From Octopus vulgaris (taxonomy: Eukaryota): a stretch of DNA of 64,000 nucleotides. Positions within the stretch are counted from its first letter, which is position 1; every line of letters begins with the position of its first letter. Made by a program: the position numbers and the translations under genes. Under the pieces are notes generated by a model. The model searched no databases, was not told the origin of the DNA, and saw only the letters and a program-made list of their open reading frames with translations. Of this stretch, positions 1-64,000 are shown piece after piece. The DNA is taken from positions 52,514,001 to 52,578,000 of the forward strand of contig OX597820.1 of the NCBI GenBank assembly GCA_951406725.2, given 5' to 3'.

Positions 1-37
1 TATATGTATGTGTATATATATATGCATATATATGTGT

Positions 38-123
<86 letters not shown>

Positions 124-589
124 CTATTTGCATGAATACAAGGGACATATATTTATATATTTAAGAGCAGTTAATATGAGTGTCTATGTATTATTATATT
201 TGTAAATGAGATTCATATAAATAAATGTGTGTCTATTTATATGTGTGTGTGTGTGTGTGTGTGATTTTGTCTGTGTGTGCATGTATACACACACACAATC
301 ACTCACATGTATGTACATACACAGAATATTGTATGCGTTCTTGATAAAAGGTTTTAAGCAAGAATTTCACTGTGGCTGATAAGTATCTGTACGTATTGCC
401 ACGTACACATAATCTTTACGAATTTTAAAAATTCACCAGCATCAACATTGGCGTTTGTCTTAGTGGAAAATTTCATTTCAAGTTAGTCATGTGTTCCTAG
501 TTTGTTATATAACCACGTTCACTTTTTAAAATCTTAGAGCGAAGTCAATGAGCATTTACGATTTGAAGCATAACTAGGTTTAGTAATTG

Positions 590-935
590 TTTCTAACATA
601 AGCAGAGTCCTAGAAGTTTTGTGAAAAGTGCGTTACTTGATTAAATGAATGATGGCTGCAGCGTCCATTTTACTGATAACGCAGCATTGAGGCCGAAAAT
701 AGGCAAGACATTTTTCCGGCACTTTAACGGATTTGGTAGCTGAGACAATGCAGCATTCTAGCTGGATGCAATAAATTTTTAAAACATAGTCACAGGGCCA
801 AAACTTTTGTGAAAAGAGAATTTGCTTGATCAATAGGATGATGGCTACAGTGTCAATTTTACTGATAACGCAACATTCGGAGTGAAAGTCCGTAAGTAAT
901 TTTTCCGACACTCTAACGAGTCTGGTAACAATGGC
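590..935 (-). repeat. Two tandem, strongly decayed SINE-like repeats (~190-bp period)
   Basis: 648-740 (atgatggctgcagcgtccattttactgataacgcagcatt...tttttccggcactttaacg) is repeated imperfectly at 837-930. It loosely resembles the reverse complement of SINE family B. Confidence 0.4.
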
Positions 936-1037
936 AATACGACGTGCTAGCTAGGTACTACGATGTTCGGTCATTTTACATCAAACTCCGCACAGCAAAT
1001 TCCAACGTATGGGCTTCTGGGTAACAAAACCCCTGCT

Positions 1038-1074
<37 letters not shown>

Positions 1075-1109
1075 ACGTGTTTGTATGTATGTATATGTTT
1101 GTATGTCTA

Positions 1110-1310
1110 TGTTTGTTCTCCCCCATCGTCACTTAACAACCGATGTTGGTGTGTTTACGTCCCCGTAACCAAGCGGTTCGGCAAAAGAGACCGATAGAAT
1201 AAGTACTAGGCTTACGAAGAATAAGTCCTGGGGTCGATTCGTCCGACTAAAGGTAGTACTCCAGCATGGCAGTAGTCAAATGACTGAAACAAGTAAAAGA
1301 GTAAAAGAAT
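1110..1310 (+). mobile_element. SINE family A, 3' half
   Basis: Matches the 3' half of the full copy at 12560-12995 (gtttacgtccccgtaac..gcggttcggcaaaagagaccgatagaataagtactaggc...gactgaaacaagtaaaagagtaaaaga). It follows a (TG)n tract. Confidence 0.85.
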
Positions 1311-3215
1311 ATGTACGAGATTATAAGATATCGCTTGGCTGGCCTAATATATTTAAAAACCTAAATAGTTTGTACTCTGTAAAGAATATGTTATTAATAA
1401 GTGGCGATGTAGTAACAATAAAAAGATATCGGTGTGTGACGGGCATTGACTCCGCAAGCCCAACAATATTTTCCACCAATTCCATAATTTCTTCAGTTCA
1501 TTTAAATGAATTGTTAGCTCTGCTTCAATACTTAATATATGATTTAACGAAATACATAAAAAAGAAACATTCTATATGAAAGTGAAAAACAAAAGCAAAA
1601 AAGAAAAAATTATACATACAGGAAACCAGAATTATTGAAAAAGCGTTTTCAGAGGAAACCTGCACGTTCGATACTATCAAGTTTGGTCTGCTAAACTTTA
1701 TGAATATATTTAAGTTTTCATTGATTATAATATGACAGCACAAAATATCAACGTATATATTTGAAGAATTCGTCTAAAATATAACAAGAAATTTCGTGAA
1801 ATATACCAAATTTGTGGGCCTAGGCAATATAAACTACCAGAATCAAGAATACCATTATTGTTAAAATGTTCCAGAATTACGTATGTATATCTTGTAAAAT
1901 AAGAATGAATCTTCCAATATACTTATATATTGCAAATGTATACCTAATTTGTATACATAATTATTTTTTATGACTTGATGGTAAATTGCTTGCCAAAACC
2001 GTATAGAAGCAATTCAAAATTCTACAATAGGTTGGCTTTCTTCTTATTTAGGGAAAAGCAGTAATGTTTTCTTTCAAATTAATTTGTGATAGATGGGCAA
2101 TGTCTATAACCAATTATCTTTGAGAGCCTCGGATAGTTTTAGTACGAAGAGGAATACCGCCTTCAAACAAACTATTTTTTAAAGCTCCAAAAACTGAACA
2201 CTGCTAAAATAATCCAGGGACCATAAAATGTCTTAAACGGGTGATGGATCAAGTTTGCCACCTAATATTTCAGAACATACATAGTCGGAAGATGTAGAAC
2301 ATGGCATGTCGTCCGACGTATTCACAATCTCCAAATCAACCTCAGTGAACTACCCAACCCGAAAATATGAAATCTAAAAAAAGATATTAATGAAATTTCA
2401 GCTCAGACAGTAGAGCCTTCACAAATGCCACGTGGCATTTTGCCCAGAGATCATACCACTTCCTGCCAATAAAATATATTCGAGAAGTGTGTATTTAATT
2501 TGATTGACGTTAAATAAGTTACAAAGAGCGCATAGATTTAACTGAGCTATAAAATTTATTTCTGTGAGACCTAAAAGTGCCGTACCTAATTTTCTAAAAG
2601 TCAAATAAGCGATACCTAATCAAAATGTTGAAATGTTTATTGAATTAAAAAAAAAATTATAGTACACATAATTTGTGAAAATATAAGACATAGATTAAAC
2701 ATGGCACGAAATAGAAAAAAATATTTATTAGGAAAGACAGATGAGATTGTCAAGTATTAAATATTAAGCGTAGAGCAAGAAATAATTAATAAGTATTTGT
2801 GAACATGTGATGTCAGTTATATAATACTTCATACTATACGGCATGTTGAGTCTAGCACAATGATAAATAGATATTAGGCGAATTCAATGGTAGTCTAGTG
2901 GAGAGGTAAAGTTACATATGCTGCATAAAAGGAACCTGATACAAAAATATATGATGAAGGAGAAAGAATTTCTTTTTGTGATTGAAGAGATCAATCAGTG
3001 ACTTGTAGCTAAATTTAGCAAAAAGAAGGAATATTATAAAGAATAACACAGATCAAACAAAAATAAATTGTTCTCTTCAAAGCAGAAAGTGTTCTTTATT
3101 CTGCAAACTGACATCGAAGAAACAGCTGGTGAGATATATGGGGGAAAGTTGTACGTCAGAACAAAAGCGGCGACTAAATAATATCTTACTAACGAACACG
3201 TGTGTTTACATTCAG

Positions 3216-3257
<42 letters not shown>

Positions 3258-3618
3258 GCTACTACTACTACTATTACTACTACTACTAGTAACAACAACA
3301 AAAATAATAATAATAATTATTATTATTATTATTACAATAATAATTCTTTTATTACAGTCACCAGGTCGATTTTCAGACATGTAACAAAGTATGCATAATC
3401 GTTACAAAAATACGAATGTGGGGATAACAGAGTTATATAAAAATGACGGTCAAGTAAATACTTAATACAGTGCGCGAGCGCATGCACACACACACACACA
3501 AACACACACATACATATATATAACAATTATATATATTATTAACTACATATACTTAATATATATTGCTTTGTGTATTTTCCGGTGGTTGCAATAGCGTGGT
3601 GTGGATATGAGCGCGTGG

Positions 3619-3667
<49 letters not shown>

Positions 3668-5517
3668 TGTGTGTGTGTGACCGTGTTAGAAACTTGAAAT
3701 AATAGACCGTTATACAGCAATACAATAATATTAAGATATATAATTTATAGAACATAAAAGACAAATGGGCTACCCTTAGCTTCACACAAATGAAGAACAC
3801 TACCAGTTGGACCAGGTCAATGCAAACTACAACTCTTTCAGTGTATTATTCGTCATAATAGGACGAGTGCATCAGAAGGCACCGGTGAACATGATTTATT
3901 TTCAATTTGTTAGAAAACAGCCAGCTTCGCGTGGGAAATCTTGTTTGAAGATGATGTAGACATTTGGTGTGGCCTTTACTAACATTCTATCAGTTGCATG
4001 TTTCTTAAATTCAGCTCTTATATTACCATCGTAGTGCAGCTTAGAATTTTCGACTTTAAATTTCAGAGTACACAAATTGATTGAAAGCCACATTTCTGAA
4101 TCACCGAACAGTAGAACTCATGACGAGCTCATGAAGAAAGGTTTATCATGTCTATTTCTGATGCCTTCTGCAACGGTCAATAAATTTCTTCTGTCCCATT
4201 TTCTTCCTTCCACTGCTAACATTCTACTAGTCATCTCTGTATCCTCTATTTGCTCCTGAACGAAGTAATATTATGAGTTAGTGACGTGAGACACGGTTTT
4301 TGACTTCATCAGTTTTAGTTTCAATGATGAGGCGATATTTTTTGGTCATGATCTGTGATGCAAGTGGTGGTGAGACTAACATAAGCCACTTTTTGTTTTT
4401 TGGCTTATGTTTCTGTTAATCTCTTCTACACATTCATCTTTCCTTTCGTTCTCGTTTCCCAAGTCGGGAAACTTTCAAGGAACTATCATACTCAACTGGA
4501 ACTTTTGCACTGAACAACCAGTGTCAATTGTATTCTATTCACACCCACCGCTAGCATGACTCCAAAGTGGCTTTGTGGTTTACGGGTAACAGCATTATGA
4601 TCTTCACTAACGCCTTCCAACAACATATTATTTATGTAACTCTGCGCTGAAAAATTTACCAATAATGCAGAAGAAATGTGACAGCGAGCCTTGAGGGAGA
4701 AGAGATTTCTACAGCTAATATGTGTGACTGCCTCTCTTTTATTACACTACGAACTGCTGGATTTTCTTAATTTACTTGTTTCAGGGCAAGGAAAACATCC
4801 TTCCCCCTGTAAGAAGATAGACACACGTCAGTTTTCTCCTAATTCGTTCCTGTACATATTACTCACCCCGCGTGGCAGTCTTTTCTGATTCATCGCTATC
4901 AGTCTTCCTTCTCTAGCTGGATACGACTTACGATAAAAAAAATGTCCACAAAATTGGTGACCAGATATCACCCATTGTGTAAGATTAATAATTTTCGTGA
5001 TTGTTTTTAATGCTTTTCTTTCCAAAATTCCCGCTACAATCTACCACACTAACAATTTTATTGACAGATATATCACTACTTATACTGTAACGTAGTTCAA
5101 AATCTAACTGAGATCAACATTGCTTTGCATACTTCGGACACGAAAAAATACAGTTATCAATCAAATAATGGAGTTGATGGTACTGATTAATCTCGACCTT
5201 CATAACAACTTGCTTTCTGCCTTATTTAGAAATAAAAGGTTGTTGCAATCGCAGAATCATATCGACTAACACACCTTCTCTCAAAATGGCAGTGTTCTGC
5301 ATAAATTTGAATAATTGCAGATAATTTTAAATATAGGAAAATGTGTCACGGTATTTGTTCCGGCTCCTTATATCCTCAGTCTAAATCCTGCGGTGGTCAA
5401 CTTTGCTTTTGATCCTACTGAGGGCGATAACATAGCGTACCGATGAATAACTGGGTTTGAAGTATCGAGTAATGCCATTTCCTTCAAATTATTGACCTTA
5501 TGTCTAAATTATGAGTC

Positions 5518-5574
<57 letters not shown>

Positions 5575-5575
5575 T

Positions 5576-5642
<67 letters not shown>

Positions 5643-5645
<3 letters not shown>

Positions 5646-5940
5646 CTGGAAATAGAGGAAACTCGAATGTGGAGTCTAAAAACAGAAACAATTCCTATCA
5701 TAGTAGGTGCATTAGGTATGATAAAAAAATATTCAGACAAATATATAACAAAAACAACTGGACTTACAAGTATATATAACATACAGAAATTAGCACTACT
5801 AGGCAGTGCACACATCCTACGTTGAACACTTTCAATTCAGTGAAAATAAGAGCATCATAACTAACTAACCGCAGCACATAGCCAAGGATCACAGAGCTGC
5901 GCTCTGTAGTGTAGAGAAAGCACGTGATAAATACTACTGA
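5643..5940 (+). mobile_element. 5'-truncated R4/Dong-type (RLE) non-LTR retrotransposon, 3' fragment
   Basis: Translates to DLEIEETRMWSLKTETIPIIVGALGMIKKY...IQKLALLGSAHILR, the C-terminus of the restriction-like endonuclease ORF. The 3'UTR ends in actactga + (ATA)n. Highly similar to 6413-7010. Confidence 0.85.
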
Positions 5941-5943
5941 ATA

Positions 5944-6022
<79 letters not shown>

Positions 6023-6412
6023 GAAGAGTGCCACATCATGTGAAATTCGCTGAACAATATTTCGGCATATAGCGTGCCTTCCACAGGTTCAAAATTACAT
6101 GTCAGTCTACTTCAATTTTTGTTAAGACTATATAGGACCGAGGTAACTCATCCAGAAGTTAAACATGCTAGGTGCCGAAATATTGTTCAACGAATTTCAC
6201 ATGATATGGCACCCTTCTATTTATTTGTGTTTAACTTAAACAACTTAAACAACAACAATAACAACAACAACAATAAGAAGAAGAAGAAGAAGAAGAAGAA
6301 GGAGGAGGAGGAGGAGGAGGAGAAGAAGAAGAAGAAGAAGAAGAAGAAGAAGAAGAAGAAGAAGAAGAAGAAGAAGAAGAAGAAGAAGAAGAAGAAGAAG
6401 AAGAAGAAGAAG

Positions 6413-7006
6413 AAGGAATATATTCACAGACACGACAGAGTTGGGACCTATATACACTGGAAACTATGCCAACATTATGGAATAACAACAGAAAAAAGAT
6501 GGTATAGGCACACACCAGAAAAGGTCACAGAAAACGAGAAAGCAACCATACTCTGGGATATGCCAATACACACAGATAGAGAAATTAAGGCCAACAGACC
6601 AGATATAGTTGTCAGAGATCATGAAGAAAAAAAATGTTTTCTAATTGATGTATCAATACCAGAGGATGACAACGTGTCTCTAAAAGAAATGGAGAAACTT
6701 TCAAAATACAAAGACCTGGAAATAGAGGTAACCAGAATGTGGAATCTAAAAACAGAAACAATTCCTATCATAATAGGTGCATTAGGTATGATAAAAAATA
6801 TTCAGACAAATACATAACAAAAACACCAGGACTTACAAACACATATAACATACAGAAAATTGCACTACTAGGCACTGCACACATCCTACGCAGAACACTT
6901 TCCATACAATAACCATCAGAGCATCACAACAAATCACAGCACATACCCAAGGCACACAGAGCTGCGCTCGGTAGTGAAGTGAAAGCACGATATAAAAAAT
7001 ATACTA

Positions 7007-7010
<4 letters not shown>
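6413..7010 (+). mobile_element. 5'-truncated R4/Dong-type (RLE) non-LTR retrotransposon, 3' fragment
   Basis: Translates to KEYIHRHDRVG..HWKLC..WDMPIHTDREIKANRPDIVV..LIDVSIP..EKLSKYKDLEIE, with the RHD motif and PD-(D/E)xK RLE motif. A 1-nt deletion in the A-run near 6795 shifts the frame. Followed by (AAT)n at 7011-7101. Confidence 0.9.
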
Positions 7011-7103
<93 letters not shown>

Positions 7104-7979
7104 TCGATGATGATTTCATTTATTTTGTCACCTGGATGAAGGATGAGGGACAATACAAAGACAGATATAATAATAATAATAATAATAATAATAGATCACT
7201 TAAACTTGTTAGGGTAGTGGGACCCTTTAGGTCTTTTGAATTCAGCCCTTCTAGAGATGGTGGCATCTCAATAAAAATACTGGTGGCTATGGACACCTCA
7301 TCACCACTTTCCTCAGTATGAGAGTAATGGATATAAGAATTAATATTTGTATAACATGCTTACAAAATATCTAAAATGATATTGATTTGAAACAAAACAC
7401 CAAATTTGTAACATATCTGACTGAACTAATTGAATGCTGCATTCATTTAACAAATACATAAAGATGAAAAGCGAAGAGGACCAGGCGAGTTTTGAACTCA
7501 AAACAAAAAGAGGTGTGTGTAACTTAAATACCACAAGCAATAGTGCGCTTAGCTCTAACCGATTCTGCCAAAAACCTATCATTAGTCATTAGCTAAGATT
7601 CCTTCGTCCTCTCAAAAATATTTCTATTTTTTTTCTATTTATTTATTTAATGCTAGCTACATAAAATATGTTAACACTTAAGATATCTATTGAATTATTC
7701 TGCACTCCACGTAGCATCACCAGCCCAGTATTCCAGGAATTGTACACCTAACGATCCTCAATAATGTTCTCACACCCCACTTACATTGCTTCATAGGCAA
7801 TCACCGTGAATATGACTTCCGTTCAGCAACATCTGCCTATAGGATTCTTTACGATAAGTAATTGTCGTTTGTTTATATGTTGTTGTGAATGTTGCACAGG
7901 CATTAATGGAGAAATTTCCATATTTTAAAATAAATTTACTTTAGCTATTCCACATTCAGTTACATTCACATTCTTTCTC

Positions 7980-8028
<49 letters not shown>

Positions 8029-8101
8029 TGAATATACATATATAAAAATATATACATATGCATTATACATGCATCTACATGTGTATATGTGTGTGCGGGC
8101 C

Positions 8102-8155
<54 letters not shown>

Positions 8156-8914
8156 ATGTATGTATATGTATACGTATATATATATATACACGCATAAGCA
8201 TGCAAACACTTGATCAACTATATACATATATGCTCATAAATACACACACACACACACACACTCACATACACACACAGAACAGTGATACAATTCCTGTGCT
8301 TGCGTGCATATAAGTATGTAGTGAGATGTGATATATTAGTGTGACAGGGAGCTGTTAACAATTAATGTCCCCAAAATTAGACCACGTTCTTCATATCCAT
8401 CAACCCGTGTCTTTCTCCCTTCAGTGCTCACCTAGTAAAACATGCAATGTTGATTTTGATTTTGTTTTTGTTTTTTTCTTTGTTTTGGATTGGTTTTCGT
8501 TTTGTTTTGTTTATTTTCCTTATTTATTTTCTCTATTTTTATTCCATTTTTTTTTTGGGGGGGGGGGGGAATTTATTCGTTTAAAACTATTCCTAATTCA
8601 GAATCCGTTTCACTTTCATCTGTTCTCAAACATTCTGCTAAGTCTTCCCCCACCCAACTCAATATCACATCTGCTGAAAATTCGCTCTCTACAATGTCTC
8701 CGCCCTATCACATGTTTGCTGTGCCTGTACATCTGCATTTGACAATCAGTGTATATTCAGACAAACGCAACTATAAATCCATAACATACACGCGCACATA
8801 CACACAAACCATAAACTTGCACATAATTTATGTGCGTAAGCGCGCGTCTCTTTGACATATATATATATATATATACATAGCAATAAACACATACACACAC
8901 ACACGTGTATATGG

Positions 8915-9157
8915 GTGTGGACTCGCGCTTTCGATTCCCAGACCGAGCGTTATGAGTGTTTCTTGAGCGAAAACACCTAAAGACTTCGGCAGGGAGGGGT
9001 GGCGAAACCTGGTGTATTCTTTCACCACAACTTCCACTCTTTCTTCCTATTTCTGTTGTAGCTCTATTTCGAAAGGCCAGCCTTGTCACACGCTGTGTCA
9101 CGCTGTCTGTGGAGTGCACAGAACAACTGGAACCCTAGTCGTTGCAGTGCTTCCAAT
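8915..9157 (+). mobile_element. Decayed tRNA-derived SINE (family C-like)
   Basis: Has B-box-like ttcgattcc and gtgtttcttgagc..aacac. The tail atttcgaaagg..ttgtcac..tgtctgtggagtg..caactggaacc is shared with 26800-27110. Confidence 0.5.
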
Positions 9158-9161
9158 ATAC

Positions 9162-9208
<47 letters not shown>

Positions 9209-9286
9209 AAAAGAGAGAGAGAGAGAAAGCGAGAGAGATCCAGATATAGATATACGTATATGTATGTATTTACACACACATAAATA

Positions 9287-9328
<42 letters not shown>

Positions 9329-9419
9329 CATACACATATATATATACAGATGTATATACGCACACACAAGCACGCACATATGTAGATACATATATAACTA
9401 TCTCTCTCTATATATATAC

Positions 9420-9467
<48 letters not shown>

Positions 9468-11252
9468 TTATATATGTATGTGTGTGTAAAGCACTGTGCG
9501 TGAAGGGCGCCCACTTTTCTTTAGGACTTGTTTCTTGAAAACAATATCGTATATAAAAATGAAGTGCAGCTAGTTTCTAATCATTTCAGCCGCTGTTATG
9601 CCATTGATTTTATGAATGATTGTATTGAAAGTGGGTTCAGTGCTGTGCAAAACTTTATCCACTCAAACACAAATTCCCACACAAGAACTTCTTAGACTCT
9701 CGGAACGCTCCCACGGTCTTACTGAATTTAAGAAATTCACTTACTTGGTTATGAGTTAGCTTGAAACCTATATACACACATATTTGTGCGTGTTTGTGTG
9801 TGTGTTTATATATAGATATATGTACATATATATATATATGTGCATGGAAAGACACATACATACATATATATATATATATATATGAGTATGTATGTATGTA
9901 TGTATGTATGTATGTATGTATGTATGTATGTATGTATATATACGTGTACGATTATGTATATGTATGTATGTATATATTATGTGTGTTGGTGCAACCACAG
10001 AAGTTTCTTTCTTTTTACTTCTTATTTGTTTCTGTTTTTTTATGTTCTTCTTGGGGATTGGTCTTTTTACAGTACTCGAAATTCTTTATACACTCTTGAA
10101 GGGTGCGCACTTATTTAGACATATAATACGTCATTATTTTGATGTTTAAAAATGTTTACAATTAAATAATTAATTGTACCCGGGAAGAATACAATCTATA
10201 TTAAAAGAGAATAGTTAGGTTGAAATTCTATGTGTTATTGCTTCAGATAAACTTGTTAAGTAATACTGAAAAAATGCAAGATTAAAAACAATGTAAGCAA
10301 CTAAAAAAAAGTAAGCAGAACAACAATTATAATTTAAACTTATATTTCACCATTTCGTTCTAATTAATTCTCCTTCAGGACAGTAGAGAATAATGTGTTA
10401 GTTAAATATGTGGTGGCAAGCACAGACTGAAGTTGTTATGATAACAACATCATGCGTATTTAAATAAATATTTTATATATATTGTTTCCGATGATTATGT
10501 ATAAAATTCTGCATTTCTAGGAGGCATTCAAGAGTCATATCAATTGCACTGTTTTTATTTGCGAGAATTTGAATATCAATGTTTACATTGGTTGGTTAGT
10601 TGCTAGTAAAACTTGGAATGATCCGAGTTTTACTAGGTGAAGAAATTCCCTGATCTCAGAGTTTCCAGATATCCGCCTGCACTGCACAGCTGTAAATGTT
10701 TCAGTGAGACCCTGCATGTATCGCATAACACGCCGAAACACTTAACTAGAAAAAGGATTTTTCAATCACCTGACACAAACAAAGTTCTCTCTTGGCTAAC
10801 TTTAAACGATTAATTGCTACGACACATATCATATATAATTGTTACAATACATTCCAATGAAGCACCACTTTACATGAGAGTCTAACTGCTTTTCCACTAA
10901 CAACGTTACTCACTGCATTTTTGATAGCTCTTAATATTTCCTGCATAGAACAGCTGAATAAGGCTCTTGAAGGATGGGCAGATAAAGGAAACAAAGCACT
11001 TGAAGAATGTAACATTTTGAAATTAACAAAATGTGAAACAGCTCAACATGTCCTAGGCAAACTAGTGCAAAAACATCAAGATTCAACGAAAATGATATCC
11101 AACTACAGACACTGCAGGAGGAAAGGACCATTGCAAAGGCAAGGCAGCTAAAACACAACACAAGGTCTAACAGAGGGAAAATTAGTGGAAGTAAGAAGAA
11201 AGCTGCAACAATATAGTAGGTAGTGTATGGGTGAGTAAGTGGTGTGTGTTTT

Positions 11253-11296
<44 letters not shown>

Positions 11297-11297
<1 letters not shown>

Positions 11298-11836
11298 GAG
11301 CAAAACGCCCCCCGTTAAATGGACGGTGCGAGGTTGTCAAACATTTAAACCAAATTTTCTCAAAATCACTTGTCCGACCGTCCCATAGACCTCTCCTTTG
11401 ATAAACACAGATTTAACCTTAATTTGAGTCACCAGCAAAAGATGAAATAAAGATAGACTTTTTTTCTGTTCCAAAGAAAAACGATTTTATTCACACAAAT
11501 ATGCAACCGAAGAGTTTAAAGTACCAGTAATGATAAGGCTGTTGACTGGGGGAGCACAAACATGGTTTAAACAGTAAGCTTGGCATGAAAGAAACGTGCC
11601 TTTAAGCAGTACAAAAACAACAAAAAATGCAAGGCGCAGCTGTGTACAGGTTGTGACGGAAGAAAAGCAGGACAAAAATGGCTTTATCGATCGTATTCCC
11701 ACCTGGAATCGATTTTTGTAATTTTTTTTAGGAATTGTAATATCCAATTTGAGCGCAATAGGATGGAGGATACCCGAAATCCTAGAAGGCATACATACAC
11801 ACACAGAGACAGACAAACGGATTTTATATAATAAAT
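11297..11836 (-). mobile_element. Probable non-autonomous Helitron-like element
   Basis: The minus strand starts tttattatataaaatccgtttgtctgtctctgtgtg, a Helitron-type 5' end with a short internal microsatellite. It ends with a ccgt/acgg hairpin followed by ...ttttgCTCG|t, similar to the CTRR terminus. Flanked by (TA)n. Confidence 0.5.
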
Positions 11837-11862
11837 ACACGCGCGCGCGCATATATATATAT

Positions 11863-11903
<41 letters not shown>

Positions 11904-12559
11904 TATGCATATATGTAGATGAGTGTATATATGTGTGTATGTATGTATCTATGTACGTATGTATGCATGTACATGTGTGTGCGTGCGCGTGTGTCAGTGC
12001 GTGCGTTGATGCGTATGTATATGTATGTGTGTGTGTATTTGTGTGTGTGCGCGCGCAACTACAATGGAAGAATATCCAGGTTTATGTTTGCTTATTATTT
12101 GGTCTCTTAATACATTCTCTAAAAATGTGAGGTATACCCATCAAAATACCCATCCAGAACTATTACATTTGGAAAAGCCAAATTTCATGGAATATTAAAG
12201 TTATTAAGTACCCAGAAATATTACGAAAATTATGGATGTTATTATAATAAATTTCTGGACTGAAAACGCAATATGAAGGTTGATATATAAATAAAGAACA
12301 GTAATACGTAAATAAACCCTGTAATATTAAAAAATACATCGAGAAATTACACAGAAAATTCTAATGATATTTTGAGGAGCCTCTTTAACTAAAATCTACA
12401 TAAATACATCAGCATAAAACATCTATAGTTAAACATATGATTTAGGAACAGTACCCTCTACAATAGTTTATACCCAGTAAACAGGTACCATCTTACTATA
12501 ACAAGAAAAAAATATCAAAATAATAAATGACACTTTTGGACAAACGTTATACAAGTTAT

Positions 12560-12995
12560 AGGCGTAGGAGTGGCTTTGTGTTAAGTAGCTTGCTTACCAA
12601 CCACACGGTTCCGGGTTCAGTCTCACTACGTGGCACCTTGGGCAAGTGCCTTCTACTATAGCCTCGGGCCGACCAAAGCCTTGTGAGTGGATTTGGCAGA
12701 CGGAAACTGTAAGAAGCCCGTTGTGTATATGTATATATATATACATATTTATATATACATATGTATGTGTGTGTATATGTTTGTGTGTCTGTGTTTGTCC
12801 CACCATCATACCTTGATAACCGATGCTGGTGTGTTTATGTCCCAGTAACTTAGCGGTTCGGCAAAAGAGATCGATAGAATAAGTACTAGGCTTACAGAGA
12901 ACATGTCCTGGGGTTTATTTGCTCGACTACAGGCGGTGCTCCAGCATAGCCACAGTCAAATGACTGAAACAAGTAAAAGAGAGTAAAAGAGAGAG
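12560..12995 (+). mobile_element. Full-length tRNA-derived SINE family A with an internal (TA/TG)n microsatellite
   Basis: A-box-like tggctttgtgtt and B-box-like gggttcagtct, then the body gcaccttgggcaagtg...gacggaaactg. An internal microsatellite spans ~12723-12795. The 3' half ends in (gtaaaaga)n. Confidence 0.9.
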
Positions 12996-13929
12996 AGTCT
13001 TGTTTTATCCGACACATATGAGATCTTGGCCATAGAACTGTGACATGAAAGTCGCTGAAAGATATTGGGAAATAATGAAAAATCATTGAAACACAGAAGC
13101 GAATGTAAGGAGATTTGTAATATGCAATAAAGGAACAATACAGCAAAAGCAAACAAAAAAAACAACTCATGGAATGCATATCTTCTGAAAAATAAACCCA
13201 GGCAACCGACAACATACGAAACAAATAACAATATCCTACAAGCTAGAGAAAACATTACAGAATAGCTCGCCATTCACAAAACATATAAGTCTGCAAAAGG
13301 AAGAGAACAACAAACAGAAGTGACCACAGCTTCAATAGATAAGACCTTAAAATACGATGACAATGCCACAGGAAGCAGTAAACACAGCAAAAAAATGCTT
13401 TACACCAAACGAGAAAAATAAAGAAGAAATGACAATGCGATAATGGACATTACACGACTCTCCGTGGATCGGCCAAAACACAGCCACACTTAACCAAACA
13501 CTAAAAAATAAACATCATAAAAAAAACAGAAACCGCAATGGATGAACTAATGTTGCCATTGAGAGATACCTGGGAGAAGCAGTAAAAGAAATAAAAGAGC
13601 GTATTTAATAATCAATGAAAAATATGGATAAAAGGAAACTTCTGTCCATCTGTACATGGACAAACAACATCCCAAATGGATGGAGTAGCAAGACATCACG
13701 TCACACCAATTTATCTATTATTCGAAAATCGCTACACTGAACGATCTCCACTGTTTACTAGTGAAAAGAAAGCAGATTTGATCTCAACTGAATAAAGCAC
13801 TCCTCCGGCCAACCTAGCAAAAAAGAAAAAAAATGGACAGAAGATATATTACTTAACAAAGAGAGAAAAACAACCGGAAATGTCAATCTTTACGCGACGA
13901 AACGATAAATGTCAAATCTGATAGAGGTG

Positions 13930-13989
<60 letters not shown>

Positions 13990-15137
13990 GAAAACAATAT
14001 ACTCACAGAATAACAGAGAGGTTTGCCTGTAATCATATTAGCAAAGCTATGGAAGGTAAAATGTTAAAGGTTTGGAAAAGAATGAGCTTTTCTTCATAGA
14101 AAACAAGAAATTTTGGCCAAACTTCCCTGGGGCATTTAGATAGACGTAACACTAGATGAAAAAATATAGGAGGAAGTTGTAAGCTGTTATTGAGGTAGAA
14201 CACTTTCCGTTTTGTCATCTCATGCTTGATGTATCATGTTAGATTTAGAAACGATATATTTATATGGAGATCTTTCAATGTCCCAATAAGTAGTATACAG
14301 TCAATCTCTTTCTATTTTTTTCTTCAATGATCCCTTTAAGCATTCACAAAGAAATGGGAGTCAGGAACAAGAAATATTATGATCAATCAAAGTGAAACCA
14401 GAAAAAATACGAAACAACAAAGTTTCACCATAATACATAACAATGTTTTCAAAAGCACTTTGAAAGTTGCAAACAACTTGAAAATATCTAAGATTGACAA
14501 AGATACAGATCCTGAAATATATAACCAGTTCGCACGAATGGATTAACAAACAGACCAGAATCAGTATCGCAATGGTTAATAAAGAGAAAATAATATTCAT
14601 TGCCAACATCAGAAATAAACACATTTGCACACCCATCACATGTTTGCTAATAACACAGGCCTCCTTTACATCTGTACGCTACAACTATTTTATCTTACCA
14701 AATGAAAATGAGACTTGGAAATGGGTGGATGGCAGTAATGATCAACTAATAGTAAATTGTGCGATTAGCAATTCAATTTTTTAAATACAAATAAATAAGT
14801 ATTTAGTACGGTGTGAATTCATTGCTGAGAAACATTATGCAACAGGCCACACTTTTCTAAACCATGAAGAAAAACAAAAACCGACAAACCAAATTTCAGA
14901 AGGTTAGTACAATCCAGAAGATATCTCTTTTAGGCTACAGACCTCAACATACGCATGACATTCCCAGTTCAATCCCAAAATCCACACTTCGCATATTCTT
15001 TGCACAACCCATAGATAAAACAAGTTTCACGGTTTATACTCTGTAATCCTCGTCCAATAAAATACGTGAACGAATGTTCCAAATAAACAATACCCGGCGT
15101 TTATAAACGATACTACAACAATAATAATATAAACGCT

Positions 15138-15355
15138 AAGGCGATGAGCTGGCAGAACTGTTAGCACGACGGACGAAATATTAAGCGTTATTTCCTCTAT
15201 CTTTATGTTCTGAGTTCAAACTCCGCCAAGTTCGACTTTGTCTTTCATCATTTCAGGGTTGATAAAATAAGTACCAAGTGAGCACTGGGGACGATGTAAT
15301 TGACTTATCCCCTACCCTCAACTCGCTGGCCTTGTGCCAAAATTTGAAACCAACA
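15138..15355 (+). mobile_element. SINE family B
   Basis: Head aaggcgatgagctggcagaa, B box gagttcaaa, and central gactttgtctttcatc..ggttgataaaataagtacca, as in 62088-62500. Confidence 0.85.
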
Positions 15356-15559
15356 ATAATATATAAATAGATGACAAATATGGAGGACGGCACAAGACGA
15401 TACCGTGTGAGACTGAATAAAAGACTGCTAGAAAATACGATAATAATAAAATATCGAAGAAAAAATAAGTCTGATAAAGGCTAAAACCACCGAGGGCTAT
15501 TCACAGAAATACCACAGACCCACGGTAGGCCTGACCACTAAGTTAAATGAGCTTTCCTC

Positions 15560-17250
15560 AAATCTACGGGCGCATGCTAGGAGCCGGTGGGTACATTGGA
15601 TGCCATGCTCACCTCTCTAGTCAGTCTTTCAACAAATTTGCTGGGATACGGCACCTTACCCTCCACCTTCATTTTGCATTTTCAAGGAAACTTAAAACAT
15701 TTTTTGATGGCTTGACTGAAAAGAAATGTGTCTATCTTCGGTCACTTAATTCTCGTTTAACACTCAACATTTTTCGCCAAGACTTCCAGTCTGATGAAAA
15801 TTGCGTATCATTCCAAGCCAGATGAAGGCGATATGATCTGTACAATGCATTCAACTGATAGCCATATTCGTGACACATTTGACTGCAGATTTTTTTTTAA
15901 CAAGCAATACTCGAGAACTAGAAGTGTACTTGCAAGAACAGTTTTGTCGCTCTGCGCGCATCCTGCATAGGTCCAGATGAGGTCACTATCGTGACTGCAG
16001 AGTTTTTCTCAAACTGGCAACCATCTTGGTAACATTACTAGGCCAGGGATTCATGGAAAGTATCCATGGGTCCAGAGTCAAAAGACCTCGGGAACAGGCT
16101 TGCCAGTTAATTTCGGTTGTTGCCTAGGGTCCCTACAAGGACAACACACTCTTCACCTTCACTAATTCTCTATAAATGCCTGACTGCATAGGCTGAGAGC
16201 GCTTGACATCATTCCATTTGCCAAGTGGTTTACCACAGTCTGTGTTTCACTCAGAACTGTAATACTATCAAACGGCGATCAAACATATTCCCCGTGATGC
16301 AATTATTATCGCAGCCTCAACGCTCTCCTATGCATTATAAGCCACTGTTAGCCTATTCTTCCATTCGACGGGTATTAGTAACAAATGGGGATCCTGAGCA
16401 GTGAAATGATCTCCTTCTACAATATGTGGAGTAAATGTTCTAGTCTGCTCATAGGTAAACTGGGGAAGGCAAGCAGTAAATCGGTAAAAGATGATGATGA
16501 TGATATCGACGTTCACTACCTCTCCACGGACAGTTTTCTCTCGGTTGTTTTCTGGTTGGGACGAGTCGCACTGAGTTTCACCTCGTTTTGATTCTTCTCC
16601 GCCTGGAGAAAATTCCAAGAGTTCAACCTCCTTGCAGAGCCCCACGACTTTGTTTGAAGACAAGGATTTGCATCCCTTCCCAAACATTTCGTGTCTGAGT
16701 TTGTACGCGTCATCGCCTTGTATTCCCTTAGATGAGGATCAATGTACAAGCATCGACCTATCTAAAGCTTTTGATTGATGTAAACGGTTCAAGGCCTCCA
16801 CCTGCGCCAGGTTTGCTACTCACCCTCTGTATCTGTATTACATTTTGTTGATACTGTCGTAGATAGACCTGTTCGAAATTGTGCATTTCACGCATCACCA
16901 CAAGCTAACAAGACAAGCTTCAAACTCTTAGCTAACACCTTGTTCAAAATCTTGGACTTTACGTTTAGTAAATTAGTGGGATGATGGTTATCCATGTAAC
17001 CCTCTTACCTTCTTGTTTGGGTCCCTTCTCAGCAATGCAACAGCTCCGTCTCTCACAGATCTGGGTACACTGCCGTTCTGTTGCCAATAATAATAGATAT
17101 CTGTAAAGAGGATGCAGAACGAGTCTGAAGCGCAGAAGTAAAGATTTTTGTTTAAACCATCCAAACCAGGCGATTTTCCCCTTACTTCTGTGTAACGAGC
17201 CATCGTTTCAGGAATATCACAACCTTTGCCGGCTTTTTGCAACACTCTAA
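15560..17250 (-). mobile_element. Decayed, internally deleted L1/Tx1-group LINE ORF2
   Basis: Minus-strand remnants: GKSPGLDGL..WQQNGSVP..VALLRRDPNK; a degenerate 'PTNLLNVKSKILNKVLAK' (RPITLLN..KILAK); 'QSKALDR' (DQSKAFDR); and C-terminal region remnants at ~15600-16070. Many stops and frameshifts. Confidence 0.75.
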
Positions 17251-18114
17251 CTCTAAACTCTATTGCCGACAGTGTAAATTGTGTTCGGCTTGTGTTTATA
17301 ATGTTGCTGATGTCTATAGTGATGGTCGTATATTGTAGTGGTGGTCGAGGTAGGATGTGATCGTGTTGATAGTATTAGTGTAATTGTTAAGGGTGCTGTT
17401 GTTGTATCTTTTATTTTTTCTTTGTTGAAAGACAACGTACCACTGATGTAGAGACGCAAACCATCGAACGGATTGATGTCCACAACAAATGAAAGAGGAA
17501 AGAAGAACCAAACTGCTGCAGACGCCTTTTGTCGCACCAGGAATAACAACAATAACTAAAGCAGAAGCAATGCTAAAAAGAACGGCGTGCAACCACAACA
17601 ACAGTAACAGCAACAACAACGACTGAAACAGTAAAATTAACAGCCACGAAAGCATGAGTAACAACATTACAAACAGTATCAGCAACAACAACATCCAGAG
17701 TGGAAGCAGCAAGAACAAAAGCAACCAAAAACAGTTTCGCCACCCACAAGGGAAACCAAGGGGAAAAGCATTGCAACAAAAAAGCTGGGAGGTCCTTTTA
17801 ACCTCCTAACATTTTTTTTTTTTCATTGGCAAGCTTTTTCCTCTTTTCCATTTCTTTCTAGCGGGGCCATTCTGCTATACAACCTCTTCCCCGTCACCTT
17901 CGCCACACGACATGCCTGAGTGGCCCAAAGCGGGGAGAGGTGTGTCATTTGGAGTGGCGTGCATTGTAGTTTTGATCTGTGGTTGTACTTTTTATTCTGT
18001 TTGCTATTGTTGTCGGTGATGTGATATCTCTTGGGGTGAAACTTGTTTTTTGATTTGCTTTTCTGGCTCTTTTATAGGAATATTAAATCGAACGCAACTC
18101 TTGAGAGATACTTT

Positions 18115-18230
18115 ATATTATCGATCCACAAATGTTCAAAGGCAAAGATGACCGAATCATGATTTGAACTCAGAACATAGAGGGCAGTAAATAAATAGAA
18201 CAGCAATTTTGTCTGACACACTGACGATCA
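18115..18230 (-). mobile_element. Decayed SINE family B
   Basis: tatcgatcc..aaaggcaaagatgacc..atttgaactcagaac is the reverse complement of the family B core. Confidence 0.6.
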
Positions 18231-18461
18231 TGTGTAGAGAAGGCTTACTGTTAATATGTTAATAGATTATTGAAGGTGATCTAAATGGATTAGTGTTGTA
18301 ACTCAAACTGTCAGCTATTCGTGAAAAGCATTCGTACATTAAGTTTGATTCTCAAGGAACGACACTTTGACGAGAGAACCATTCACACATTTATATATAC
18401 ACACTGGTATGTTTCATCAACAACAATAACATATCAATTACACGAAAACACGTAGGCAAAC

Positions 18462-18536
<75 letters not shown>

Positions 18537-18799
18537 TATGTATGCATGCATGTGTGTGTGTATGTGTGTGTGAGTGTAAATGTAATAATAAATATATACT
18601 CACATGGTGGAATTTCATTGTACATGATAAACACATATATATAAGCATGCATGCATATTTGTAATATTGCAATGCCTATATACATATACATACATATAAG
18701 CACATACCAAAATCCGAACTACAATAACATTTCTCCAAAATGCAATATAAGCACGGCGATGTCTACTCTCCTTTTGCGCGTGTATGTGTGTGTATATAC

Positions 18800-18842
<43 letters not shown>

Positions 18843-19046
18843 CATATATGTGTGCGTGTGTGTGTGTGTAATAATGTTTGATTTTATACTATGATAAAAA
18901 CAATTTTACGTTAAACTCAATACATTTGGTAGAATACAAAATCTATTGTTTTTAACAAAAATATTATTATTTAAAGTGACTTGGATGTCTCGGCCAGCTA
19001 AGCCGTCATCGGACTCTCTCACTCTCTCTCTCTATCTCTATCTCCC

Positions 19047-19090
<44 letters not shown>

Positions 19091-21459
19091 CTTAGCACTT
19101 CGTCCTTTCGAGGTTGATAATAAAGTGTTGAAGTCTAATACTGAGAGCGATGTAATCGGTTTAGCCCTACCACAAAATACTCAATACTTATAAGCTATAC
19201 GTGAAAGCATATTCACACACAAACAAAAGTACATATGCACACCGCAGAACAGTCGTACACTACGAAACAACACAAATTTATAATCATGAATCTCACTATG
19301 TTACTACATGATATGATATTACACAAAACAAACATATAGTCACCAGCAATACTGTTATCACAATGACACTGGCACACAGCCCGTGCGTATTCACTCATAG
19401 ATTCCTCACCAGCGTCCTTAGAAACAACGCTCAGAAGGTCCAAACAAATACACTGGCAAACAGATACATGCAAATATATTACATACAAATACACATAGTC
19501 ATCAGCGTAAACGACGTCATCACTGTGTCTTCAGACACATCGCTACACACCACTACACACCGCAACGCACCATCATCGCCGCCACCAACAATCTTATGAA
19601 TGAAGCCTTTCTAGTGTGTCCCACACGACTGTTCGTTTGATGTGACAGCATAAAAGTGAAATACCCTACCAACACCATTGCCAATGCGGTGAAGTTACAA
19701 GGATAGAGCAAAGTAGGCTTGCAAGAATATACGCACACACACACATGTGTATATATATGTATATATATGTGTGTGTGTATATATATGTGTGTATATATAT
19801 ATATATGTGTACATATAGTCACACATATATATATATAATTACATATACATATATATATATGTGACTATATGCACATTACATATATATAGTCATATATATA
19901 TATGTATGTATATACGTATATATTCATGTGCATTCATAAACACACACACATACATATGTGCATATATGTGTATATATGTACACAGACATACACACACATG
20001 TATACACACATTCAAACGTCCGCTGACGCACGCATACACACGCGTCAGAAACACAGTGTAAATGGGGAGAGAAGGAAGGGAAGAAATCTGCTGGGGAAGA
20101 CTGGGTTAGAATTATGAACAGAAAATGTTGGTCTAGGAAGGGAGTGAAGTCTTGAAGAAAGATGGAGGGCTATGTGCAGGAGAAGGAGTGTCTTGAACGA
20201 TAGGGGAGAGAGAGAGAGAGTGAAGAGTGGGCAATGCATGGAAATAATGTTGTTAGATGCTGGAGGAAATCTTGTTTGGGAAGAATAGTGTGAGAAAGGG
20301 TAGTAGAGGAAGAGAGAGAAACGTTGCAAGTGAGTAAAAATTTCAAGTGAAAGTTTAAGAAGAATGGAGAAAGTTATAGAAGTGCAGATATAAAAAAAAG
20401 ATAACGGAAAAAGAAAACGTGAAGGAGAGACGGAATGAAGAGAAAAGATGTGAGAGAATAAACGTGATTTTGATGAATGAAAAGTAAGGGAACAGAGAGT
20501 AAGATTGAGTCAATATTAGGAAGATTAAGTTTGTATGGAAGGAGTGGAAAAACAGAGATAGAAAATACAGGAAATGAGTGTGATGAGAGAGGGTAATAAA
20601 CATACGCATACATTCACACGAGGATACACTCACAAACATAACACCTCTCACACACACGCACTCAGGCACGCACGCACGCACATATACAGAGAGAGAGTGG
20701 GGGAATGAGGGAAATAGTGTTATGGAGAGAAAAGAAGAGAATGAGGTAGAGGTTGGTTTGTTAAAGGTCAGAAATACGTAAAAAGGAAAGATACAGAGAA
20801 GGAATTAGAAGATAGAGTTGAAAACCAAGAAGAAAACTCGAGGAAGCTATGTGTGCGGGATAACAGAAAGACTGTGTACGCGTGTGTATGAGGGAGAGAG
20901 ACAGACAGAGGAGGGTGCTCGTGCAAGAAACAGAAAGATCAAAACAGAATAATGACCACTTGATATGAAGCCCAGAAAGTATTCACAAATGTTTATTTTT
21001 CTTTCTTTTTATGCATTAAGGCTTAACATGCGCTTTCTTTCAATTAACCTGCATTTAATACTTGTGTATTATGTATCCCAATATACGGGGTAGTTTTTTT
21101 TTTTTCTTCTGTAAACTAGGGAATTCTCCTTGTCCTTGATAATGTATTTTTCACATATATTTTACGTCCACTGTAAAGGTGAAAGCAAATTTTAACAAGT
21201 ATTAACGCCACCGTATACCTTGTTATACCCCCGTTAGGCCGACGCCAATATCTGTTTATGGTTTGCAAGACATATGATATTGATTCACGAAAGAAGGGTT
21301 TAAAGTCTGAGACACGTTGGGTATAAAAAGGTTGGTGCATCCGGAGGACAAGGACTTACTTGACCACACAAAACGGCAGATATGTAGGTTTTACGATGAA
21401 AGAGACAGAAAGAGGATACAACATGTCATTGGCTAGTGGCTTTGACATATTGATTTTGA

Positions 21460-21640
21460 AATTTTGCGATGAGACCAGTAATTTCGGAAACGAGGTAAGT
21501 CGATTAAATTGTCCCCAATACTTCACGGGTAAATATTTTATCGACCCCGAAAGGATAAAAGGCAAAATCGACATGTGCGAAATTTGAACTCAGAACTGCT
21601 ACAAGCATTTTGACCTGCGTGTCAACGGTTTTGACCAGTT
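21460..21640 (-). mobile_element. SINE family B
   Basis: tttatcgaccccgaaaggataaaaggcaaaatcgac...atttgaactcagaac is the reverse complement of the family B core. Confidence 0.75.
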
Positions 21641-22075
21641 AGACAATTTTCTTTTTCTCTTATATTTTTGATCGAGTATGTTCTTGTATTTAGCAGCAAC
21701 AGCATCCAAGATATATAAGTGGTATTCTAATAATGCTCCTTAGCTTGTGTCTGGTAAAGGTTTACCAGGCAGTCTGTTTTCCTTGATGATGATGATGATG
21801 ATGATGATAATGTTTAGCCCAAAAAAACTCTAAATACCTAGAGCAATATCAAATGTTCTCTCTAGCTTTTACCAATACGTTAAGTGTATCTAAGTGTAAG
21901 TTATTCAATACTACGTATTTTTAAACAACAGAATATAATTTGATGGTGATATACAAGATATTTCTTTCTATAGTTTCCATTACTGAGGAGAAAGCAAAGA
22001 TTTTCAAATTTGGTTATATTTCGCCTGCTTATTAATGCATATTGAGTAGCAGAAATACAGATGGTAGTTTAGATA

Positions 22076-23301
22076 TTAGGTCATCAAGTATGAAATCTAT
22101 AGTAAGGTGTATGGTAAACTTTGACAGCTGCTCATTTTGCGCCATTATTATATTTTGACAATCAGAAAGCTGACACACCAACTTTTTTTATTCTAACTCC
22201 TTTTGTGCTTTATAAAGTATTTATAATTATTTTTTGTTATTTTTATTTAGAGATGGATAAATCGGAATTTCGTACAGTTTTCAAATATGAGTTCTTTCTT
22301 GGAAATACAGCATCACAGACAGCTCGGAATATTAATGTTATTAGACAGCAGATAGCATCAAATTGGTTTGCAAAATTTGGTTCTGATAACTTTAACCTCA
22401 CAAATGAGCAACAAAGGTGGATAATGACGACCTGAAAGCCACCGTCGAGTCATATCCATCTCAAAGTTCCCGTGAATTATCGTTAATTTTGGAGTTAGCA
22501 AGCAAACAATATTGATACACCTAGTTCAAATCGTTGAATAAGTGGGTTCCACATAAACTCAATGAAAATCAGAAATAGCAACGTTTGGAAGCTTGCATTA
22601 TGCTACTTTCTCATCACAAAAATGAATGGTTTTTGACTCGAATTGTAACACGTGATAAGAAATGGATCCAATACAACATCCGTAAACGTTCAGCACAATG
22701 GCTGGACAAAGACAAACCACCAAAACACAGTCCAAAAAGCAAACTTTATCAAAATTAGCTGATGGTGTGTGTTTGGTGGTCTGGTGCATGTATGATCCAT
22801 TATAATTTCATTAAACCTGGCTCATCAATCACGGTCGAAGTATACTGCAGCCAATTGGAACAAAAGATGCAGAAACTTACAAAAAGTCACTCTAGATTAG
22901 TCAACAGATCCACCCCTATCTTATTGCAAGACAATACCAGACGACACATCGCAAAAAATGGCATTGGCGAAAATACAGGAGTTGGTGTTGGAAGTTCCCC
23001 ATCATCCACCATACTTACCTGACCTTGCTCCCACGGACTACCACTTCTTTCAGAATTTGGGTAACGTTCTAATAAGAAAAAGATTTAATTCCGACGATGC
23101 TGTAAAATAGGCCTTCCAAGATTTTATTGACTCAAGATTGCCAGGATTTTACAGTTCCGGGCTGGACAAGCTACCACTGAAATGGCAAAAGTGTATACAC
23201 AATATGGGCGCATTCTTTGATGAATAAAATTGTTCCTTGTATTTATAAAACATTAGCAAACTTTTTTTTCTTTTCAACATATTTCATTCTTCACGACCTA
23301 A
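22076..23301 (+). mobile_element. Complete but defective mariner (DD34D) DNA transposon
   Basis: TIRs ttaggtcatcaagtatgaaat / atttcattcttcacgacctaa match at 18/21 positions, with TA on both sides. The transposase pseudogene (22253-23227) has WVPHKL, IVTRDKKW, MVCVWW, LLQDN, HPPYLPDLAPTDYH and a terminal GAFFDE*. Several stops and frameshifts. Confidence 0.92.
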
Positions 23302-23460
23302 TAATTTTCATTCTCAATTTAGACAGACTGAAGCTATATAGTAGATTAAGAAATTTAAAGTTCTTCGTACAGCATTATATATTTTTAAAAATGAATAGAA
23401 ACGACGTTTCGGATACTTTTCCGTTTTAATAATTAGATGTTTTTCAAATATATATATATA

Positions 23461-23553
23461 TTCTGCTTGAGTAGTCCATGGTGTCCCGAAATAATCAAGT
23501 AAAAGATTTTTCCAGTTGGTGCTATTGAGTTAGTCATGGCCTGGGCCGATAAT
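23461..23553 (+). mobile_element. ~90-bp 3'-end fragment related to the LINE at 29521-34166
   Basis: tctgcttgagtagtccatggtgtcccgaa...ccagttggtgctattgagttagtcatggcctgggccgataat aligns with the LINE's last codons and 3'UTR (tctacttgagtgggccatagtgcccaaa...ccaggtggtgctattaagttagacatggcctgggccaataat). Flanked by (TA)n on both sides. Confidence 0.8.
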
Positions 23554-23622
23554 TATAGATATATATATATATATACAGAGAGAGATTAATACAGATATGT
23601 ATGTATAAATATAGATATATAC

Positions 23623-23653
<31 letters not shown>

Positions 23654-23725
23654 CACACATATACATATATATATATCATATACATATATATATATATATA
23701 AATATACATATATATACACACACAC

Positions 23726-23852
<127 letters not shown>

Positions 23853-25404
23853 TAGGAATTTTTGTCAACATACACACACACGCGACTGCATGCTCTTACC
23901 CAAATAGCTATATATAAGTATGTATCATTACATACGTATTTGCATACATCCATAAATTCCAAATGAATGGTTTCTTCCGTCAATTTCGATGTATGAGCAT
24001 CCAGTTGCTGAATTGGCCGATCAGCTCACTGAATGTCCATGTTAAGGGGCTGAGATTCTGACAGGAATACGGACTTTTTACATCAGTGGGTTTAATTTTG
24101 AGAAAGCTAAACTTTTGAGTTACAATAACTAAGAATCAGACACCTTTCACGCTCTTTGCTGATATGAGATCATGGTAAATGTTTTTGACCAAGACGCCAC
24201 GGAAGGGGATCAAATACGGCAATTAGTCGTTCAGAAGTAAATTTCGTAGTCCCTCATCATATCTGAACCGATGCATACATATAGGTATACGCATATACTT
24301 GCATGTGTGTCTAAGTTTGTGAGAACATGTGATGAGAGTCACGACGCTCCCTTGCGAGAAATAGACTGGGCGGAGCGATTATAAATAGTAGAGGTCGGAG
24401 TGAAGTTTGTCTGTTAGTTCGTGTTGAGTTCGCAGTGAAATCGGAAGATGTCGGTTGCTTAGTTCGTTTGGAACGAAAACCAGCACAGAAAGATAGGGAG
24501 AGAGAGAGAGAGAGAGAAAGAGACAGAGAATAAAAGAGACACAAGCAGATAGGCAGCACACACACACACACACAAAACAAACAAACAAACAAGCAAACAC
24601 ACACACACACACTCACACAAGAATATACTTACAGTTTGTCTATGTCTCTCTACCTTGCTATTTACCTCTCTCTTTCTCACTACACAGCTTAGAGACTACT
24701 TCTTTACACATATCAACACATATCTATTTCCCGTTTTTGTTTATCCCTAGCTCATCGATCAAATAAGGCATATGTAATCAAAGATATTCCATCCATGACC
24801 ACCAGATATTTTACTGAAGTTTCTTATAAATAAATCTAGTGTATAAATATGACATTTTTAAAACTGTAGAATGTGATTTAAAAGATTCTGTTGCTTTTTT
24901 GTAAGTAATCATGCAGCCACATGGAGGCACTTCTTCCTTTTGCTGTATTAGTTATAGCGGTTCTGTCATTAGGAAATCCAATACCACAAAATTGATATGG
25001 TAGCACCAAGTCACATTGTGAAATATTTCAATAAACCATGTAAAGCAATAATAGTTGTGGTATTGGAATTTTAAGTGTCTCCTTCTCCCTCAAGTCTCAT
25101 GTCCTACTTATTCCCCTACGTCATAAGTGGTGTATATGTCACAATGAATTATTATATTTTACAAAGCTGAGATTATATCTGTGTCATGTGTAACTTATAT
25201 GTTATATAATCTGCGTTTCGTTGTTGCTTTACTGTTTACATCCCATCTGACTATTCCCATATTTGTATACATAAACACATATATACATAAACACATACAT
25301 ACATATATACATACGTGCTTAGATACATACGCTTCATGCCTTTAACGATAAGATTGGGAACTTAGCATATTGGCAGCACCCGCAAATTTTGCGGGGGATT
25401 AGGG

Positions 25405-25527
25405 ATCGAGCGAACAAAACAATTCAGTGTTCGCGTTGCACCTTAGGCAAGAGTCTTCTTCTGTAGCCTCGAGCCGACCAAAGCCTTGTGAGTGGATTTG
25501 GTAGACGGAATCTGAAAGAAGCCCGTC

Positions 25528-25578
<51 letters not shown>

Positions 25579-26260
25579 CATAAAGGAATACAAAAAAATA
25601 GGGCAAGAACTCAAAACACCCAGACAGATGATACAAAAAAGGGACAGGAAAAACAAGGACGGGTCATTCGGAGTTTTCTTTCCTCAGTTGAGTTCCAGAT
25701 TATCTTTGCAATTTCGGCCGGTTATGCTCGAGATTGCTCCAATCTGGGCAGCCCCAATTAAAAACTAAGCTAAGAGACTAGATTCTTGGAAGAAAGCAGC
25801 GAATGTATACGAAACAATGATGGAAAAACAAAACGAAGAAATGGTACACAAATACAAATGCAAATATAACAGGACATGGTGGGGGAATATAGATGTTTCA
25901 CGGATGGTAGTCGAACCAAGAAAGAAAAGTCAGGCTTGGCCGAAGAACGGTCACGTGGAGAGAGAGAGGAGAGAGGTAGAGGCAGAGGGATATAAAAATT
26001 ATGGAGGGACGAGAAATAAAGAAAAGGGTCATGTGTGGGTGTGTGGGTGTGTGTGTCTGTGCTTGCCCCCACTCCATCGCTTAACAACTGATGTCGGTGT
26101 GTTTACGTGTCTATAACTTAACGGTTCGGCAAAAGAGACCGACAGAGCAAGTACTAGGCTTACAAAGAATAAGTCCTGGGGTTGATTTGTTCGACTAAAG
26201 GGGATGCTCCAGCATGGCCGCAGTCAAATCACTGAAACAAGTATAAGAATAAAAGAATGC
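25405..26260 (+). mobile_element. SINE family A split by a ~450-bp insertion in its internal microsatellite
   Basis: The 5' body lies at 25405-25530 (gcaccttaggcaagag..gacggaatctgaaagaagcccgtcg) and the 3' half at 26055-26260. Unrelated sequence fills ~25585-26030. Confidence 0.8.
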
Positions 26261-26296
26261 ACAAATGCATATATATTTGTGTGTGTGTGTGTGTTA

Positions 26297-26777
26297 TACA
26301 TCGTTATACGACGGTCTTCCTTGTCTAAACGCTGAACTTCCTCAACCGGCTTCTCGTTTTGGCTTGTTAATGACGTGCCAAATCCTATGCGTGTCACGCT
26401 CTCCACTGAGATTCGAAAAGACTTGAAGCTGCTGTTCCACACCACTCCTTGGTCTGAATTTTGTTTATGACATGATCACCAAAGGTGTGTTGATTCTTCG
26501 GGATGGTTTGAATCAACAAGCTTTTGACAAAACTAGATGCAATATCTATGCTCAATGCGTTCGGTCAATTTACTTGAAAACGAAAATCCGACGAGCACGT
26601 ACAATACGTGTATTCTGTAGGTGTAATAGTCGGGAACTGATGCAGTCTACCGGCGCGAAAATTTTCACGCATGCGCAGGAAGGTTGTCGTCATTTCACAA
26701 TCAATGGATTTTTCCCATGTCGTATTAAATTTGGCAAGGAAAAGGATAGTCAAAACGCACCTTTTGAACGCGCCTCG
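26297..26777 (-). mobile_element. Mariner 5' fragment (one TIR plus transposase N-terminus)
   Basis: The minus strand begins TA|cgaggcgcgttcaaaagg, a mariner-type TIR. It encodes decayed TERIEHRYCI*FCQKL..KEW..FKSFRISVES..TS.NE..VEEVQRL..EDRRIT, the mariner HTH region. Confidence 0.8.
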
Positions 26778-26799
26778 TATATATATATAATAATGGCAC

Positions 26800-27110
26800 T
26801 CTGTCACTTACGGCGATGAGAGTTCCAGTTGATCCGATCAACAAAACAGCCTGCAAGTGAAATTAACGAGGAAATGGCTTACCACTCCACAGACACGTGT
26901 ACTGCTTACTTAGTTCTCGGTGAGATTCAGCCTGATACTGAACGTGACAAAGATGTCCCTTTTGAAATACGAGTACTACTTTTTTTTTGCCAGCTGAGTG
27001 GACTAGAGCGACTCGAAATATAGTGTCTTGATCAACGACACAACGCGTCGCCGTGAATTAAACTGTGGACCTTACGACCGTGTGCAGAGTACCCTGACCA
27101 CTAAGCTATG
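26800..27110 (-). mobile_element. tRNA-derived SINE family C
   Basis: Minus-strand head gcatagcttagtggtcagggt (A box), then gttgtgtcgttgatcaagacact and the tail ...caactggaactctcatcgccgtaa. Confidence 0.7.
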
Positions 27111-27207
27111 CATATATGTCGTACCTAATATATATTTTTGCTACCAGATACATATACACATATTTATATGTATATACACTCTCCAAGAGAAAGAAATACG
27201 CAAACAT

Positions 27208-27245
<38 letters not shown>

Positions 27246-28900
27246 GTATGACCCCGTCACCCCCTCCAAATTATTTTCTCTCGTTTCTATTTTCTTTTAT
27301 GGCTTCCAAATTACAGTCCAGTCAATAGATTTTGTCTCCATGGTATCGAAAGAGTATATACTAGTCATTATACATCGAACTCGGCGCTATTGAGTATATT
27401 CTCCCTACAGTACAACTTTTGGCTTTGCCCTAATGTTTGAAACCTTTGTATATTCAAATTTATTTTAACTGAAACCTGACAAAATTGAAACAGTTCTGAG
27501 ATGAGAATTTCTAAAGCTTATGTAAAGGACTGCAATCGCTATAACAGTTTATAGAAAACACGTTAATTTGGTAATCAATAACTACGACACTTTGTAAATG
27601 GCGTACTTCAGAACTTTAGAATGATCGAAAATTTTCATGTATTTCTTCTAAGATTTAGGATCAGGCGAACTAGAGAGAGATAATACAGTATTCCTTCTGA
27701 CCACATTCCTGATATTTAGCAAACATTGATTCCTGGAAAAGGTTGGTGAACTGTGAACAATTTACCAATCTTTTAGAAAGGCCTCCAATAATCTATCAAG
27801 TCTCAAACTTCCAGAACTGGCATGTGTTCAATGAAAGCAATTTATGTCTATCTCCTGCATTCTTCGGTATATTAATGATACTATAGTTGTCACTTTTAAC
27901 GGCATACTACCTAGCTGATAATATCATCATTCACTAAAACTTCCTTCAATATTCCTTAAAATTTCTTCTTCACATAGGTGTTATCTATATAAAATCTAAA
28001 CACATTACGCTAGATTTGTACTTTGCGTCTAGGAACAAAGACATGGAAAACATCTTCCAAGTGATATATGATAATCCATTCATTTTAACAACGTCGTGAC
28101 ACTTTCGCAGATAATTTATCAAGAAAAACGTCTCGTGCTACACTCTATCCTTATAACGACACATTCATTTCATTCTGCTAAGTTACTTATCAATGACTAC
28201 TGCTTAATATTTTGATAGTTATTGCATCCAACTTTATTCATGTAACAAAACTTCGCTACGCATTCTTTTTTTAACGGCTAGAAAATATCTCCGCATTTAT
28301 CAGTAGCAAATCTTAATAGAAAGTGTAAGTGCAATCTATAGAGATCTCTTTAAATATCTGGTTCGACAATACGAATTATACACAAAAGTAACCTATACAT
28401 TAAACGGGAAAATGCTTTATCAGAAGCCGTTGATACAAGTATTTAAATAATGCATATCAATTCCATCATGCATACATGTCTGTATGTATACAGAAGCATC
28501 ATGCGACAAAACAGCTCGTCCCAAATGTGAAAATATATAAAGTTTCATAATAACTTTGCAAGAGAGACATAGACAAAAAGAACCTTCTAACGTTTGCTTG
28601 ATATGCTAAAACTATCAGCATTTGCATCAAATTTTAATGCTACTGAGAACAATGTTTCTTAGATGTACACACATAGCTTATGGTGGCGGGGCTTAAATGC
28701 TTTACTTTATTGATCATCAGTATGTATGTATGTATGTATGTATGTATGTATATATGTATTTATGTATGTATGTATGTATGTATGTATGTATGTATGTATG
28801 TATGTATGCATGTATGTATGTATGTATGTATGCATGTATGTATGTATGAATGTGTATGTATATATATATATATCATATGTATGTATGAATACATGTATGT

Positions 28901-28967
<67 letters not shown>

Positions 28968-28996
28968 TAACTATGTATGCATCTATGTATATATAG

Positions 28997-29420
28997 TCGT
29001 AGGCGTGACTGAATGGTAAGAAGCTTGCTTCCTAACCACATATTTCTGGGTTCAATCCCGCTGCAGGGCACCTTGGGCAAATATCTTCGACTATGGCCTC
29101 GGGCCAACCGAAGCCTTGTTAGTAGATTTGGTAGTCAAAACCAAATGAATCCTGTCGTATTCATATATATATATATGTGTATGTGTGTGTGTTTGCCTGT
29201 TATTGTGTTTGTGTGTATGTGTGCATGCGTGTGTATACTTGTGAATCTGTTTGTTCTCCACTACCGTTTGACAATCGCTGTTGGTGTGTTTATGTCCACG
29301 TAAATTAACATTTCCATAGAATAGATCGATAAGTGCCAGGCTTTAAAAAAGGACTCGAGTCGATACATTCGATAGACGATACTTCAAGGCGGTGTCTCAT
29401 AATGGCTGTAAGCTTATAAC
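28997..29420 (+). mobile_element. SINE family A, diverged full copy
   Basis: gtcgtaggcgtgactgaatggtaagaagcttgc..gggttcaatccc..gcaccttgggcaa, then an internal (TA/TG)n tract and a degenerate 3' half. Confidence 0.8.
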
Positions 29421-29603
29421 TGGAGGAGAAAAAAATACATATATATATATACATATGTATATACTTACATCTATATATATATATGTGTGTGTACATATGT
29501 ATATATGTATATGTATATATACTTTGATACTTTGATAGGTTTCGGCCATTATTGGCCCAGGCCATGTCTAACTTAATAGCACCACCTGGTGAAGTCTTTC
29601 AAG

Positions 29604-32600
29604 TCAGAATTTGGGCACTATGGCCCACTCAAGTAGAGAGTTATTGTTTACAGAGACATATCCGGGTGTAGGGGGTTTATCCGGGATTTCTTGAAGGAAT
29701 CTGTCCAAAGACTTCTTGAACCCTATAGGGTCAGTTTCTGTTTTAATGTGTTTTGGTGTAATGTTAAAGAGAGCGGGGCCAATTGAGGTGAAATAATTGT
29801 GCCGTATTGTTGTTATGAGATGAGAGTGCGATTTTTGTTTTGGGCGGATGGCACGGGGCCCAAGCCTTGGATGTACCTTAAAGGTGATGCCAACATCATT
29901 TGGGCAATGCTGATGGAATATTTTCCACATCATGCAGATGATGTAGCGCTCACGACGACGTTGGAGAGAATAGAGTTTTAGCTTTTCTAGTCGACCCCAA
30001 TAGTCGAGGCCTGTCATGCCATCTATCTTTTTTGTGATTGCCCTTTGAGGTGCTTCGACTTTTTTGATACCTTGTATTGTGTGGGGAGACCACAGTGGAC
30101 AACAGTATTCAAGGTGGGGTCGGGCAAAAGTGGAGAAGAGAAGGATAATGGTGTGGATATCTCTCGACTGGAAAGTTCTGAGAATCCAGGAACACATTCT
30201 GCGGGCCATGTCAACTTTGGTGTTTATATGAGTGGCCCAGCTTACGTTGTTGTCCACAATTACTCCCAAGTCTCTGATGTTGTTGGACGCCGCGAGAGTT
30301 TCACCTGAAGGAAGGGAGTATGGGAGTTTCAGGGCATCCTCTTTTCCAAAGTGGATTAGCTCAAATTTATCCTCGTTCAGCAGCATATTGTTTTTTTCTG
30401 CCCATTGGATAACAGCCAGTAGATCTGACTGAAGGCATGTCCGGTCACTCGCCTCATTTATGACCTTCTGTAGCTTGGAGTCATCAGCAAAGATTTTTAT
30501 GTTGCTGTGCTTGATGATGTCATTAATGTCATTAATGTAAATGATGAAAAGAAGTGGGCCCAGCACAGTGCCTTGCGGAACGCCACTACTGACTTTGGCT
30601 GGGCTTGATTTTACCCCTTCAACTACAACCTGTTGAGATCTGTCTGTCAGGAAACACTTAATCCATTTCAGTAACTTTCCAGAGACACCAATGTTGGATA
30701 GTTTTTTCAATAGGATCTTGTGATCGACCCTGTCGAAGGCCTTACTGAAATCAAGGTAGATGACATCGGTGTTGGAGCCCTCTCCCAAAGCTCTCAAAAT
30801 GTCCTCAAAGTGATGCAGGAGCTGCGTTAGGCAGTCCCTTCCATTACGGAACCCATGTTGGTTGGAGATCAGCCGTCTGTTGCTTTCCAGAAATTGGGTT
30901 ATTTGAGATCTCACCACCCTCTCAAATACCTTGATGATATGAGAGGTGAGTGAGATCGGACGGTAATTCACTGCAAGGGACTTGTTTCCCTTTTTGAAAA
31001 CTGGGACAACAGACTGGGACAGAAGGTTTTTTGGAATATAGCCAGCATCCAGTGAGTTTCTCCACAGATTAGCAAGGGGAGATGCAAGTTGGTGTCGACA
31101 CACCTTCAGGACACAAGCAGGGAACCTATCGGGGCCTACTGCTGAATTGTGTTTTATTTCGTTTATCGCCGCTAAGACATCAGGGGCACTAAACGTTATG
31201 TCCGATATAGTGTGTTGGGGGTTGACATCACTGATACAGCCCAGATCGGCCATATCAGGATTGCTGAAAACAGAGCAGTATTGTTTCTGCAGTATCTCGG
31301 CCATGGATTTGGCATTATCTTGGAGAGTGCCAGTTTCGTCAATTAGAGGGCCTACAGTGGAGACAGTGACCCTGCGTTTCCTCGCAAATGAAAAGAACAC
31401 TTTGGGGTTGAGTTTGATTTTTTCAATGGCCCACTTCTCCTCAGCTGATCTTTGGTTATTGATGAGGGACTTCATGCATTGTTGGAGGTTATATTTTTTG
31501 GATTCAAGCAGTGCGATAGCCGTCGAATGTGTGTGTTGCTGTTGGCAGTACTTTAGTTTGTTAATTTTTTTGTTTGTTCTTTTTATTTTTCTGATAATGG
31601 TTTTTCTGTTTTGGGGGATTCTGCACTTTTTGTTCACAGGTCTTGGTGGGGAGTGTTTTGCACATATGTCTGTGACGGTGTCTACAAAGATCTGCCAAGA
31701 TGTTTTATGGTTGGTGGAGATGTGTGTATGTGTAAAGGACCAGTCAACATTTGATAGCTCGTTCCTGATTGCATCCCAGTTGGCTTTATGGAGATCCATG
31801 TTGTCAAATGGGTGGGCTGGAGGAAGGTCACTAGGATTAGCTTTCGGCTGGTGGAATTTCATGTTACAGAGAACCATGTCATGGTCTGAAAGAAGGGTTT
31901 TTTCCACTGTAACGTTATGTATAGTGTTAGTGTGGTTACTAAACACTAGGTCCAAAATGTTCTGATGTCTTGTTGGTGCAAGGACAAGTTGGGACAAGAA
32001 AAACTCATTCGTAAAGTCGAAAAGTGACTCTGCTGCTTCTTTGTCAGCGGTTGAGGCGGGAGTGCTTGGTTTCAAACAGTTTGTAGTCCAGTCAACACAG
32101 GGTAGATTGAAGTCTCCCATCATGAGTATGTTGCTAGAATGGCACTGTTGAATAAAGCACTTAATGCTGTTGAGGCATTCTTTAAAGCACAGTATGGGTG
32201 TTTGGGGCGGCCTATAGAGCCCAATTACTGTCAGATCATTGGCTTTGTTGTGCACGGTGACTGATTCACAGTAGCCGTTGGAGAATATACTATTTCCATC
32301 TGCCGTAAATGAATCATGCAGGAAAATGGCAGTTCCACCCTTCCTCCTGCCGATACGATCCGCGCGGATGGTTGTGAAATTCTTCACTCTCACTTCGGCT
32401 TCCAAGTGGGAGTTGTCAAGGTGGGTCTCAGTGAGAATGAAGAAAGGGATGTGGTGTGAATGGTTACCAACCCAGTCTTCAATGAATTGGACCTTCCATT
32501 TTTGTGCATTGATGGAAGGGCTGACACCTTGTGCATTGAGTAGGAATGTGGAGGTTAGTGTAGTGGCTGGTTTTGACTGTTGCAGAGGGCTTGGATTTTT

Positions 32601-33218
32601 TGTGTGTGTTAGTGGCAGCAATGTGGGGAATTGGTGCACTGGGGTAATAGCATAGGATGGTGTTGAGTGATGGCTAGAATGTTTTTGTAGTATCTCTTTT
32701 GCCATGTTCAACATGGCTAAAGAATTTTCCTGCTTAGGGAGCAGTTTTTGGCTGGAGGTGTGGTTGCACTGTTGGATAGGGTTGTAGTTTCCACTTTTGT
32801 TGTTGTTGTTTTTGTTTTTGTGTCTTCCTGAAAAGACTGGACCAGCATTACTGCAGCATGGTGTGTTTCTATTTTTATTGTTATTCAGGTTTGTGTGTTG
32901 GCTTGAGGCCCCGTTTCTGTTTGTGCGTCGGGTCCCTGGAAGATGAGTGAAGGGACAGTCACTCAGTAGACATGTTCTCTCACGTTGGGAATACCGGCAG
33001 ATTTTGGGACTCCGAGTTGTGTGTGTTTTGAATTTCGATTTACTATTTGGTGGTGTTGATGTTATTGTGGGATGCGTGCTTTGGCCTTGGCCAGTAGTGC
33101 GTCTAGTGCCGGGTAGATGCGTGAAGATGCAGTCACTATTTGTGCAGAGTCTCTGGCGCAGTGAATAGCGGCATATTTGGGGATTTCTTGTTTGTGCCGT
33201 GGGGGCGCATTCTGCTTC
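29604..33218 (-). CDS. LINE pol frame: 2x CCCH zinc finger, APE endonuclease, reverse transcriptase (first ATG at 32714; frame open to 33218)
   Basis: APE motifs: LNAQG, LTETHL, YRPP, MGDFN, PTRH..ILDLVF, SDHD. RT motifs: YRPISLTS, QHGFR, YLDFSKAFDRVDH, SGVPQGTVLGPLLF, FADD. By manual translation the same frame has no stop up to 33218 and includes CRYSLRQRLCTNSDCIFTH (33117-33173) and CRYSQRERTCLLSDCPFTH (32943-32999). Confidence 0.93.
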   Translation of the reverse strand, partial: EAECAPTAQTRNPQICRYSLRQRLCTNSDCIFTHLPGTRRTTGQGQSTHPTITSTPPNSKSKFKTHTTRSPKICRYSQRERTCLLSDCPFTHLPGTRRTNRNGASSQHTNLNNNKNRNTPCCSNAGPVFSGRHKNKNNNNKSGNYNPIQQCNHTSSQKLLPKQENSLAMLNMAKEILQKHSSHHSTPSYAITPVHQFPTLLPLTHTKNPSPLQQSKPATTLTSTFLLNAQGVSPSINAQKWKVQFIEDWVGNHSHHIPFFILTETHLDNSHLEAEVRVKNFTTIRADRIGRRKGGTAIFLHDSFTADGNSIFSNGYCESVTVHNKANDLTVIGLYRPPQTPILCFKECLNSIKCFIQQCHSSNILMMGDFNLPCVDWTTNCLKPSTPASTADKEAAESLFDFTNEFFLSQLVLAPTRHQNILDLVFSNHTNTIHNVTVEKTLLSDHDMVLCNMKFHQPKANPSDLPPAHPFDNMDLHKANWDAIRNELSNVDWSFTHTHISTNHKTSWQIFVDTVTDICAKHSPPRPVNKKCRIPQNRKTIIRKIKRTNKKINKLKYCQQQHTHSTAIALLESKKYNLQQCMKSLINNQRSAEEKWAIEKIKLNPKVFFSFARKRRVTVSTVGPLIDETGTLQDNAKSMAEILQKQYCSVFSNPDMADLGCISDVNPQHTISDITFSAPDVLAAINEIKHNSAVGPDRFPACVLKVCRHQLASPLANLWRNSLDAGYIPKNLLSQSVVPVFKKGNKSLAVNYRPISLTSHIIKVFERVVRSQITQFLESNRRLISNQHGFRNGRDCLTQLLHHFEDILRALGEGSNTDVIYLDFSKAFDRVDHKILLKKLSNIGVSGKLLKWIKCFLTDRSQQVVVEGVKSSPAKVSSGVPQGTVLGPLLFIIYINDINDIIKHSNIKIFADDSKLQKVINEASDRTCLQSDLLAVIQWAEKNNMLLNEDKFELIHFGKEDALKLPYSLPSGETLAASNNIRDLGVIVDNNVSWATHINTKVDMARRMCSWILRTFQSRDIHTIILLFSTFARPHLEYCCPLWSPHTIQGIKKVEAPQRAITKKIDGMTGLDYWGRLEKLKLYSLQRRRERYIICMMWKIFHQHCPNDVGITFKVHPRLGPRAIRPKQKSHSHLITTIRHNYFTSIGPALFNITPKHIKTETDPIGFKKSLDRFLQEIPDKPPTPGYVSVNNNSLLEWAIVPKF

Positions 33219-33841
33219 CTATGTTTCTTTAAGTTTTTGTTACTGCAGTAGTATTGAGGTGGTGATGTGGGGGAAGAGGGCAGTGGTTTCTTATTTGGTT
33301 TTCTGTTGGTATTTTTGGTGATAGAAGACGATGGTGGCAGCGGTGGTGATGATGATGATGATAATTGTGGTGGTTGCTGTGAGAGCGGTGAAAAGATACT
33401 GGCATTTAGTGAATCGTCTAGTAAGCTAGAGTTGAGGAGTGGCTGTTGTTGTTCTTGTTGCTGTGGCTGTTGTTGTTGTTGTTGTGCCTGACCGATGTCA
33501 GGGTCAGCCATTGTGTTGGGAACCAGGAGTGGCTCATTCTGTTGTTGTTGTTGTTGTGGCTGCTGATTTTCTAGCTGTTGTTGTTCTTGAACTGTGAAAA
33601 TATGTAGAAGCTTTTCATAATGGCCTCTTATCAGTTTGAAAGATACTTCGATATGTTTCAACTTGCTACGAATCTGTTTGACGGATCGTGTGTTGACCAC
33701 TTGTGATGTTTTTTCGGCAATCTCATTCAAACACAAGACATTTAGATTTTCTGTCTGGGAAAGAGAGAGCCATGTGTTTATTAAAACATCAATTTCGTTA
33801 TCAGACCAATTTCGTCTGTTGCAGGCCTGCAAGTTAGTCAT
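33062..33841 (-). CDS. LINE N-terminal ORF: Myb/SANT(trihelix)-like domain, polyQ and Ser/Pro-rich linker (last ~45 codons probably out of frame)
   Basis: RRNWSDNEIDVLINTW...NEIAEK....TRSVKQIRSKLKHI fits the Myb/SANT-like pattern R.NW...E...LI..W...IA......R...Q...K. It is followed by polyQ and S/P-rich low-complexity sequence. Confidence 0.72.
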   Translation of the reverse strand: MTNLQACNRRNWSDNEIDVLINTWLSLSQTENLNVLCLNEIAEKTSQVVNTRSVKQIRSKLKHIEVSFKLIRGHYEKLLHIFTVQEQQQLENQQPQQQQQQNEPLLVPNTMADPDIGQAQQQQQQPQQQEQQQPLLNSSLLDDSLNASIFSPLSQQPPQLSSSSSPPLPPSSSITKNTNRKPNKKPLPSSPTSPPQYYCSNKNLKKHRKQNAPPRHKQEIPKYAAIHCARDSAQIVTASSRIYPALDALLAKAKARIPQ

Positions 33842-34134
33842 GTTTGTTTTTCTTTTGTTTGTTTTCCTTTTGATTTTTGAAAATATATATATTCTTTCTT
33901 GGGAGTTAAAGAAGTGTATATATATATAAATGTTCTCTCTTAAGGGTGTGAGTTTTTGATTATTTGGTTGTTTGAGGATATTAAAAGAAAAACAGGTGTA
34001 TATAACAATTTGTAGTTAAATGAAAACGTACTTACGGGTTTGTAGGCAAACACGTGGTTACAAATATATATATATTTAAGGTCAGTTAGTTTTGAAGCTG
34101 TGTAGCTTGCTACTGACTCGGGAGAGAAACAAAT

Positions 34135-34166
34135 AGACGTCCGTCCAGTTCAACAGTTAATCCACT
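34135..34166 (-). promoter_or_regulatory. Putative internal Pol II promoter at the LINE 5' end (Inr-like AGT plus DPE-like GGACGT)
   Basis: The element starts agtggattaactgttgaactggacggacgtct. GGACGT at about +25 to +30 resembles the downstream element of jockey/I-type LINE promoters. Confidence 0.45.
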
Positions 34167-34327
34167 ATATATATATATATAAATATATATACATATATAT
34201 ACACATATATACATATATATATACACATATATACATATATATCTATATAGACCTATATATATATATATACATATATATTTATATATTCATGCATATGCTT
34301 ATATATATACGCATACATATATGTATG

Positions 34328-34359
<32 letters not shown>

Positions 34360-34381
34360 TGTATATATACTTATGTATAGA

Positions 34382-34430
<49 letters not shown>

Positions 34431-35479
34431 CCCCCGTTTGAGTGTATAAAACTGTAGAAGAAAACAGGAGAGAATTAGAAGGCAAATCGACGTGCAATTT
34501 GAATACGTATTAGGCTACAATTCGTCTTAGCTATCTGTTCTCATATTTTAGAAGAAAAACGTTTTTATAAACTTCATTAAATGCCCTGAATGGGAGGAAT
34601 CTAATACCACGATAAACGACGATGATAAACAAAGGAGACAGGTTCATAGAGCAAAAGCGGACAATTATGTGAGTAATTACTTATAAATTTATTGCCAACA
34701 AAAACCCTCTAAGCGAAATGAAGAGCAGAGAAATTTACACCTGTTTCGGTACAGTTCCAGATTCGATTTGGTTCTACTAGATGTATGTATAATGTAGATG
34801 TATTTGGTGTGTAAAAATGCATGTGCTAAAAGTTTTTCGCTTTTCCAATATTTTTGAAAATATGCATATTTAATAAATCATAAGCAGAGAGCGGGTTTTC
34901 AGTGCAAAATTTATCAGAATTTTTAGGTGCAGTTCTTAAGTGCAAATGAAGTAGTCTTCGGTACAAAAGTTATTATTCTTCGTTCAAATCTAATAAAAAT
35001 GCCAGGATTCTAAAATATATAATTATAAATAAACCAGTTTCAGCTCATTAAATAATAAGTTTCAGTTGACGTATTCAAAATGGGGTTTATTTTTTAATTA
35101 TTAGGACAAACTTTGCTTTCATGCTTAATTTTTGTAGCAAATAGTAAAAAATTATCAATACAAATAATTGATAATTAAAACATTAAATAAATAATAACTA
35201 ACTAAAAAATTAAATAAGAGTATCAAATTAAGAATTTTTAATTTATCAAATTAAAAATATTAATACTGGATAAATTAAGGAGAATCGGGTATTAAAAATT
35301 GATCATTGCCAAATTGATGTGTGCATTTGAATATCAATTGACCAAAACTTTTAACATGATTTTTCTTAGTCTTAATTCTTTTTTTTATTTTCAATTTCGT
35401 AATTTGTTATTTCGTAAACATTATACACAAGCGTCTACTGTTATTCTTCTGTTCCTTTCTCACTCTTTTCCTGATCATC

Positions 35480-35696
35480 ATGCAGGAAGTATGAGAGGTA
35501 GCAGAGGATTGGTCAAGGGAAACAGCAAGTGCCACTGCGATGTTCTTTATGACAATACGCATGTCTTTAACTAGCTAGTTGTCTAATGTTTAATTTGTCA
35601 CGGTTATGTCAAATGTACCTTGGCTCTGATCTATGAAGAAATACGCGATGTGCTCAAGGTGTTCCTCGAGGTGAACAGGATAAACCGATGTTGTCT
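35480..35696 (+). pseudogene. H4: Degenerate histone H4 pseudogene (orphon)
   Basis: Gap-free codon alignment to H4 residues 2-63: GSMRGSRGLVKGNSKCHCDVLYDNTHVFN*LVV*CLICHGYVKCTLALIYEEIRDVLKVFLE versus [62 protein letters not shown]. A possible 'DVV' remnant follows a deletion. Confidence 0.88.
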
Positions 35697-36252
35697 CAAA
35701 CTAATCAACACATATATTTTGTAATACTTTCTAACTAGCATCATCTAATTCATCTACTACAACTTTATAAGCATTTATTCTTCTGTATTTCGAGGTCCTC
35801 CTTTTCTTTTTTGTGTAATACACCCTTTGCCATAGTATAAAATTAACTATTTCACAATAATTAAAGTATCTAAAAAAAAATTATAATTTTAGCAGCTAAA
35901 TTTTTGTAGTTTTTTTCTCAATACCGATTATTTACTTTGTAAAAAACGTTACCTGTAAAAATGAATGTATAAGAACGAAAATATGGGCTGACTAGTGAAA
36001 TACAGCTAATTACCTTGAAAGGTTCAGGTAAAGACATATGAAAGTTTTAAAATATTGGAACTAAATTTTGAATTTGAATTTAGTATGTCTTCTGTAGATT
36101 GTGCTACAAAGGGGTAAATGTTAGCAACATATAAAAGAGATGACTAGAGTACCCTTGCGACATATGCGTTCAACTTTGCGGGGCCAGTTTCTTTCCCCCG
36201 TAGCACCCTTTCATATGCATCCATGAGCACATAGCCAATAGTTTGTGCTGAT

Positions 36253-36431
36253 CTATATTTAAGAGATTAGGAATTATGTACATTATTTACATTATTTACA
36301 TTTGACGGATATTTGTCCTCATCTTGTTTGTTGTAAACTCAATGTTTCGGCTGATATACCCTCCAGTCTTCCTCAGGTGTCTTGGGGATATTTCGAACCT
36401 GGGTTCTCATCCCTAACGTATTTTTCTATGC

Positions 36432-36498
<67 letters not shown>

Positions 36499-36606
36499 GT
36501 TATTATTATTATTAATCTTATTATTATTCAAGTCACTGCTTGGAATCGGACTCGGGATCTAGGGGTTAGTAGCTCGCGCTCTTAACCACTACGCCATATG
36601 CCCGTG
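36253..36606 (-). mobile_element. tRNA-headed SINE-like element with (AAT)n spacer and hammerhead-containing body (family H)
   Basis: Reverse complement of the 49905-50205 element: head gggcatatggcgtagtggttaagagcgcg, then (AAT)n, then a body with a mutated hammerhead (gacac-ctgagga..cagcc-gaaacatt). Confidence 0.85.
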
Positions 36607-36612
36607 AGCATA

Positions 36613-36769
36613 TAATAATAGCATCGAAAAATACCTTAGGAATGAGAACACAGGTTCGAAATTTCCCCAAGACACCTGATGAAGGCTGGAGGGTATATCA
36701 GCCGAAACGTTGTGTTAACAACAAGCAAGATGAGGACAAATATCTGTCAATTGTAAATAACGTAAATAA
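36613..36769 (+). mobile_element. Inverted partial duplicate of the family H body
   Basis: Same body sequence as 36253-36440 in opposite orientation. It lacks the tRNA head and starts 7 nt from the 5' end of the minus-strand copy. Confidence 0.85.
36671..36716 (+). ncRNA. Minimal type I hammerhead ribozyme motif
   Basis: gacac-CTGATGA-a-ggctg(gagggtatat)cagcc-GAAAC-GTT-gtgtt. Stem I is gacac/gtgtt, the core is intact, stem II has 5 bp, and stem III is the loopless palindrome AACGTT. Confidence 0.8.
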
Positions 36770-37433
36770 GTTTATGATGAGTCTGAGGAAAATAAATAAA
36801 CTCTTGTGCATTATGTTAAAGAGTAGTTTGTTTGATCAAGTTTTGTAGACGTCACGAATTTCTGGATATCAAGAGCCCATCAATGTTTGATTTTTAGATC
36901 TTCAGTGGCATAGACGCCGAAATATTTGTGTCATGTGGGGAGGAATTTCGTTTGAAGGTGGAAGAAATTAGGTTCCACGAAAATCACCACAGGAGTTATC
37001 TCTCTCTAATTCTGAACCAACTAAATGTTATTGCCTATTTGACTCGGCACGTTTAAGAGCTTTCTGAGCACAATCCCCGCCCCCTAAATGAAGACACATT
37101 TCTGTAAGCCTAAATTCCCACTCAGCTCTGTGTTGGAAAACCATGAGAGAAAGATTACAGTGAATCATAAATGAGTAATTGAAACCTCCTCCTGTAATCC
37201 ACTATATATTATTTGATCGAAAATAAACATAAGGAAACAATTTCCTTCATTAAGTGAGACGTGTGTGCTTTTACATTTGAATGAAAATATAATCAGCATA
37301 TCATTTTTATTTCACATCAAAATTCTTATAGAATACGTTTAAACATCCACTTCTTGCGAATATATATTCCAACATTAATTAAAAGTATTATCTATCACAC
37401 CTGCATCCAAAATCTTCCTACTGATCTATACAA

Positions 37434-37502
<69 letters not shown>

Positions 37503-38230
37503 TATATATAGAGAGTATATTTATATATAGAAGGAGCTTACAGATATACATTCAAGAGAAATTTTCTTTGATATATAATAAATTAATATATATATATATA
37601 TATATATATGTAGATATACACATATATGCAACATTGTAAAAAATATATATATACTCACATATGTATGTATGCATGTATGTATCTATGTAGGTATCTATCT
37701 ATATATGTACGTATTTAAATACACATATATAATGATATATGATTTTATATATACGCTAATATCTAACAGTGAGAATGGCTACTGAACACCTCATTGGTAA
37801 TCTGGTTTTCTCACGTATAAAGTAAAGGCATGAAATTATAAGAATCTTTAGAGCGATAACTGACGGAGAACAAGCAAGTAACTTATGTGTAACTTTTCTG
37901 TTTATACCTTTGTTGCGTTTCAGTTAAAATTTGGGAACTTACATATAAACATACATACATACCTACATACATATGTGCACATAAACACACGTATATATAT
38001 ATATATATATGCATGTGTTTGTGTGTGTCTGTGTAAATTGGTTGCAAGTTTCCTGAACAAATCCCATTTTAGGCGATTCCTTATTTCTTTCCACGATGAT
38101 GGAATAGAAAATTTCTATTTCTATTTCTTTGTGGTTTTTTGACCAAAAATCCTTGGATCTCTACTAAAATATATCATTGTGCGCATCTATGTACGTGTGT
38201 ATGCGAGTGGGCGCGCGCGTGTATGTGCCT

Positions 38231-38272
<42 letters not shown>

Positions 38273-38676
38273 TAATGTACACGTGCGCGCACCTATGTAT
38301 GGTACTTAAGATGCATTTCTCGGTATTTGATGGTATCCTTTTACAATATTCAATATAACATATATTTTTTATAATCGCATTTCATATTGAGATAGTGATA
38401 TCAGATATCTATACCCAAACAATTAAAATGTATGAATTTGTTATAGTTAGAATGTGAGGAATAGAGTTCGAAAGAAGGAGAAACAAAACGAAAGTGATAC
38501 AGCGGGGAAGAAAGTGCTTGTGTGCGTGTATGTGTATAAAAGGAATAGAAAAGTGAGAGAGAGAGAGGGAGGCGAGAGAGTGATAGAGAGACGGAGTCAG
38601 ACAGACAGAGCAACTCAATGAATGAGAGTAGAGATAAAGATAGAATGTGTTTGTGTTTGTATATGTCAGCGCGTTT

Positions 38677-38737
<61 letters not shown>

Positions 38738-41412
38738 TGTGTATGTGTGTGGGTGTGGGTGTGGGTGTATGTATGTGTGTGTGTGTGTGTATGTGTGTAC
38801 GTAAGAGAGTACGGGAGAGAAGTGGAAGATGAAGAGGCGAAAGCAGCTATGAGAAATGAGTGAGAATGAATATGCATGAGTATTTATATAGAACTCTCTC
38901 TCTCTCTCTCTCCCCTCTCTTTCCTTTCTCACTCTTTATATTTCTCTCTCTCTCTCTTTCTATTTCTGTCACTCACCATCTCTGTGAGTTCCTGTCTATG
39001 TTTAGGAAAGAGAGAAACAAACCGAGAGTAAGATACAGAGTAGAGTGGGAGAGAGGCAAAAACCAATGTGAAACACAGAAAATAGAGAAGTATATATGTG
39101 AATGTTTGCGTGAATATTTATTAGTGTGTGCATAAATGTATCTACGTATGCGTGTGTGTATCTGTGTTCGTGTATAAATTTCTCATACTTCTTCCTCATT
39201 TGCAAATTTGTTTACGCTATTGACACCGTGTTTGAAACTCATAATCTGTTTTCATTTAAATGCATTATTGGACATGAATATTGTATCTGATATTTTTATA
39301 TCCATTACATTTTCAACAGAGATGTAATAGATATAACTCTGTATAGAAAATTGGGAGAAACGTTTAATTAATGTATTATGAAACCAGAACACTTGAGATC
39401 TTGCTTTATTTTATATAATTTTCTGCCTAGCCTTACAAATATGTAATCTTCTAATCTAAGAACCAATATCGAGTAAAAAATTATTAGGGACACCCCCTGA
39501 GAGAATAAGCAACAGCAGTACTAAAGGAGCTAACACAATGTAGAGAAATACTCAAAATTACTCTTGTAGGGTGCACATAAAAATAAGCTTCATATTTCTG
39601 GCCAAGAAAAGCAAGAGAGACAATTGCGATATTTAAATATATTAAAATAAACTAAATAGCGAAGGCAACAGTGAGTGAGTCTTCTTATTTTCAATATGGC
39701 CACACGTCTTGGTTTTATTACACCTCCTCAGTGAGATATTGTGTTACTCTGAAATCAGTATCATACTCACGGGTTACAATATAGAAACTGTAAGGTTCCT
39801 TCTCCAGTCGCATTAAATATACACCAGTCTTTCTCGCTTAGGGATGAGACACATAAAGATCACTTAGTGAGGCAACTTAGCTAGATCTGCTAACAACAGA
39901 GATGCTAGAATGTTTTCTAGTAAGTATGGTAGTAGCTTTGTTTTTAGCAAACATTTAAGACAGCAAGAAACCACTGGTGTGTGACGTAGAATAGAAAATT
40001 TTGCTTAAAATCTAACGCTAACAGATTGAAGATCGTAAAAGAAAAAAGGGTGGGAAGGAGAGTGGGGAGAAGACAGAAAGAAATGTAGACAAACAGATAC
40101 ATATAGAAAATTACAAATAGCGATATTTTGAAAGTGATTAAGAACGTAGTTGTTTACTATGGTTTCTGTCAATAAAGCTTCTCTATTTGGTTTATGTTTA
40201 TGAAAAGCGAATATACGTGTATAAGATCGAGGTCGTAGGCTAGAGGTTTACATCTATGCAGTTTCTCTTGAAACAGAAGACCGTATTGCACTTTGTCCTG
40301 ACACTTTCTGTACACCCGAACAATGCGAGTTACATTTGTATTCAGAATGATGACTTGACTGAATTAATACTAATCTTGGCATCACCTCATTAAGTATGAT
40401 TTACTTTCATGCAGCAGACGTTGCTGGGTAAATCCCACGGTTATTATTTTATAGAATGTTAGTGAACAGAGTTAAGAAACCTGTATGTCTAAGGAATTGA
40501 TCACACTTTCATTAGATGTGATTAGTGTGTGCATGTGTGAGTGCGGTTGTGTGTGTATGTGTGTGTGTGTATGCATGCGGGTATGTATGTGTGTATGTAT
40601 GCGCGCGCGTATGTTTCTACTACAGAAAGAAATATTGAAGAATTCGGTTGTGATAGAAGGTAGTTCTGCAGCCAATACTTTTGAATCTTTCATTAAAATG
40701 TCTCAACTAATTTTACTGAAAATTATTCCTTCCACTTCTCAACAACAAAATCATACACTGCCCTTCCTATTTTGCCACAAACTCCCAGCTACGCATACCT
40801 AGAGGCCGTCTTCTAATTACACCGCCATTTATACACACACGCCAAATACAAAATAATATTTGATCGCTTCCAACCAACTAGCTCTCCGATCCTGACCGTG
40901 TCCCTTCCATTACCCACAAACATTGAGCTCCAGAACCAGCCCCCCCTTTTTTTTTTTACCAAACTTTACACTTCTCCCTTCTATTTCGAATTTATCTGTT
41001 GTTTTTCCTGATAATCATCTAGCATAAGTTGTTGCGAAGTTAAACTTCAACGCTACGTAAGTTAATTTCTTAAGATTTTAAGATTTCAGGGTGTTTGTTA
41101 GTTTAATTTATGTTAGTCATGGAGGGCTATACCTTGTATAGCTCTTATAACTTGCAACACAAATTACTGAAGGCGTCAACGTGGGTCAGAATGAATTTGC
41201 ATTTGTAGCAAATAATAATTAACGCGGAATTTGCTGGAGCTAAATAAGATATGCTGATTTCAACTAGCACCCTTCCATATGCCTCTTAATTTAATTAGGA
41301 GCTAACTGGAATAAGTGAACTAGAAGGGCCTAAATTAAATTGCAATTTTGAAAGTCAGTGCTTGCGTTTTATCGCAATTCCAAACTAAAGATGATTTACG
41401 ACGATATCATAT

Positions 41413-42024
41413 ACTCTTTTACTCTTTACTCTTTTACTTGTTTCAGTCATTTGACTGCGGCCATGCTGGATCACCGCCTTTAGTCGAGCAAATCGACCCC
41501 GGGACTTATTCTTTGTAAGCCCAGTACTTATTCTATCGGTCTCTTTTGCCGAACCGCTAAGTGACGGGGACGTAAATACACCAGCATCGGTTGTCAAGCA
41601 ATGCTAGGGGGACAAACACAGACACACAAACACACACACACACACACACACATACATATATATATACCTTGGATTTTCTTTACCTCTTGGATACTTACAT
41701 CGGCTGCACCTCTCTTTCGCGGATCAAAGTGACTTTGCATTGATGTGAAATCCTTAAAAAATATACCACGACGTCTACACATTTCTCACCTTGAACTTTC
41801 AACCTTGAACTTGTTCGCATAAACTGTCCCGTTTGTTGTATTTTTATTTTCTCTTATATTTCTTTCTGTGTTTTTCTCTCTCTGTGTATCTTTCTGTTGA
41901 AGAGCGTAGGCTCGAAACGTTAAAGACTTGTTTTATTTTATATTTCCTGAGCGCCATACTAATACAATTGTTCGTTTGTTTTCCACCTGCCTTCGTCTTT
42001 TGTTTATTTTCATAAAGCTTCCCG

Positions 42025-42073
<49 letters not shown>

Positions 42074-42240
42074 TACGACAGGCTTCTTTCAAGTTTCCGT
42101 CTACCAAATCCATTCACAAGGCATTGGTCGGCCCGGGGCTATAGCAGAAGACACTTGCCCAAGATGCCACGCAGTGGGACTGAACCCGGAACCATGTGGT
42201 TGGTTAGCAAGCTACTTACCACACAGCCACTCCTGCGCCT
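41413..42240 (-). mobile_element. SINE family A split by an insertion in its internal microsatellite
   Basis: The 3' half (41413-41625) and 5' head/body (42073-42240) are both on the minus strand. An unrelated segment at 41668-42025 lies between (CA)/(TA) tracts. Confidence 0.85.
41889..41926 (+). ncRNA. Hammerhead-like motif with a non-canonical core (CTGTTGA)
   Basis: tcttt-CTGTTGA-a-gagc(gtag)gctc-GAAAC-GTT-aaaga. Stems I and II are perfect and stem III is palindromic, but core A6 is T. Confidence 0.55.
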
Positions 42241-42936
42241 ATGAACCATTTCAAATGCAAACATGCTCCTAGAATTTCTACTTATATTTAAAAGATACAA
42301 TACAATCTTTTTTTTTTCTCTCTGAAGTGATTCTTTGTGTTTAAAACTAACCAAAAATACAACCTATCCCAGAAACAATATAATGTACTGATGTGTGCTG
42401 GTTGAACTAAGATTTCCTGCTCTTGGTGAATGACATTAGATCTCTGGCCCAGACTGCCCGGCTCCAAAGTTGTGAGACTTGTACAGGGTCCGGTGCCAGT
42501 ACGATTCGTAGGTTTGTGGCTAACCATCATTAGAATTTCGTATCTAATCATCAACTTTAATCAAAAAGTGAGATGCGTTACTTGTATGATTCGGAAATAT
42601 CAATTCAGAAGGTTTAACCAGGATGTTTGATGCTTGATGTTAGATCCTGCATACCGTATTCTCTTCACTGAGAATCAGGCCGGGTTGATGGCTCGTGTTG
42701 ATCGACCACACGCCACATGGTCACGGCAGATGAGGAGATATCTTGTGGAACTGAGTACCGACTGGGATTCTGCTTGATGGGTTGTCTGGGAGGACCTAAG
42801 AATATACCGACAAATGGTCAATGCATCAACACACTGCAAAAGCGCATGTTTCCACATCTGACTTGATTCGTGCAAACGTGTATGTATGTGTGTGAGTGTG
42901 AATGTATGCATGCGTATGTGTGTACAAAAATACTTG

Positions 42937-42979
<43 letters not shown>

Positions 42980-42980
<1 letters not shown>

Positions 42981-43154
42981 GAAATATTAAAATTACTAAG
43001 TCTCTTTAAAAGAGATTACGACAGCGTTTCTGGAAATTAATAGTTATCGCCATACTAATATGGCATTCTTAAAAATAAGAATAAAGCTGTCGCTGATTAG
43101 CTCCATGAAGCCATCGCATCAAGCTAGCTACTTGACACACAAACTGCGTCCGTT

Positions 43155-43155
<1 letters not shown>
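42980..43155 (+). repeat. Partial third copy of the 44.0-44.55 kb repeat family
   Basis: gaaatattaaaattactaagtctct..taatagttatcgcca..gattagctc..tgacac matches 43992-44165. Confidence 0.75.
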
Positions 43156-43239
<84 letters not shown>

Positions 43240-43439
43240 CAGACAGGCAGGCAGATATACACACACGCGCAAACAAATATATACTGTTATCTAAAAGCCT
43301 ATGTTTCCGAGAGCATGCATTCTTACGCAGATCGTTTGCGCAAAATTTCACGATTTTATGTCGCCTTTTTTCAGAAACAGCTTCATGTATTGGTGAACAG
43401 TAAACGACGTTGTACAACATACCGATTGAAGTTGTAGTT

Positions 43440-43920
43440 GAGAAAATGGTAGTTGACATGGAGTGCTGGAAACAAATTATTGGAATATTGGAAAAGAGTT
43501 ACTTGTATCAAGATGATTTGTACCAGCTATCAAAATGCCGACATGATGCTTCCTGCACGAAACTCTGGGAATACTGTAAATGTTATAAGGCATAAGATGG
43601 ACAGCTGCAGTGGAGACATACGAAGCTGTGATCGCATGTCAACAAGCCATGTAATGTCCCACGTAACATGAAAACCAAGTTACCTCAAACAATCATGATC
43701 AGAGCATTAGATTCAACTTCAGGCGACTATGTATGGTTGAGGAAGACACCAGCCGCTCTTCCCTCAACATGAAGGTTATGCTGGGGTGGGGCTCTGGATA
43801 ATATCAAGGAGCTGTTGGAAGATGGTCCTAGATACACAGTGAACGCATGCGTCAGATTCCGCAGCTGTCTTGAGTCTGTGGTGAAAGCTGACGGCGGCTA
43901 TACTGAAAATATTAGTATCC
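43440..43920 (+). mobile_element. Internally deleted Tc1/mariner-superfamily remnant (DD37D/maT-like)
   Basis: Remnants MKTKLPQTIM and DYVW..E.DT, plus the C-terminal NACVRFRSCLESVVKADGGYTE (AC.RFR.RLE.V..A.GGY.E pattern). Confidence 0.55.
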
Positions 43921-43991
43921 CACCTTCATAATCTAGTTGATATTTTTAGGTATTTTATAATAATTTAATTTTTGGATGGGATATTCAACTA

Positions 43992-44553
43992 TAGAATTAT
44001 TAATATTTCTAAGTCTCTCTAAAGGAGACTACGGCAGCGGTACTGGATATTAATTGTTATCGCCAAGCTAACATGGCAATCCAGAAAAATAGGACGAATG
44101 CTGCCATTGATTAGCTCTAAGAGGCCATTACCTCTAGATATGTGACACAGGAACATGTGTCCATTATAACCTTCGAACAGGGGAGATCAGCCGCTTCCCC
44201 TTGCTGGTCTAGCATCTACAGACTAGTATCAGGGTATTTGCACCTTAGAAATATTAATATTTCTATTTTTGAGAACTAGTAGATGTATTCCATTGGATTT
44301 TATATAAATAATCCTTCGAACAGACAGTCAGTAGCAACACCTGCTGAGTTCGGCTGCTCTACATTGATAAGGGTAAATACCCTGAAACTAGTCTGTAGAT
44401 GCCAGACCAGCAAAGGGAAGCGGCTGACCTCCCCTGATCGAAAGTTATAATGGACACAGGTTCGTGTGTCACATAGCTAGCTAGAGGCGATGGCGGCAGC
44501 ATTCGTCCTATTGTTCTGGACTACCATGTAAGCTTGGTGATAACTATTAATAT
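43992..44553. repeat. Long inverted repeat pair (arms ~44047-44246 and ~44369-44553), Penelope-terminal-repeat-like
   Basis: The arms are reverse complements (e.g. ggggagatcagccgcttccccttgctggtctagcatctacagactagt versus actagtctgtagatgccagaccagcaaagggaagcggctgacctcccc). A hammerhead motif overlaps the start of the right arm. Confidence 0.85.
44358..44399 (+). ncRNA. Type I hammerhead motif, U3-A8 core variant
   Basis: tctaca-TTGATAA-gggt(aaat)accc-t-GAAAC-ta-GTC-tgtaga. Stem I has 6 bp, stem II has 4 bp, stem III is the palindrome ACTAGT, and the cleavage triplet is GUC. Confidence 0.65.
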
Positions 44554-44921
44554 ATTCACCTATCTTTTTCTGTTATACAGATTATTTAAACCAGCGCGAA
44601 CACTCTGTGTTGGTTAATGGAATGAATGTCACATTATTTACAGAATACAAAATTACGTACTTATAATAGCCAAATTAACTATTAGTTTCATACCAGAAGT
44701 AGAGAAGCAACCCTGCCAATCATCAGAAATTGTTGAAAAATTACTGGAGAAAAGTGTCAAAAAGGTAAAGCTATTCCTTTCCGCTATTTCTGGTGATTCT
44801 CGGGCTAGGTTCTCCACTTCTGGCTTATACTTGGCAGTTATGCGATTATAAATTTGAATTGTATTAATAATATTAAGTGTGTGTATATGTGTGAGTGTGT
44901 GTGCATGCTTGCATGTGTGAA

Positions 44922-44953
<32 letters not shown>

Positions 44954-45346
44954 TGTGTGTGTGTGTCTGTGTGTGTGTTAGTAAGTAGGTGGGTACATGG
45001 ATATACAAATGAATAGAAAGGCCGAATGAGATACGATTACACGAAGAAGAGCATAAGTTCATGGGAAGAAAGATAATTAATAACACATGAAATACGACAA
45101 GCAAAACACGTGTTGATACGAGGCAAAAAACAAAACAAAGACAAAATCAAATGTGTATGCAATGAAATTAATCCGTCAAAGAGGTTCTAATATTACTTTA
45201 TCAAAGGAAAGTAAATGCAAAAGTAATTAGAGAGATAGAAGAAAAACATTGGAATTAATCGATATCGAGTTTACGACGCTTGCATCATGTGTGTGTGTTG
45301 GGGGGTGTGTGTGGATGTATGTATGCATATAGCTAGCTAGATTCAG

Positions 45347-45399
<53 letters not shown>

Positions 45400-45401
45400 C
45401 A

Positions 45402-45435
<34 letters not shown>

Positions 45436-45700
45436 CATACATACATAGGCAGACAGACAGACACGCACGCACTTACACCTAGTTGTTGGTGTTAATGTGT
45501 TGCCATTAGAATGGATATTTCTTGCTACAGAAGATTACCGAGACCGAACTATGTTTCTTGCTTTCACCTTTTAGCCTTAAAGAGCGGATCTATTCCCGTC
45601 TACACTCTTTTCTCAGTTGTCAGAATTTAAACTCCTTCAGTTATTCGAGTCTTCTTCCATTTCTCTCCTTTACTATTTCTCGCTTTCTCTCTGTCTTTCC

Positions 45701-45749
<49 letters not shown>

Positions 45750-47431
45750 GGGGCAGTGTCAAGTTAATTCCAAATGTATCTTAACGGGAAAGTCGAACAC
45801 TGATCTATCAATTACCAATGCATTAGTTCTACAAGGCTCAGTACTTATGCTAGTTATGTTCTTACGCTTCAAACTAGCCTAATTAATGTGTATGAAATGA
45901 ACTATGCATTTACACCGATGGTTCCTCATTATTTGCACCAGCAAGATAAAAAAAAACAGCGATGCAATAACCCATACCTTGACCAGAGACATTGACAACA
46001 TAAAACATTTCGGCAGACGTTCCTAAAAGTAAAACTTGTTCCATGAAGATGCAAGTCAATGATTCTTTGAAAGAATAGAAATGTATAAAATAGTACATCG
46101 TGATTTTTAATAAATGTAGGGCAACTATGACAAACGATGGAGATTCTGGTAGTAATAATCGAGAGCTTGGAGGGATGGGCAGATAATATTTTGTCAGTAT
46201 GCAATAGAGCCATACAGAGGTTTGTAGGCAATTCAAATTGTAGGCACGCTGCACAAGAAAAGATAACTCAAAATTTACAAGGTTTGAGTCCGTTTGGTTA
46301 ACGCTTGTTAATGCCGCATGAATACCTCACACTCACACTCAAGTAAGTCACTGTTCACCAAAGCACTTGAAATCACTCGAGTTTATGGAGCTCGTACCGG
46401 GAATTAAAACCACAAGGGCAACAGTTCTCTAAAAATTCGCACAATCTAAAGCCCAGCGAAATCAAAACAATATTACGACTGAAATACGAAAATCTTAGTC
46501 TACAAGAGTCAGTGTATGCCTGATAACGTGGTCTCTTAATACCTTCTGTATTTCGATTATCAAAATTCAAAACAAACAATGTAGTGAATATCATTATGAG
46601 TTGGGATCAGGAAAACGGAGATCTGAGCATGGGTACGCAAACGGCTGTGCGAATTTTAGCATTAACCGTCCCAGGGTACTAGAAATTGACCTTTCAGGGT
46701 TGGATACTGATTGAAAATATCAAATGACCTTGATGTTCCTTAGAGGGTGGGTGAAAAGACTCTTCCAGGCTGCTTATTTAATAAGGTATCGTTAGAGAAG
46801 AGGATGCCGTAAGCTTTTTTCCAGGTACAGACTTCTAAACAAGTTGGTAATTTATTTGTTCCTATTGATGTCGTATTTTCCTACATCTTTCAATATGCGG
46901 TAATTAGGAATTTAAAAAGGAAACAGTGATACATGATGTGCTAGTGTTATCTGAGTGGACGTACAACCTCGGAGATTCCTTTACTCGCGTGATTCTTCTG
47001 TCGAGATAAGCTTCGATGTAGTTTCTTCAGTTTCTAAATTTCAAAGAAACAATTCCTTTCAAAACATCTTGGTTAACCTTCAAAACAGACCCAAAATCGA
47101 TTTATTTTTGCTGGTGTGACATGTCGATTTGGTCTCCAAAAACTGTTCTTTATTACGCTTTAATATTTCATTGATTTTTCAAAGCCTTTCTTTGACAGCG
47201 TGATATTTTATAGAAGAATGGATTGCTTTTTCCCGGTAATAATGGAGCTGTTTTTAAAGGTACTGACAGTAATATACGGAGGTTGTTCAGTATATTAAAC
47301 TGAATTTCATACCTGTAATGCTAGTTACTCTAACGGCCACGTATCGTTCAATAGTTTATAATACGCTCTGATAGCTCCAAACTAATATATGTATGTGTGT
47401 GTGCGTGTGCGTTTGTGAGAGAGAGAGAGAG

Positions 47432-47496
<65 letters not shown>

Positions 47497-48154
47497 ATAC
47501 TCATATGTACACATATATACATATATATTTATACATATATATATATATATACATATATACATACATATATTACATATATGCATACATATATATACATATA
47601 TACATACACATATATACATATATATATGCTTACACATACATACATATTAAACGAATACTGAAAACGGAGAAGAACCGTTGAACAGGATATACAGAAAAAT
47701 CAAAACCACGCAAATAAATAATGTTGGTGTGTTGCTATTCGTCTCAAAAAGGTCAATTTCATGCTTCATTAGGCGAGTTTGTTGGTATGTGAAACGGCTG
47801 TAGGCAAAGACCATACGTAAATCACTGAACGAATCAATATTAGACACTGGCCTAATGATACAGGCAGCCATATGTGCCTGTATACATACATTCTCTCAGA
47901 TGTTTTTCTTTATCATTTAGCTACCTCATAATTGTACCCATTGTTTGGTTCTTTTCTATATATTTTAGAGAAATAATTATCTCTCTAGTTCGTTATTGAT
48001 ATTGATTTTCTTGCGTCCATACTGATATAGATTTTTTTTCTTCTAATCTATTTATGTATATTTATAGACATATTTATCACGAATACATTCACACGAGGTG
48101 TACGTGAACTGTGCAGACACAGACAAGAACACACAGACTCGTACACACATATTT

Positions 48155-48335
48155 TTTACTTGTTTCAATCATTAGACTGCGGCCATGCTAGAGTACAGCC
48201 TAGGGGATCTTTTAGTCGAATAAATTGACCCCAGTACTTATTCTATCGATTTCTTTTCCCGAACTGCTAGGTAACAGGGATCTAAAAACACCAACACCAG
48301 TTTTCAAGCGGTGGTGGTTGGGGAGACAGAGACAC

Positions 48336-48389
<54 letters not shown>

Positions 48390-49800
48390 ACACACTCACA
48401 CTCACACACACAGACACACACACATACAAATATATTCACAGATGACAGAAGAAAATAAACAACCGTTAAAATTTATTTCGATCTGAAATTATACATTAAA
48501 ATTATTTATTATTATCATGTAAATATCTAATAGTTAGTAGACATACCCATTGTATTTTTCAATGCAAGGACCCTATTAGACATGCTACTGGTCAGATGAC
48601 GAATATTCTTTAGAGGAATATCTTGCCAAATTTTATGCCGTAATCTCAACAGATCTGGCTTTGGAGATGATTTCTTGTTCTTTTTAAGAGTTGCCTTCTT
48701 TATTATGACCCAGAGATGTTCAATAGGTTTCACATCTAGTTACTGGCTTGGTCAGGGAAGCTTTTTACAACCATTCTCTTCCAACCAATCTTGGGTCTTT
48801 TTCGCATGTGACAAGGAGCCCCACCTTCCATAAATAAAGTCTTCTCTAATCATTTCACCACTGGTGTAGATTGGAAGGAGTCCATCTGCAATAAGGACAC
48901 ATATTTATCTGAGTTTGTTTCCTTTACACTCCATCAGCTCTAATCCACCATAGCTCTAAATTGCTCCCCGAACCTTCACAGAATAGCTTCCGTGTTTCAT
49001 TGTTGGCTGCAATATTTTACGTCAAATTCTTGATCACAGAGTCCCCAGACCAACACTCAGCTACTGTCAGAAAATACAGCAAATCTGGACTCATCAGAGA
49101 ATAAGACAAGTGTCCAAAAATGCTGGTGGCCTCGTCTCCATCTCAGTGGGCCAATCATTTCTCCATTTGATATTGGCTGGTGGAAGAAGCCTTTTTTGTT
49201 TCTCCGGCATAGTAGCCAAGTTTGTGGAGACACCTAGCAACTAGTTCTGCTGTGTAAAAGGCCTTGCAACTAGGATTATCCTCCACACTTCCCTTAACAA
49301 AGCGAAGCGTCCGATCAGAATACTCTGGTCGACCTAGGGGAGGTAATGTGGATTCATTCCCCTCTCAAGTAAATTGTACAATCACTGATTTAACTGTAGA
49401 AAGCAGGATCCCAAGGTCTTCTGTAATTTTACGCTAAGTCCAACTAGAGATTGACCCACAGTACAACTTTTCAAATTCGGACAGTTCCAGGGCATTTTTT
49501 GCAAGTGGCATGATTAAAGAGTCGCATTTAGAACCTGAAGCATAAAAATGTCAATTAATAAAATATATTAACCTTTTCAAGTTAAAATAAACATAAAATG
49601 ATGTTTTGTGGGGTGTCTATTTACTTCTGTTATGTCTATGTATATATCTGTATATACAACAGGCTTCTTTAGGTTTCCGTTTATCATATCCACTCACATG
49701 GCTTTGGTCGGCATTGGGCTATAGAATAAGAAACTTTTCCAAAGTTTCATGAAGTGAGACTGAACCCGGAACCAAGCTTCTTACCACACAGCCACGCCAG
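48155..49800 (-). mobile_element. SINE family A interrupted by a Tc1 element
   Basis: The 3' half (48155-48335) and 5' part (49655-49800) are on the minus strand and flank the Tc1 at the internal microsatellite. Confidence 0.75.
48437..49638 (-). mobile_element. Defective Tc1 (DD34E) transposon, copy 1
   Basis: TIR-like ends gatgacagaagaaaataaacaacc / ggtgtctatttacttctgttatgtc. The transposase pseudogene (48527-49511) has a paired-like N-terminus, FSDESRF, FMEGGAP, KPIEHLW and SMSNRV..GMSTNY*. Confidence 0.85.
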
Positions 49801-49904
49801 ACATGTTTTGCATTAAACATTCGTATATATATGTATGTAATATATGTGAGCTTGTGTGCGGGTGATACACTCACAAGAACGCGCACGTACTCCCGCAACT
49901 GCAC

Positions 49905-50000
49905 GGGCATGTGGCGTAGTGGTTAAGAGCGTGAGCTACTAACCCCAAGATTCCGAGTTCGATCCCGGGCAGTGACCTGAATAATAATAATAATAATAAT

Positions 50001-50031
<31 letters not shown>

Positions 50032-50205
50032 TAACTTAGGAATGAGAACCCATGTTCGAAATTTCCCCAGGACACCTGATGAAGGTTGGGGGGGGGGGTA
50101 TATCAGCCGAAACGTTGTGTTAACAATAAGATGAGGACAAATATCCGTCAATTGTAAATAATGTAAATTAATATACATAATTCCTCATCTTTTAAATACA
50201 GAACT
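49905..50205 (+). mobile_element. Full copy of the tRNA-headed, hammerhead-containing SINE-like element (family H)
   Basis: A box tggcgtagtgg (49912-49922), B box gagttcgatcc (49955-49965), (AAT)/(AAC)n at 49980-50032, a body with a hammerhead at 50071-50121, and an AT-rich end. Confidence 0.88.
50071..50121 (+). ncRNA. Minimal type I hammerhead ribozyme motif
   Basis: gacac-CTGATGA-a-ggttg(...)cagcc-GAAAC-GTT-gtgtt, the same as 36671-36716 but with a G-U wobble in stem II and a poly-G loop. Confidence 0.75.
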
Positions 50206-50233
50206 GAACTGACACACATATATGTATGTATAT

Positions 50234-50298
<65 letters not shown>

Positions 50299-50300
<2 letters not shown>

Positions 50301-51494
50301 GACATGCAGGAAGTAAATAGACACCTATACTTTTCAAAATCTTTTATTTAATATGCAAAGTGAACAATTGGAATGTAATTGATAGGTAGGACTACATACT
50401 TTAGTATTCAGTTGACATTCCCTTTGCGGTTTTTAATTCAGAAACTCTTTTTGGCATTGAATTGCTGAACATTGTGATTGTCTCTTGTGGAATGTCTGTC
50501 CACTTTTCACGCAACAATCGAAACAATTCATCTTTAGATTTACGTTTCTGTCGAGTTTTTCGTATAGCTCTATCTAGTATGCTCCGAAAATTTTCAATTG
50601 GGTTCATAACAGGAGATTGGCTCGGCCAAGGAAGCTTTTTGATCCCATTTTCAGTCAGCCATTGTTGATTCCTTTTCGCTGTGTGGCATGAAGCCCCATC
50701 TTCCATGCATAAAAACTCATTTTTCATTATGTTATCGGAAGTAGTCCTTGCTTAAGTATTTCGATGTATTTTTCAGAGTTTATCGTTCCAACACATTCAA
50801 TCAGCTCAGAACGACCAGTACTGGTTACAGCTCCTCAAAACATTATAGAGATACCACCATGTTTCACAGTTGATTGGAGTCGTTTCAAATCAAATTCTGA
50901 CATCTCCTTAACCCATTTCTTTCTTTTCACGATAAGAAATAGTTTAAGGAGAGGTTTTCTTTTAGCTGCTTGTCCATAATACCCAAGCTTGTGCAGATAT
51001 GTAACACACGTTCTTGGATTAACCTCTAGTTGTTTTGCAATGTCAGAAGCCTTCGAACGGGATTCATTTTCCAGAATTCTCTTCAAACAGCCAAGCTTCC
51101 TCTCTGAGGATCCAGGTTGGCTGCGACGAGAATCTGTTGATTCTTTTCCTTGGCCTTTAAATTGTACTATAATTCTATTATTTCTTTGGCCTTTAAATTG
51201 TACTATAATTATATTAACAGTAGCAAGAGGAATTTGAACATTTTCGGCAATTTTTCGCTAAGTTCAACCTCAGATTGCCCAACAATACGACCACTTTGAA
51301 AATCTGACAGTTCTGCTGAATTTTTTGTGCGTGGCATGGGTACTCTTCGCAAATGTCTTACATAATGGCACTTGAAATGAAAAACAAAAAAAACAATAAT
51401 TACTTTGTAAATTCTACACCGCTGAAAACATTAAGACGCTTAGATCAGAAATTTTAGAAATTAAACGTGTCTATTTACTCCCTGCATGTGCATG
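50299..51494 (-). mobile_element. Defective Tc1 (DD34E) transposon, copy 2
   Basis: TIRs catgcaggaagtaaatagacac / gtgtctatttactccctgcatg match at 21/22 positions. The transposase pseudogene (50401-51337) has MEDGASCH, LPWPSQSPVMNPIEN and SMPKRV..GMSTEY*. There is a 36-bp tandem duplication at 51145-51216. Confidence 0.9.
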
Positions 51495-51544
51495 TATATA
51501 TATATGAGTTCATTGTTTAAACATCGCCAAGAAAATTATTTAAA

Positions 51545-51607
51545 CCACCTGATGAATGACTGCGACTCAAAAATTTGAAGACTGCAGGCAGGAAACGATC
51601 GTAGTGG
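51545..51607 (+). ncRNA. Type I hammerhead ribozyme motif (unrelated family)
   Basis: ccac-CTGATGA-a-tgactgc(...)gcaggca-g-GAAAC-gatc-GTA-gtgg. Stem I is ccac/gtgg, the core is intact, stem II pairs at 6/7, stem III is the palindrome ACGATCGT, and the triplet is GUA. Confidence 0.72.
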
Positions 51608-51997
51608 GATATTAATTATATTTTTTGATAATCTTGTTACATATTTAAATAATATAAATTAATCATATGTATATAGTCTTTCATTGTTTGATTTGCCTAA
51701 TAGTGGTTTTGTCTCTAATTTAATATAATATATATATATATATATCCTTATTCCGTACGATTAAATTTAGGATTTGATTAAGACTTTTTTTCCCTCTGTT
51801 GAATTCCAGCTGATCGGAAATAAACTGGAAAATCTCTTCGGTCAAGTAAAAGATGTGTGTTTTATTTGAATTTACGTGTGCATATATGTGCTTACGAACA
51901 TATGTGTCTACCTAGGGATAAACTTGCACCCATGTAGTGTGTGTGCATACTATAGTTGTACATGTGTGTAGTGGGGGAGTTTCATAACTCCTTATGA

Positions 51998-52061
<64 letters not shown>

Positions 52062-53149
52062 TTCCTTGTTTGTGTGTCTGTGTGTGCATGCGTGTGTGCA
52101 TGAGAGTGAGTGTGTGTGTGTATATGTTAGCTATCCATATGTATATGGATGCACACTTGTTCAGCTAGAAATCGCAAACGTGAAATCCCTGTAAATGTTT
52201 TTGCAAATATTCATGATACTTTTAAACGTTTGCATTTGGAAAATGAGAATCAATATATTTTGATTGGATTTAGAGAATCCTTAACATGTATATGTCTTTA
52301 TGTAGATCTAGTCTATATTCTTTTGCGTCTAAAATAACAGATACAAATGATCATTTAGAACCTGAATATAAGAACTCTAGGTGTTTCCTTCTCCTCAGCT
52401 TTTGAGAAGACGACTGATCTCTACAACCCTACACTGCTATTGTACTTTCTTCCTGTGGGAAGAAAGTTCATTATGCATACACCGATATACAGTTTAAATA
52501 TTGAATGTTCGACAAGTTTTCTGTATTTTGAAAGATATAGATACGTCCTTGATTTGGAATGCCTTTTGTATATCCATTATGACAATCTTTCCTACGTTTA
52601 GCATCGTAAACGGTTTGAAGGACAAGGCGATATATCATATCCCTGCGAGAAGACCGAGAGCCATCTTTATCTTAATAGATAAGATATTTAGTAGTTATTT
52701 CCTGTTCGTAGATAGCAAAATATAGCCTTATGTCCAGAAGAAACTACCTTTACTGTTCTAACGGAATGCTTCTAACGGAATATGAATCATTATATAACGT
52801 ATTGCTAGTGTGAGGAATATGTCACCTACAAGTCTCTTATTTTTGATTAGTTCAGTCAGGCAATTTTTTCTTAAATGGGGCTGTTCCTAAAGTCGGAGTA
52901 TTGCGCGACATTTCTTCTCCTTAAAATCATGATTTTATTACTTTCCCTGCTATGTATACCAGTAATGTACAATTTTTTCTCTACTTCTTAGTCGGGGTTA
53001 TGTACAAAAAACCTCGACACATGTATGTATAGATGCATGTATGTATGCATGTATTTATGTAAGCATTGATGTGTGTACATATACATATATTACGGAGATG
53101 TACTTGCATAGCAAGCAGCTTGACCTGAGATCGTATGCTGAAACAAAAA

Positions 53150-53321
53150 CAATTGCAGCGCGGAAGGTGTTTATAAGACATTTAAAATGCACATAAAAAC
53201 CGGTAGATTTTCGTCGCTTTGAAACCGCGACCTGTTCTCTGACAAAATTTTTTACTGCATGAATCTAACCGTTTTGTGCGTGTTTTTAAATGGCTTAGAA
53301 ACACCTTCCACGCTACAATTG
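53150..53321. repeat. Inverted repeat with ~60-bp arms and ~50-bp spacer
   Basis: caattgcagcgcggaaggtgtttataagacatttaaaa...gtagatt pairs with aatctaacc...ttttaaatggcttagaaacaccttccacgctacaattg. Confidence 0.8.
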
Positions 53322-54611
53322 TTCATATACATATATCTTTTCATAAATTGGGAACAGCTTTTCTTCCACACATATATTATATTGAAGAAATGATTAATTT
53401 CGTAATTAAGTTTTTATTATACATATAACATTATTATTATTATTATTGTAATTATTATTATTATTAATACTACTACTAATAATAATAATAATGATAATAA
53501 TAATAATAATAATAATTAATTAATTAATTAATTAATTAATTAAATATTTCCTTTATGTTTAATTCATAAATTTATCGTTCCTAAGCCCACTCAAGTTTTA
53601 ATAATCTCTAAATGAAACTGATATTACTAAATTATGTTACCCTTGCACTTTTCAGAAAAGTAGCAAGTAAAAATGTGAGGCTGGTACTGTGAAAGCATGT
53701 TAACTTTTCTTTTTAAGTAGTAGATTTCATCCATCAGCCGTTTTAACACAACAAACAGTTCCTCGGTTGACCTTAGTAGAGTTCATTCTGTTTCAAGCGT
53801 TCGGCTCAAATTCCCACTTTAAGGGTGCATTCCTATCTTCCTCCCACCAATCTTATAAGCTTTATAAAAGGTCACAATTACTGCTCTTTCCACCCGGTTA
53901 AATGGTAAAAAGTAACTTATAAGTTATGAATGCTTGATTTAAAATTCTATAACGCTTAACTCCTGGTAGATTTCTTGGTCTTTTACATACATGCTGTATC
54001 TCTTTATTTTTGGCTTCTGCATTTTATTTTGCTTTTAAAAAATCTCCGATATTCATATCTACTTCATAGATGATCATGCACTTAATTAATATTCTGTACG
54101 CTGTAATATATCAAAATAGCTTCTAATTCAGGCAGAAGGCCAACAGTTTTAATTATAAAATGATGGTCGATCCCATTAACAGGAGAACTTGGCTGGTACT
54201 TGTTTTTTATCGAGTTCTGTGGGATGAAAAGCAAAGTTAACTTGGGCGTGATCAGAACGTGTCAAAACAAATACGTGTCAAAACGAATGCGTTGTTTTCC
54301 GATATTTTAACGATTCTTTTATCTTACTAGAGTTGGTGTATTATTATATATGTGTGTATGTGCTCGATGGATTTGCATATATTTATCACTATATCTATCT
54401 TTACGTACAGCACCTTAATAATATAGGTGGGGTGCGGAAGCAGTTTCTCTGCTAATATCCCTTAATTAGTAGCACGATAAAGGTTAATCGCTAAAATAAC
54501 CGAACTTACAAAGAATTACAGGGCCGATATAAACTATCAAAAACATTTTAAATCATTGGCCCAGCACAGGGGCGATCTAATGACTCAAAGGTGTAGAAGA
54601 TTGAAAGCGTT

Positions 54612-54743
<132 letters not shown>

Positions 54744-55949
54744 GATACGCACACAAATGTTTCTGTATGTATAAGCGCTTGTGTCAGCGCGTACATGTGC
54801 TTGTATATATGTGTGGATGAGCCTATGGTGTATGCATGCTGTATGAAAGGAATGTATATCAGCAATAAAAAAAAAGGGCTACACGGAAGAAGTATTGAAG
54901 TGGGAGGAGAATTAAAAAGCAGAAACGAACAAAAAAAGAAGAAGAATGTTTACTCCAATCTACCTTTTATTGAAATATTTCCGCTGCAATAAATTAGAGC
55001 ATTTCCCGATGTTATTGCACTATCGAACATGATGATGATGAGGAAGGTGAAGCGGAAGGGGATGAAAAGAAAGGGGAGACAGATGCTGGAGCAAGATGAT
55101 CAAGATGACAACAATATTTTTCTGGATTTTTTTATATTGTCCCATATTTTTTCTTGCTATTTGTTTTCTTTCATTTTTTGTTTTGCTTTTTCCTTACTCA
55201 TCATCAACATCTTACTCTCCTTCTACAATAACAACAATCGCTACTGCTTATCTACTTGTTCATCATATTCAACGATTTAATATTATTTTGGTAACAGGGT
55301 GGTGCATTAACAGAATAGTTGGGGCATCCGACAAAATATCTTGCGATATTTCTTTTGGTCCTGCACTTTTTGTGTTCAAATCCTATCGATCGAGGTTAAC
55401 TTTACTTTTCATCATCTGGGTTTCAATAGAATAAATTACTAGTTAAATACAGAATCCACTGTAATCGACTAAACCATCCTTCTCCAATAGAGCCAGTTCC
55501 TCTTTCCTTTCTCTTCTCCCCATTTCATATTCCTCCACGTCAATTTGTTGGTTCAACAACATCGAGTAATTCTTCAAATTATTACAGTGAAAACTACTGG
55601 CTTTGTGCCTAAATTAGAAACAATTTAGGTCGATGGAATGGCAGATTATTTAGAGGGTTAGAAAATACCCCGCTACAAAGAGAATACAATTCCTGTCGGT
55701 TGCATAAGAAAGTTGTATATGGAAAACGAGAGAAAATGGGTTACACACTATTTTAGGATAGAGACAATGTTATACATACGTAATTAAACAAAATAATTAT
55801 ATCAATAAAGAAAGCAATTAAAACAGATTTATCTTAAAATAGAGATGAAATGCAAATAGGGTAACAAATTTATAAACGGGAAAGAAGCTAGCACTCCAGC
55901 TGGATCAGGGGTACCCAAAATTCTACGATCTTCCCGCTAATAGGCTTGT

Positions 55950-56940
55950 ATTATTGGGTTCAAAATGGTACGTTGAAAGGCATAGTCGACTTCGGCGGAA
56001 TTTGAACTGAGAACGTAGTGACAGGCGAAATATAGTGCTAGGCATTTTCTCCAGCACGCTAATGATTCTACCGGCTCGCCGTCTAAATAATAATAAAGTT
56101 CTGAACTTTGAGGAAGGGGACTAGTCGATTACATCGATCCAAGCACTTAGCTAGTACTTATTTTATCGACCCCGAAAGGACGAAAGGTAATGTCAACCTC
56201 GGAGGAATTCGAATTTAGAACATAGCAGCAGACAAAATACCTATTTCTTTATTACCCACAAGGGGCTAAACACAGAGGGGACAAACAAGGACAGACATAG
56301 GTATTAAGTCGATTACATCGACCCCAGTGCGTAACTGGTACTTGATTTATCGACCCCGAAAGGATGAAAGGCAAAGTCGACCTCGGCGGAATTCGAACTC
56401 ACAACGTAACGCAGACGAAATACCGCAACGCATTTCTCCCGTCGTGCTAACCATTCTGCCAGCTCGCAACCTCCCACCTTAATAATAATAATAATAATAA
56501 TAATCCTTTCTGCTGGAAGCACAAGGCCTCAAATTCGGGGGAAGGGATTATGTCGATTACATCGACACCAGTGCGTAACTGGAATTTATTTAATCGACTT
56601 CGAAAAGATTAAAAGTAAGATCACCCTTGGTGAAAATTGAACTCAGAACGTAGCGGCACCGAAATACCGCTAAGCATTTCGCCCGGCGTGCTAACGTTTC
56701 TGCCAGCTCACCTCCTTAATAATAATAAAGGTCTCAAATTTTGGCACAAGTCCAATAGGTTTGTGGGCGAGGTTAGTCGATTGCATCTACCGCAGTGTTC
56801 AATTGGTTCTTATTTTATCGACTCCGAAAGAATAAAAGGCAAAGATGACCTCGGTGGATTTTGAACTCAAAACTTATAGACGGACGAAATGCTGTTAAGC
56901 ATATTCTCAGGCAGGCTAAAGATTATGCCAGCTCACCGCT
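55950..56940 (-). mobile_element. Head-to-tail cluster of ~5 SINE family B copies
   Basis: Repeated tttatcgaccccgaaagga..aaaggcaaagtcgacctcggcggaattcgaactca units. Each ends at a gccagctc(g/a)c head, and several are separated by short (AAT)n. Confidence 0.85.
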
Positions 56941-56974
56941 TGCATAATAATGATATTTATAATAATATTTATAC

Positions 56975-57910
56975 TAGGTATACAGGAGTGCATCGACAGT
57001 GAAAGAAGAAATTTGATAGAGTATTTGGCAAACAGCGAGCAAGACCTGCCACAGAGTCCTGCGGGTGCAGAAGGATTTACCAATAATGAATTTGAGAGTG
57101 CTAATGAACTCTGATCACGCATAGCCAACGAGAGAGTGTAAACTCTACTCCGCGTGGAATTACATGGTTAATTCCGCTGCAAAACTAACCAGGAAGTATG
57201 ATGGATGTTGCTCAGCAAAGGTGACCTTAAACGAAGACATGAAAGCCTGATCATCGATGCCAGGACCGGGATCAGTGAAAAGGGATATATGCCACAGAAG
57301 TACAGCGAACCTCTGCAGGATGTGTTGGAAGGAGGTCGAAAGCGTTGCTCTCATCCTTAGCGCTTGTGAAAGACTTGCAGAAGACATAGACACAACAAGG
57401 TAGCCCTAAACCTTCACTGGCCACTGTGCTGGAAGTATGCATATGAGGTAACAGAATATTATTACCAACACACACAGGAAAAGGTTCTGGACGAACATCT
57501 GATGGCAAAGGTGCTCTGAAACTTATATTTCCAGATATACAAAATGTTAGAGCACCGAAAGCTGTATATAGTAGCCTTTATGAGGAACAAGCAAGAGTGC
57601 CCAATAAGTGAGGTGGTGATGCCTAAAGAACAACATATTGTCATAAAAGGAGAAACGGTCGACAAATGAAGAGACTTGAAAATTGAGATTGCCAAGATGT
57701 TGCAGCTGCAAGAGTTAAACATAAAGGTTGTTCCAGGTATCATCGGAGCATTGGATTCACTACCACTCAACTTGAAGAAATATTCGGAACTTTAAAAATG
57801 CCCTACTGCAAAACACGGCTTTACTTAGAAATGCACGCATACTGCTGTCTGTCTGAAGTCCTTGTTGTGACTTGATAGATAACACAAACTCCCGGGATAC
57901 ACAATGTCTT
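56975..57910 (+). mobile_element. Older R4/Dong-type RLE LINE 3' fragment (different subfamily)
   Basis: Remnants SKGDLKRRHESLII, CRMCWKEVESVALILSACERLA (degenerate CCHC knuckle), RHNKVALNLHWPLCWKY and RDLKIEIAKM..VPGIIGALDS. Several stops and frameshifts. Confidence 0.8.
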
Positions 57911-57974
57911 CAGTCTATAACATCACAATATTGAGTACTGAGTGACATCTTCCATAATAATAACTATAATGGAG

Positions 57975-58510
57975 TATCCCCTCGAAGCCGAGGTATAAAT
58001 GTTCAGCTTTTGCCGAACGCCCTGCACATGTGGCGATCAAATGATTGTGCTGTACATTACTGCCGCCATCAAACTGCCGTTGCCCGAACAGGTGCACGAT
58101 GTTCCACACGTCAGGTGTTGAAGTGATCGCAGAGCAACGTGACATGAAGTGTTTTGCTCACGAACACAACGCCCAGTCTATGAATCCAAACCACGATCAC
58201 GCGACCATGAGTGCAATACTCTGACCACTAGGCTATGCGTTCTCACAATAAGGCGAGTGGTCTAATGGTTTGGGTGTTGCACTCACGCTTGCTAGATCGT
58301 ACGTTCGATTCCTGGACCGAGCATCATGTGTTCTTAAGCAAAACATTTCATTTCCTATTTTGACATTTCACGTGTGGCATACTTGTGCATCTGTTCAGGT
58401 AATGTCTATTTGATGGAGAGAGTGATCTAATGTGCGACACATACATTTGATCACTATAAACAAATCATTTGTGCAGGTCGTTCGGCAAAAAGTTGAACGC
58501 TCAAACGTCG
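57975..58510. mobile_element. Head-to-head pair of related tRNA-derived SINEs (57975-58240 minus, 58250-58510 plus)
   Basis: Both have tRNA-like heads (tagcctagtggtcaga / tggtctaatggtttgg..gttcgattcc), the tgtgttc(g/t)t(g/a)agcaaaaca motif and the tail cgttcggcaaaa. Confidence 0.65.
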
Positions 58511-58528
58511 TCTAATAATAATAATAAT

Positions 58529-58663
58529 AGAGCGCTAGGATGCATATCGAATAATTTCAAGGACTGTGTAAATATAATCGGAATTGATGCAAAGTTACAG
58601 GCTTTGCAGCAGACAGCGTATCTTAGTATAGCAAGGATTTTAAGGAAAATTCTATTTATGTAG
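58529..58663 (+). mobile_element. Short R4/Dong-type C-terminal fragment after (AAT)n
   Basis: ALGCISNNFKDCVNIIGIDAKLQALQQTAYLSIARILRKIL* fits the GALG...LQK.ALL.TARILR terminus. Confidence 0.65.
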
Positions 58664-59988
58664 GGTACAGGAGAGAAAATAATAAGGGACTTTGTCAACT
58701 TAAGATAATATTTTACTGGCACTTTACTTTTTCAACCTTGAGAAAGATGGAAAGACAAAGCTAACCTCGGTGGAAGTCGGAGTTTTCAGAAGGTAAAGAG
58801 CTGGAGAAATTGATACAAGGCATTTTTTTTCAACGCACTAACAATTCAGAAACCTCACTGCCTTATTAATAAATATAACAATGGTAATAAGAAGAGTAAC
58901 AATATGAAGTAGAAAGACAGAAAGAAAGGAAGAAGAATAAGGAAAATATTTGATATCAAAGCAACATTTAGGATAATTCAATGACAAAGAGACAATAAGG
59001 ATTTACATATGCAATTTTAAACAATAAAACAATAACCATTAACAAAAGTATTGACAAAAACAAAGATAGAGTAAGTACTTCTTAGGGGCAACCTAGAAAA
59101 CTCGCTGATCCTGGATCACCTTGATATCCACAGATACCACAGGGAGCTGCCCCTCTCCAAAAAACGCAATCACGCTTACTTGAAACATTCTCATCACTTT
59201 CTTACATCGTCCAAGATCTAAATTTCTAACCTTTCAAATTTAGTGTGGGTAGCGAGAAATGCAACATCTTCCTTTCAACGTTCACTTTCCTTTCAGCGTT
59301 CACCTTCGTTATTACATGAAACTTTAAAAAGTCAATGAAGGCTTGGCCGAAAAGAAAAGAGTTTAAGGATACTGCCAATTTCACTCAGCTCAGAACTTCT
59401 TCCTACAGAGTCACCGAGGGGAGTGAAATTACTTGCTCTTCCCGGCCAGAGGTGGATGGTGAGACGTTATTCCCAAAAGTAGGTTTCGACCCACACGCAA
59501 TACTCTCTTTTCGAGGTAACTCCACAAGTCAGCAAAGCTATGGAATGATAATAAAATGTTGGCTAAAATGTATAAAGGATCATTTATATATATGAGTTAG
59601 TGATTACTTCAATCCCTGAGGGTTTCGATACAAAACGAATAATATGATGAATAGAGTTAAGTGAGTCGTGTGCTTCAGTGGAATTTGCACGCATGCAGGT
59701 TCAACTAATAGACACTATTATAGTAGCAGGAGAAACACAAACGAAAGAGACAGCACATTGGTGAGGCAAATGCTGCAGTGTGTTTGTGAGTGGCATCATA
59801 CCGAGTAACTGAGTCCTCTCTTTCTCTCTCCCTCTCTTTCTTTCCGCCTCTCTACTTGTGGTCAAAGATGTACGAGTATGGTACGTGTAGTAGTACATGC
59901 ATCAAAGAAGTGGAAACAATACTACATTGGCAACTTCGCTTTTGCTTTGTATACATAGACATATACATACGTACACGCAAATATATAA

Positions 59989-60024
<36 letters not shown>

Positions 60025-60067
60025 TGTAGGGATATGTGTATATACTATGTACACACACACACACATT

Positions 60068-60109
<42 letters not shown>

Positions 60110-62087
60110 CACACAAGCACATACCTATATATGTACATATAGAAATATATATTGAAACAGACAGAAGGTGTAATAGATATGTACGTCATATATATACGTA
60201 TGAGTATATACATATACATACATACATATGTGTGCATGAGAATGTATGTGTTTTTTCGTAGCAATTCGTTGATATCACAACGAATGAATTGCCATTGTCC
60301 ATTCTTTTAACTTCCTTGTATGTATGTATGTATGTATGTATGTATGTATGCATGTATGCATGTGTGTATGTATGTATGTATTATTACACACACAAATATA
60401 TGTATATATTCAAATCCCACCGAATCAACGATGCCTTTCATCCTTTCGGAGTTGATAGATATTATCAGACCATTTCGGAACAGCACTCTCTTTCTCCAGC
60501 TGACACATCCTGGATGTTTCGCTGGGCGGTAAGGCCGAAGGGATGTTTGTTTGCATCTACATACCCGCCCTAAAGCAATTAGCGAATGCAAGCAGCATGC
60601 TACGGAGTCATCTTTGATGGCGGGTGACGATCGTATTTTTTTATTTACTTATATACCTGTGTTCTTGTGTGCGTGCGTTAGTATATGTGTGCATGCACTC
60701 ATACAACATATATGTATGTATGTATGCATGCGTATATGTATAAAAGCATACATATGTGCATATGCCCCTATGTATGTGCGTATGTGTGTGCCTGTCTGTA
60801 TAACCACATTTTCATCTGCACAGACTGACCCAGAACGCAAATATTTTTGTCCAGTTACCACCATACATATACACACTCAATCACATTTATACATACATAC
60901 TCGCACACACATACACACACAAACTCATAGACAACTCCACCTACCCAATCAATGGTGTTTATTCAGTGTGACACAGAGTTGTACGACCAACAATAATTTA
61001 TCGAAACTTTCCTTAAATATTCAATGATATCGACAAGAAATTCTTCAACAGACCCTACATTCCTGTCCGTATGTGATCGTTCGTATGAGTTTGTGCGTAT
61101 GTTTGTGTGTTTGTGTCTCTCTATGCTTTTCTACATCTTTGTGTTTGTTTGTGAGAAAGTATGTGTACGAATGTTTGTTTGTGTATTTGTTTATGTGTGT
61201 TTTATCTTTGTCAGGAGAAGCAGTGCTGCAGAACAGTGCAAATTCCGCATCAAATGGACACTGCTTCTCTCCAGAACCAGAAATGAAATTACGCTCTATT
61301 GCTTTGAACATATATTATTTCTAGTGATTTATTATTATGGCACGGCATGATAATATAACAACATACAATCTAGGTATGGCAAACGAAGGTATTGGGGAGA
61401 GGAATTCCAGAAATGTAGTTTATGTTTTATTGTAGTTAGTTATAAACCTACTTGTTCTCAGTTCAAATATATCCGAAATCGATAACACAAAATAATAGCT
61501 GTCGTTGATGTTGTTCTTATTATTATTTAACCTCCATGGTCATCCTTGCTCTTACTGTTGAATGATCAAAGTAATATCAGTCGTAACCGTCCCATATTTC
61601 TCTATTTTTTAAGCATAATTCCCTCAGGAACACATTATTCCGAGTGTCCTCTTTGTGTGAAGATATTCGTGCATGATTTGAGGGATATATGAAAGCTTCT
61701 CTCACAAGATCGGCAACATAACTCATAGAAGACTTTGGTGAGTATTGCTATGCTGTTTACGACAATATGTAGCTTGGCCAATTGAGGTTGAGCTTGAAAA
61801 CATTTTGATGCTTCTCCTTTCGTTCAAAATATAAAATAAGTAAATTTATAAAGCATAGATTTCTCATGATTCCAGTTAATAATTTATTATTGCTAATTCA
61901 CTCTGAGCTCTCGAAAATCTATCGGCCCAACCGAGTTTGATTCTTGATAAAAACGAATTTATTGCACTATTTTTTTTTATTTCACGTGGAGATACTTTCA
62001 CATCGAGACCCTACAGATTCAACCAATCTAAAGTTAGGATTTTTTAAAATATAAAATTGAAATGTTATCTATATTTTTTTCATTTTA

Positions 62088-62500
62088 TAAGGCGGCGAGC
62101 TGGCAGAAACGTTACCTCGCCGGGCGAAATGCTTAGTGGTGTATCGTCTGCCGTTACGTTCTGAGTTCAAATTCCGCCGAGGTCGACTTTGCCTTTCATC
62201 CTTTCGGGGTCGATTAAATAAGTACCAGTTACGCACTGGGGTCTATATCGACTTAATCCGTTTGTCTGTCCTTGTTTGTCCTCTCTGTGTTTAGCCCCTT
62301 GTGGGTAGTAAAGAAATAGGTATTTCGTCTGTCATTACGTTCTGAGTTCAAATTCCGCCGAGGTCGACTTTGCCTTTCATCCTTTCGGGGTCGATAAATA
62401 CAGTACCAATTTCGCACTGGGGTCAATGTAAAAAACTTACTCCCTTTGCTTGTCCTTGTTTGTCCCCTCTATGTTTAGCCCCTTGTGGGCAGTAGAGAAT
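62088..62500 (+). mobile_element. SINE family B with a duplicated B-box/core/tail unit
   Basis: Head aaggcggcgagctggcagaaacg, then two tandem ~180-bp units gtatttcgtctg..gagttcaaattccgccgaggtcgactttgcctttcatcctttcggggtcga..tttagccccttgtggg. Confidence 0.9.
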
Positions 62501-63561
62501 ATATATTTTTTTCATTTTAATTGCAACGTGTAAGGAATGTGAAAACATGTTGTCCTTGTTTTTTTACATAGGGCAATAATGCGTGAAATAAAGTTAACGG
62601 TTTCAACTGGAATCAGTTACTGCTCCACTGTGAACTTACATATAATATTGATTTCGATTTTGGCACAAGGCCAGCGAGTTTGAGGAAGGAGTAAATCGAT
62701 TAAACGAACCTAGTGTTTAACTGGTACTTAATTTATCGACCTCGAAAGGTTGAAAGGCAAATTTGACCTCGCATATTAAGCATTATCTTTAATATAGACG
62801 CCAGCTTTGAACTTTGGTATAGCGAGCTGGAAAATGAATAGGCCCAAATCTATTTAATCCACCGACACAGCCGGAACAATGTGCTTGATTTGACTAGGGG
62901 TGCAAAATCAAAATGTAAAAACGGGAACAAATACTGTAAGTTATATGAAATACATTACAGGTTTAATGATTCTGCTAATCCACCACCTTATCTCAAATCA
63001 AGATTAAATTACAAAATCCTGAGGCATTCATGGAATATTTTTGAGCATATTGGGTGAGTGTTTATCAAATTATATTCAAAAACGCAAATATGGAGCTAGG
63101 ATAAACCAGCTTTTGGAATTGGTATTGCTTTGCCTCATCTCTAATTTCTAACCGCACAACGATCTCTCCGGGGCTTGTAAATTAAGGTTCAGTTTTATAC
63201 CAGGATTGATGCTGTTAATGATACTTTATAAATATTTAGCTTGTACTTCCACTTGAAAAAAGAAAAAAAAATTGTCACAAGTTACAAGATACCTGGTCAA
63301 ACCAAGACAGAGACATTGCATAGTAGAGTCAAACGTACAAAAAAAAACTGTGGGTGTTGTGGAGGTAAAAATATCCTTCTGAATAAATATACTTTATAAA
63401 GGTCAACCATCAAGGTTAAACATCCACGCAGATATAGAGAAAGGTGTGAATGTACTTTGAACGCATCTCTGCGGCTAATACTCTTTAGAAGATCCATTGC
63501 ATTTACAATATCCCAATTCTCTCACACGTAAACGTCTGTTCACAACATTTTTTTTATCTAT

Positions 63562-63790
63562 AAGGCGACGAGATAGATAGCAGATTCGTTAGCGTGCCGG
63601 GCAAAATAATCAACGGTATTTCGTCCGCCTTTAAGTTCTGAGTTCAAATTCTGCCGAGGTCAACTTTGCCTTTCATCCAATTGGGGGTTGATAAAATAAG
63701 TACCAGGTGAGCACCGGGGTGGGGGTCGATGTAATCGTCTTACCCCCGCCCCCAAAATTGCTGGTCTAGCGACAAAATTTTAAACCAATA
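63562..63790 (+). mobile_element. SINE family B
   Basis: aaggcgacgag..gttagcgtgccgggc..gagttcaaattctgccgaggtcaactttgcctttcatcc..gataaaataagtaccag. Confidence 0.85.
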
Positions 63791-64000
63791 TTTCTTTATC
63801 TTACTCAATGGCATCAAGTCGAGAAAAATTAATGAAAGAATATCCATTGGTACAGAATTACAGAAAAGAGAATATTATTGGAGGAAACACCAGTTACAGT
63901 TTTGATCTTGTTGAATTATATTTCTCAAGAGAGGAGTTAAGTCCCGTTTTTAATCTCAGATCACTTTTCACTGCTGTATGATTCTTGAAATCACCAAGAA

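What the first reader, a model, noticed from the sequence alone, without database searches (positions are those of the whole stretch)
29521..34166. Intact young LINE with an unusual Myb/SANT - polyQ - 2xCCCH - APE - RT architecture
Seen: a stop-free APE-RT frame, a plausible 5' promoter, an 8-mer tandem tail, a Myb/SANT-like N-terminal domain and two CCCH fingers. I cannot see an RRM, CCHC knuckle, PHD or esterase, the usual ORF1 domains. Known: Myb-like domains occur in site-specific non-LTR elements (R2 N-terminus, TRAS). Inference: this is a single-polyprotein CR1/L2-group LINE. Its Myb/SANT domain could guide it to (TA)n DNA and its CCCH fingers could bind RNA in place of a classical ORF1p. 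It may be active or recently active.
Basis: partly seen in the sequence, partly recalled or inferred. Interest (0 to 1): 0.8.

Follow-up and report, generated by a model that had tools for sequence, protein, structure and literature searches.

The report
Octopus LINE with HIV-type frameshift site
This jumping gene (a CR1-type LINE, likely from an octopus) has two overlapping genes rather than one, and it and its relatives keep a seven-letter 'slippery' sequence just where the second gene's reading frame opens, so ribosomes likely slip back one base, as in HIV, to make its copying enzyme.

Summary
The LINE, the Myb/SANT domain, polyQ, two CCCH fingers, APE and RT are real, but the single-polyprotein reading is wrong. 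In the window Myb and fingers lie in different frames. Contigs of 4 of 4 runs show that this copy carries compensating indels. The family has ORF1 (Myb-polyQ-2xCCCH, about 410 aa) and ORF2 (APE-RT) in the -1 frame, with no AUG before the endonuclease. The only in-frame slippery heptamer of ORF1, U_UUU_UUA, sits 12 nt into the overlap. 19 of 19 related loci (about 12 families, ORF2 24-77% identical) carry the same heptamer where the -1 frame opens. Stops in that frame: 160 of 1578 codons before it, 0 of 792 after. A locus found through RT has A_AAA_AAC there. Best reading: programmed -1 frameshifting makes an ORF1-ORF2 fusion (inferred, not assayed). Clade CR1. Relatives have a PHD-like domain and three fingers; Myb was seen only here. 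-1 shifts are reported for Dictyostelium TRE5-A/TRE3-A, and this scan noted one in shark CR1s on other DNA.

The parts
29520..34166 (-). Full-length copy of a CR1-clade LINE, about 4.65 kb
   Evidence: clade
33842..34166 (-). 5' UTR, 325 nt; internal promoter presumed, not tested
   Evidence: contigs reach 34139-34165 in 4 runs
32609..33841 (-). ORF1 of the family (about 410 aa: Myb/SANT, polyQ, Pro/Ser linker, 2 CCCH fingers, helix, Pro/His tail); split in this copy
   Evidence: the natural protein P0002 changes frame against the window near 32695 as predicts
33623..33817 (-). Myb/SANT-like domain (PF13837)
   Evidence: single-sequence fold was uninformative
33443..33589 (-). Glutamine-rich tract
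   Evidence: 25 of 49 residues Q
33201..33205 (+). G5 run, one letter shorter than in all four runs; breaks ORF1 of this copy between Myb-polyQ and the fingers
   Evidence: table 4
33117..33173 (-). CCCH finger 1 (C-x8-C-x4-C-x3-H)
32943..32999 (-). CCCH finger 2, a duplicate of finger 1 (66 of 99 nt alike with flanks)
32718..32721 (-). Place of the family's slippery heptamer U_UUU_UUA; this copy keeps only 3 of the 6 T
32612..32733 (-). ORF1/ORF2 overlap of the family, 124 nt, ORF2 in the -1 frame
32661..32713 (-). Predicted hairpin starting 4 nt after the heptamer; candidate stimulator, weak
   Evidence: z -1.4 to -1.8; 19 of 200 shuffles fold as well
32689..32689 (+). Extra base of this copy; makes the fingers read in frame with APE-RT here
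   Evidence: table 4
31872..32546 (-). APE endonuclease; the first AUG of ORF2 (32123) lies deep inside it
30261..30989 (-). Reverse transcriptase (FADD at 30480-30491)
29604..29606 (-). ORF2 stop codon
29520..29535 (-). 3' tail: two copies of an 8-mer ending in AAGTA; relatives have short tandem tails, most with the same core
29435..29521 (.). TA-rich microsatellite, 3' flank
34166..34427 (.). TA-rich microsatellite, 5' flank; no target-site duplication can be delimited

Best explanation
This is a slightly damaged copy of a two-gene CR1-clade LINE whose enzyme gene (APE-RT) overlaps the first gene in the -1 frame and is likely made by programmed -1 ribosomal frameshifting at a conserved U_UUU_UUA site. 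Shown: two ORFs in run contigs, the -1 overlap, the heptamer at the point where the -1 frame opens, no AUG before the endonuclease, and the same layout across a lineage of relatives. Inferred: most ribosomes read ORF1 to its stop and give a 410-aa protein whose CCCH fingers would bind the element's RNA; a minority slip at the heptamer and give a protein of about 1400 aa (Myb-polyQ-2xCCCH-linker-APE-RT), like Gag-Pol of retroviruses, which would set the ORF1p:RT ratio and keep the ORF1 domains on the enzyme. A stem 4-9 nt downstream may stimulate the slip (weak support). The fusion would then insert copies by target-primed reverse transcription (established for APE LINEs), with 5' truncation. 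In this family a Myb/SANT domain stands where relatives have a PHD-like domain; whether it steers insertion to (TA)n is untested.
For:: the same three indels at full depth in the dominant contig of 4 of 4 runs (2 organisms, 4 studies). ORF1 411 aa, ORF2 -1, overlap 124 nt, one canonical in-frame heptamer in all of ORF1, 12 nt after the -1 frame opens; first ORF2 Met at codon 205, after the LTETHL motif at 101; 19 of 19 loci, picked by the finger motif and not by the junction, have T TTT TTA in ORF1 frame, 0-63 nt after a stop in the -1 frame (0 nt in L017/L018); in 17 of 19 the -1 frame runs from it into APE. Control: 1 of 31 xFL tripeptides in ORF2 bodies is coded so; codon use predicts 0.02-0.04.: -1 frame stops 160 of 1578 codons upstream, 0 of 792 between heptamer and ORF1 stop (11 family representatives), while the +1 frame keeps 35 of 759. 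L020, found through RT, has another canonical heptamer (A_AAA_AAC) 21 nt into its -1 overlap, without FL; 46 of 46 ORF2 homologues are at most 1130 aa although 1724 was allowed; none of 26 finger hits carries APE or RT.
Against: No protein, ribosome-profile or reporter data. For the octopus overlap alone the heptamer is weak evidence (11% of shuffles have one). The stimulator is unproven: folding z-scores run from -2.9 to +0.6 in 13 sequences; the 8-bp stem is 91% paired but its covariation does not beat shuffles (105 of 500); the octopus hairpin begins only 4 nt after the site. L015, L019 and L020 have an AUG before the APE motif. Seven of the 12 families are close kin (53-77% ORF2 identity), so the counts are not independent and the Fisher value is overstated. 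L008 is one fused ORF through an indel behind a kept heptamer. The family sequence rests on collapsed contigs, none spanning the whole element.
Confidence: 0.78

Rival explanations
1. ORF2 is made by termination-reinitiation near the ORF1 stop, AUG-independent as in L1 or coupled as in SART1; the heptamer is a by-product of a conserved Phe-Leu helix.
For: This is the mechanism described for L1 and SART1 (PMC2881922 passage; PMC5009743 passage). In L019 an AUG lies next to the ORF1 stop, 3 codons before the APE Asn. FL opens a predicted amphipathic helix.
Against: Does not explain 0 of 792 stops in the -1 frame from the heptamer on, the fixed codons (19 of 19 against 1 of 31), or L020's different heptamer. 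In 15 of 19 loci the ORF1 stop falls two codons before the APE motif-I Asn, inside the first strand of the domain.
Confidence: 0.1
2. The T6 run is a transcriptional slippage site: RNA polymerase adds one U, which puts ORF2 in frame.
For: A homopolymer run at the right place gives the same fusion; L020 has A6. Contigs drop rare variants, so cannot exclude it.
Against: The run is only 6 long, the seventh letter is fixed (A in 19 of 19, for 13 of them), and both heptamers fit the X_XXY_YYZ rule (rule recalled). No 7-T variant is listed.
Confidence: 0.06
3. One reading: one polyprotein Myb-polyQ-CCCH-APE-RT read from a single frame.
For: The window has fingers and APE-RT in one frame; L008 is a single 1427-codon frame; single-ORF PHD-APE-RT CR1s exist outside this clade (L024, L027).
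Against: Myb is in another frame even in the window; 4 of 4 runs, P0002 and 17 of 19 loci show two ORFs.
Confidence: 0.04

Closest known systems
Octopus sinensis CR1 clusters 46, 59, 96 (PMC10294476, Additional files 27 and 30)
   Same: RT stretch shown is nearly letter for letter that of the window; classed Jockey superfamily, CR1 clade, with 52, 37 and 23 RT members.
   Different: Only the RT was used there; the passages read say nothing of ORF1 content or the junction.
Dictyostelium TRE5-A and TRE3-A
   Same: APE-type LINEs said to need a -1 frameshift for ORF2 (PMC5911963 figure legend).
   Different: Amoebozoan, tRNA-gene-targeting elements of another group; the legend gives no slippery site or comparative test.
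Retroviral gag-pol -1 frameshift (HIV-1 U_UUU_UUA; A_AAA_AAC of other retroviruses)
   Same: Same heptamers in the same frame, overlap of a structural and an enzyme ORF, candidate stem downstream (heptamer identities recalled; ALV gag-pol -1 shift seen in PMC11835228 passage).
   Different: Non-LTR element; no protease or integrase; APE-RT enzyme; stimulator not shown.
CR1/L2 ORF1 types I-V (PMC4120745)
   Same: Modular ORF1 with swapped N-terminal domains; PHD is common.
   Different: The words CCCH, Myb, frameshift and overlap do not occur in the main text; this ORF1 fits only the unclassified type V.
Shark CR1 LINEs with U_UUA_AAC plus stop
   Same: CR1, AUG-less ORF2 in the -1 frame, conserved heptamer.
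   Different: Other heptamer, placed at the ORF1 stop; here it lies 40-100 codons before the stop. Unchecked AI note.
Drosophila HeT-A
   Same: Non-LTR element with a reported frameshift (PMC5009743 passage).
   Different: Shift is within gag; no RT.

Membership tests
CR1 clade (Jockey superfamily) | RT groups with CR1 references | tested here: met
   Indirect: near-identical RTs are CR1 in a published tree with Repbase references; my tree had no named references.
CR1 clade (Jockey superfamily) | ORF2 with APE then RT | tested here: met
CR1 clade (Jockey superfamily) | Short tandem-repeat 3' tail, no poly(A) (feature recalled) | tested here: met
   two 8-mers; similar tails in 8 relatives
CR1 clade (Jockey superfamily) | 5'-truncated copies outnumber full-length ones | tested here: inconclusive
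   Summed contig depth rises towards the 3' end in three of four runs, but that depth is no copy number.
Proto2 clade | RT like Repbase Proto2 entries | tested here: not met
   Proto2 rows seen differ by eye (mostly GV[RK]QG[GS], YADD) from the window (GVPQGT, FADD).
ORF1 types I-IV (RRM+CCHC, transposase 22, PHD, esterase) | One of these domains in ORF1 | tested here: not met
   No such Pfam hit in the window frames. Relatives show a PHD-like Cys pattern by eye with no Pfam PHD hit.
Canonical -1 programmed frameshift signal | X_XXY_YYZ heptamer in the zero frame inside a -1 overlap | tested here: met
Canonical -1 programmed frameshift signal | -1 frame open from the heptamer to the downstream enzyme | tested here: met
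   17 of 19 loci and the octopus family; L008 fused, L013 cut by contig end
Canonical -1 programmed frameshift signal | Stimulatory stem-loop or pseudoknot 5-9 nt downstream | tested here: inconclusive
Canonical -1 programmed frameshift signal | Measured transframe product | not testable with these tools
   needs reporter or proteomics
Myb/SANT-like DNA-binding domain (PF13837) | Profile score at the curated cutoff | tested here: met
   29 bits against 27 for the 84-aa piece; 25.4 for the whole frame
Myb/SANT-like DNA-binding domain (PF13837) | Three-helix fold | tested here: inconclusive
   single-sequence model pLDDT 64, pTM 0.42, no Foldseek match
Microsatellite-targeting LINE | Most insertions in one repeat type | tested here: inconclusive
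   3' loose-end consensus of 3, 4 and 3 contigs ends TA-rich in three runs; one other flank is not; background 2.6%; only 24 of 287 loose-end rows were shown

The most novel reading that the evidence does not exclude
A broad invertebrate CR1 lineage expresses its reverse transcriptase like a retrovirus, by -1 frameshifting at an HIV-type heptamer into an ORF1-ORF2 fusion, with an uncatalogued CCCH-finger ORF1; the octopus branch swapped in a Myb/SANT domain that, carried on the fusion enzyme, steers insertion into (TA)n microsatellites.
Probability: 0.25. Interest if true: 0.85.

Novelty: new variant of a known kind. Interest (0 to 1): 0.68.

Why it matters
How LINEs make ORF2p is an open question; the tested animal cases (L1, SART1) use reinitiation. 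Here a whole animal CR1 lineage shows the sequence marks of retrovirus-style -1 frameshifting, and a 150-nt junction makes it testable in one reporter assay. If true, ORF1 domains ride on the RT enzyme, which changes how RNP assembly and target choice are thought of for these elements. It also means that such overlaps should not be scored as disabling frameshifts in TE libraries. The ORF1 (CCCH fingers with a swappable PHD-like or Myb head) is not among the catalogued types in the paper I could check.

Tried and rejected
No genome is held for this window, so copy number and flanks could not be surveyed. Word-index searches with the finger region among 662-2107-aa proteins and with the Myb piece found nothing. 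Expression: no RNA holder listed on record; 'RNA?' labels are guesses, so nothing is claimed on transcription. A slippery site for the window's own Myb/finger overlap: none; that overlap is an indel. Proto2 identity rejected. Viral contigs gave no relative; the finger alignment could not be used on genome contigs. Of 29 RT-selected loci I inspected 13 with upstream DNA; only L020 had a two-ORF junction of this lineage, three were single-ORF PHD-APE-RT outside the clade, the rest were fragments or other layouts. Single-sequence fold of Myb and its PDB searches were uninformative. The fold of a relative's fingers was confident (pLDDT above 90) but Foldseek gave only weak hits, E 0.57-7.3, mostly CCCH RNA-binding proteins. 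Rfam hits are TA-repeat noise below gathering scores. Repeat search of the whole window returned microsatellites. The sea-snake Proto2 supplement gave no sequences in the part read (1 of 135). Earlier-finding searches by sequence and by domain words were empty.
Full report
Observation. The - strand from about 34166 to 29520 holds a 4.65-kb LINE between two TA-rich microsatellites. It has two long frames, not one: frame A (ATG 33841, stop 33062, 259 aa) with a Myb/SANT-like domain and a Q-rich tract, and frame B (33218-29604, 1204 codons) with two CCCH fingers, APE and RT. The Myb match passes the Pfam cutoff for the 84-aa piece (29 against 27 bits) but not for the whole frame (25.4), and is backed by the ESM Atlas. 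The fingers are C-x8-C-x4-C-x3-H duplicates with Pfam scores below cutoff. So the parts are real, but a single polyprotein is not what the window shows.

What the family looks like. No genome is held. Twenty of 24 listed runs, from 9 studies and 2 organisms, hold the stretch; I laid 4 of them. In 4 of 4 the dominant contig has one more G at the run 33201-33205, three more letters behind 32718 and one fewer at 32689; three long contigs show 11 gap letters and a net of -3, which leaves an in-frame 6-nt difference in a skipped repeat. Substitutions against those contigs are few (for example 0 to 6 over 1.2-2.5 kb), so the copy is young or close to the family's main form. Frame counting with the three indels gives ORF1 of 411 aa (Myb, polyQ, both fingers, tail; stop at about 32610) and ORF2 in the -1 frame, opening at 32733, overlap 124 nt, first Met at codon 205, inside APE. 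The window's finger-APE fusion and its Myb/finger break come from indels that cancel out. Whether they are mutations of this copy or assembly errors I cannot tell. A natural protein, P0002, aligns to the window with a frame change at the same place and ends like the predicted ORF1.

The junction. The three missing letters are half of a T6 run. In the family the only canonical in-frame heptamer of ORF1 is U_UUU_UUA, 12 nt after the -1 frame opens. Alone this is weak: 11% of shuffled overlaps have one. I therefore tested relatives. HMMER with the finger region gave 26 hits, none with APE or RT; 15 aligned as ORF1-like proteins, most with an xFL motif after the fingers. I predicted that xFL is coded T TTT TTA (note) and fetched 19 metagenome loci with that alignment. 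In 19 of 19 the heptamer is there in ORF1 frame, 0-63 nt after a stop in the -1 frame; in L017/L018 the -1 frame opens exactly on it. In 17 of 19 the -1 frame runs from it into APE; L013 ends with its contig and L008 is fused by an indel further on. The loci fall into about 12 families by my grouping, with ORF2 identities of 24-77% between families and 29-47% to the window. Controls: 1 of 31 xFL tripeptides in ORF2 bodies is coded this way, against 0.02-0.04 expected from codon use; in 11 family representatives (L008 left out) the -1 frame has 160 stops in 1578 codons upstream and 0 in 792 between heptamer and ORF1 stop, while the +1 frame has 46 of 1580 and 35 of 759. The first Met lies after the APE motif-I Asn or far inside APE in 15 of 17; L015 and L019 are the exceptions. 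A second scan by RT (29 loci, 13 inspected) gave one more junction of this lineage, L020, with A_AAA_AAC 21 nt into a -1 overlap and no FL, though it also has an AUG at codon 40. All 46 ORF2 homologues are at most 1130 aa. In an RT tree of 72 sequences without named references, the window, the 11 heptamer loci long enough to include, and L020 lie in one clade (support 0.85), apart from single-ORF PHD-APE-RT elements.

Stimulator. Hairpins are predicted just downstream, with z-scores from -2.9 to +0.6 in 13 sequences. In 9 closer loci a 7-8-bp stem starts 8-9 nt after the heptamer, 91% of cells pair and one pair has a two-sided change, but covariation does not beat shuffles (105 of 500). The octopus hairpin is weak (z -1.4). 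The stimulator is a lead only.

Mechanism. Shown: two ORFs, -1 overlap, heptamer, purge of stops from the heptamer on, lack of AUG in most. Inferred: tandem tRNA slippage at the heptamer gives an ORF1-ORF2 fusion of about 1400 aa at low rate, beside abundant ORF1p (0.78). Rivals are reinitiation (0.10), transcriptional slippage (0.06) and a single polyprotein (0.04). RNA binding by the fingers is inferred from the CCCH class; a relative's fingers fold with pLDDT above 90 and their weak structural hits (E 0.57-7.3) are mostly CCCH RNA-binders such as MBNL1, CPSF30 and ZAP.

Myb and targeting. Relatives have a helical N-terminus, a PHD-like Cys pattern seen by eye, and three fingers; 0 of 26 finger hits, 0 of 10 locus ORF1s and L020 hit a Myb profile. 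The octopus fingers both match the third finger. So Myb looks like a branch-specific swap. The 3' loose-end consensus of 3, 4 and 3 contigs ends TA-rich in three runs, one further flank does not, and only 24 of 287 rows were shown; background is 2.6% of 10-mers. Flanks of relatives with readable 3' ends are not TA repeats. This fits, but does not show, a Myb role; in APE LINEs the endonuclease usually sets the target (recalled).

Comparison with what is known. The RT is nearly identical to O. sinensis clusters 46, 59, 62 and 96 in the alignment of PMC10294476 (supplement search); Table S7 classes 46, 59 and 96 as CR1 with 52, 37 and 23 members (I also saw passages, and section 9). Proto2 rows differ. 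PMC4120745 (passages and term counts) has no CCCH, Myb, frameshift or overlap; PMC13343379 and PMC11203168 likewise by term counts; PMC9115989 (passages) describes octopus RTE elements only. A -1 frameshift is stated for TRE5-A/TRE3-A (PMC5911963 legend) and a frameshift for HeT-A gag (PMC5009743 passages from the first 300,000 of 449,034 characters); L1 and SART1 use reinitiation (PMC2881922 passage). PMC1965478, PMC7846101, PMC11835228 and bioRxiv 10.64898/2026.09.24.754024 were seen as passages and add nothing on this. Ten searches found no report of this site or ORF1 in invertebrate CR1s; Repbase Reports and subscription papers are outside the library, and older CR1 papers may note overlapping ORFs (recalled, unchecked). 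That U_UUU_UUA is the HIV-1 site is recalled. This scan earlier noted a -1 site in shark CR1s (unchecked).

Verdict. A new variant of a known kind: a CR1 lineage with strong comparative signs of programmed -1 frameshifting and an uncatalogued ORF1, whose octopus branch carries a Myb/SANT head. Interest 0.68.

Noticed in passing
L008:1643-4847: ORF1 and ORF2 form one 1427-codon frame through an indel behind a kept heptamer, much like the window copy's accidental fusion; copy lesion, assembly error or a fused subfamily.
   Followed up: partly
L001-L016, L019 junctions: In 15 of 19 loci the ORF1 stop lies exactly two codons before the APE motif-I Asn of the -1 frame.
   Followed up: partly
L020-L048: LINE contigs inside GTDB bacterial and archaeal genomes, most likely animal host DNA binned into MAGs.
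   Followed up: no
L024:2350-5910, L027:4924-8532: Single-ORF PHD-APE-RT CR1-like elements outside the heptamer clade.
   Followed up: partly
window 34138-34146 (- strand): Two overlapping GGACG words 21-29 nt from the 5' end, like the DPE of jockey-type internal promoters (motif recalled, untested).
   Followed up: no
window 29000-29420: A SINE-like segment next to the 3' flank, resembling octopus tRNA-derived SINEs (recalled, untested).
   Followed up: no
window 50835-51257 (-): Tc1/mariner transposase remnant (HTH_Tnp_Tc3_2, E 7e-4, below cutoff).
   Followed up: partly
window 6400-6817 (+): Fragment resembling the C-terminal endonuclease region of an R2/R4-type retrotransposon (motif recalled; Pfam gave only low-complexity hits).
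   Followed up: partly
window 32583-33309 and 33391-34028: One contig of run X5 skips both stretches: an internally deleted derivative lacking Myb, fingers and junction (table 5).
   Followed up: no

What the first reader, a model, noticed from the sequence alone, without database searches (positions are those of the whole stretch)
32715..33221. Hidden tandem CCCH zinc fingers and a -1 frameshift missed by the ORF track
Seen: the pol frame is open for 168 codons upstream of its first ATG (stop at 33219-33221). It holds two C-X8-C-X4-C-X3-H repeats, each followed by LPGTRRT (TRNPQICRYSLRQRLCTNSDCIFTHLPGTRRT / TRSPKICRYSQRERTCLLSDCPFTHLPGTRRT). There is no upstream ATG in this frame, and it is -1 relative to the Myb ORF. 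To include finger 1 the shift must occur within ~45 nt (33174-33218). Adding one A in cacaaac gives HKTRNPQIC, paralleling HTTRSPKIC and fusing all domains into one ~1,410-aa ORF. I see no canonical X XXY YYZ slippery site there, so a 1-bp deletion (mutation or assembly error) is more likely than programmed frameshifting.
Basis: partly seen in the sequence, partly recalled or inferred. Interest (0 to 1): 0.7.

Follow-up and report, generated by a model that had tools for sequence, protein, structure and literature searches.

The report
Octopus retrotransposon with Myb-plus-CCCH ORF1
An octopus-type CR1 retrotransposon carries an apparently undescribed first protein (a Myb-like domain plus two CCCH zinc fingers), and its frameshift is likely damage to this copy, likely paired with a second slip further on, rather than programmed recoding.

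Summary
Observation confirmed: the pol frame is open 168 codons before its first ATG, holds two C-X8-C-X4-C-X3-H fingers, and is -1 to a Myb/SANT-like ORF. The host is a full-length CR1 LINE (about 34165-29519, minus strand) whose RT differs at 2 of 126 residues from published Octopus sinensis CR1 clusters. The fingers are not a pol extension. They match the last finger of a protein family (helical domain, PHD, three CCCH, helix, P/Q tail, stop) that looks like ORF1p. The first ATG sits inside that family's helix. The closest relative's last 25 residues and its end match the window's Myb frame at 32686-32609 (10/25, 0/2000 shuffles), so a second, compensating slip near 32690 is likely. Best model: two ORFs, with a 410-aa ORF1 (ATG 33841 to TAA 32609) broken by two single-base indels. 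Programmed shifting at the fingers is unsupported: no in-phase slippery site and no RNA structure. The new part is the ORF1 architecture, not the frameshift. No genomic copies could be compared.

The parts
34166..34427 (.). (TA)n microsatellite at the 5' flank of the element
   Evidence: TRF
33842..34165 (-). 5' UTR, 324 nt (5' boundary inferred from the microsatellite edge)
33623..33817 (-). Myb/SANT-like domain in ORF1 (ATG at 33841)
   Evidence: PF13837 E 1.4e-6; Atlas look-alikes 0.80-0.84, leads only
33222..33599 (-). Q/S/P-rich low-complexity linker
33174..33221 (-). Break 1: interval in which one base appears to be missing (-1 step from Myb frame to finger frame); holds C5 and C4 runs
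33096..33173 (-). CCCH finger 1 plus LPGTRRT
   Evidence: (PF14608 E 5e-4, below cutoff)
32922..32999 (-). CCCH finger 2 plus LPGTRRT (174-nt tandem duplicate)
32688..32732 (-). Amphipathic helix shared with the ORF1-like family; contains the 'first ATG' at 32714
   Evidence: alignment; AlphaFold helix 163-181
32695..32723 (-). Predicted RNA hairpin just 5' of break 2
   Evidence: z -3.6; best of 170 windows, z -4.0, nearly tied with one other
32684..32692 (-). Break 2 (inferred): one extra base, beside an A5 run, moving translation from the ORF1 tail into the pol frame
32609..32686 (-). Likely true ORF1 C-terminal tail in the Myb frame, ending at TAA 32611-32609
   Evidence: 10/25 ungapped identity and co-terminal end with P0025; 0/2000 shuffles
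31872..32546 (-). APE endonuclease of ORF2
   Evidence: PF14529 E 4.7e-14, PF03372; motifs present
30261..30989 (-). Reverse transcriptase (CR1 clade)
   Evidence: PF00078 E 7.9e-30; near-identical to O. sinensis CR1 clusters
29519..29603 (-). 3' UTR with predicted stem-loop and short 8-bp terminal repeats, running into (TA)n 29435-29521
   Evidence: z about -3.2

Best explanation
This is a full-length CR1-clade LINE of Octopus type whose ORF1 likely ran uninterrupted for 410 aa (Myb/SANT-like domain, Q/S/P linker, two CCCH fingers, amphipathic helix, P/Q/H tail, TAA 32609) and is likely broken in this copy by two compensating single-base indels. One base is missing in 33174-33221 and one is extra near 32690, by mutation or assembly error. 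Shown: domains, frames, CR1 placement, homology of fingers and helix to a stop-terminated family, and the tail match. Inferred: ORF1p coats the element's RNA through the Nab2-like CCCH pair, oligomerises through the helix, and uses the Myb domain, in place of the relatives' helical-plus-PHD module, to engage DNA or chromatin. ORF2p (APE-RT) is inferred to be made separately at low level by AUG-independent termination-reinitiation or a -1 shift in the ORF1/ORF2 overlap, possibly helped by the hairpin at 32695-32723, and to insert the RNA by target-primed reverse transcription.
For: Of 29 hits to the finger region, 20 share the finger-HLxGT-helix layout. 5 of those 20 are long (430-499 aa) and carry a PHD-like pattern in the same frame as their fingers. 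P0051 joins finger plus helix to an APE fragment (prob 89.6, E 1.9e-6), tying the family to LINEs. 18 of 20 end 41-200 aa after the last finger; the model predicts about 111. P0025's last 25 aa match the Myb frame ungapped with a co-terminal end (score 65, 0/2000 shuffles; the other frames score 7 and 13). In simulation such a match arises in 0.2-0.6% of runs without selection on that frame and 9-12% with it. ATG 33841 and TAA 32609 share a frame (411 codons). Both breaks lie at homopolymer runs. The copy has private RT changes, 2 of 126 aa against three cluster representatives (by eye). 0 of 22 ORF2 homologues carry a CCCH motif. No protein of 662-2107 aa matched the fingers among 39 candidates.
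Against: It needs two indels in a copy whose roughly 980-codon ORF2 is intact. There is no ATG in the pol frame between 32705 and the APE. An HMM of 14 distant relatives scores the pol-frame continuation higher than the Myb-frame tail (51.8 or 49.9 versus 45.1 bits). P0027, a decayed two-finger copy, follows the pol frame across the junction. P0025 is itself frameshifted: its residues 32-43 are a finger read out of frame, still 7/12 identical, so out-of-frame similarity can be high. The simulation's selected model forbids stop loss and favours conservative changes by construction. No homologue with both Myb and CCCH was found. No DNA context was obtained for any relative.
Confidence: 0.55

Rival explanations
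1. Single fused ORF. Only break 1 is a lesion. The active subfamily encodes one 1,412-aa Myb-CCCH-CCCH-helix-APE-RT protein after a recent fixed shift near 32690, and the Myb-frame tail is a vestige.
For: Needs one lesion, not two, and explains the missing ORF2 AUG. P0027 and the distant HMM follow the pol frame. Single-ORF CR1 subgroups with an N-terminal PHD are described (PMC4120745).
Against: The tail and its stop are conserved against P0025. The junction stays open in 20% of shuffles, so its openness says little. No fused homologue was found. There is no 2A motif to separate the products.
Confidence: 0.27
2. Programmed -1 frameshift at 33174-33221 gives abundant Myb-only ORF1p (259 aa) and a rarer Myb-CCCH-APE-RT fusion, gag-pol style.
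For: The frames overlap by about 160 nt in the -1 geometry. A frameshift inside a non-LTR gag gene is reported for HeT-A (PMC5009743).
Against: No in-phase heptamer. No downstream structure: z 0.02 and -0.8, z -0.8 to +0.3 in six windows. In 5 long relatives the N-terminal module and fingers share one frame. The RNA-binding fingers would end up in the rare product.
Confidence: 0.08
3. The Myb ORF is a captured or adjacent piece and not part of the element's ORF1, whose own N-terminus (PHD, fingers 1-2) was lost.
For: No Myb-plus-CCCH homologue and no Myb homologue at all in the word search. No Myb-like motif in the 29 finger hits.
Against: The whole 4.6 kb sits between two (TA)n tracts with no internal simple-repeat break. 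The Myb ATG is in frame with the homologous ORF1 stop. The Q/S/P linker sits where relatives have one.
Confidence: 0.1

Closest known systems
O. sinensis CR1 RT clusters 46, 59, 62, 96, 211 (PMC10294476, Table S7 and Data S2)
   Same: RT nearly identical (2 of 126 aa differ from clusters 46, 59, 96; compared by eye). Classified Jockey superfamily, CR1 clade; 52+37+36+23+5 = 153 RT members.
   Different: Only the RT was compared. The term ORF1 occurs once in that paper's main text and I saw no ORF1 description for these clusters.
CR1/L2 ORF1 types I-V (Metcalfe and Casane 2014, PMC4120745)
   Same: Modular ORF1: a chromatin- or DNA-reader module, an RNA-binding module and a coiled coil. Domain swapping is documented there.
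   Different: Their domains are RRM, CCHC knuckle, PHD, esterase, Tnp22 and zf/lz. The main text has 0 occurrences of CCCH, C3H, Myb or SANT.
Unnamed PHD plus 3xCCCH proteins (P0028, P0044, P0046, P0047, P0053)
   Same: Last finger with HLxGT(R/K)R, low-complexity linkers, helix and P/Q tail (prob 97.5).
   Different: They have a SAP/LEM/Rho-N-like helical domain (Z 4-6 only), a PHD-like finger and three different fingers. The window has Myb and a duplicated third finger.
Nab2/ZC3H14-type CCCH fingers (PF14608)
   Same: Best Pfam match (E 5e-4; 13 of 17 family members match at E up to 0.5). Best PDB sequence hit is Nab2 4lj0 at E 0.067.
   Different: Below the curated cutoff for the window's fingers. 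The fingers are 58 aa apart. Poly(A) binding by Nab2 is recalled and untested here.

Membership tests
CR1 clade non-LTR retrotransposon | APE endonuclease followed by RT in ORF2 | tested here: met
   Pfam; motifs
CR1 clade non-LTR retrotransposon | RT groups with CR1 in a phylogeny | tested here: met
   Indirect: about 98% identical to clusters placed in CR1 by the published tree; Proto2 references look unlike by eye. I built no tree.
CR1 clade non-LTR retrotransposon | Short 3' UTR ending in short tandem repeats (recalled feature) | tested here: met
   85-nt 3' UTR, 8-bp repeats, predicted stem-loop
CR1 clade non-LTR retrotransposon | Target-site duplication | tested here: inconclusive
   Both flanks are (TA)n, so none can be resolved
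Known ORF1 types I-IV (RRM/CCHC, Tnp22, PHD, esterase) | RRM, CCHC, PHD, Tnp22 or esterase domain | tested here: not met
   None in Pfam scans of the two frames at E up to 1. Pfam is less sensitive than the HMM-HMM search used in the paper.
Programmed -1 frameshift cassette | In-phase X XXY YYZ heptamer | tested here: not met
Programmed -1 frameshift cassette | Downstream stimulatory RNA structure | tested here: not met
   pseudoknots were not modelled
Programmed -1 frameshift cassette | Shift fixed across copies | not testable with these tools
   No second full copy in the window; no eukaryotic genome collection
2A-containing single-ORF CR1 elements (PMC3708506) | DxExNPGP motif before the APE | tested here: not met
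   No NPGP in either frame
Nab2-type CCCH (PF14608) | Score above the curated cutoff | tested here: inconclusive
   20.9 bits versus 25.8; fold search of the window model uninformative
Myb/SANT-like (PF13837) | Score above the curated cutoff | tested here: met
   29.1 bits versus 27 on the 80-aa domain; 25.4 in the longer frame

The most novel reading that the evidence does not exclude
The frame offsets are fixed in the active family. This CR1 would then express its polymerase by recoding, through a -1 shift before the fingers or a hairpin-dependent event at the AUG-less ORF1/ORF2 overlap, yielding a Myb-CCCH-APE-RT fusion beside a short ORF1p: gag-pol logic in a LINE, on top of an unclassified Myb/CCCH ORF1.
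Probability: 0.12. Interest if true: 0.8.

Novelty: new variant of a known kind. Interest (0 to 1): 0.42.

Why it matters
LINE ORF1 proteins are classified by a short list of RNA-binding modules. A CCCH-based ORF1, with PHD in a wider family and Myb/SANT here, was not found in the surveys I could search. It would add a type and give a clean case of swapping the reader module while keeping the RNA-binding and helix core. The family appears young and numerous in Octopus (153 RT members in five clusters), so copy alignment can settle the architecture and show how an AUG-less ORF2 is translated. The frameshift itself is probably ordinary decay or assembly error.

Tried and rejected
Word-index homologue searches: finger region in 662-2107 aa proteins, 0 of 39 candidates; Myb region in 174-555 aa proteins, 0 of 26. 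Longer and shorter classes were not searched, so fused forms outside those lengths are unchecked. Atlas: nothing for fingers plus helix, only sub-0.9 Myb leads. Prokaryotic genome scans for contaminant copies: 0 of 98 and 0 of 38 stretches confirmed. Plasmids: no match. Foldseek on a relative's model gave no match at E 0.001. VIA on the window model gave best Z 2.6. PDB sequence search of the Myb domain was uninformative. Rfam: 0. I first took P0025's residues before its finger as locating break 1 (best score 7 versus 0) and rejected this: its finger corresponds to finger 2 and its N-terminus is an out-of-frame finger; no window frame is favoured upstream (33, 31, 29). Internal-duplicate DNA does not place the break. 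Proto2 was considered and dropped. I left 9 of 29 hits out of the family (P0026, 30, 31, 32, 36, 37, 39, 42, 43) as generic CCCH or repeat proteins. The HMM used 14 of the 20 family proteins. Source names and organisms of the relatives could not be obtained. Metagenome and viral collections, Repbase, Dfam, raw reads and eukaryotic genomes were not available, so copy-level frames and prior database annotation of this ORF1 stay unchecked.

Full report
Observation. The open stretch is not chance (6 of 10,000 shuffles). The fingers are a 174-nt tandem duplication. A one-base read-through anywhere in about 33174-33221 gives 1,412 aa.

The element. It spans about 34165-29519 on the minus strand between two (TA)n tracts, with APE and RT domains, intact motifs and an 85-nt 3' UTR ending in 8-bp repeats. 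Its RT is nearly identical to five O. sinensis clusters in the alignment of PMC10294476 (2 of 126 residues differ from clusters 46, 59 and 96, by eye). That paper classifies them as CR1, with 153 RT members in total. So this is an octopus-type CR1 family, and the copy has a few private changes. The window holds no second full copy, only a 3'-end fragment of a relative.

What the fingers are. A full HMMER search with the finger region gave 29 hits. I judged 20 to be one family: fingers, HLxGT(R/K)R, a linker, an amphipathic helix and a P/Q-rich tail. Five long members (430-499 aa) add an N-terminal helical domain and a PHD-like pattern in the same frame. An AlphaFold model of one shows the long helix and confident finger blocks, and its N-terminal domain weakly resembles SAP/LEM/Rho-N folds (Z 4-6). 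The window's fingers match the family's last finger (prob 97.5), and the 'first ATG' lies inside the shared helix. One member runs from the helix into an APE fragment. That these proteins are LINE ORF1p is therefore inferred from that member, the window and the layout; I obtained no DNA context. 18 of 20 end 41-200 aa after the last finger, none of the 29 had an RT or APE Pfam hit, and 0 of 22 ORF2 homologues carry a CCCH motif.

A second break. The closest relative, P0025, follows the pol frame through finger 2 and the helix, then matches the Myb frame from 32686: 10 of 25 identical without gaps, ending exactly at TAA 32611-32609 (0 of 2,000 shuffles; the other frames at chance level). ATG 33841 and this TAA are in one frame, 410 aa apart. 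Simulations conditioned on similar identity gave an open frame, a kept stop and this score in 0.2-0.6% of runs under neutrality or pol-frame selection, and in 9-12% under Myb-frame selection, a model that favours this outcome by construction. Against: an HMM of 14 distant members prefers the pol frame by about 5-7 bits; P0027 follows the pol frame there, though it is heavily frameshifted itself; P0025 also contains an out-of-frame finger that is still 7/12 identical; and ORF2 would have no AUG, only near-cognate codons such as GTG 32639, TTG 32621 and CTG 32618 and 32585.

Programmed shifting. At break 1 there is no in-phase heptamer and no structure. In relatives the fingers are in frame with the N-terminal module. 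A precedent exists in HeT-A (passage in PMC5009743), but I put this at 0.08. The strongest predicted structure of 170 windows is instead a hairpin at 32695-32723, just before break 2 (found post hoc, nearly tied with one other window, 8 of 170 at z -3 or lower). It is a lead for how ORF2 is expressed. AUG-independent ORF2 initiation is considered likely for mammalian L1 in the same passage. No 2A motif is present (passages of PMC3708506, and part 1 of 3 of PMC3894237).

Mechanism. Shown: domains, frames, homologies. Inferred: a 410-aa ORF1p binds the RNA through Nab2-like fingers (PF14608 below cutoff; Nab2 best PDB hit at E 0.067), oligomerises through the helix and contacts DNA or chromatin through the Myb domain, which replaces the relatives' helical-plus-PHD module. 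A scarce ORF2p performs target-primed reverse transcription (established knowledge of LINEs). This copy's ORF1 is probably dead or mis-assembled.

Novelty. Metcalfe and Casane (PMC4120745; I read parts 1-3 of 6, term searches and part 1 of 2 of supplement 1) list no CCCH or Myb ORF1 among 448 elements. Term searches of PMC5203782 and PMC13343379 found 0 CCCH and 0 Myb. PMC9115989 has 0 CR1 and 0 Myb. PMC11203168 gave nothing relevant (passages). Library searches (listings only unless named above) surfaced no paper describing a CCCH- or Myb-bearing CR1 ORF1. Repbase, Dfam and subscription papers were not searchable, and the curated bivalve libraries in the supplements were not read, so prior annotation is possible.

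Verdict. A real feature and a new variant of a known kind. The interest is the ORF1 architecture; the frameshift is most likely a lesion, likely one of two. Interest 0.42.

Noticed in passing
window 32695-32723 (-): Predicted hairpin with 14-nt arms over the helix codons, top-ranked of 170 windows in the element, about 85-110 nt upstream of the inferred ORF1 stop.
   Followed up: partly
window 23462-23560 (+): Short 3'-end fragment of a related CR1 (71% identity over 204 columns including the TA tail) that also runs into (TA)n; both insertions sit at TA tracts.
   Followed up: partly
P0028, P0044, P0046, P0047, P0053: Unnamed family with SAP/LEM-like helical domain, PHD-like finger, three CCCH fingers and a long helix; P0053 adds a weak Tudor-knot/MBT match. 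A likely unclassified LINE ORF1 type.
   Followed up: partly
window 29522-29629 (-): Predicted 3' UTR stem-loop (z about -3.2), a candidate RT recognition signal.
   Followed up: no
window 50835-51257 (-): Weak Tc3-like transposase HTH remnant (PF01498 E 7e-4, below cutoff).
   Followed up: no
window 29000-29440: Two short interspersed repeats 3' of the element, each with 3 further copies in the window at 70-81% identity; probably SINE-like.
   Followed up: no
window 31042-31965 (+): 307-codon antisense open frame over ORF2 with no Pfam match; probably a shadow ORF.
   Followed up: partly

What the first reader, a model, noticed from the sequence alone, without database searches (positions are those of the whole stretch)
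36253..36769. Hammerhead-bearing tRNA-SINE with a Penelope-style inverted 5' duplication
Seen: a minus-strand element (tRNA head, (AAT)n, hammerhead body) is abutted at its 5' end by an inverted, headless copy of its own body, which carries an intact hammerhead. Known: Penelope-like elements have minimal hammerheads in their terminal repeats and often leave an inverted partial repeat at the 5' end of insertions; most SINEs rely on LINEs. Inference: this is a Pol III-driven, self-cleaving non-autonomous retroelement mobilised by a Penelope-like RT, a SINE/retrozyme hybrid.
Basis: partly seen in the sequence, partly recalled or inferred. Interest (0 to 1): 0.85.

Follow-up and report, generated by a model that had tools for sequence, protein, structure and literature searches.

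The report
Penelope retrotransposon with tRNA-promoter terminal repeat
This is not a separate SINE but two head-to-head copies of the terminal repeat of a protein-coding Penelope retrotransposon, and that repeat carries a tRNA-derived promoter sequence that likely lets RNA polymerase III transcribe the element, a design not found described for Penelope elements in the literature searches run here.

Summary
In detail: 158-nt inverted arms, 91% alike; tRNA-like head, (AAT)n, minimal type I hammerhead. The label is wrong. Head-(AAT)n-body-tail is the pseudo-LTR of an autonomous Penelope/Poseidon-type element (RT + GIY-YIG-type endonuclease). The head follows the ORF stop by about 35 nt in 28 of 30 endonuclease-picked loci, the 'body' encodes the ORF's N-terminus, and 122 solo and 41 ORF-linked repeats show no fixed difference. 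The locus is one insertion with a 12-bp target-site duplication. Of 79 inverted pairs, 65 have one tailed and one untailed end and 51 have a TSD-like repeat (9% when shuffled), as twin priming from two RT start sites predicts. New: intact A and B boxes in the pseudo-LTR; 33 of 52 copies that reach the head stop at its 5' end; no T4 run in about 2,480 sense-strand ORF columns, while 30 of 30 related ORFs have at least one. This suggests a Pol III-transcribed autonomous retroelement (about even odds, untested). A hairpin at the same spot explains the 5' pile-up equally well. Roughly 50,000 decayed insertions.

The parts
36240..36251 (.). Left target-site duplication, 12 bp
   Evidence: 10 of 12 identical to 36769-36780
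36252..36281 (-). Penelope 'tail' (30-40-nt extension), present on this arm only
   Evidence: Profile match to position 175 of 177; in full-length copies the same sequence runs straight into the ORF
36282..36432 (-). pLTR body, arm 1, with damaged hammerhead (core 36370-36376)
36433..36528 (-). (AAT)n tract inside the pLTR
   Evidence: variable length in every copy set
36529..36603 (-). tRNA-derived head; A box 36586-36596, B box 36542-36553; tRNA +1 at 36603
   Evidence: follows the ORF stop in 28 of 30 loci
36596..36613 (.). Fold-back junction at the hairpin that overlaps the tRNA start
   Evidence: Native hairpin folds at -9.1 kcal/mol with a CACG loop; 431 exact fold-back matches genome-wide, some counted twice
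36606..36769 (+). Arm 2: about 8 nt of head, AAT remnant, body ending at the pLTR end without tail
36642..36767 (+). First 42 codons of the Penelope ORF (in-frame ATG at 36642; use as start codon inferred)
   Evidence: the same frame aligns with the N-terminus of the intact relative P0003
36671..36716 (+). Intact minimal type I hammerhead, predicted cut after GUU at 36711, needs a dimer
   Evidence: 1,117 exact matches of the 41-nt motif genome-wide, 0 for the reversed control
36769..36780 (.). Right target-site duplication
49903..50206 (+). Second, non-inverted solo pLTR of the same family (head, AAT/AAC, body, tail)

Best explanation
The locus is a single insertion of two head-to-head copies of the pseudo-LTR of an autonomous Penelope-like retrotransposon, likely made by twin priming, and the tRNA-derived head of that repeat likely serves as an internal RNA polymerase III promoter. 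Shown: the element reads pLTR - ORF (N-terminal domain, RT, GIY-YIG-type endonuclease) - 35-nt spacer - tRNA head - (AAT)n - hammerhead/ORF start - tail. Inferred: transcription starts at or a few bases before the tRNA +1 and runs through the repeat into the ORF, which has no T4 terminator. The element's protein nicks both target strands 12-13 bp apart and primes two cDNAs inside the RNA, one at the tail end and one at the pLTR end, as the Anolis Poseidon protein does in vitro. Each cDNA runs back to the RNA 5' end or stops earlier, and the two join head to head, often through the palindromic hairpin at the tRNA start. Most products are therefore short, SINE-looking solo or inverted repeats. 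The hammerhead would cut only as a dimer or with protein help and was mostly uncut in the copied RNAs. Odds: pLTR identity 0.95, twin priming 0.75, Pol III promoter 0.5.
For: ORF link: head about 35 nt after the stop in 28 of 30 endonuclease-picked loci; L077 is pLTR-ORF-pLTR; L061 has a 569-aa open frame with RVT_1 at E 2.7e-6, just under the Pfam cut-off, 55% identical to the 847-aa P0003. The body frame aligns with P0003's N-terminus, E 7e-39. No fixed difference between 41 ORF-linked and 122 solo repeats. Twin priming: 65 of 79 inverted pairs are tail + no tail; TSD score >=6 in 51 of 79 (9% shuffled) and >=8 in 39 of 79 (1.3%), commonest length 12-13 bp; two RT start sites and both-strand cleavage for PAc (PMC11167929). 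Pol III: A and B boxes intact; of 90 units picked on the 3' body, 52 reach the head and 33 end at -14 to +8, against 7 in the head interior; 25 of 30 head-picked loci stop within about 15 nt of +1. No T4 run in 2,480 columns; synonymous-shuffle mean 2.8, P 0.03, second null P 0.007; decayed copies 0.45 T4/kb, below all 30 related ORFs (0.8-11 per kb), none with A/B boxes downstream.
Against: No direct transcript evidence: unstranded RNA-seq of another organism mirrors the DNA depth, 71-76% of laid reads run on into unrelated sequence, and no start site stands out. The 5' pile-up coincides with a hairpin; 12 of the 33 ends lie exactly at its outer edge (-7) and are all fold-backs. The T4 result is modest: the strand is T-poor (21.5%), G4 runs are absent too, and three single natural copies tested alone were not significant (P 0.36-0.92). 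The A/B regex finds only 9 of 30 and 15 of 30 of this family's own decayed copies, so 0 of 30 in relatives is a soft negative. Some templates began upstream of the head: 4 of 8 upstream pLTRs that reach the head's 5' end continue into a preceding spacer or ORF end. How an uncapped Pol III RNA would be translated is unexplained. Arms of one locus share rare variants more than chance (46 of 574 against 2%), so some pairs may be snap-back copies of one cDNA.
Confidence: 0.6

Rival explanations
1. Ordinary Penelope element with a passive tRNA or SINE relic. Pol II or read-through makes the RNA, and the pile-up of 5' ends comes only from RT pausing and fold-back at the hairpin overlapping the tRNA start.
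For: Hairpin of -9.1 kcal/mol; 12 ends exactly at -7, all inverted; exact fold-back junctions (431, some double) are as common as the native spacer junction (369) among 2,173 heads that keep the hairpin loop; tandems that start upstream of the head exist.
Against: Leaves the absence of T4 runs to chance (P 0.007-0.03; 0 of 30 relatives lack them). Both boxes are intact while the cloverleaf is not (ARAGORN negative). The 6 non-inverted head-start copies begin at 0 to +7, not at the fold-back edge.
Confidence: 0.35
2. One reading: a separate, non-autonomous tRNA-SINE/retrozyme family with its own source genes, mobilised in trans by a Penelope RT.
For: Only 1 of 14 insertions in a random 800 kb has ORF sequence; solo copies have a Pol III-type head; solo copies could be re-transcribed.
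Against: The same head sits in nearly every ORF-bearing copy (28 of 30); same polymorphisms at similar frequencies in solo and ORF-linked repeats, smallest p 0.007 among 32 columns; PAc needs ORF sequence beyond the tail to bind its template (PMC11167929), which solo copies lack.
Confidence: 0.1
3. The inversion is a snap-back: one cDNA folds at the hairpin and primes its own second strand, so both arms come from one molecule.
For: Junctions continue with the reverse complement of the head, not the native spacer; arms share subfamily variants (5 shared and 4 unshared at hammerhead position 7, p 6e-5).
Against: A snap-back copy should not stop at the second canonical end, yet 65 of 79 pairs have one tail end and one pLTR end inside a 12-13-bp TSD; arms often differ at subfamily sites (position 131: 2 shared, 9 unshared).
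Confidence: 0.25

Closest known systems
Poseidon_Ac (PAc) and other Penelope/Poseidon PLEs (PMC11167929, PMC8557442, PMC4209133)
   Same: Single ORF with RT and C-terminal endonuclease; pLTRs in partial tandem; inverted 5'-truncated copies; 30-40-nt tail at one end; minimal type I hammerhead overlapping the ORF start; two 3' end classes.
   Different: tRNA-derived A/B-box head and (AAT)n tract inside the pLTR; no T4 on the sense strand; sharp 5' boundary at the head. None of this appears in the passages read.
TRIMp3: Cassandra, Helenus, Ajax (PMC10886601)
   Same: Small-RNA-derived Pol III promoter inside the terminal repeat of a retroelement; boxes kept, RNA fold lost; proposed origin by SINE insertion into the repeat.
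   Different: Those are non-autonomous LTR elements of 311-1,263 bp whose length the author ties to Pol III processivity. This one is a Penelope element of about 2.75 kb that encodes its own RT.
Schistosome SMalpha and animal non-LTR retrozymes (PMC8490949, PMC7761336, bioRxiv 10.64898/2026.07.22.740005)
   Same: Short repeats with a type I hammerhead; retrozymes proposed to derive from PLE pLTRs.
   Different: Non-coding, mostly tandem arrays. Here the unit is the live terminal repeat and ORF start of the autonomous element, dispersed as solo and inverted copies.
Octopus tRNA-SINEs OK/OR1/OR2 and 'Twister' (names recalled, from no call)
   Same: tRNA-derived heads, OR1/OR2 recalled as tRNA-Arg related; the best tRNA match here is Arg.
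   Different: Sequences could not be obtained, so identity with a named family is untested.

Membership tests
Penelope-like element (EN+) | Single ORF with RT | tested here: met
   RVT_1 E 2.7e-6 on L061, 27.7 bits against cut-off 29.6; 55% to P0003, RVT_1 E 6e-11; 2,989 homologues
Penelope-like element (EN+) | C-terminal GIY-YIG endonuclease | tested here: met
   Indirect: no Pfam hit on this family's own domain; motif YSIPCSCGRLYKGET present; relative P0069 (40% over 98% of L061) hits PF01541 above cut-off
Penelope-like element (EN+) | pLTRs in partial tandem and inverted 5'-truncated copies | tested here: met
   L077 pLTR-ORF-pLTR; 7 of 14 random insertions have an inverted partner
Penelope-like element (EN+) | [quoted passage not shown] | tested here: met
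   65 of 79 inverted pairs; read ends pile at both end classes
Penelope-like element (EN+) | Minimal type I hammerhead in the pLTR | tested here: met
   By sequence and fold; the only common non-CpG variant in the catalytic core is at the free position 7; Rfam gave no match
Penelope/Poseidon clade | No extra Zn-finger-like linker between RT and EN; phylogenetic placement | tested here: inconclusive
   No CxxC linker seen in L061 or P0003; no tree with named reference families was built
tRNA-SINE | tRNA-derived head with A and B boxes | tested here: met
tRNA-SINE | Non-autonomous family separate from its partner retroelement | tested here: not met
   Head is part of the autonomous element in 28 of 30 loci; no fixed solo versus ORF-linked difference
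tRNA-SINE | Transcription by Pol III | not testable with these tools
   Indirect only; RNA-seq uninformative
Non-LTR retrozyme | Non-coding tandem arrays with a hammerhead in each unit | tested here: not met
   Copies are dispersed solos, inverted pairs or short tandems with ORF pieces; the body is coding
Non-LTR retrozyme | Self-cleavage and circular RNA | not testable with these tools
   3 of 90 copies start at 93-96, cut at 92
TRIMp3 (Helenus/Cassandra/Ajax) | Non-autonomous LTR element with PBS and PPT, 4-5-bp TSD | tested here: not met
   Encodes a Penelope RT; TSD 12-13 bp; PBS and PPT not searched for

The most novel reading that the evidence does not exclude
An autonomous, protein-coding retrotransposon transcribed by RNA polymerase III: a Penelope element captured a tRNA or SINE promoter into its pseudo-LTR, purged T4 terminators from its whole 2.75-kb unit, and so became its own SINE, scattering tens of thousands of SINE-looking terminal repeats. 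It would be the autonomous counterpart of TRIMp3 and a route by which SINE-like families arise without a LINE.
Probability: 0.35. Interest if true: 0.85.

Novelty: new variant of a known kind. Interest (0 to 1): 0.62.

Why it matters
If Pol III drives it, it breaks the working rule that Pol III retroelements are short and non-coding, and it makes the open question of what promotes Penelope transcription testable with one B-box mutation. Whatever the polymerase, the junction counts give in-vivo support for a twin-priming model of Penelope inversions (12-13-bp TSD, one tail end and one pLTR end), extending the PAc in-vitro result. Practically, short copies of this family will be annotated as tRNA-SINEs or tRNA pseudogenes, and their inverted pairs are likely double-stranded RNA substrates for editing (inference).

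Tried and rejected
Rfam and ARAGORN: no hammerhead or tRNA match. A GT-AG mini-intron spanning the tail was considered and rejected: the unspliced frame is conserved in P0003 and no such joint was among the best-supported rows (268 joints not shown). Pfam found nothing on two short L021 pieces. No RNA holder was listed on record for the stretch. RNA-seq of organism B is unstranded and cannot show polymerase or start. The first metagenome scan with P0003 found no relative; the alignment scan gave 80 loci, of which 30 had a distinct open frame of 400 aa or more and were counted, 50 dropped. An unconstrained dimer fold did not give the active dimer conformation. The search with P0001 returned 69 matches, best 70% identity, and no closer sister family. 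Hammerhead cleavage as the main source of 5' ends: not supported (3 of 90); a weak hint remains in 24 of 41 ORF-adjacent upstream repeats starting at profile positions 84-151 against 4 at 16-83 (imprecise bounds). Earlier-findings look-ups returned nothing. Two papers could not be read (PMC4795812, PMC5785218).

Full report
Observation. The window holds an inverted repeat with 158-nt arms, 91% complementary, at 36283-36440 and 36612-36769. On the minus strand the left part reads tRNA-like head, (AAT)n, body, tail. The plus arm carries a minimal type I hammerhead: stem I GACAC/GTGTT, CTGATGA, one extra base, 6-bp stem II, then GAAAC-GTT with a palindromic ACGT and no loop III. This matches the min-HHR described for Penelope pLTRs (PMC4209133, parts 1-2 of 4 read). 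Rfam and ARAGORN do not recognise either feature. The head is 49/73 and 51/73 identical to two tRNA-Arg types, the best among 30 tRNA loci fetched from this genome. A second, non-inverted copy lies at 49903-50206.

It is a large family. The genome G000 is 2.8 Gb; the host is probably an octopus (inference from size and composition). The 41-nt hammerhead motif has 1,117 exact matches, control 0; five 27-nt body variants total 10,679. In 80 evenly spaced 10-kb stretches, 14 held an insertion, 7 with an inverted partner and 1 with ORF sequence, which scales to roughly 50,000 sites (Poisson range about 27,000-82,000). Copies depart 5.6% (body) and 7.9% (head) from the commonest letter. Contigs of four other organisms carry the same ORF end, spacer, head and body with the same majority letters, so the burst predates their split.

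It is the terminal repeat of an autonomous Penelope element. Among the first 30 body-picked loci, L002, L005 and L021 had endonuclease-like coding sequence directly upstream. Of 30 loci picked with that protein piece, 28 have the head about 35 nt after the stop; L031 lacks it and L059 keeps only its first bases. L077 reads pLTR, tail, ORF, spacer, head, (AAT)n, body. L061 has a 569-aa open frame with an RT match, 55% identical to the intact 847-aa P0003; a 40%-identical relative hits GIY-YIG. The body is coding: the window's plus arm translates to 42 residues in the frame that aligns with P0003's N-terminus through the hammerhead and tail. PAc likewise starts its ORF within the hammerhead (PMC11167929, parts 1-2 of 4 read). 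Among 256 distinct repeats, 41 ORF-linked and 122 solo copies show no fixed difference (93 had no head upstream). No whole ORF was seen: the longest open frames listed were 569-649 aa, against 847 aa for P0003, but only top candidates are scored.

How the inversion forms. In 79 distinct inverted pairs, 65 have a tail on one arm and the pLTR end on the other; 9 have two pLTR ends and 5 two tails. A direct repeat flanks the whole structure: score >=6 in 51 of 79 against 9% of shuffled pairs, >=8 in 39 of 79 against 1.3%, commonest length 12-13 bp. The window's locus has one of 12 bp with 2 mismatches. PAc cuts both strands, starts reverse transcription at two sites that bracket the tail, and is modelled as a dimer (PMC11167929). 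Twin priming, one start site per nick, explains this pattern (inference). The tail at one end only and the inverted 5' copy are known PLE marks (PMC8557442, passages). Arms share rare variants more than chance, 46 of 574 against 2%, so snap-back from one cDNA is not excluded.

The new part is the head. It has intact A and B boxes. Among 90 units picked on the 3' body alone, 16 end in the body, 22 at the (AAT)n tract, 7 in the head interior, 33 at -14 to +8 around tRNA +1, 4 in the spacer and 8 in the ORF (some units are partner arms of one locus, two are a duplicated insertion). Of 30 head-picked loci, 25 stop there, 21 with an inverted piece abutting. A hairpin overlaps the same spot; 12 of the 33 ends are exact fold-backs at its edge, and fold-back junctions are about as common as native ones genome-wide. 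The 6 non-inverted head-start copies begin at 0 to +7. Start site and hairpin stop cannot be told apart by position.

A prediction of the Pol III reading is that the sense strand lacks T4 terminators. Counting the commonest letter per column over 2,480 ORF columns (mostly 24-68 copies deep) gives 0 T4 runs, 30 A4, 7 C4, 0 G4. Synonymous shuffles expect 2.8 (P 0.03), a second null 3.8 (P 0.007). No T4 site is shared by more than 13% of copies, and decayed copies average 0.45 per kb. All 30 related ORFs from metagenome contigs have at least one, 0.8-11 per kb, including five with similar T content, and none shows A/B boxes within 500 nt downstream. Three single natural copies tested alone were not significant. 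This is suggestive, not proof. RNA-seq of another organism was unstranded and mirrored DNA depth.

Two further patterns. In 56 lower-ranked loci holding the ORF start, 36 ORF pieces end 146-270 nt past the tail, most followed by another repeat piece in the same direction (the picking favours short pieces). This fits template jumps onto short RNAs that run from the pLTR into the ORF. The hammerhead cut is not a main source of 5' ends (3 of 90), in line with PAc using uncut RNA; the only common non-CpG variant in its catalytic core is at the free position 7, which suggests the source elements kept it functional.

Comparison with what is known. PLE anatomy, hammerhead and inversions are known. 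Retrozymes as PLE derivatives are proposed (bioRxiv 10.64898/2026.07.22.740005, part 1 of 5 and passages; no mention of tRNA, Pol III or octopus in its main text). SMalpha is a hammerhead-bearing SINE-like repeat (PMC8490949, passages). Pol III promoters in terminal repeats are known for non-autonomous LTR elements (PMC10886601, abstract and passages; no mention of Penelope). PMC7761336 and PMC8967140 (passages) and PMC13282606 (parts 1-2 of 3, supplement searched) do not describe this structure; PMC11874977 (passages) was irrelevant. Searches for Penelope with pLTR and tRNA, with polymerase III and tRNA-derived (0 papers), with SINE and hammerhead, with non-autonomous SINE and with twin priming listed nothing describing a tRNA-headed pLTR. 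Repbase, Dfam, the Zenodo library of PMC13282606 and bioRxiv supplements could not be seen and may hold this family under some name.

Verdict. New variant of a known kind; interest 0.62. The boldest reading, a Pol III-transcribed autonomous retroelement, gets 0.35.

Noticed in passing
window 29607-34015, minus strand: An apparently intact LINE: 1,204-aa open frame with APE endonuclease and RT, preceded by a 317-aa frame with a Myb/SANT-like domain. Possibly young.
   Followed up: partly
window 1038-1333, 12557-12991, 25433-26256, 41402-42242, 48150-48395, 49631-49798: At least two other dispersed repeat families of 200-300 nt, several copies each.
   Followed up: no
window 55974-56951 and 62073-63794: Clusters of short repeats in mixed direct and inverted arrangement, also matching 15137-15366 and 21444-21597.
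   Followed up: no
window 44047-44553: A 500-nt stretch that matches its own reverse complement at 72%, MITE-like or another fold-back.
   Followed up: no
L136:5914-6031, minus strand: A different tRNA-headed repeat with A and B boxes but another body, a candidate relative of the head's source.
   Followed up: no
L177, L178, L179 (G000:C1, 7.93, 8.95 and 9.05 Mb): Three near-identical copies of one ORF-bearing insertion, suggesting a segmental duplication or assembly repeat.
   Followed up: no
L397-L476: Many related Penelope ORFs in metagenome contigs have a minimal hammerhead 46-264 nt after the stop codon.
   Followed up: partly

Follow-up and report, generated by a model that had tools for sequence, protein, structure and literature searches.

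A tRNA-headed hammerhead repeat of Octopus vulgaris as the end of a Penelope-like element, with a likely Pol III promoter cassette in the pseudo-LTR

The window, i.e. the whole stretch of 64,000 nucleotides analysed here (Octopus vulgaris contig OX597820.1, positions 52,514,001 to 52,578,000 of the forward strand), contains a repeat unit with a tRNA-derived head, a microsatellite spacer and a body that includes a predicted hammerhead ribozyme, as well as a second locus of the same family. Their features, in window positions, are:

49889..49904, + strand: probable decayed remnant of the element's linker (from the ORF end to the head), aligning with the linker of the ORF-linked loci L291 and L365
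49905..49979, + strand: tRNA-derived head, identified by sequence, colinear with host tRNA genes and situated in the pseudo-LTR of a Penelope-like element (PLE)
49912-49922, + strand: A box of the head, TGGCGTAGTGG, read from the sequence
49936-49942, + strand: 7-nt loop of the head, CTACTAA, read from the sequence
49956-49966, + strand: B box of the head, 33 nt beyond the A box, read from the sequence
49980-50030, + strand: spacer (AAT)7(AAC)10, whose length varies between copies
50031..50206, + strand: body, the 5' end of the PLE ORF, by the open frame of L171 and the match to the N-terminus of P0123
50042-50044, + strand: first ATG of the body; the frame of this copy is broken by private indels
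50071..50121, + strand: predicted minimal type I hammerhead, identified by sequence, with the architecture described in PMC4209133
50170..50206, + strand: optional PLE "tail" of ~35 nt, between two preferred 3' ends
50190-50193, + strand: T4 (run of four T) private to this copy, within the tail
50207..50211, + strand: extra AACTG, repeating the last five bases of the element
36252..36606, - strand: second locus, arm 1, with head, spacer and tailed body
36622..36769, + strand: second locus, arm 2, an inverted body with intact hammerhead and tail-less end

The A and B boxes, the 7-nt loop and the (AAT)/(AAC) spacer are present as an earlier note on this DNA had stated, and the independent copy it had reported at 36.3-36.6 kb is real, being a head-to-head pair of two arms at 36.25-36.77 kb. 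The description of the unit as "complete" does not hold, as the query comprises the last ~310 nt of an element of ~2.7 kb. We also discard the proposal that AACTG at both ends represents a target site duplication (TSD) or terminal redundancy: the match is at chance level (a 5-nt match occurs in 7% of random flank pairs), and the upstream AACTG corresponds, in an alignment, to part of the linker that belongs to the element itself. Both this AACTG and the 5' arm of a hairpin predicted at the head start lie inside 49889..49904.

Neither ARAGORN nor Rfam yielded a match for the head. Host tRNA genes align with it end to end, with up to 48 of 72 identities and z up to 7.3 against shuffled sequences, and this colinearity supports the suggested tRNA origin of the head with its A and B boxes. 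The best raw score among the 25 distinct host tRNA sequences compared was that of tRNA-Arg, with the donor not fixed by the alignment. Between copies, the B box (2.8% differences) is better conserved than the rest of the head (5.5%) and the A box (7.5%) is not. The linkage of head and body, previously proposed to mark a real family, was found in 24 of the 29 other head-selected loci, where the body follows within 500 nt downstream; in three of the remaining loci it comes after 516-747 nt of other sequence, and in two it is missing. Sixty evenly placed 10-kb stretches of the genome contained 9 loci, the body being present in 8 of them and ORF sequence in 1, and from this sample the family size is estimated as ~42,000 loci per 2.8-Gb genome (Poisson range 19,000-80,000). 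The median difference of copies from column majorities is 4.8-6.5%, and a divergence of ~5-6% corresponds to an age of roughly 13-18 My at the rate given in PMC13282606; the family is probably dead. Head, body and ORF were also found in public contig sets under four organism labels, one contig spanning the head-linker join; these sets are only guessed to be RNA-derived and carry nothing on ends or levels. The (AAT)n spacer seems to be a landing site, with other repeats, some of them tRNA-headed, directly behind or inside it (L032, L037, L045, L060, L242).

The query unit is almost certainly the end of a PLE. PLE-type reverse transcriptase (RT) fragments adjoin the unit in two loci, and these were the start of the ORF search; a genome search with the endonuclease (EN) peptide of those fragments gave 4499 candidates, of which 150 were scored and 30 loci fetched. 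The head is located behind the ORF (within ~150 nt, typically 60 nt from the last motif) in 29 of these 30 loci, the query locus included, and the body, at least in part, in 27. The near-full copies L155 and L365 have the order spacer-body-ORF-linker-head-spacer-body, and the partial tandems L181 and L189 the order ORF end-linker-head-spacer-body-ORF, which is the typical PLE arrangement. In L171 an open frame through the hammerhead and the tail continues into the RT protein, and 45 of 83 residues of the body frame agree with the N-terminus of P0123 (pairwise E 3e-22); a 47-nt GT...AG intron in the tail was considered and rejected, as the frame is open across it. No uninterrupted full ORF was found, the longest stop-free frame translated being that of 569 aa in L143. 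This frame matches RVT_1 with E 2.7e-6, just under the curated cut-off, shows 28% identity to a host Neptune-type PLE (E 6e-44), has 2989 homologues and carries a C-terminal GIY-YIG-like motif read from the translation; the PF01541 (GIY-YIG) profile gave no match to it. The family therefore exhibits the PLE characters of one ORF with an RT and a GIY-YIG-like motif, a partial-tandem pseudo-LTR, an inverted 5' arm, an optional 30-40-nt tail and, as described for PLEs in PMC4209133, a minimal hammerhead in the pseudo-LTR. The stand-alone, Sm-alpha-like unit envisaged earlier thus dissolves into the pseudo-LTR and the coding 5' end of an RT + GIY-YIG PLE, to which the head belongs as well. By analogy with the Anolis element, the body may be the region recognized by the RT.

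According to the criterion given in PMC8557442, a CCHH-type EN without the CX2-5CxxC linker finger is characteristic of the Penelope/Poseidon clade. This finger is missing upstream of the EN in L143 and present in L111, which together with sequence motifs points to a Penelope/Poseidon affiliation of the family. A tree that includes no named Poseidon references splits the family from Neptune-type proteins at 100/100. Neptune-type PLEs were also considered as the partner of the unit and rejected: they are abundant, but lack similarity to the body, have a different hammerhead, show an excess of T4 and have no A/B box in 50 loci.

The pattern of insertion bears the marks of a Penelope-type element. 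The 3' ends of 40 body matches in head-selected loci are bimodal, with 21 at positions 140-160, 15 at 181-185 and 4 earlier. Arms are joined head to head in 59 of 96 loci, and a flanking duplication with a score of at least 7, mostly 9-16 bp long, was detected in 32 of these 59 inverted loci; of the 37 loci with a single orientation only one has such a duplication, and mismatched controls have it in 8 of 150 cases. Among 41 body-body pairs, 36 combine a tailed with a shorter end, 5 have two short ends and none has two tailed ones. This fits the mechanism of the Anolis PLE in the account given in PMC11167929, in which both strands are cut and extended, two internal RT starts define the tail, and the substrate is uncleaved RNA, the reads presented there including none that end at the ribozyme site. 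By analogy, a dimeric RT/EN protein would nick both strands of AT-rich DNA, reverse transcription would begin inside the uncleaved RNA at two sites, one per strand, and a tailed and a tail-less arm joined head to head would result. The combination of tailed and tail-less arms, never two tailed ones, within ~12-bp duplications provides genomic support for the two-primer mechanism suggested by the in vitro work on Anolis. Junctions of inverted arms are often found on short palindromes such as GTTAAC, TTAA or TATA (L166, L173, L179, L182), a location that pairing between two same-sense cDNAs, or the folding back of a single one, would be expected to produce.

Our preferred interpretation, to which we assign a probability of roughly 0.6, is that the unit arose by insertion of a short copy of the 3' pseudo-LTR of a Penelope/Poseidon-type element, in which the A/B cassette likely serves as an internal Pol III promoter for both long and SINE-sized RNA, and that the element's own RT and GIY-YIG nuclease likely copy both. 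For the Pol III step taken by itself, which is read from genomic sequence, we see a somewhat better than even chance. Pol III would start a few bases upstream of the head and read through the T4-free element, which would need no terminator of its own, since the RT starts internally; RNA of the 3' pseudo-LTR would yield short head-to-tail copies like the query unit. Since uncapped Pol III RNA is a poor mRNA, read-through by Pol II may be the source of the protein.

The 5' ends were analysed in the first 30 of 270 exact intact heads. Twenty of them match the linker for only 4-9 nt, nine continue in the linker (eight of these reaching 99 to >1500 nt into the ORF) and one is mixed; the stops fall within about 6 nt, with none at -10 to -18 among the 30 heads. 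Lying some 12-17 nt ahead of the A box, this hot spot is well placed for initiation by Pol III, for which PMC8969392 gives a distance of 10-15 nt. A hairpin of -13.4 kcal/mol is predicted at the head start (L291), and it could create the hot spot without any promoter. Four full-head copies run into the ORF; two of them start at the head (L363, L364) and two pass through it (L181, L189).

The hairpin is central to the best of the alternatives, which we nevertheless regard as rather unlikely, namely that the element is an ordinary Pol II Poseidon-type PLE, the cassette no more than a passenger left in the UTR when a SINE or tRNA inserted there long ago, and the short copies 5'-truncations that pile up at the head-start palindrome, where cDNA folds back or two same-sense cDNAs pair. 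The exact coincidence of the predicted hairpin with the head start speaks for it, as do the fold-back copy of the head in many short copies, the other junctions on short palindromes such as GTTAAC, the lack of a diagnostic difference between short and long copies, and the TATA-less, LINE-like pseudo-LTR promoter of D. virilis Penelope, described as DPE-type in PMC2377424. The narrow range of the stops, with the empty interval at -10 to -18, argues against it, and it leaves unexplained both a T4-free stretch of 2.7 kb, where the controls have a 1.8-fold excess, and the pairing of a cassette with T4 scarcity in the distant element L386.

Over 2698 positions the majority columns of the family contain no T4, against 4.85 expected, or 2.55 expected from the observed run lengths, and no T4 run is common to more than 3 of 70 copies. 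Six near-full copies have 7 T4 against 31.8 expected, although these copies are not independent, as they derive from one master; L203 has 4 T4. Codon shuffles of single copies are not significant for T4 (L143: 3 vs 3.2), and Phe codons in the family are 5 TTT to 15 TTC (p 0.05). Without calibration by controls the depletion is modest. Forty related control ORFs from public contigs, mostly decayed and several of them from the same few metagenomes, contain 283 T4 against 166 expected. T4 is at or above expectation in 29 of the 30 with an expectation of at least 3, and these 29 have 253 T4 against 142 (1.78 of expectation) and G4 at 0.49 of expectation; ten rows with low expectation, four of them with 0-1 T4, were left out. 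Since the controls are T4-rich and G4-poor, the missing G4 of the family is ordinary and the missing T4 is not. Scans for relatives gave 79 loci in one case, three in another and none in three others.

L386 is a distant, intact Poseidon-type tandem element of 855 aa from a metagenome contig (L386:192-2985). Among 34 scannable metagenome loci no other has an A/B box behind the ORF, where chance would give 0.012, and L386 is also the only T4-poor one (ratio 0.34) among the 30 controls with an expectation of at least 3; it retains two T4 (p 0.056) and avoids TTT for Phe (p 0.02). In two sets of the octopus family's own heads the A/B pattern recovers no more than 17 of 30 and 10 of 29, so the controls may be under-called. 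The tRNA-like cassette of L386 ends in CCA, and behind it come a short AAT run and a hammerhead that contains the first ATG; a phage search with the L386 head returned chance matches only. The RT of L386 is 37% identical to that of the octopus family and is not grouped with it by FastTree; as L386 falls outside the octopus clade, capture of the cassette may have happened twice. We tentatively suggest, at somewhat less than even odds, that some Penelope/Poseidon elements, probably more than once, captured a tRNA-type promoter in the pseudo-LTR and purged Pol III terminators from their coding sequence; these would be autonomous elements with full-length RNA made by Pol III and SINE-like copies as a by-product. 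Because L386 is naturally intact, the Pol III claim is directly testable.

It may be asked whether the short copies instead form a genuine SINE lineage that has its own non-coding masters and depends on the PLE for mobilisation in trans, the head having entered the autonomous element by later recombination. ORF sequence is indeed missing in 8 of 9 random loci, the 5' ends cluster at the head, and the A/B spacing matches the SINE pattern given in PMC8969392. However, 29 of 30 ORF-selected loci contain the head, and a comparison of 58 short with 31 ORF-linked arms over 248 columns shows the same majority letters, common haplotypes and not one fixed difference; differences in frequency between the two sets result from how the short set was chosen, and divergence is similar (4.8% vs 6.5%, the short set having been chosen for similarity). 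The short copies thus give no sign, in their sequences, of a separate SINE lineage. Compared with SINE2 elements, the A/B head is present, but a separate lineage with a LINE-derived 3' end is not, the partner being a PLE, and TSDs around single copies are not apparent (1 of 37 against 8 of 150 controls). We consider a SINE lineage improbable and retain the preferred interpretation of pseudo-LTR insertions with a likely Pol III promoter.

In the hammerhead, stem I is formed by 50071-75 and 50117-21, the core CTGATGA (50076-82) is followed by a bulged A, and stem II pairs 50084-88 with 50104-08, including one G-U pair. GAAAC and GTT enclose the palindromic ACGT without a loop III, and the predicted cut is after 50116 (GUU). 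The intact core and the loopless palindromic stem III of a dimer-type minimal hammerhead can therefore be read as originally claimed. Rfam gave no match to the hammerhead. In the query copy a private G run makes up loop II, and minimum-energy folding does not give the hammerhead (z +1.13); the arm at 36.67 kb folds hammerhead stems I and II. Non-CpG differences amount to 4.0% in the core (36/902) vs 5.3% in the rest of the body (424/7972), so that conservation of the core does not clearly exceed that of its surroundings, which is what dead copies would be expected to show; the sole common variant of the core is at the free position 7. The peptide TPD(D/E)G...PKRCV from the hammerhead region is retained in P0123, and a matching hammerhead is present in L386. 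None of the 40 body matches has its 3' end at the cut (position 92 of 185), the 3' ends lying 50-90 nt beyond, and the 5' ends show no spike there (3 of 89 in the 91-95 bin). Hammerhead cleavage as the origin of 5' ends was rejected, as these ends form no more than a broad bump at 96-110, where the sequence is AAC-rich. The unit has its hammerhead from the PLE, and the unit ends are not set by the ribozyme; nothing in the genomic copies appears to point toward circular RNA. A Sm-alpha- or retrozyme-like unit, in which dimeric hammerheads would cut multimeric transcripts into monomers or circles that are then reinserted, has the Pol III boxes and hammerhead of the schistosome repeats (PMC6765202) and the intact core with its one common variant in its favour, but is very improbable, given that the loci inspected include no head-to-tail unit arrays with ribozyme-set ends, the ends lie elsewhere than at the cut, the body belongs to the coding part of an RT gene, and the Anolis PLE as described in PMC11167929 uses uncleaved RNA.

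With Penelope/Poseidon PLEs such as D. virilis Penelope and Anolis PAc (PMC11167929) the octopus element shares the single ORF with RT and C-terminal GIY-YIG without the CX2-5CxxC finger, the partial-tandem pseudo-LTR, the inverted 5' arm, the optional tail of 30-40 nt, the minimal hammerhead overlapping the ORF start, and 3' ends downstream of the cut. It is unlike them in the tRNA-derived cassette and (AAT)n in the pseudo-LTR, in being T4-free, and in the predominance of SINE-sized copies that begin at the cassette. Sm-alpha repeats and metazoan non-LTR retrozymes, as characterized in PMC6765202 and PMC7761336, share with the octopus unit a type I hammerhead with a weak or palindromic stem III and, in the case of Sm-alpha, a Pol III promoter (a putative one in the octopus unit), but form tandem non-coding arrays processed at the ribozyme, whereas the octopus unit occurs dispersed, derives from coding sequence and has boundaries other than the cut. 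A small-RNA-derived, Pol III-type promoter in a terminal repeat is shared by the TRIMp3 elements Cassandra, Helenus and Ajax, for which a SINE insertion is proposed as the source of the promoter in PMC10886601; these are, however, non-autonomous LTR elements of 311-1263 bp, their autonomous partners having to use Pol II according to the same source, whereas the octopus cassette sits in a protein-coding PLE of 2.7 kb.

The novelty of the octopus family is that of a PLE-order member set apart by a tRNA-derived A/B cassette inside the pseudo-LTR and by T4-free sequence. In the usual division, as set out in PMC10886601, Pol II transcribes the protein-coding retrotransposons, and the use of Pol III is confined to short non-autonomous ones. 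An RT/endonuclease element of 2.7 kb that combines a tRNA promoter with a lack of terminators would, if true, break this division. If the Pol III reading is true, it would also provide a direct route for a SINE-like family to bud from a PLE. Tens of thousands of apparent octopus SINE copies are reassigned to a PLE.

Ohshima and Okada in 1994 reportedly described the octopus tRNA-derived SINE families OK, OR1 and OR2. SINE2 elements, these families included, resemble the octopus unit in the A/B head, the short length and the tens of thousands of copies. The octopus unit differs from them in that its 3' part comes from a PLE and not a LINE, and in that it has no poly(A) or simple-repeat tail, no TSDs on single copies and no separate lineage; this comparison does not extend to the sequences of the published octopus SINEs. 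Neither a tRNA-type promoter in a PLE pseudo-LTR nor the octopus family itself is described in the titles and abstracts of the literature searched, and a term search of the PMC13282606 supplement found no "hammerhead" and no "Poseidon". The family may already be catalogued as SINE or Penelope in Repbase, Dfam, SINEBase, the PMC8557442 supplements, the Zenodo library of PMC13282606 or the 1994 paper.

Several other repeats were noted in the window and among the loci collected. A broken Tc1/mariner-type transposase with DDE_3 and HTH_Tnp_Tc3_2 matches occupies 50401-51430 (- strand). A second, unrelated hammerhead with a palindromic stem III lies at 51545-51607 (+ strand) in another dispersed repeat family (1149 candidates) with inverted arms, an optional extension at the 3' side and, often, a neighbouring (TA)n. 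In 8 loci no PLE ORF was found within 1.5 kb of such repeats, which probably represent the pseudo-LTR of a different PLE. On the minus strand of L097 and L099 there are further PLE-like endonuclease fragments, unlike those of the tRNA-headed and the Neptune-type families. We also found a young-looking family of Neptune-type PLEs (L111:1293-3590 and the related L067-L090) with many open frames of 781 aa and a minimal hammerhead of the UUGAUAA type.
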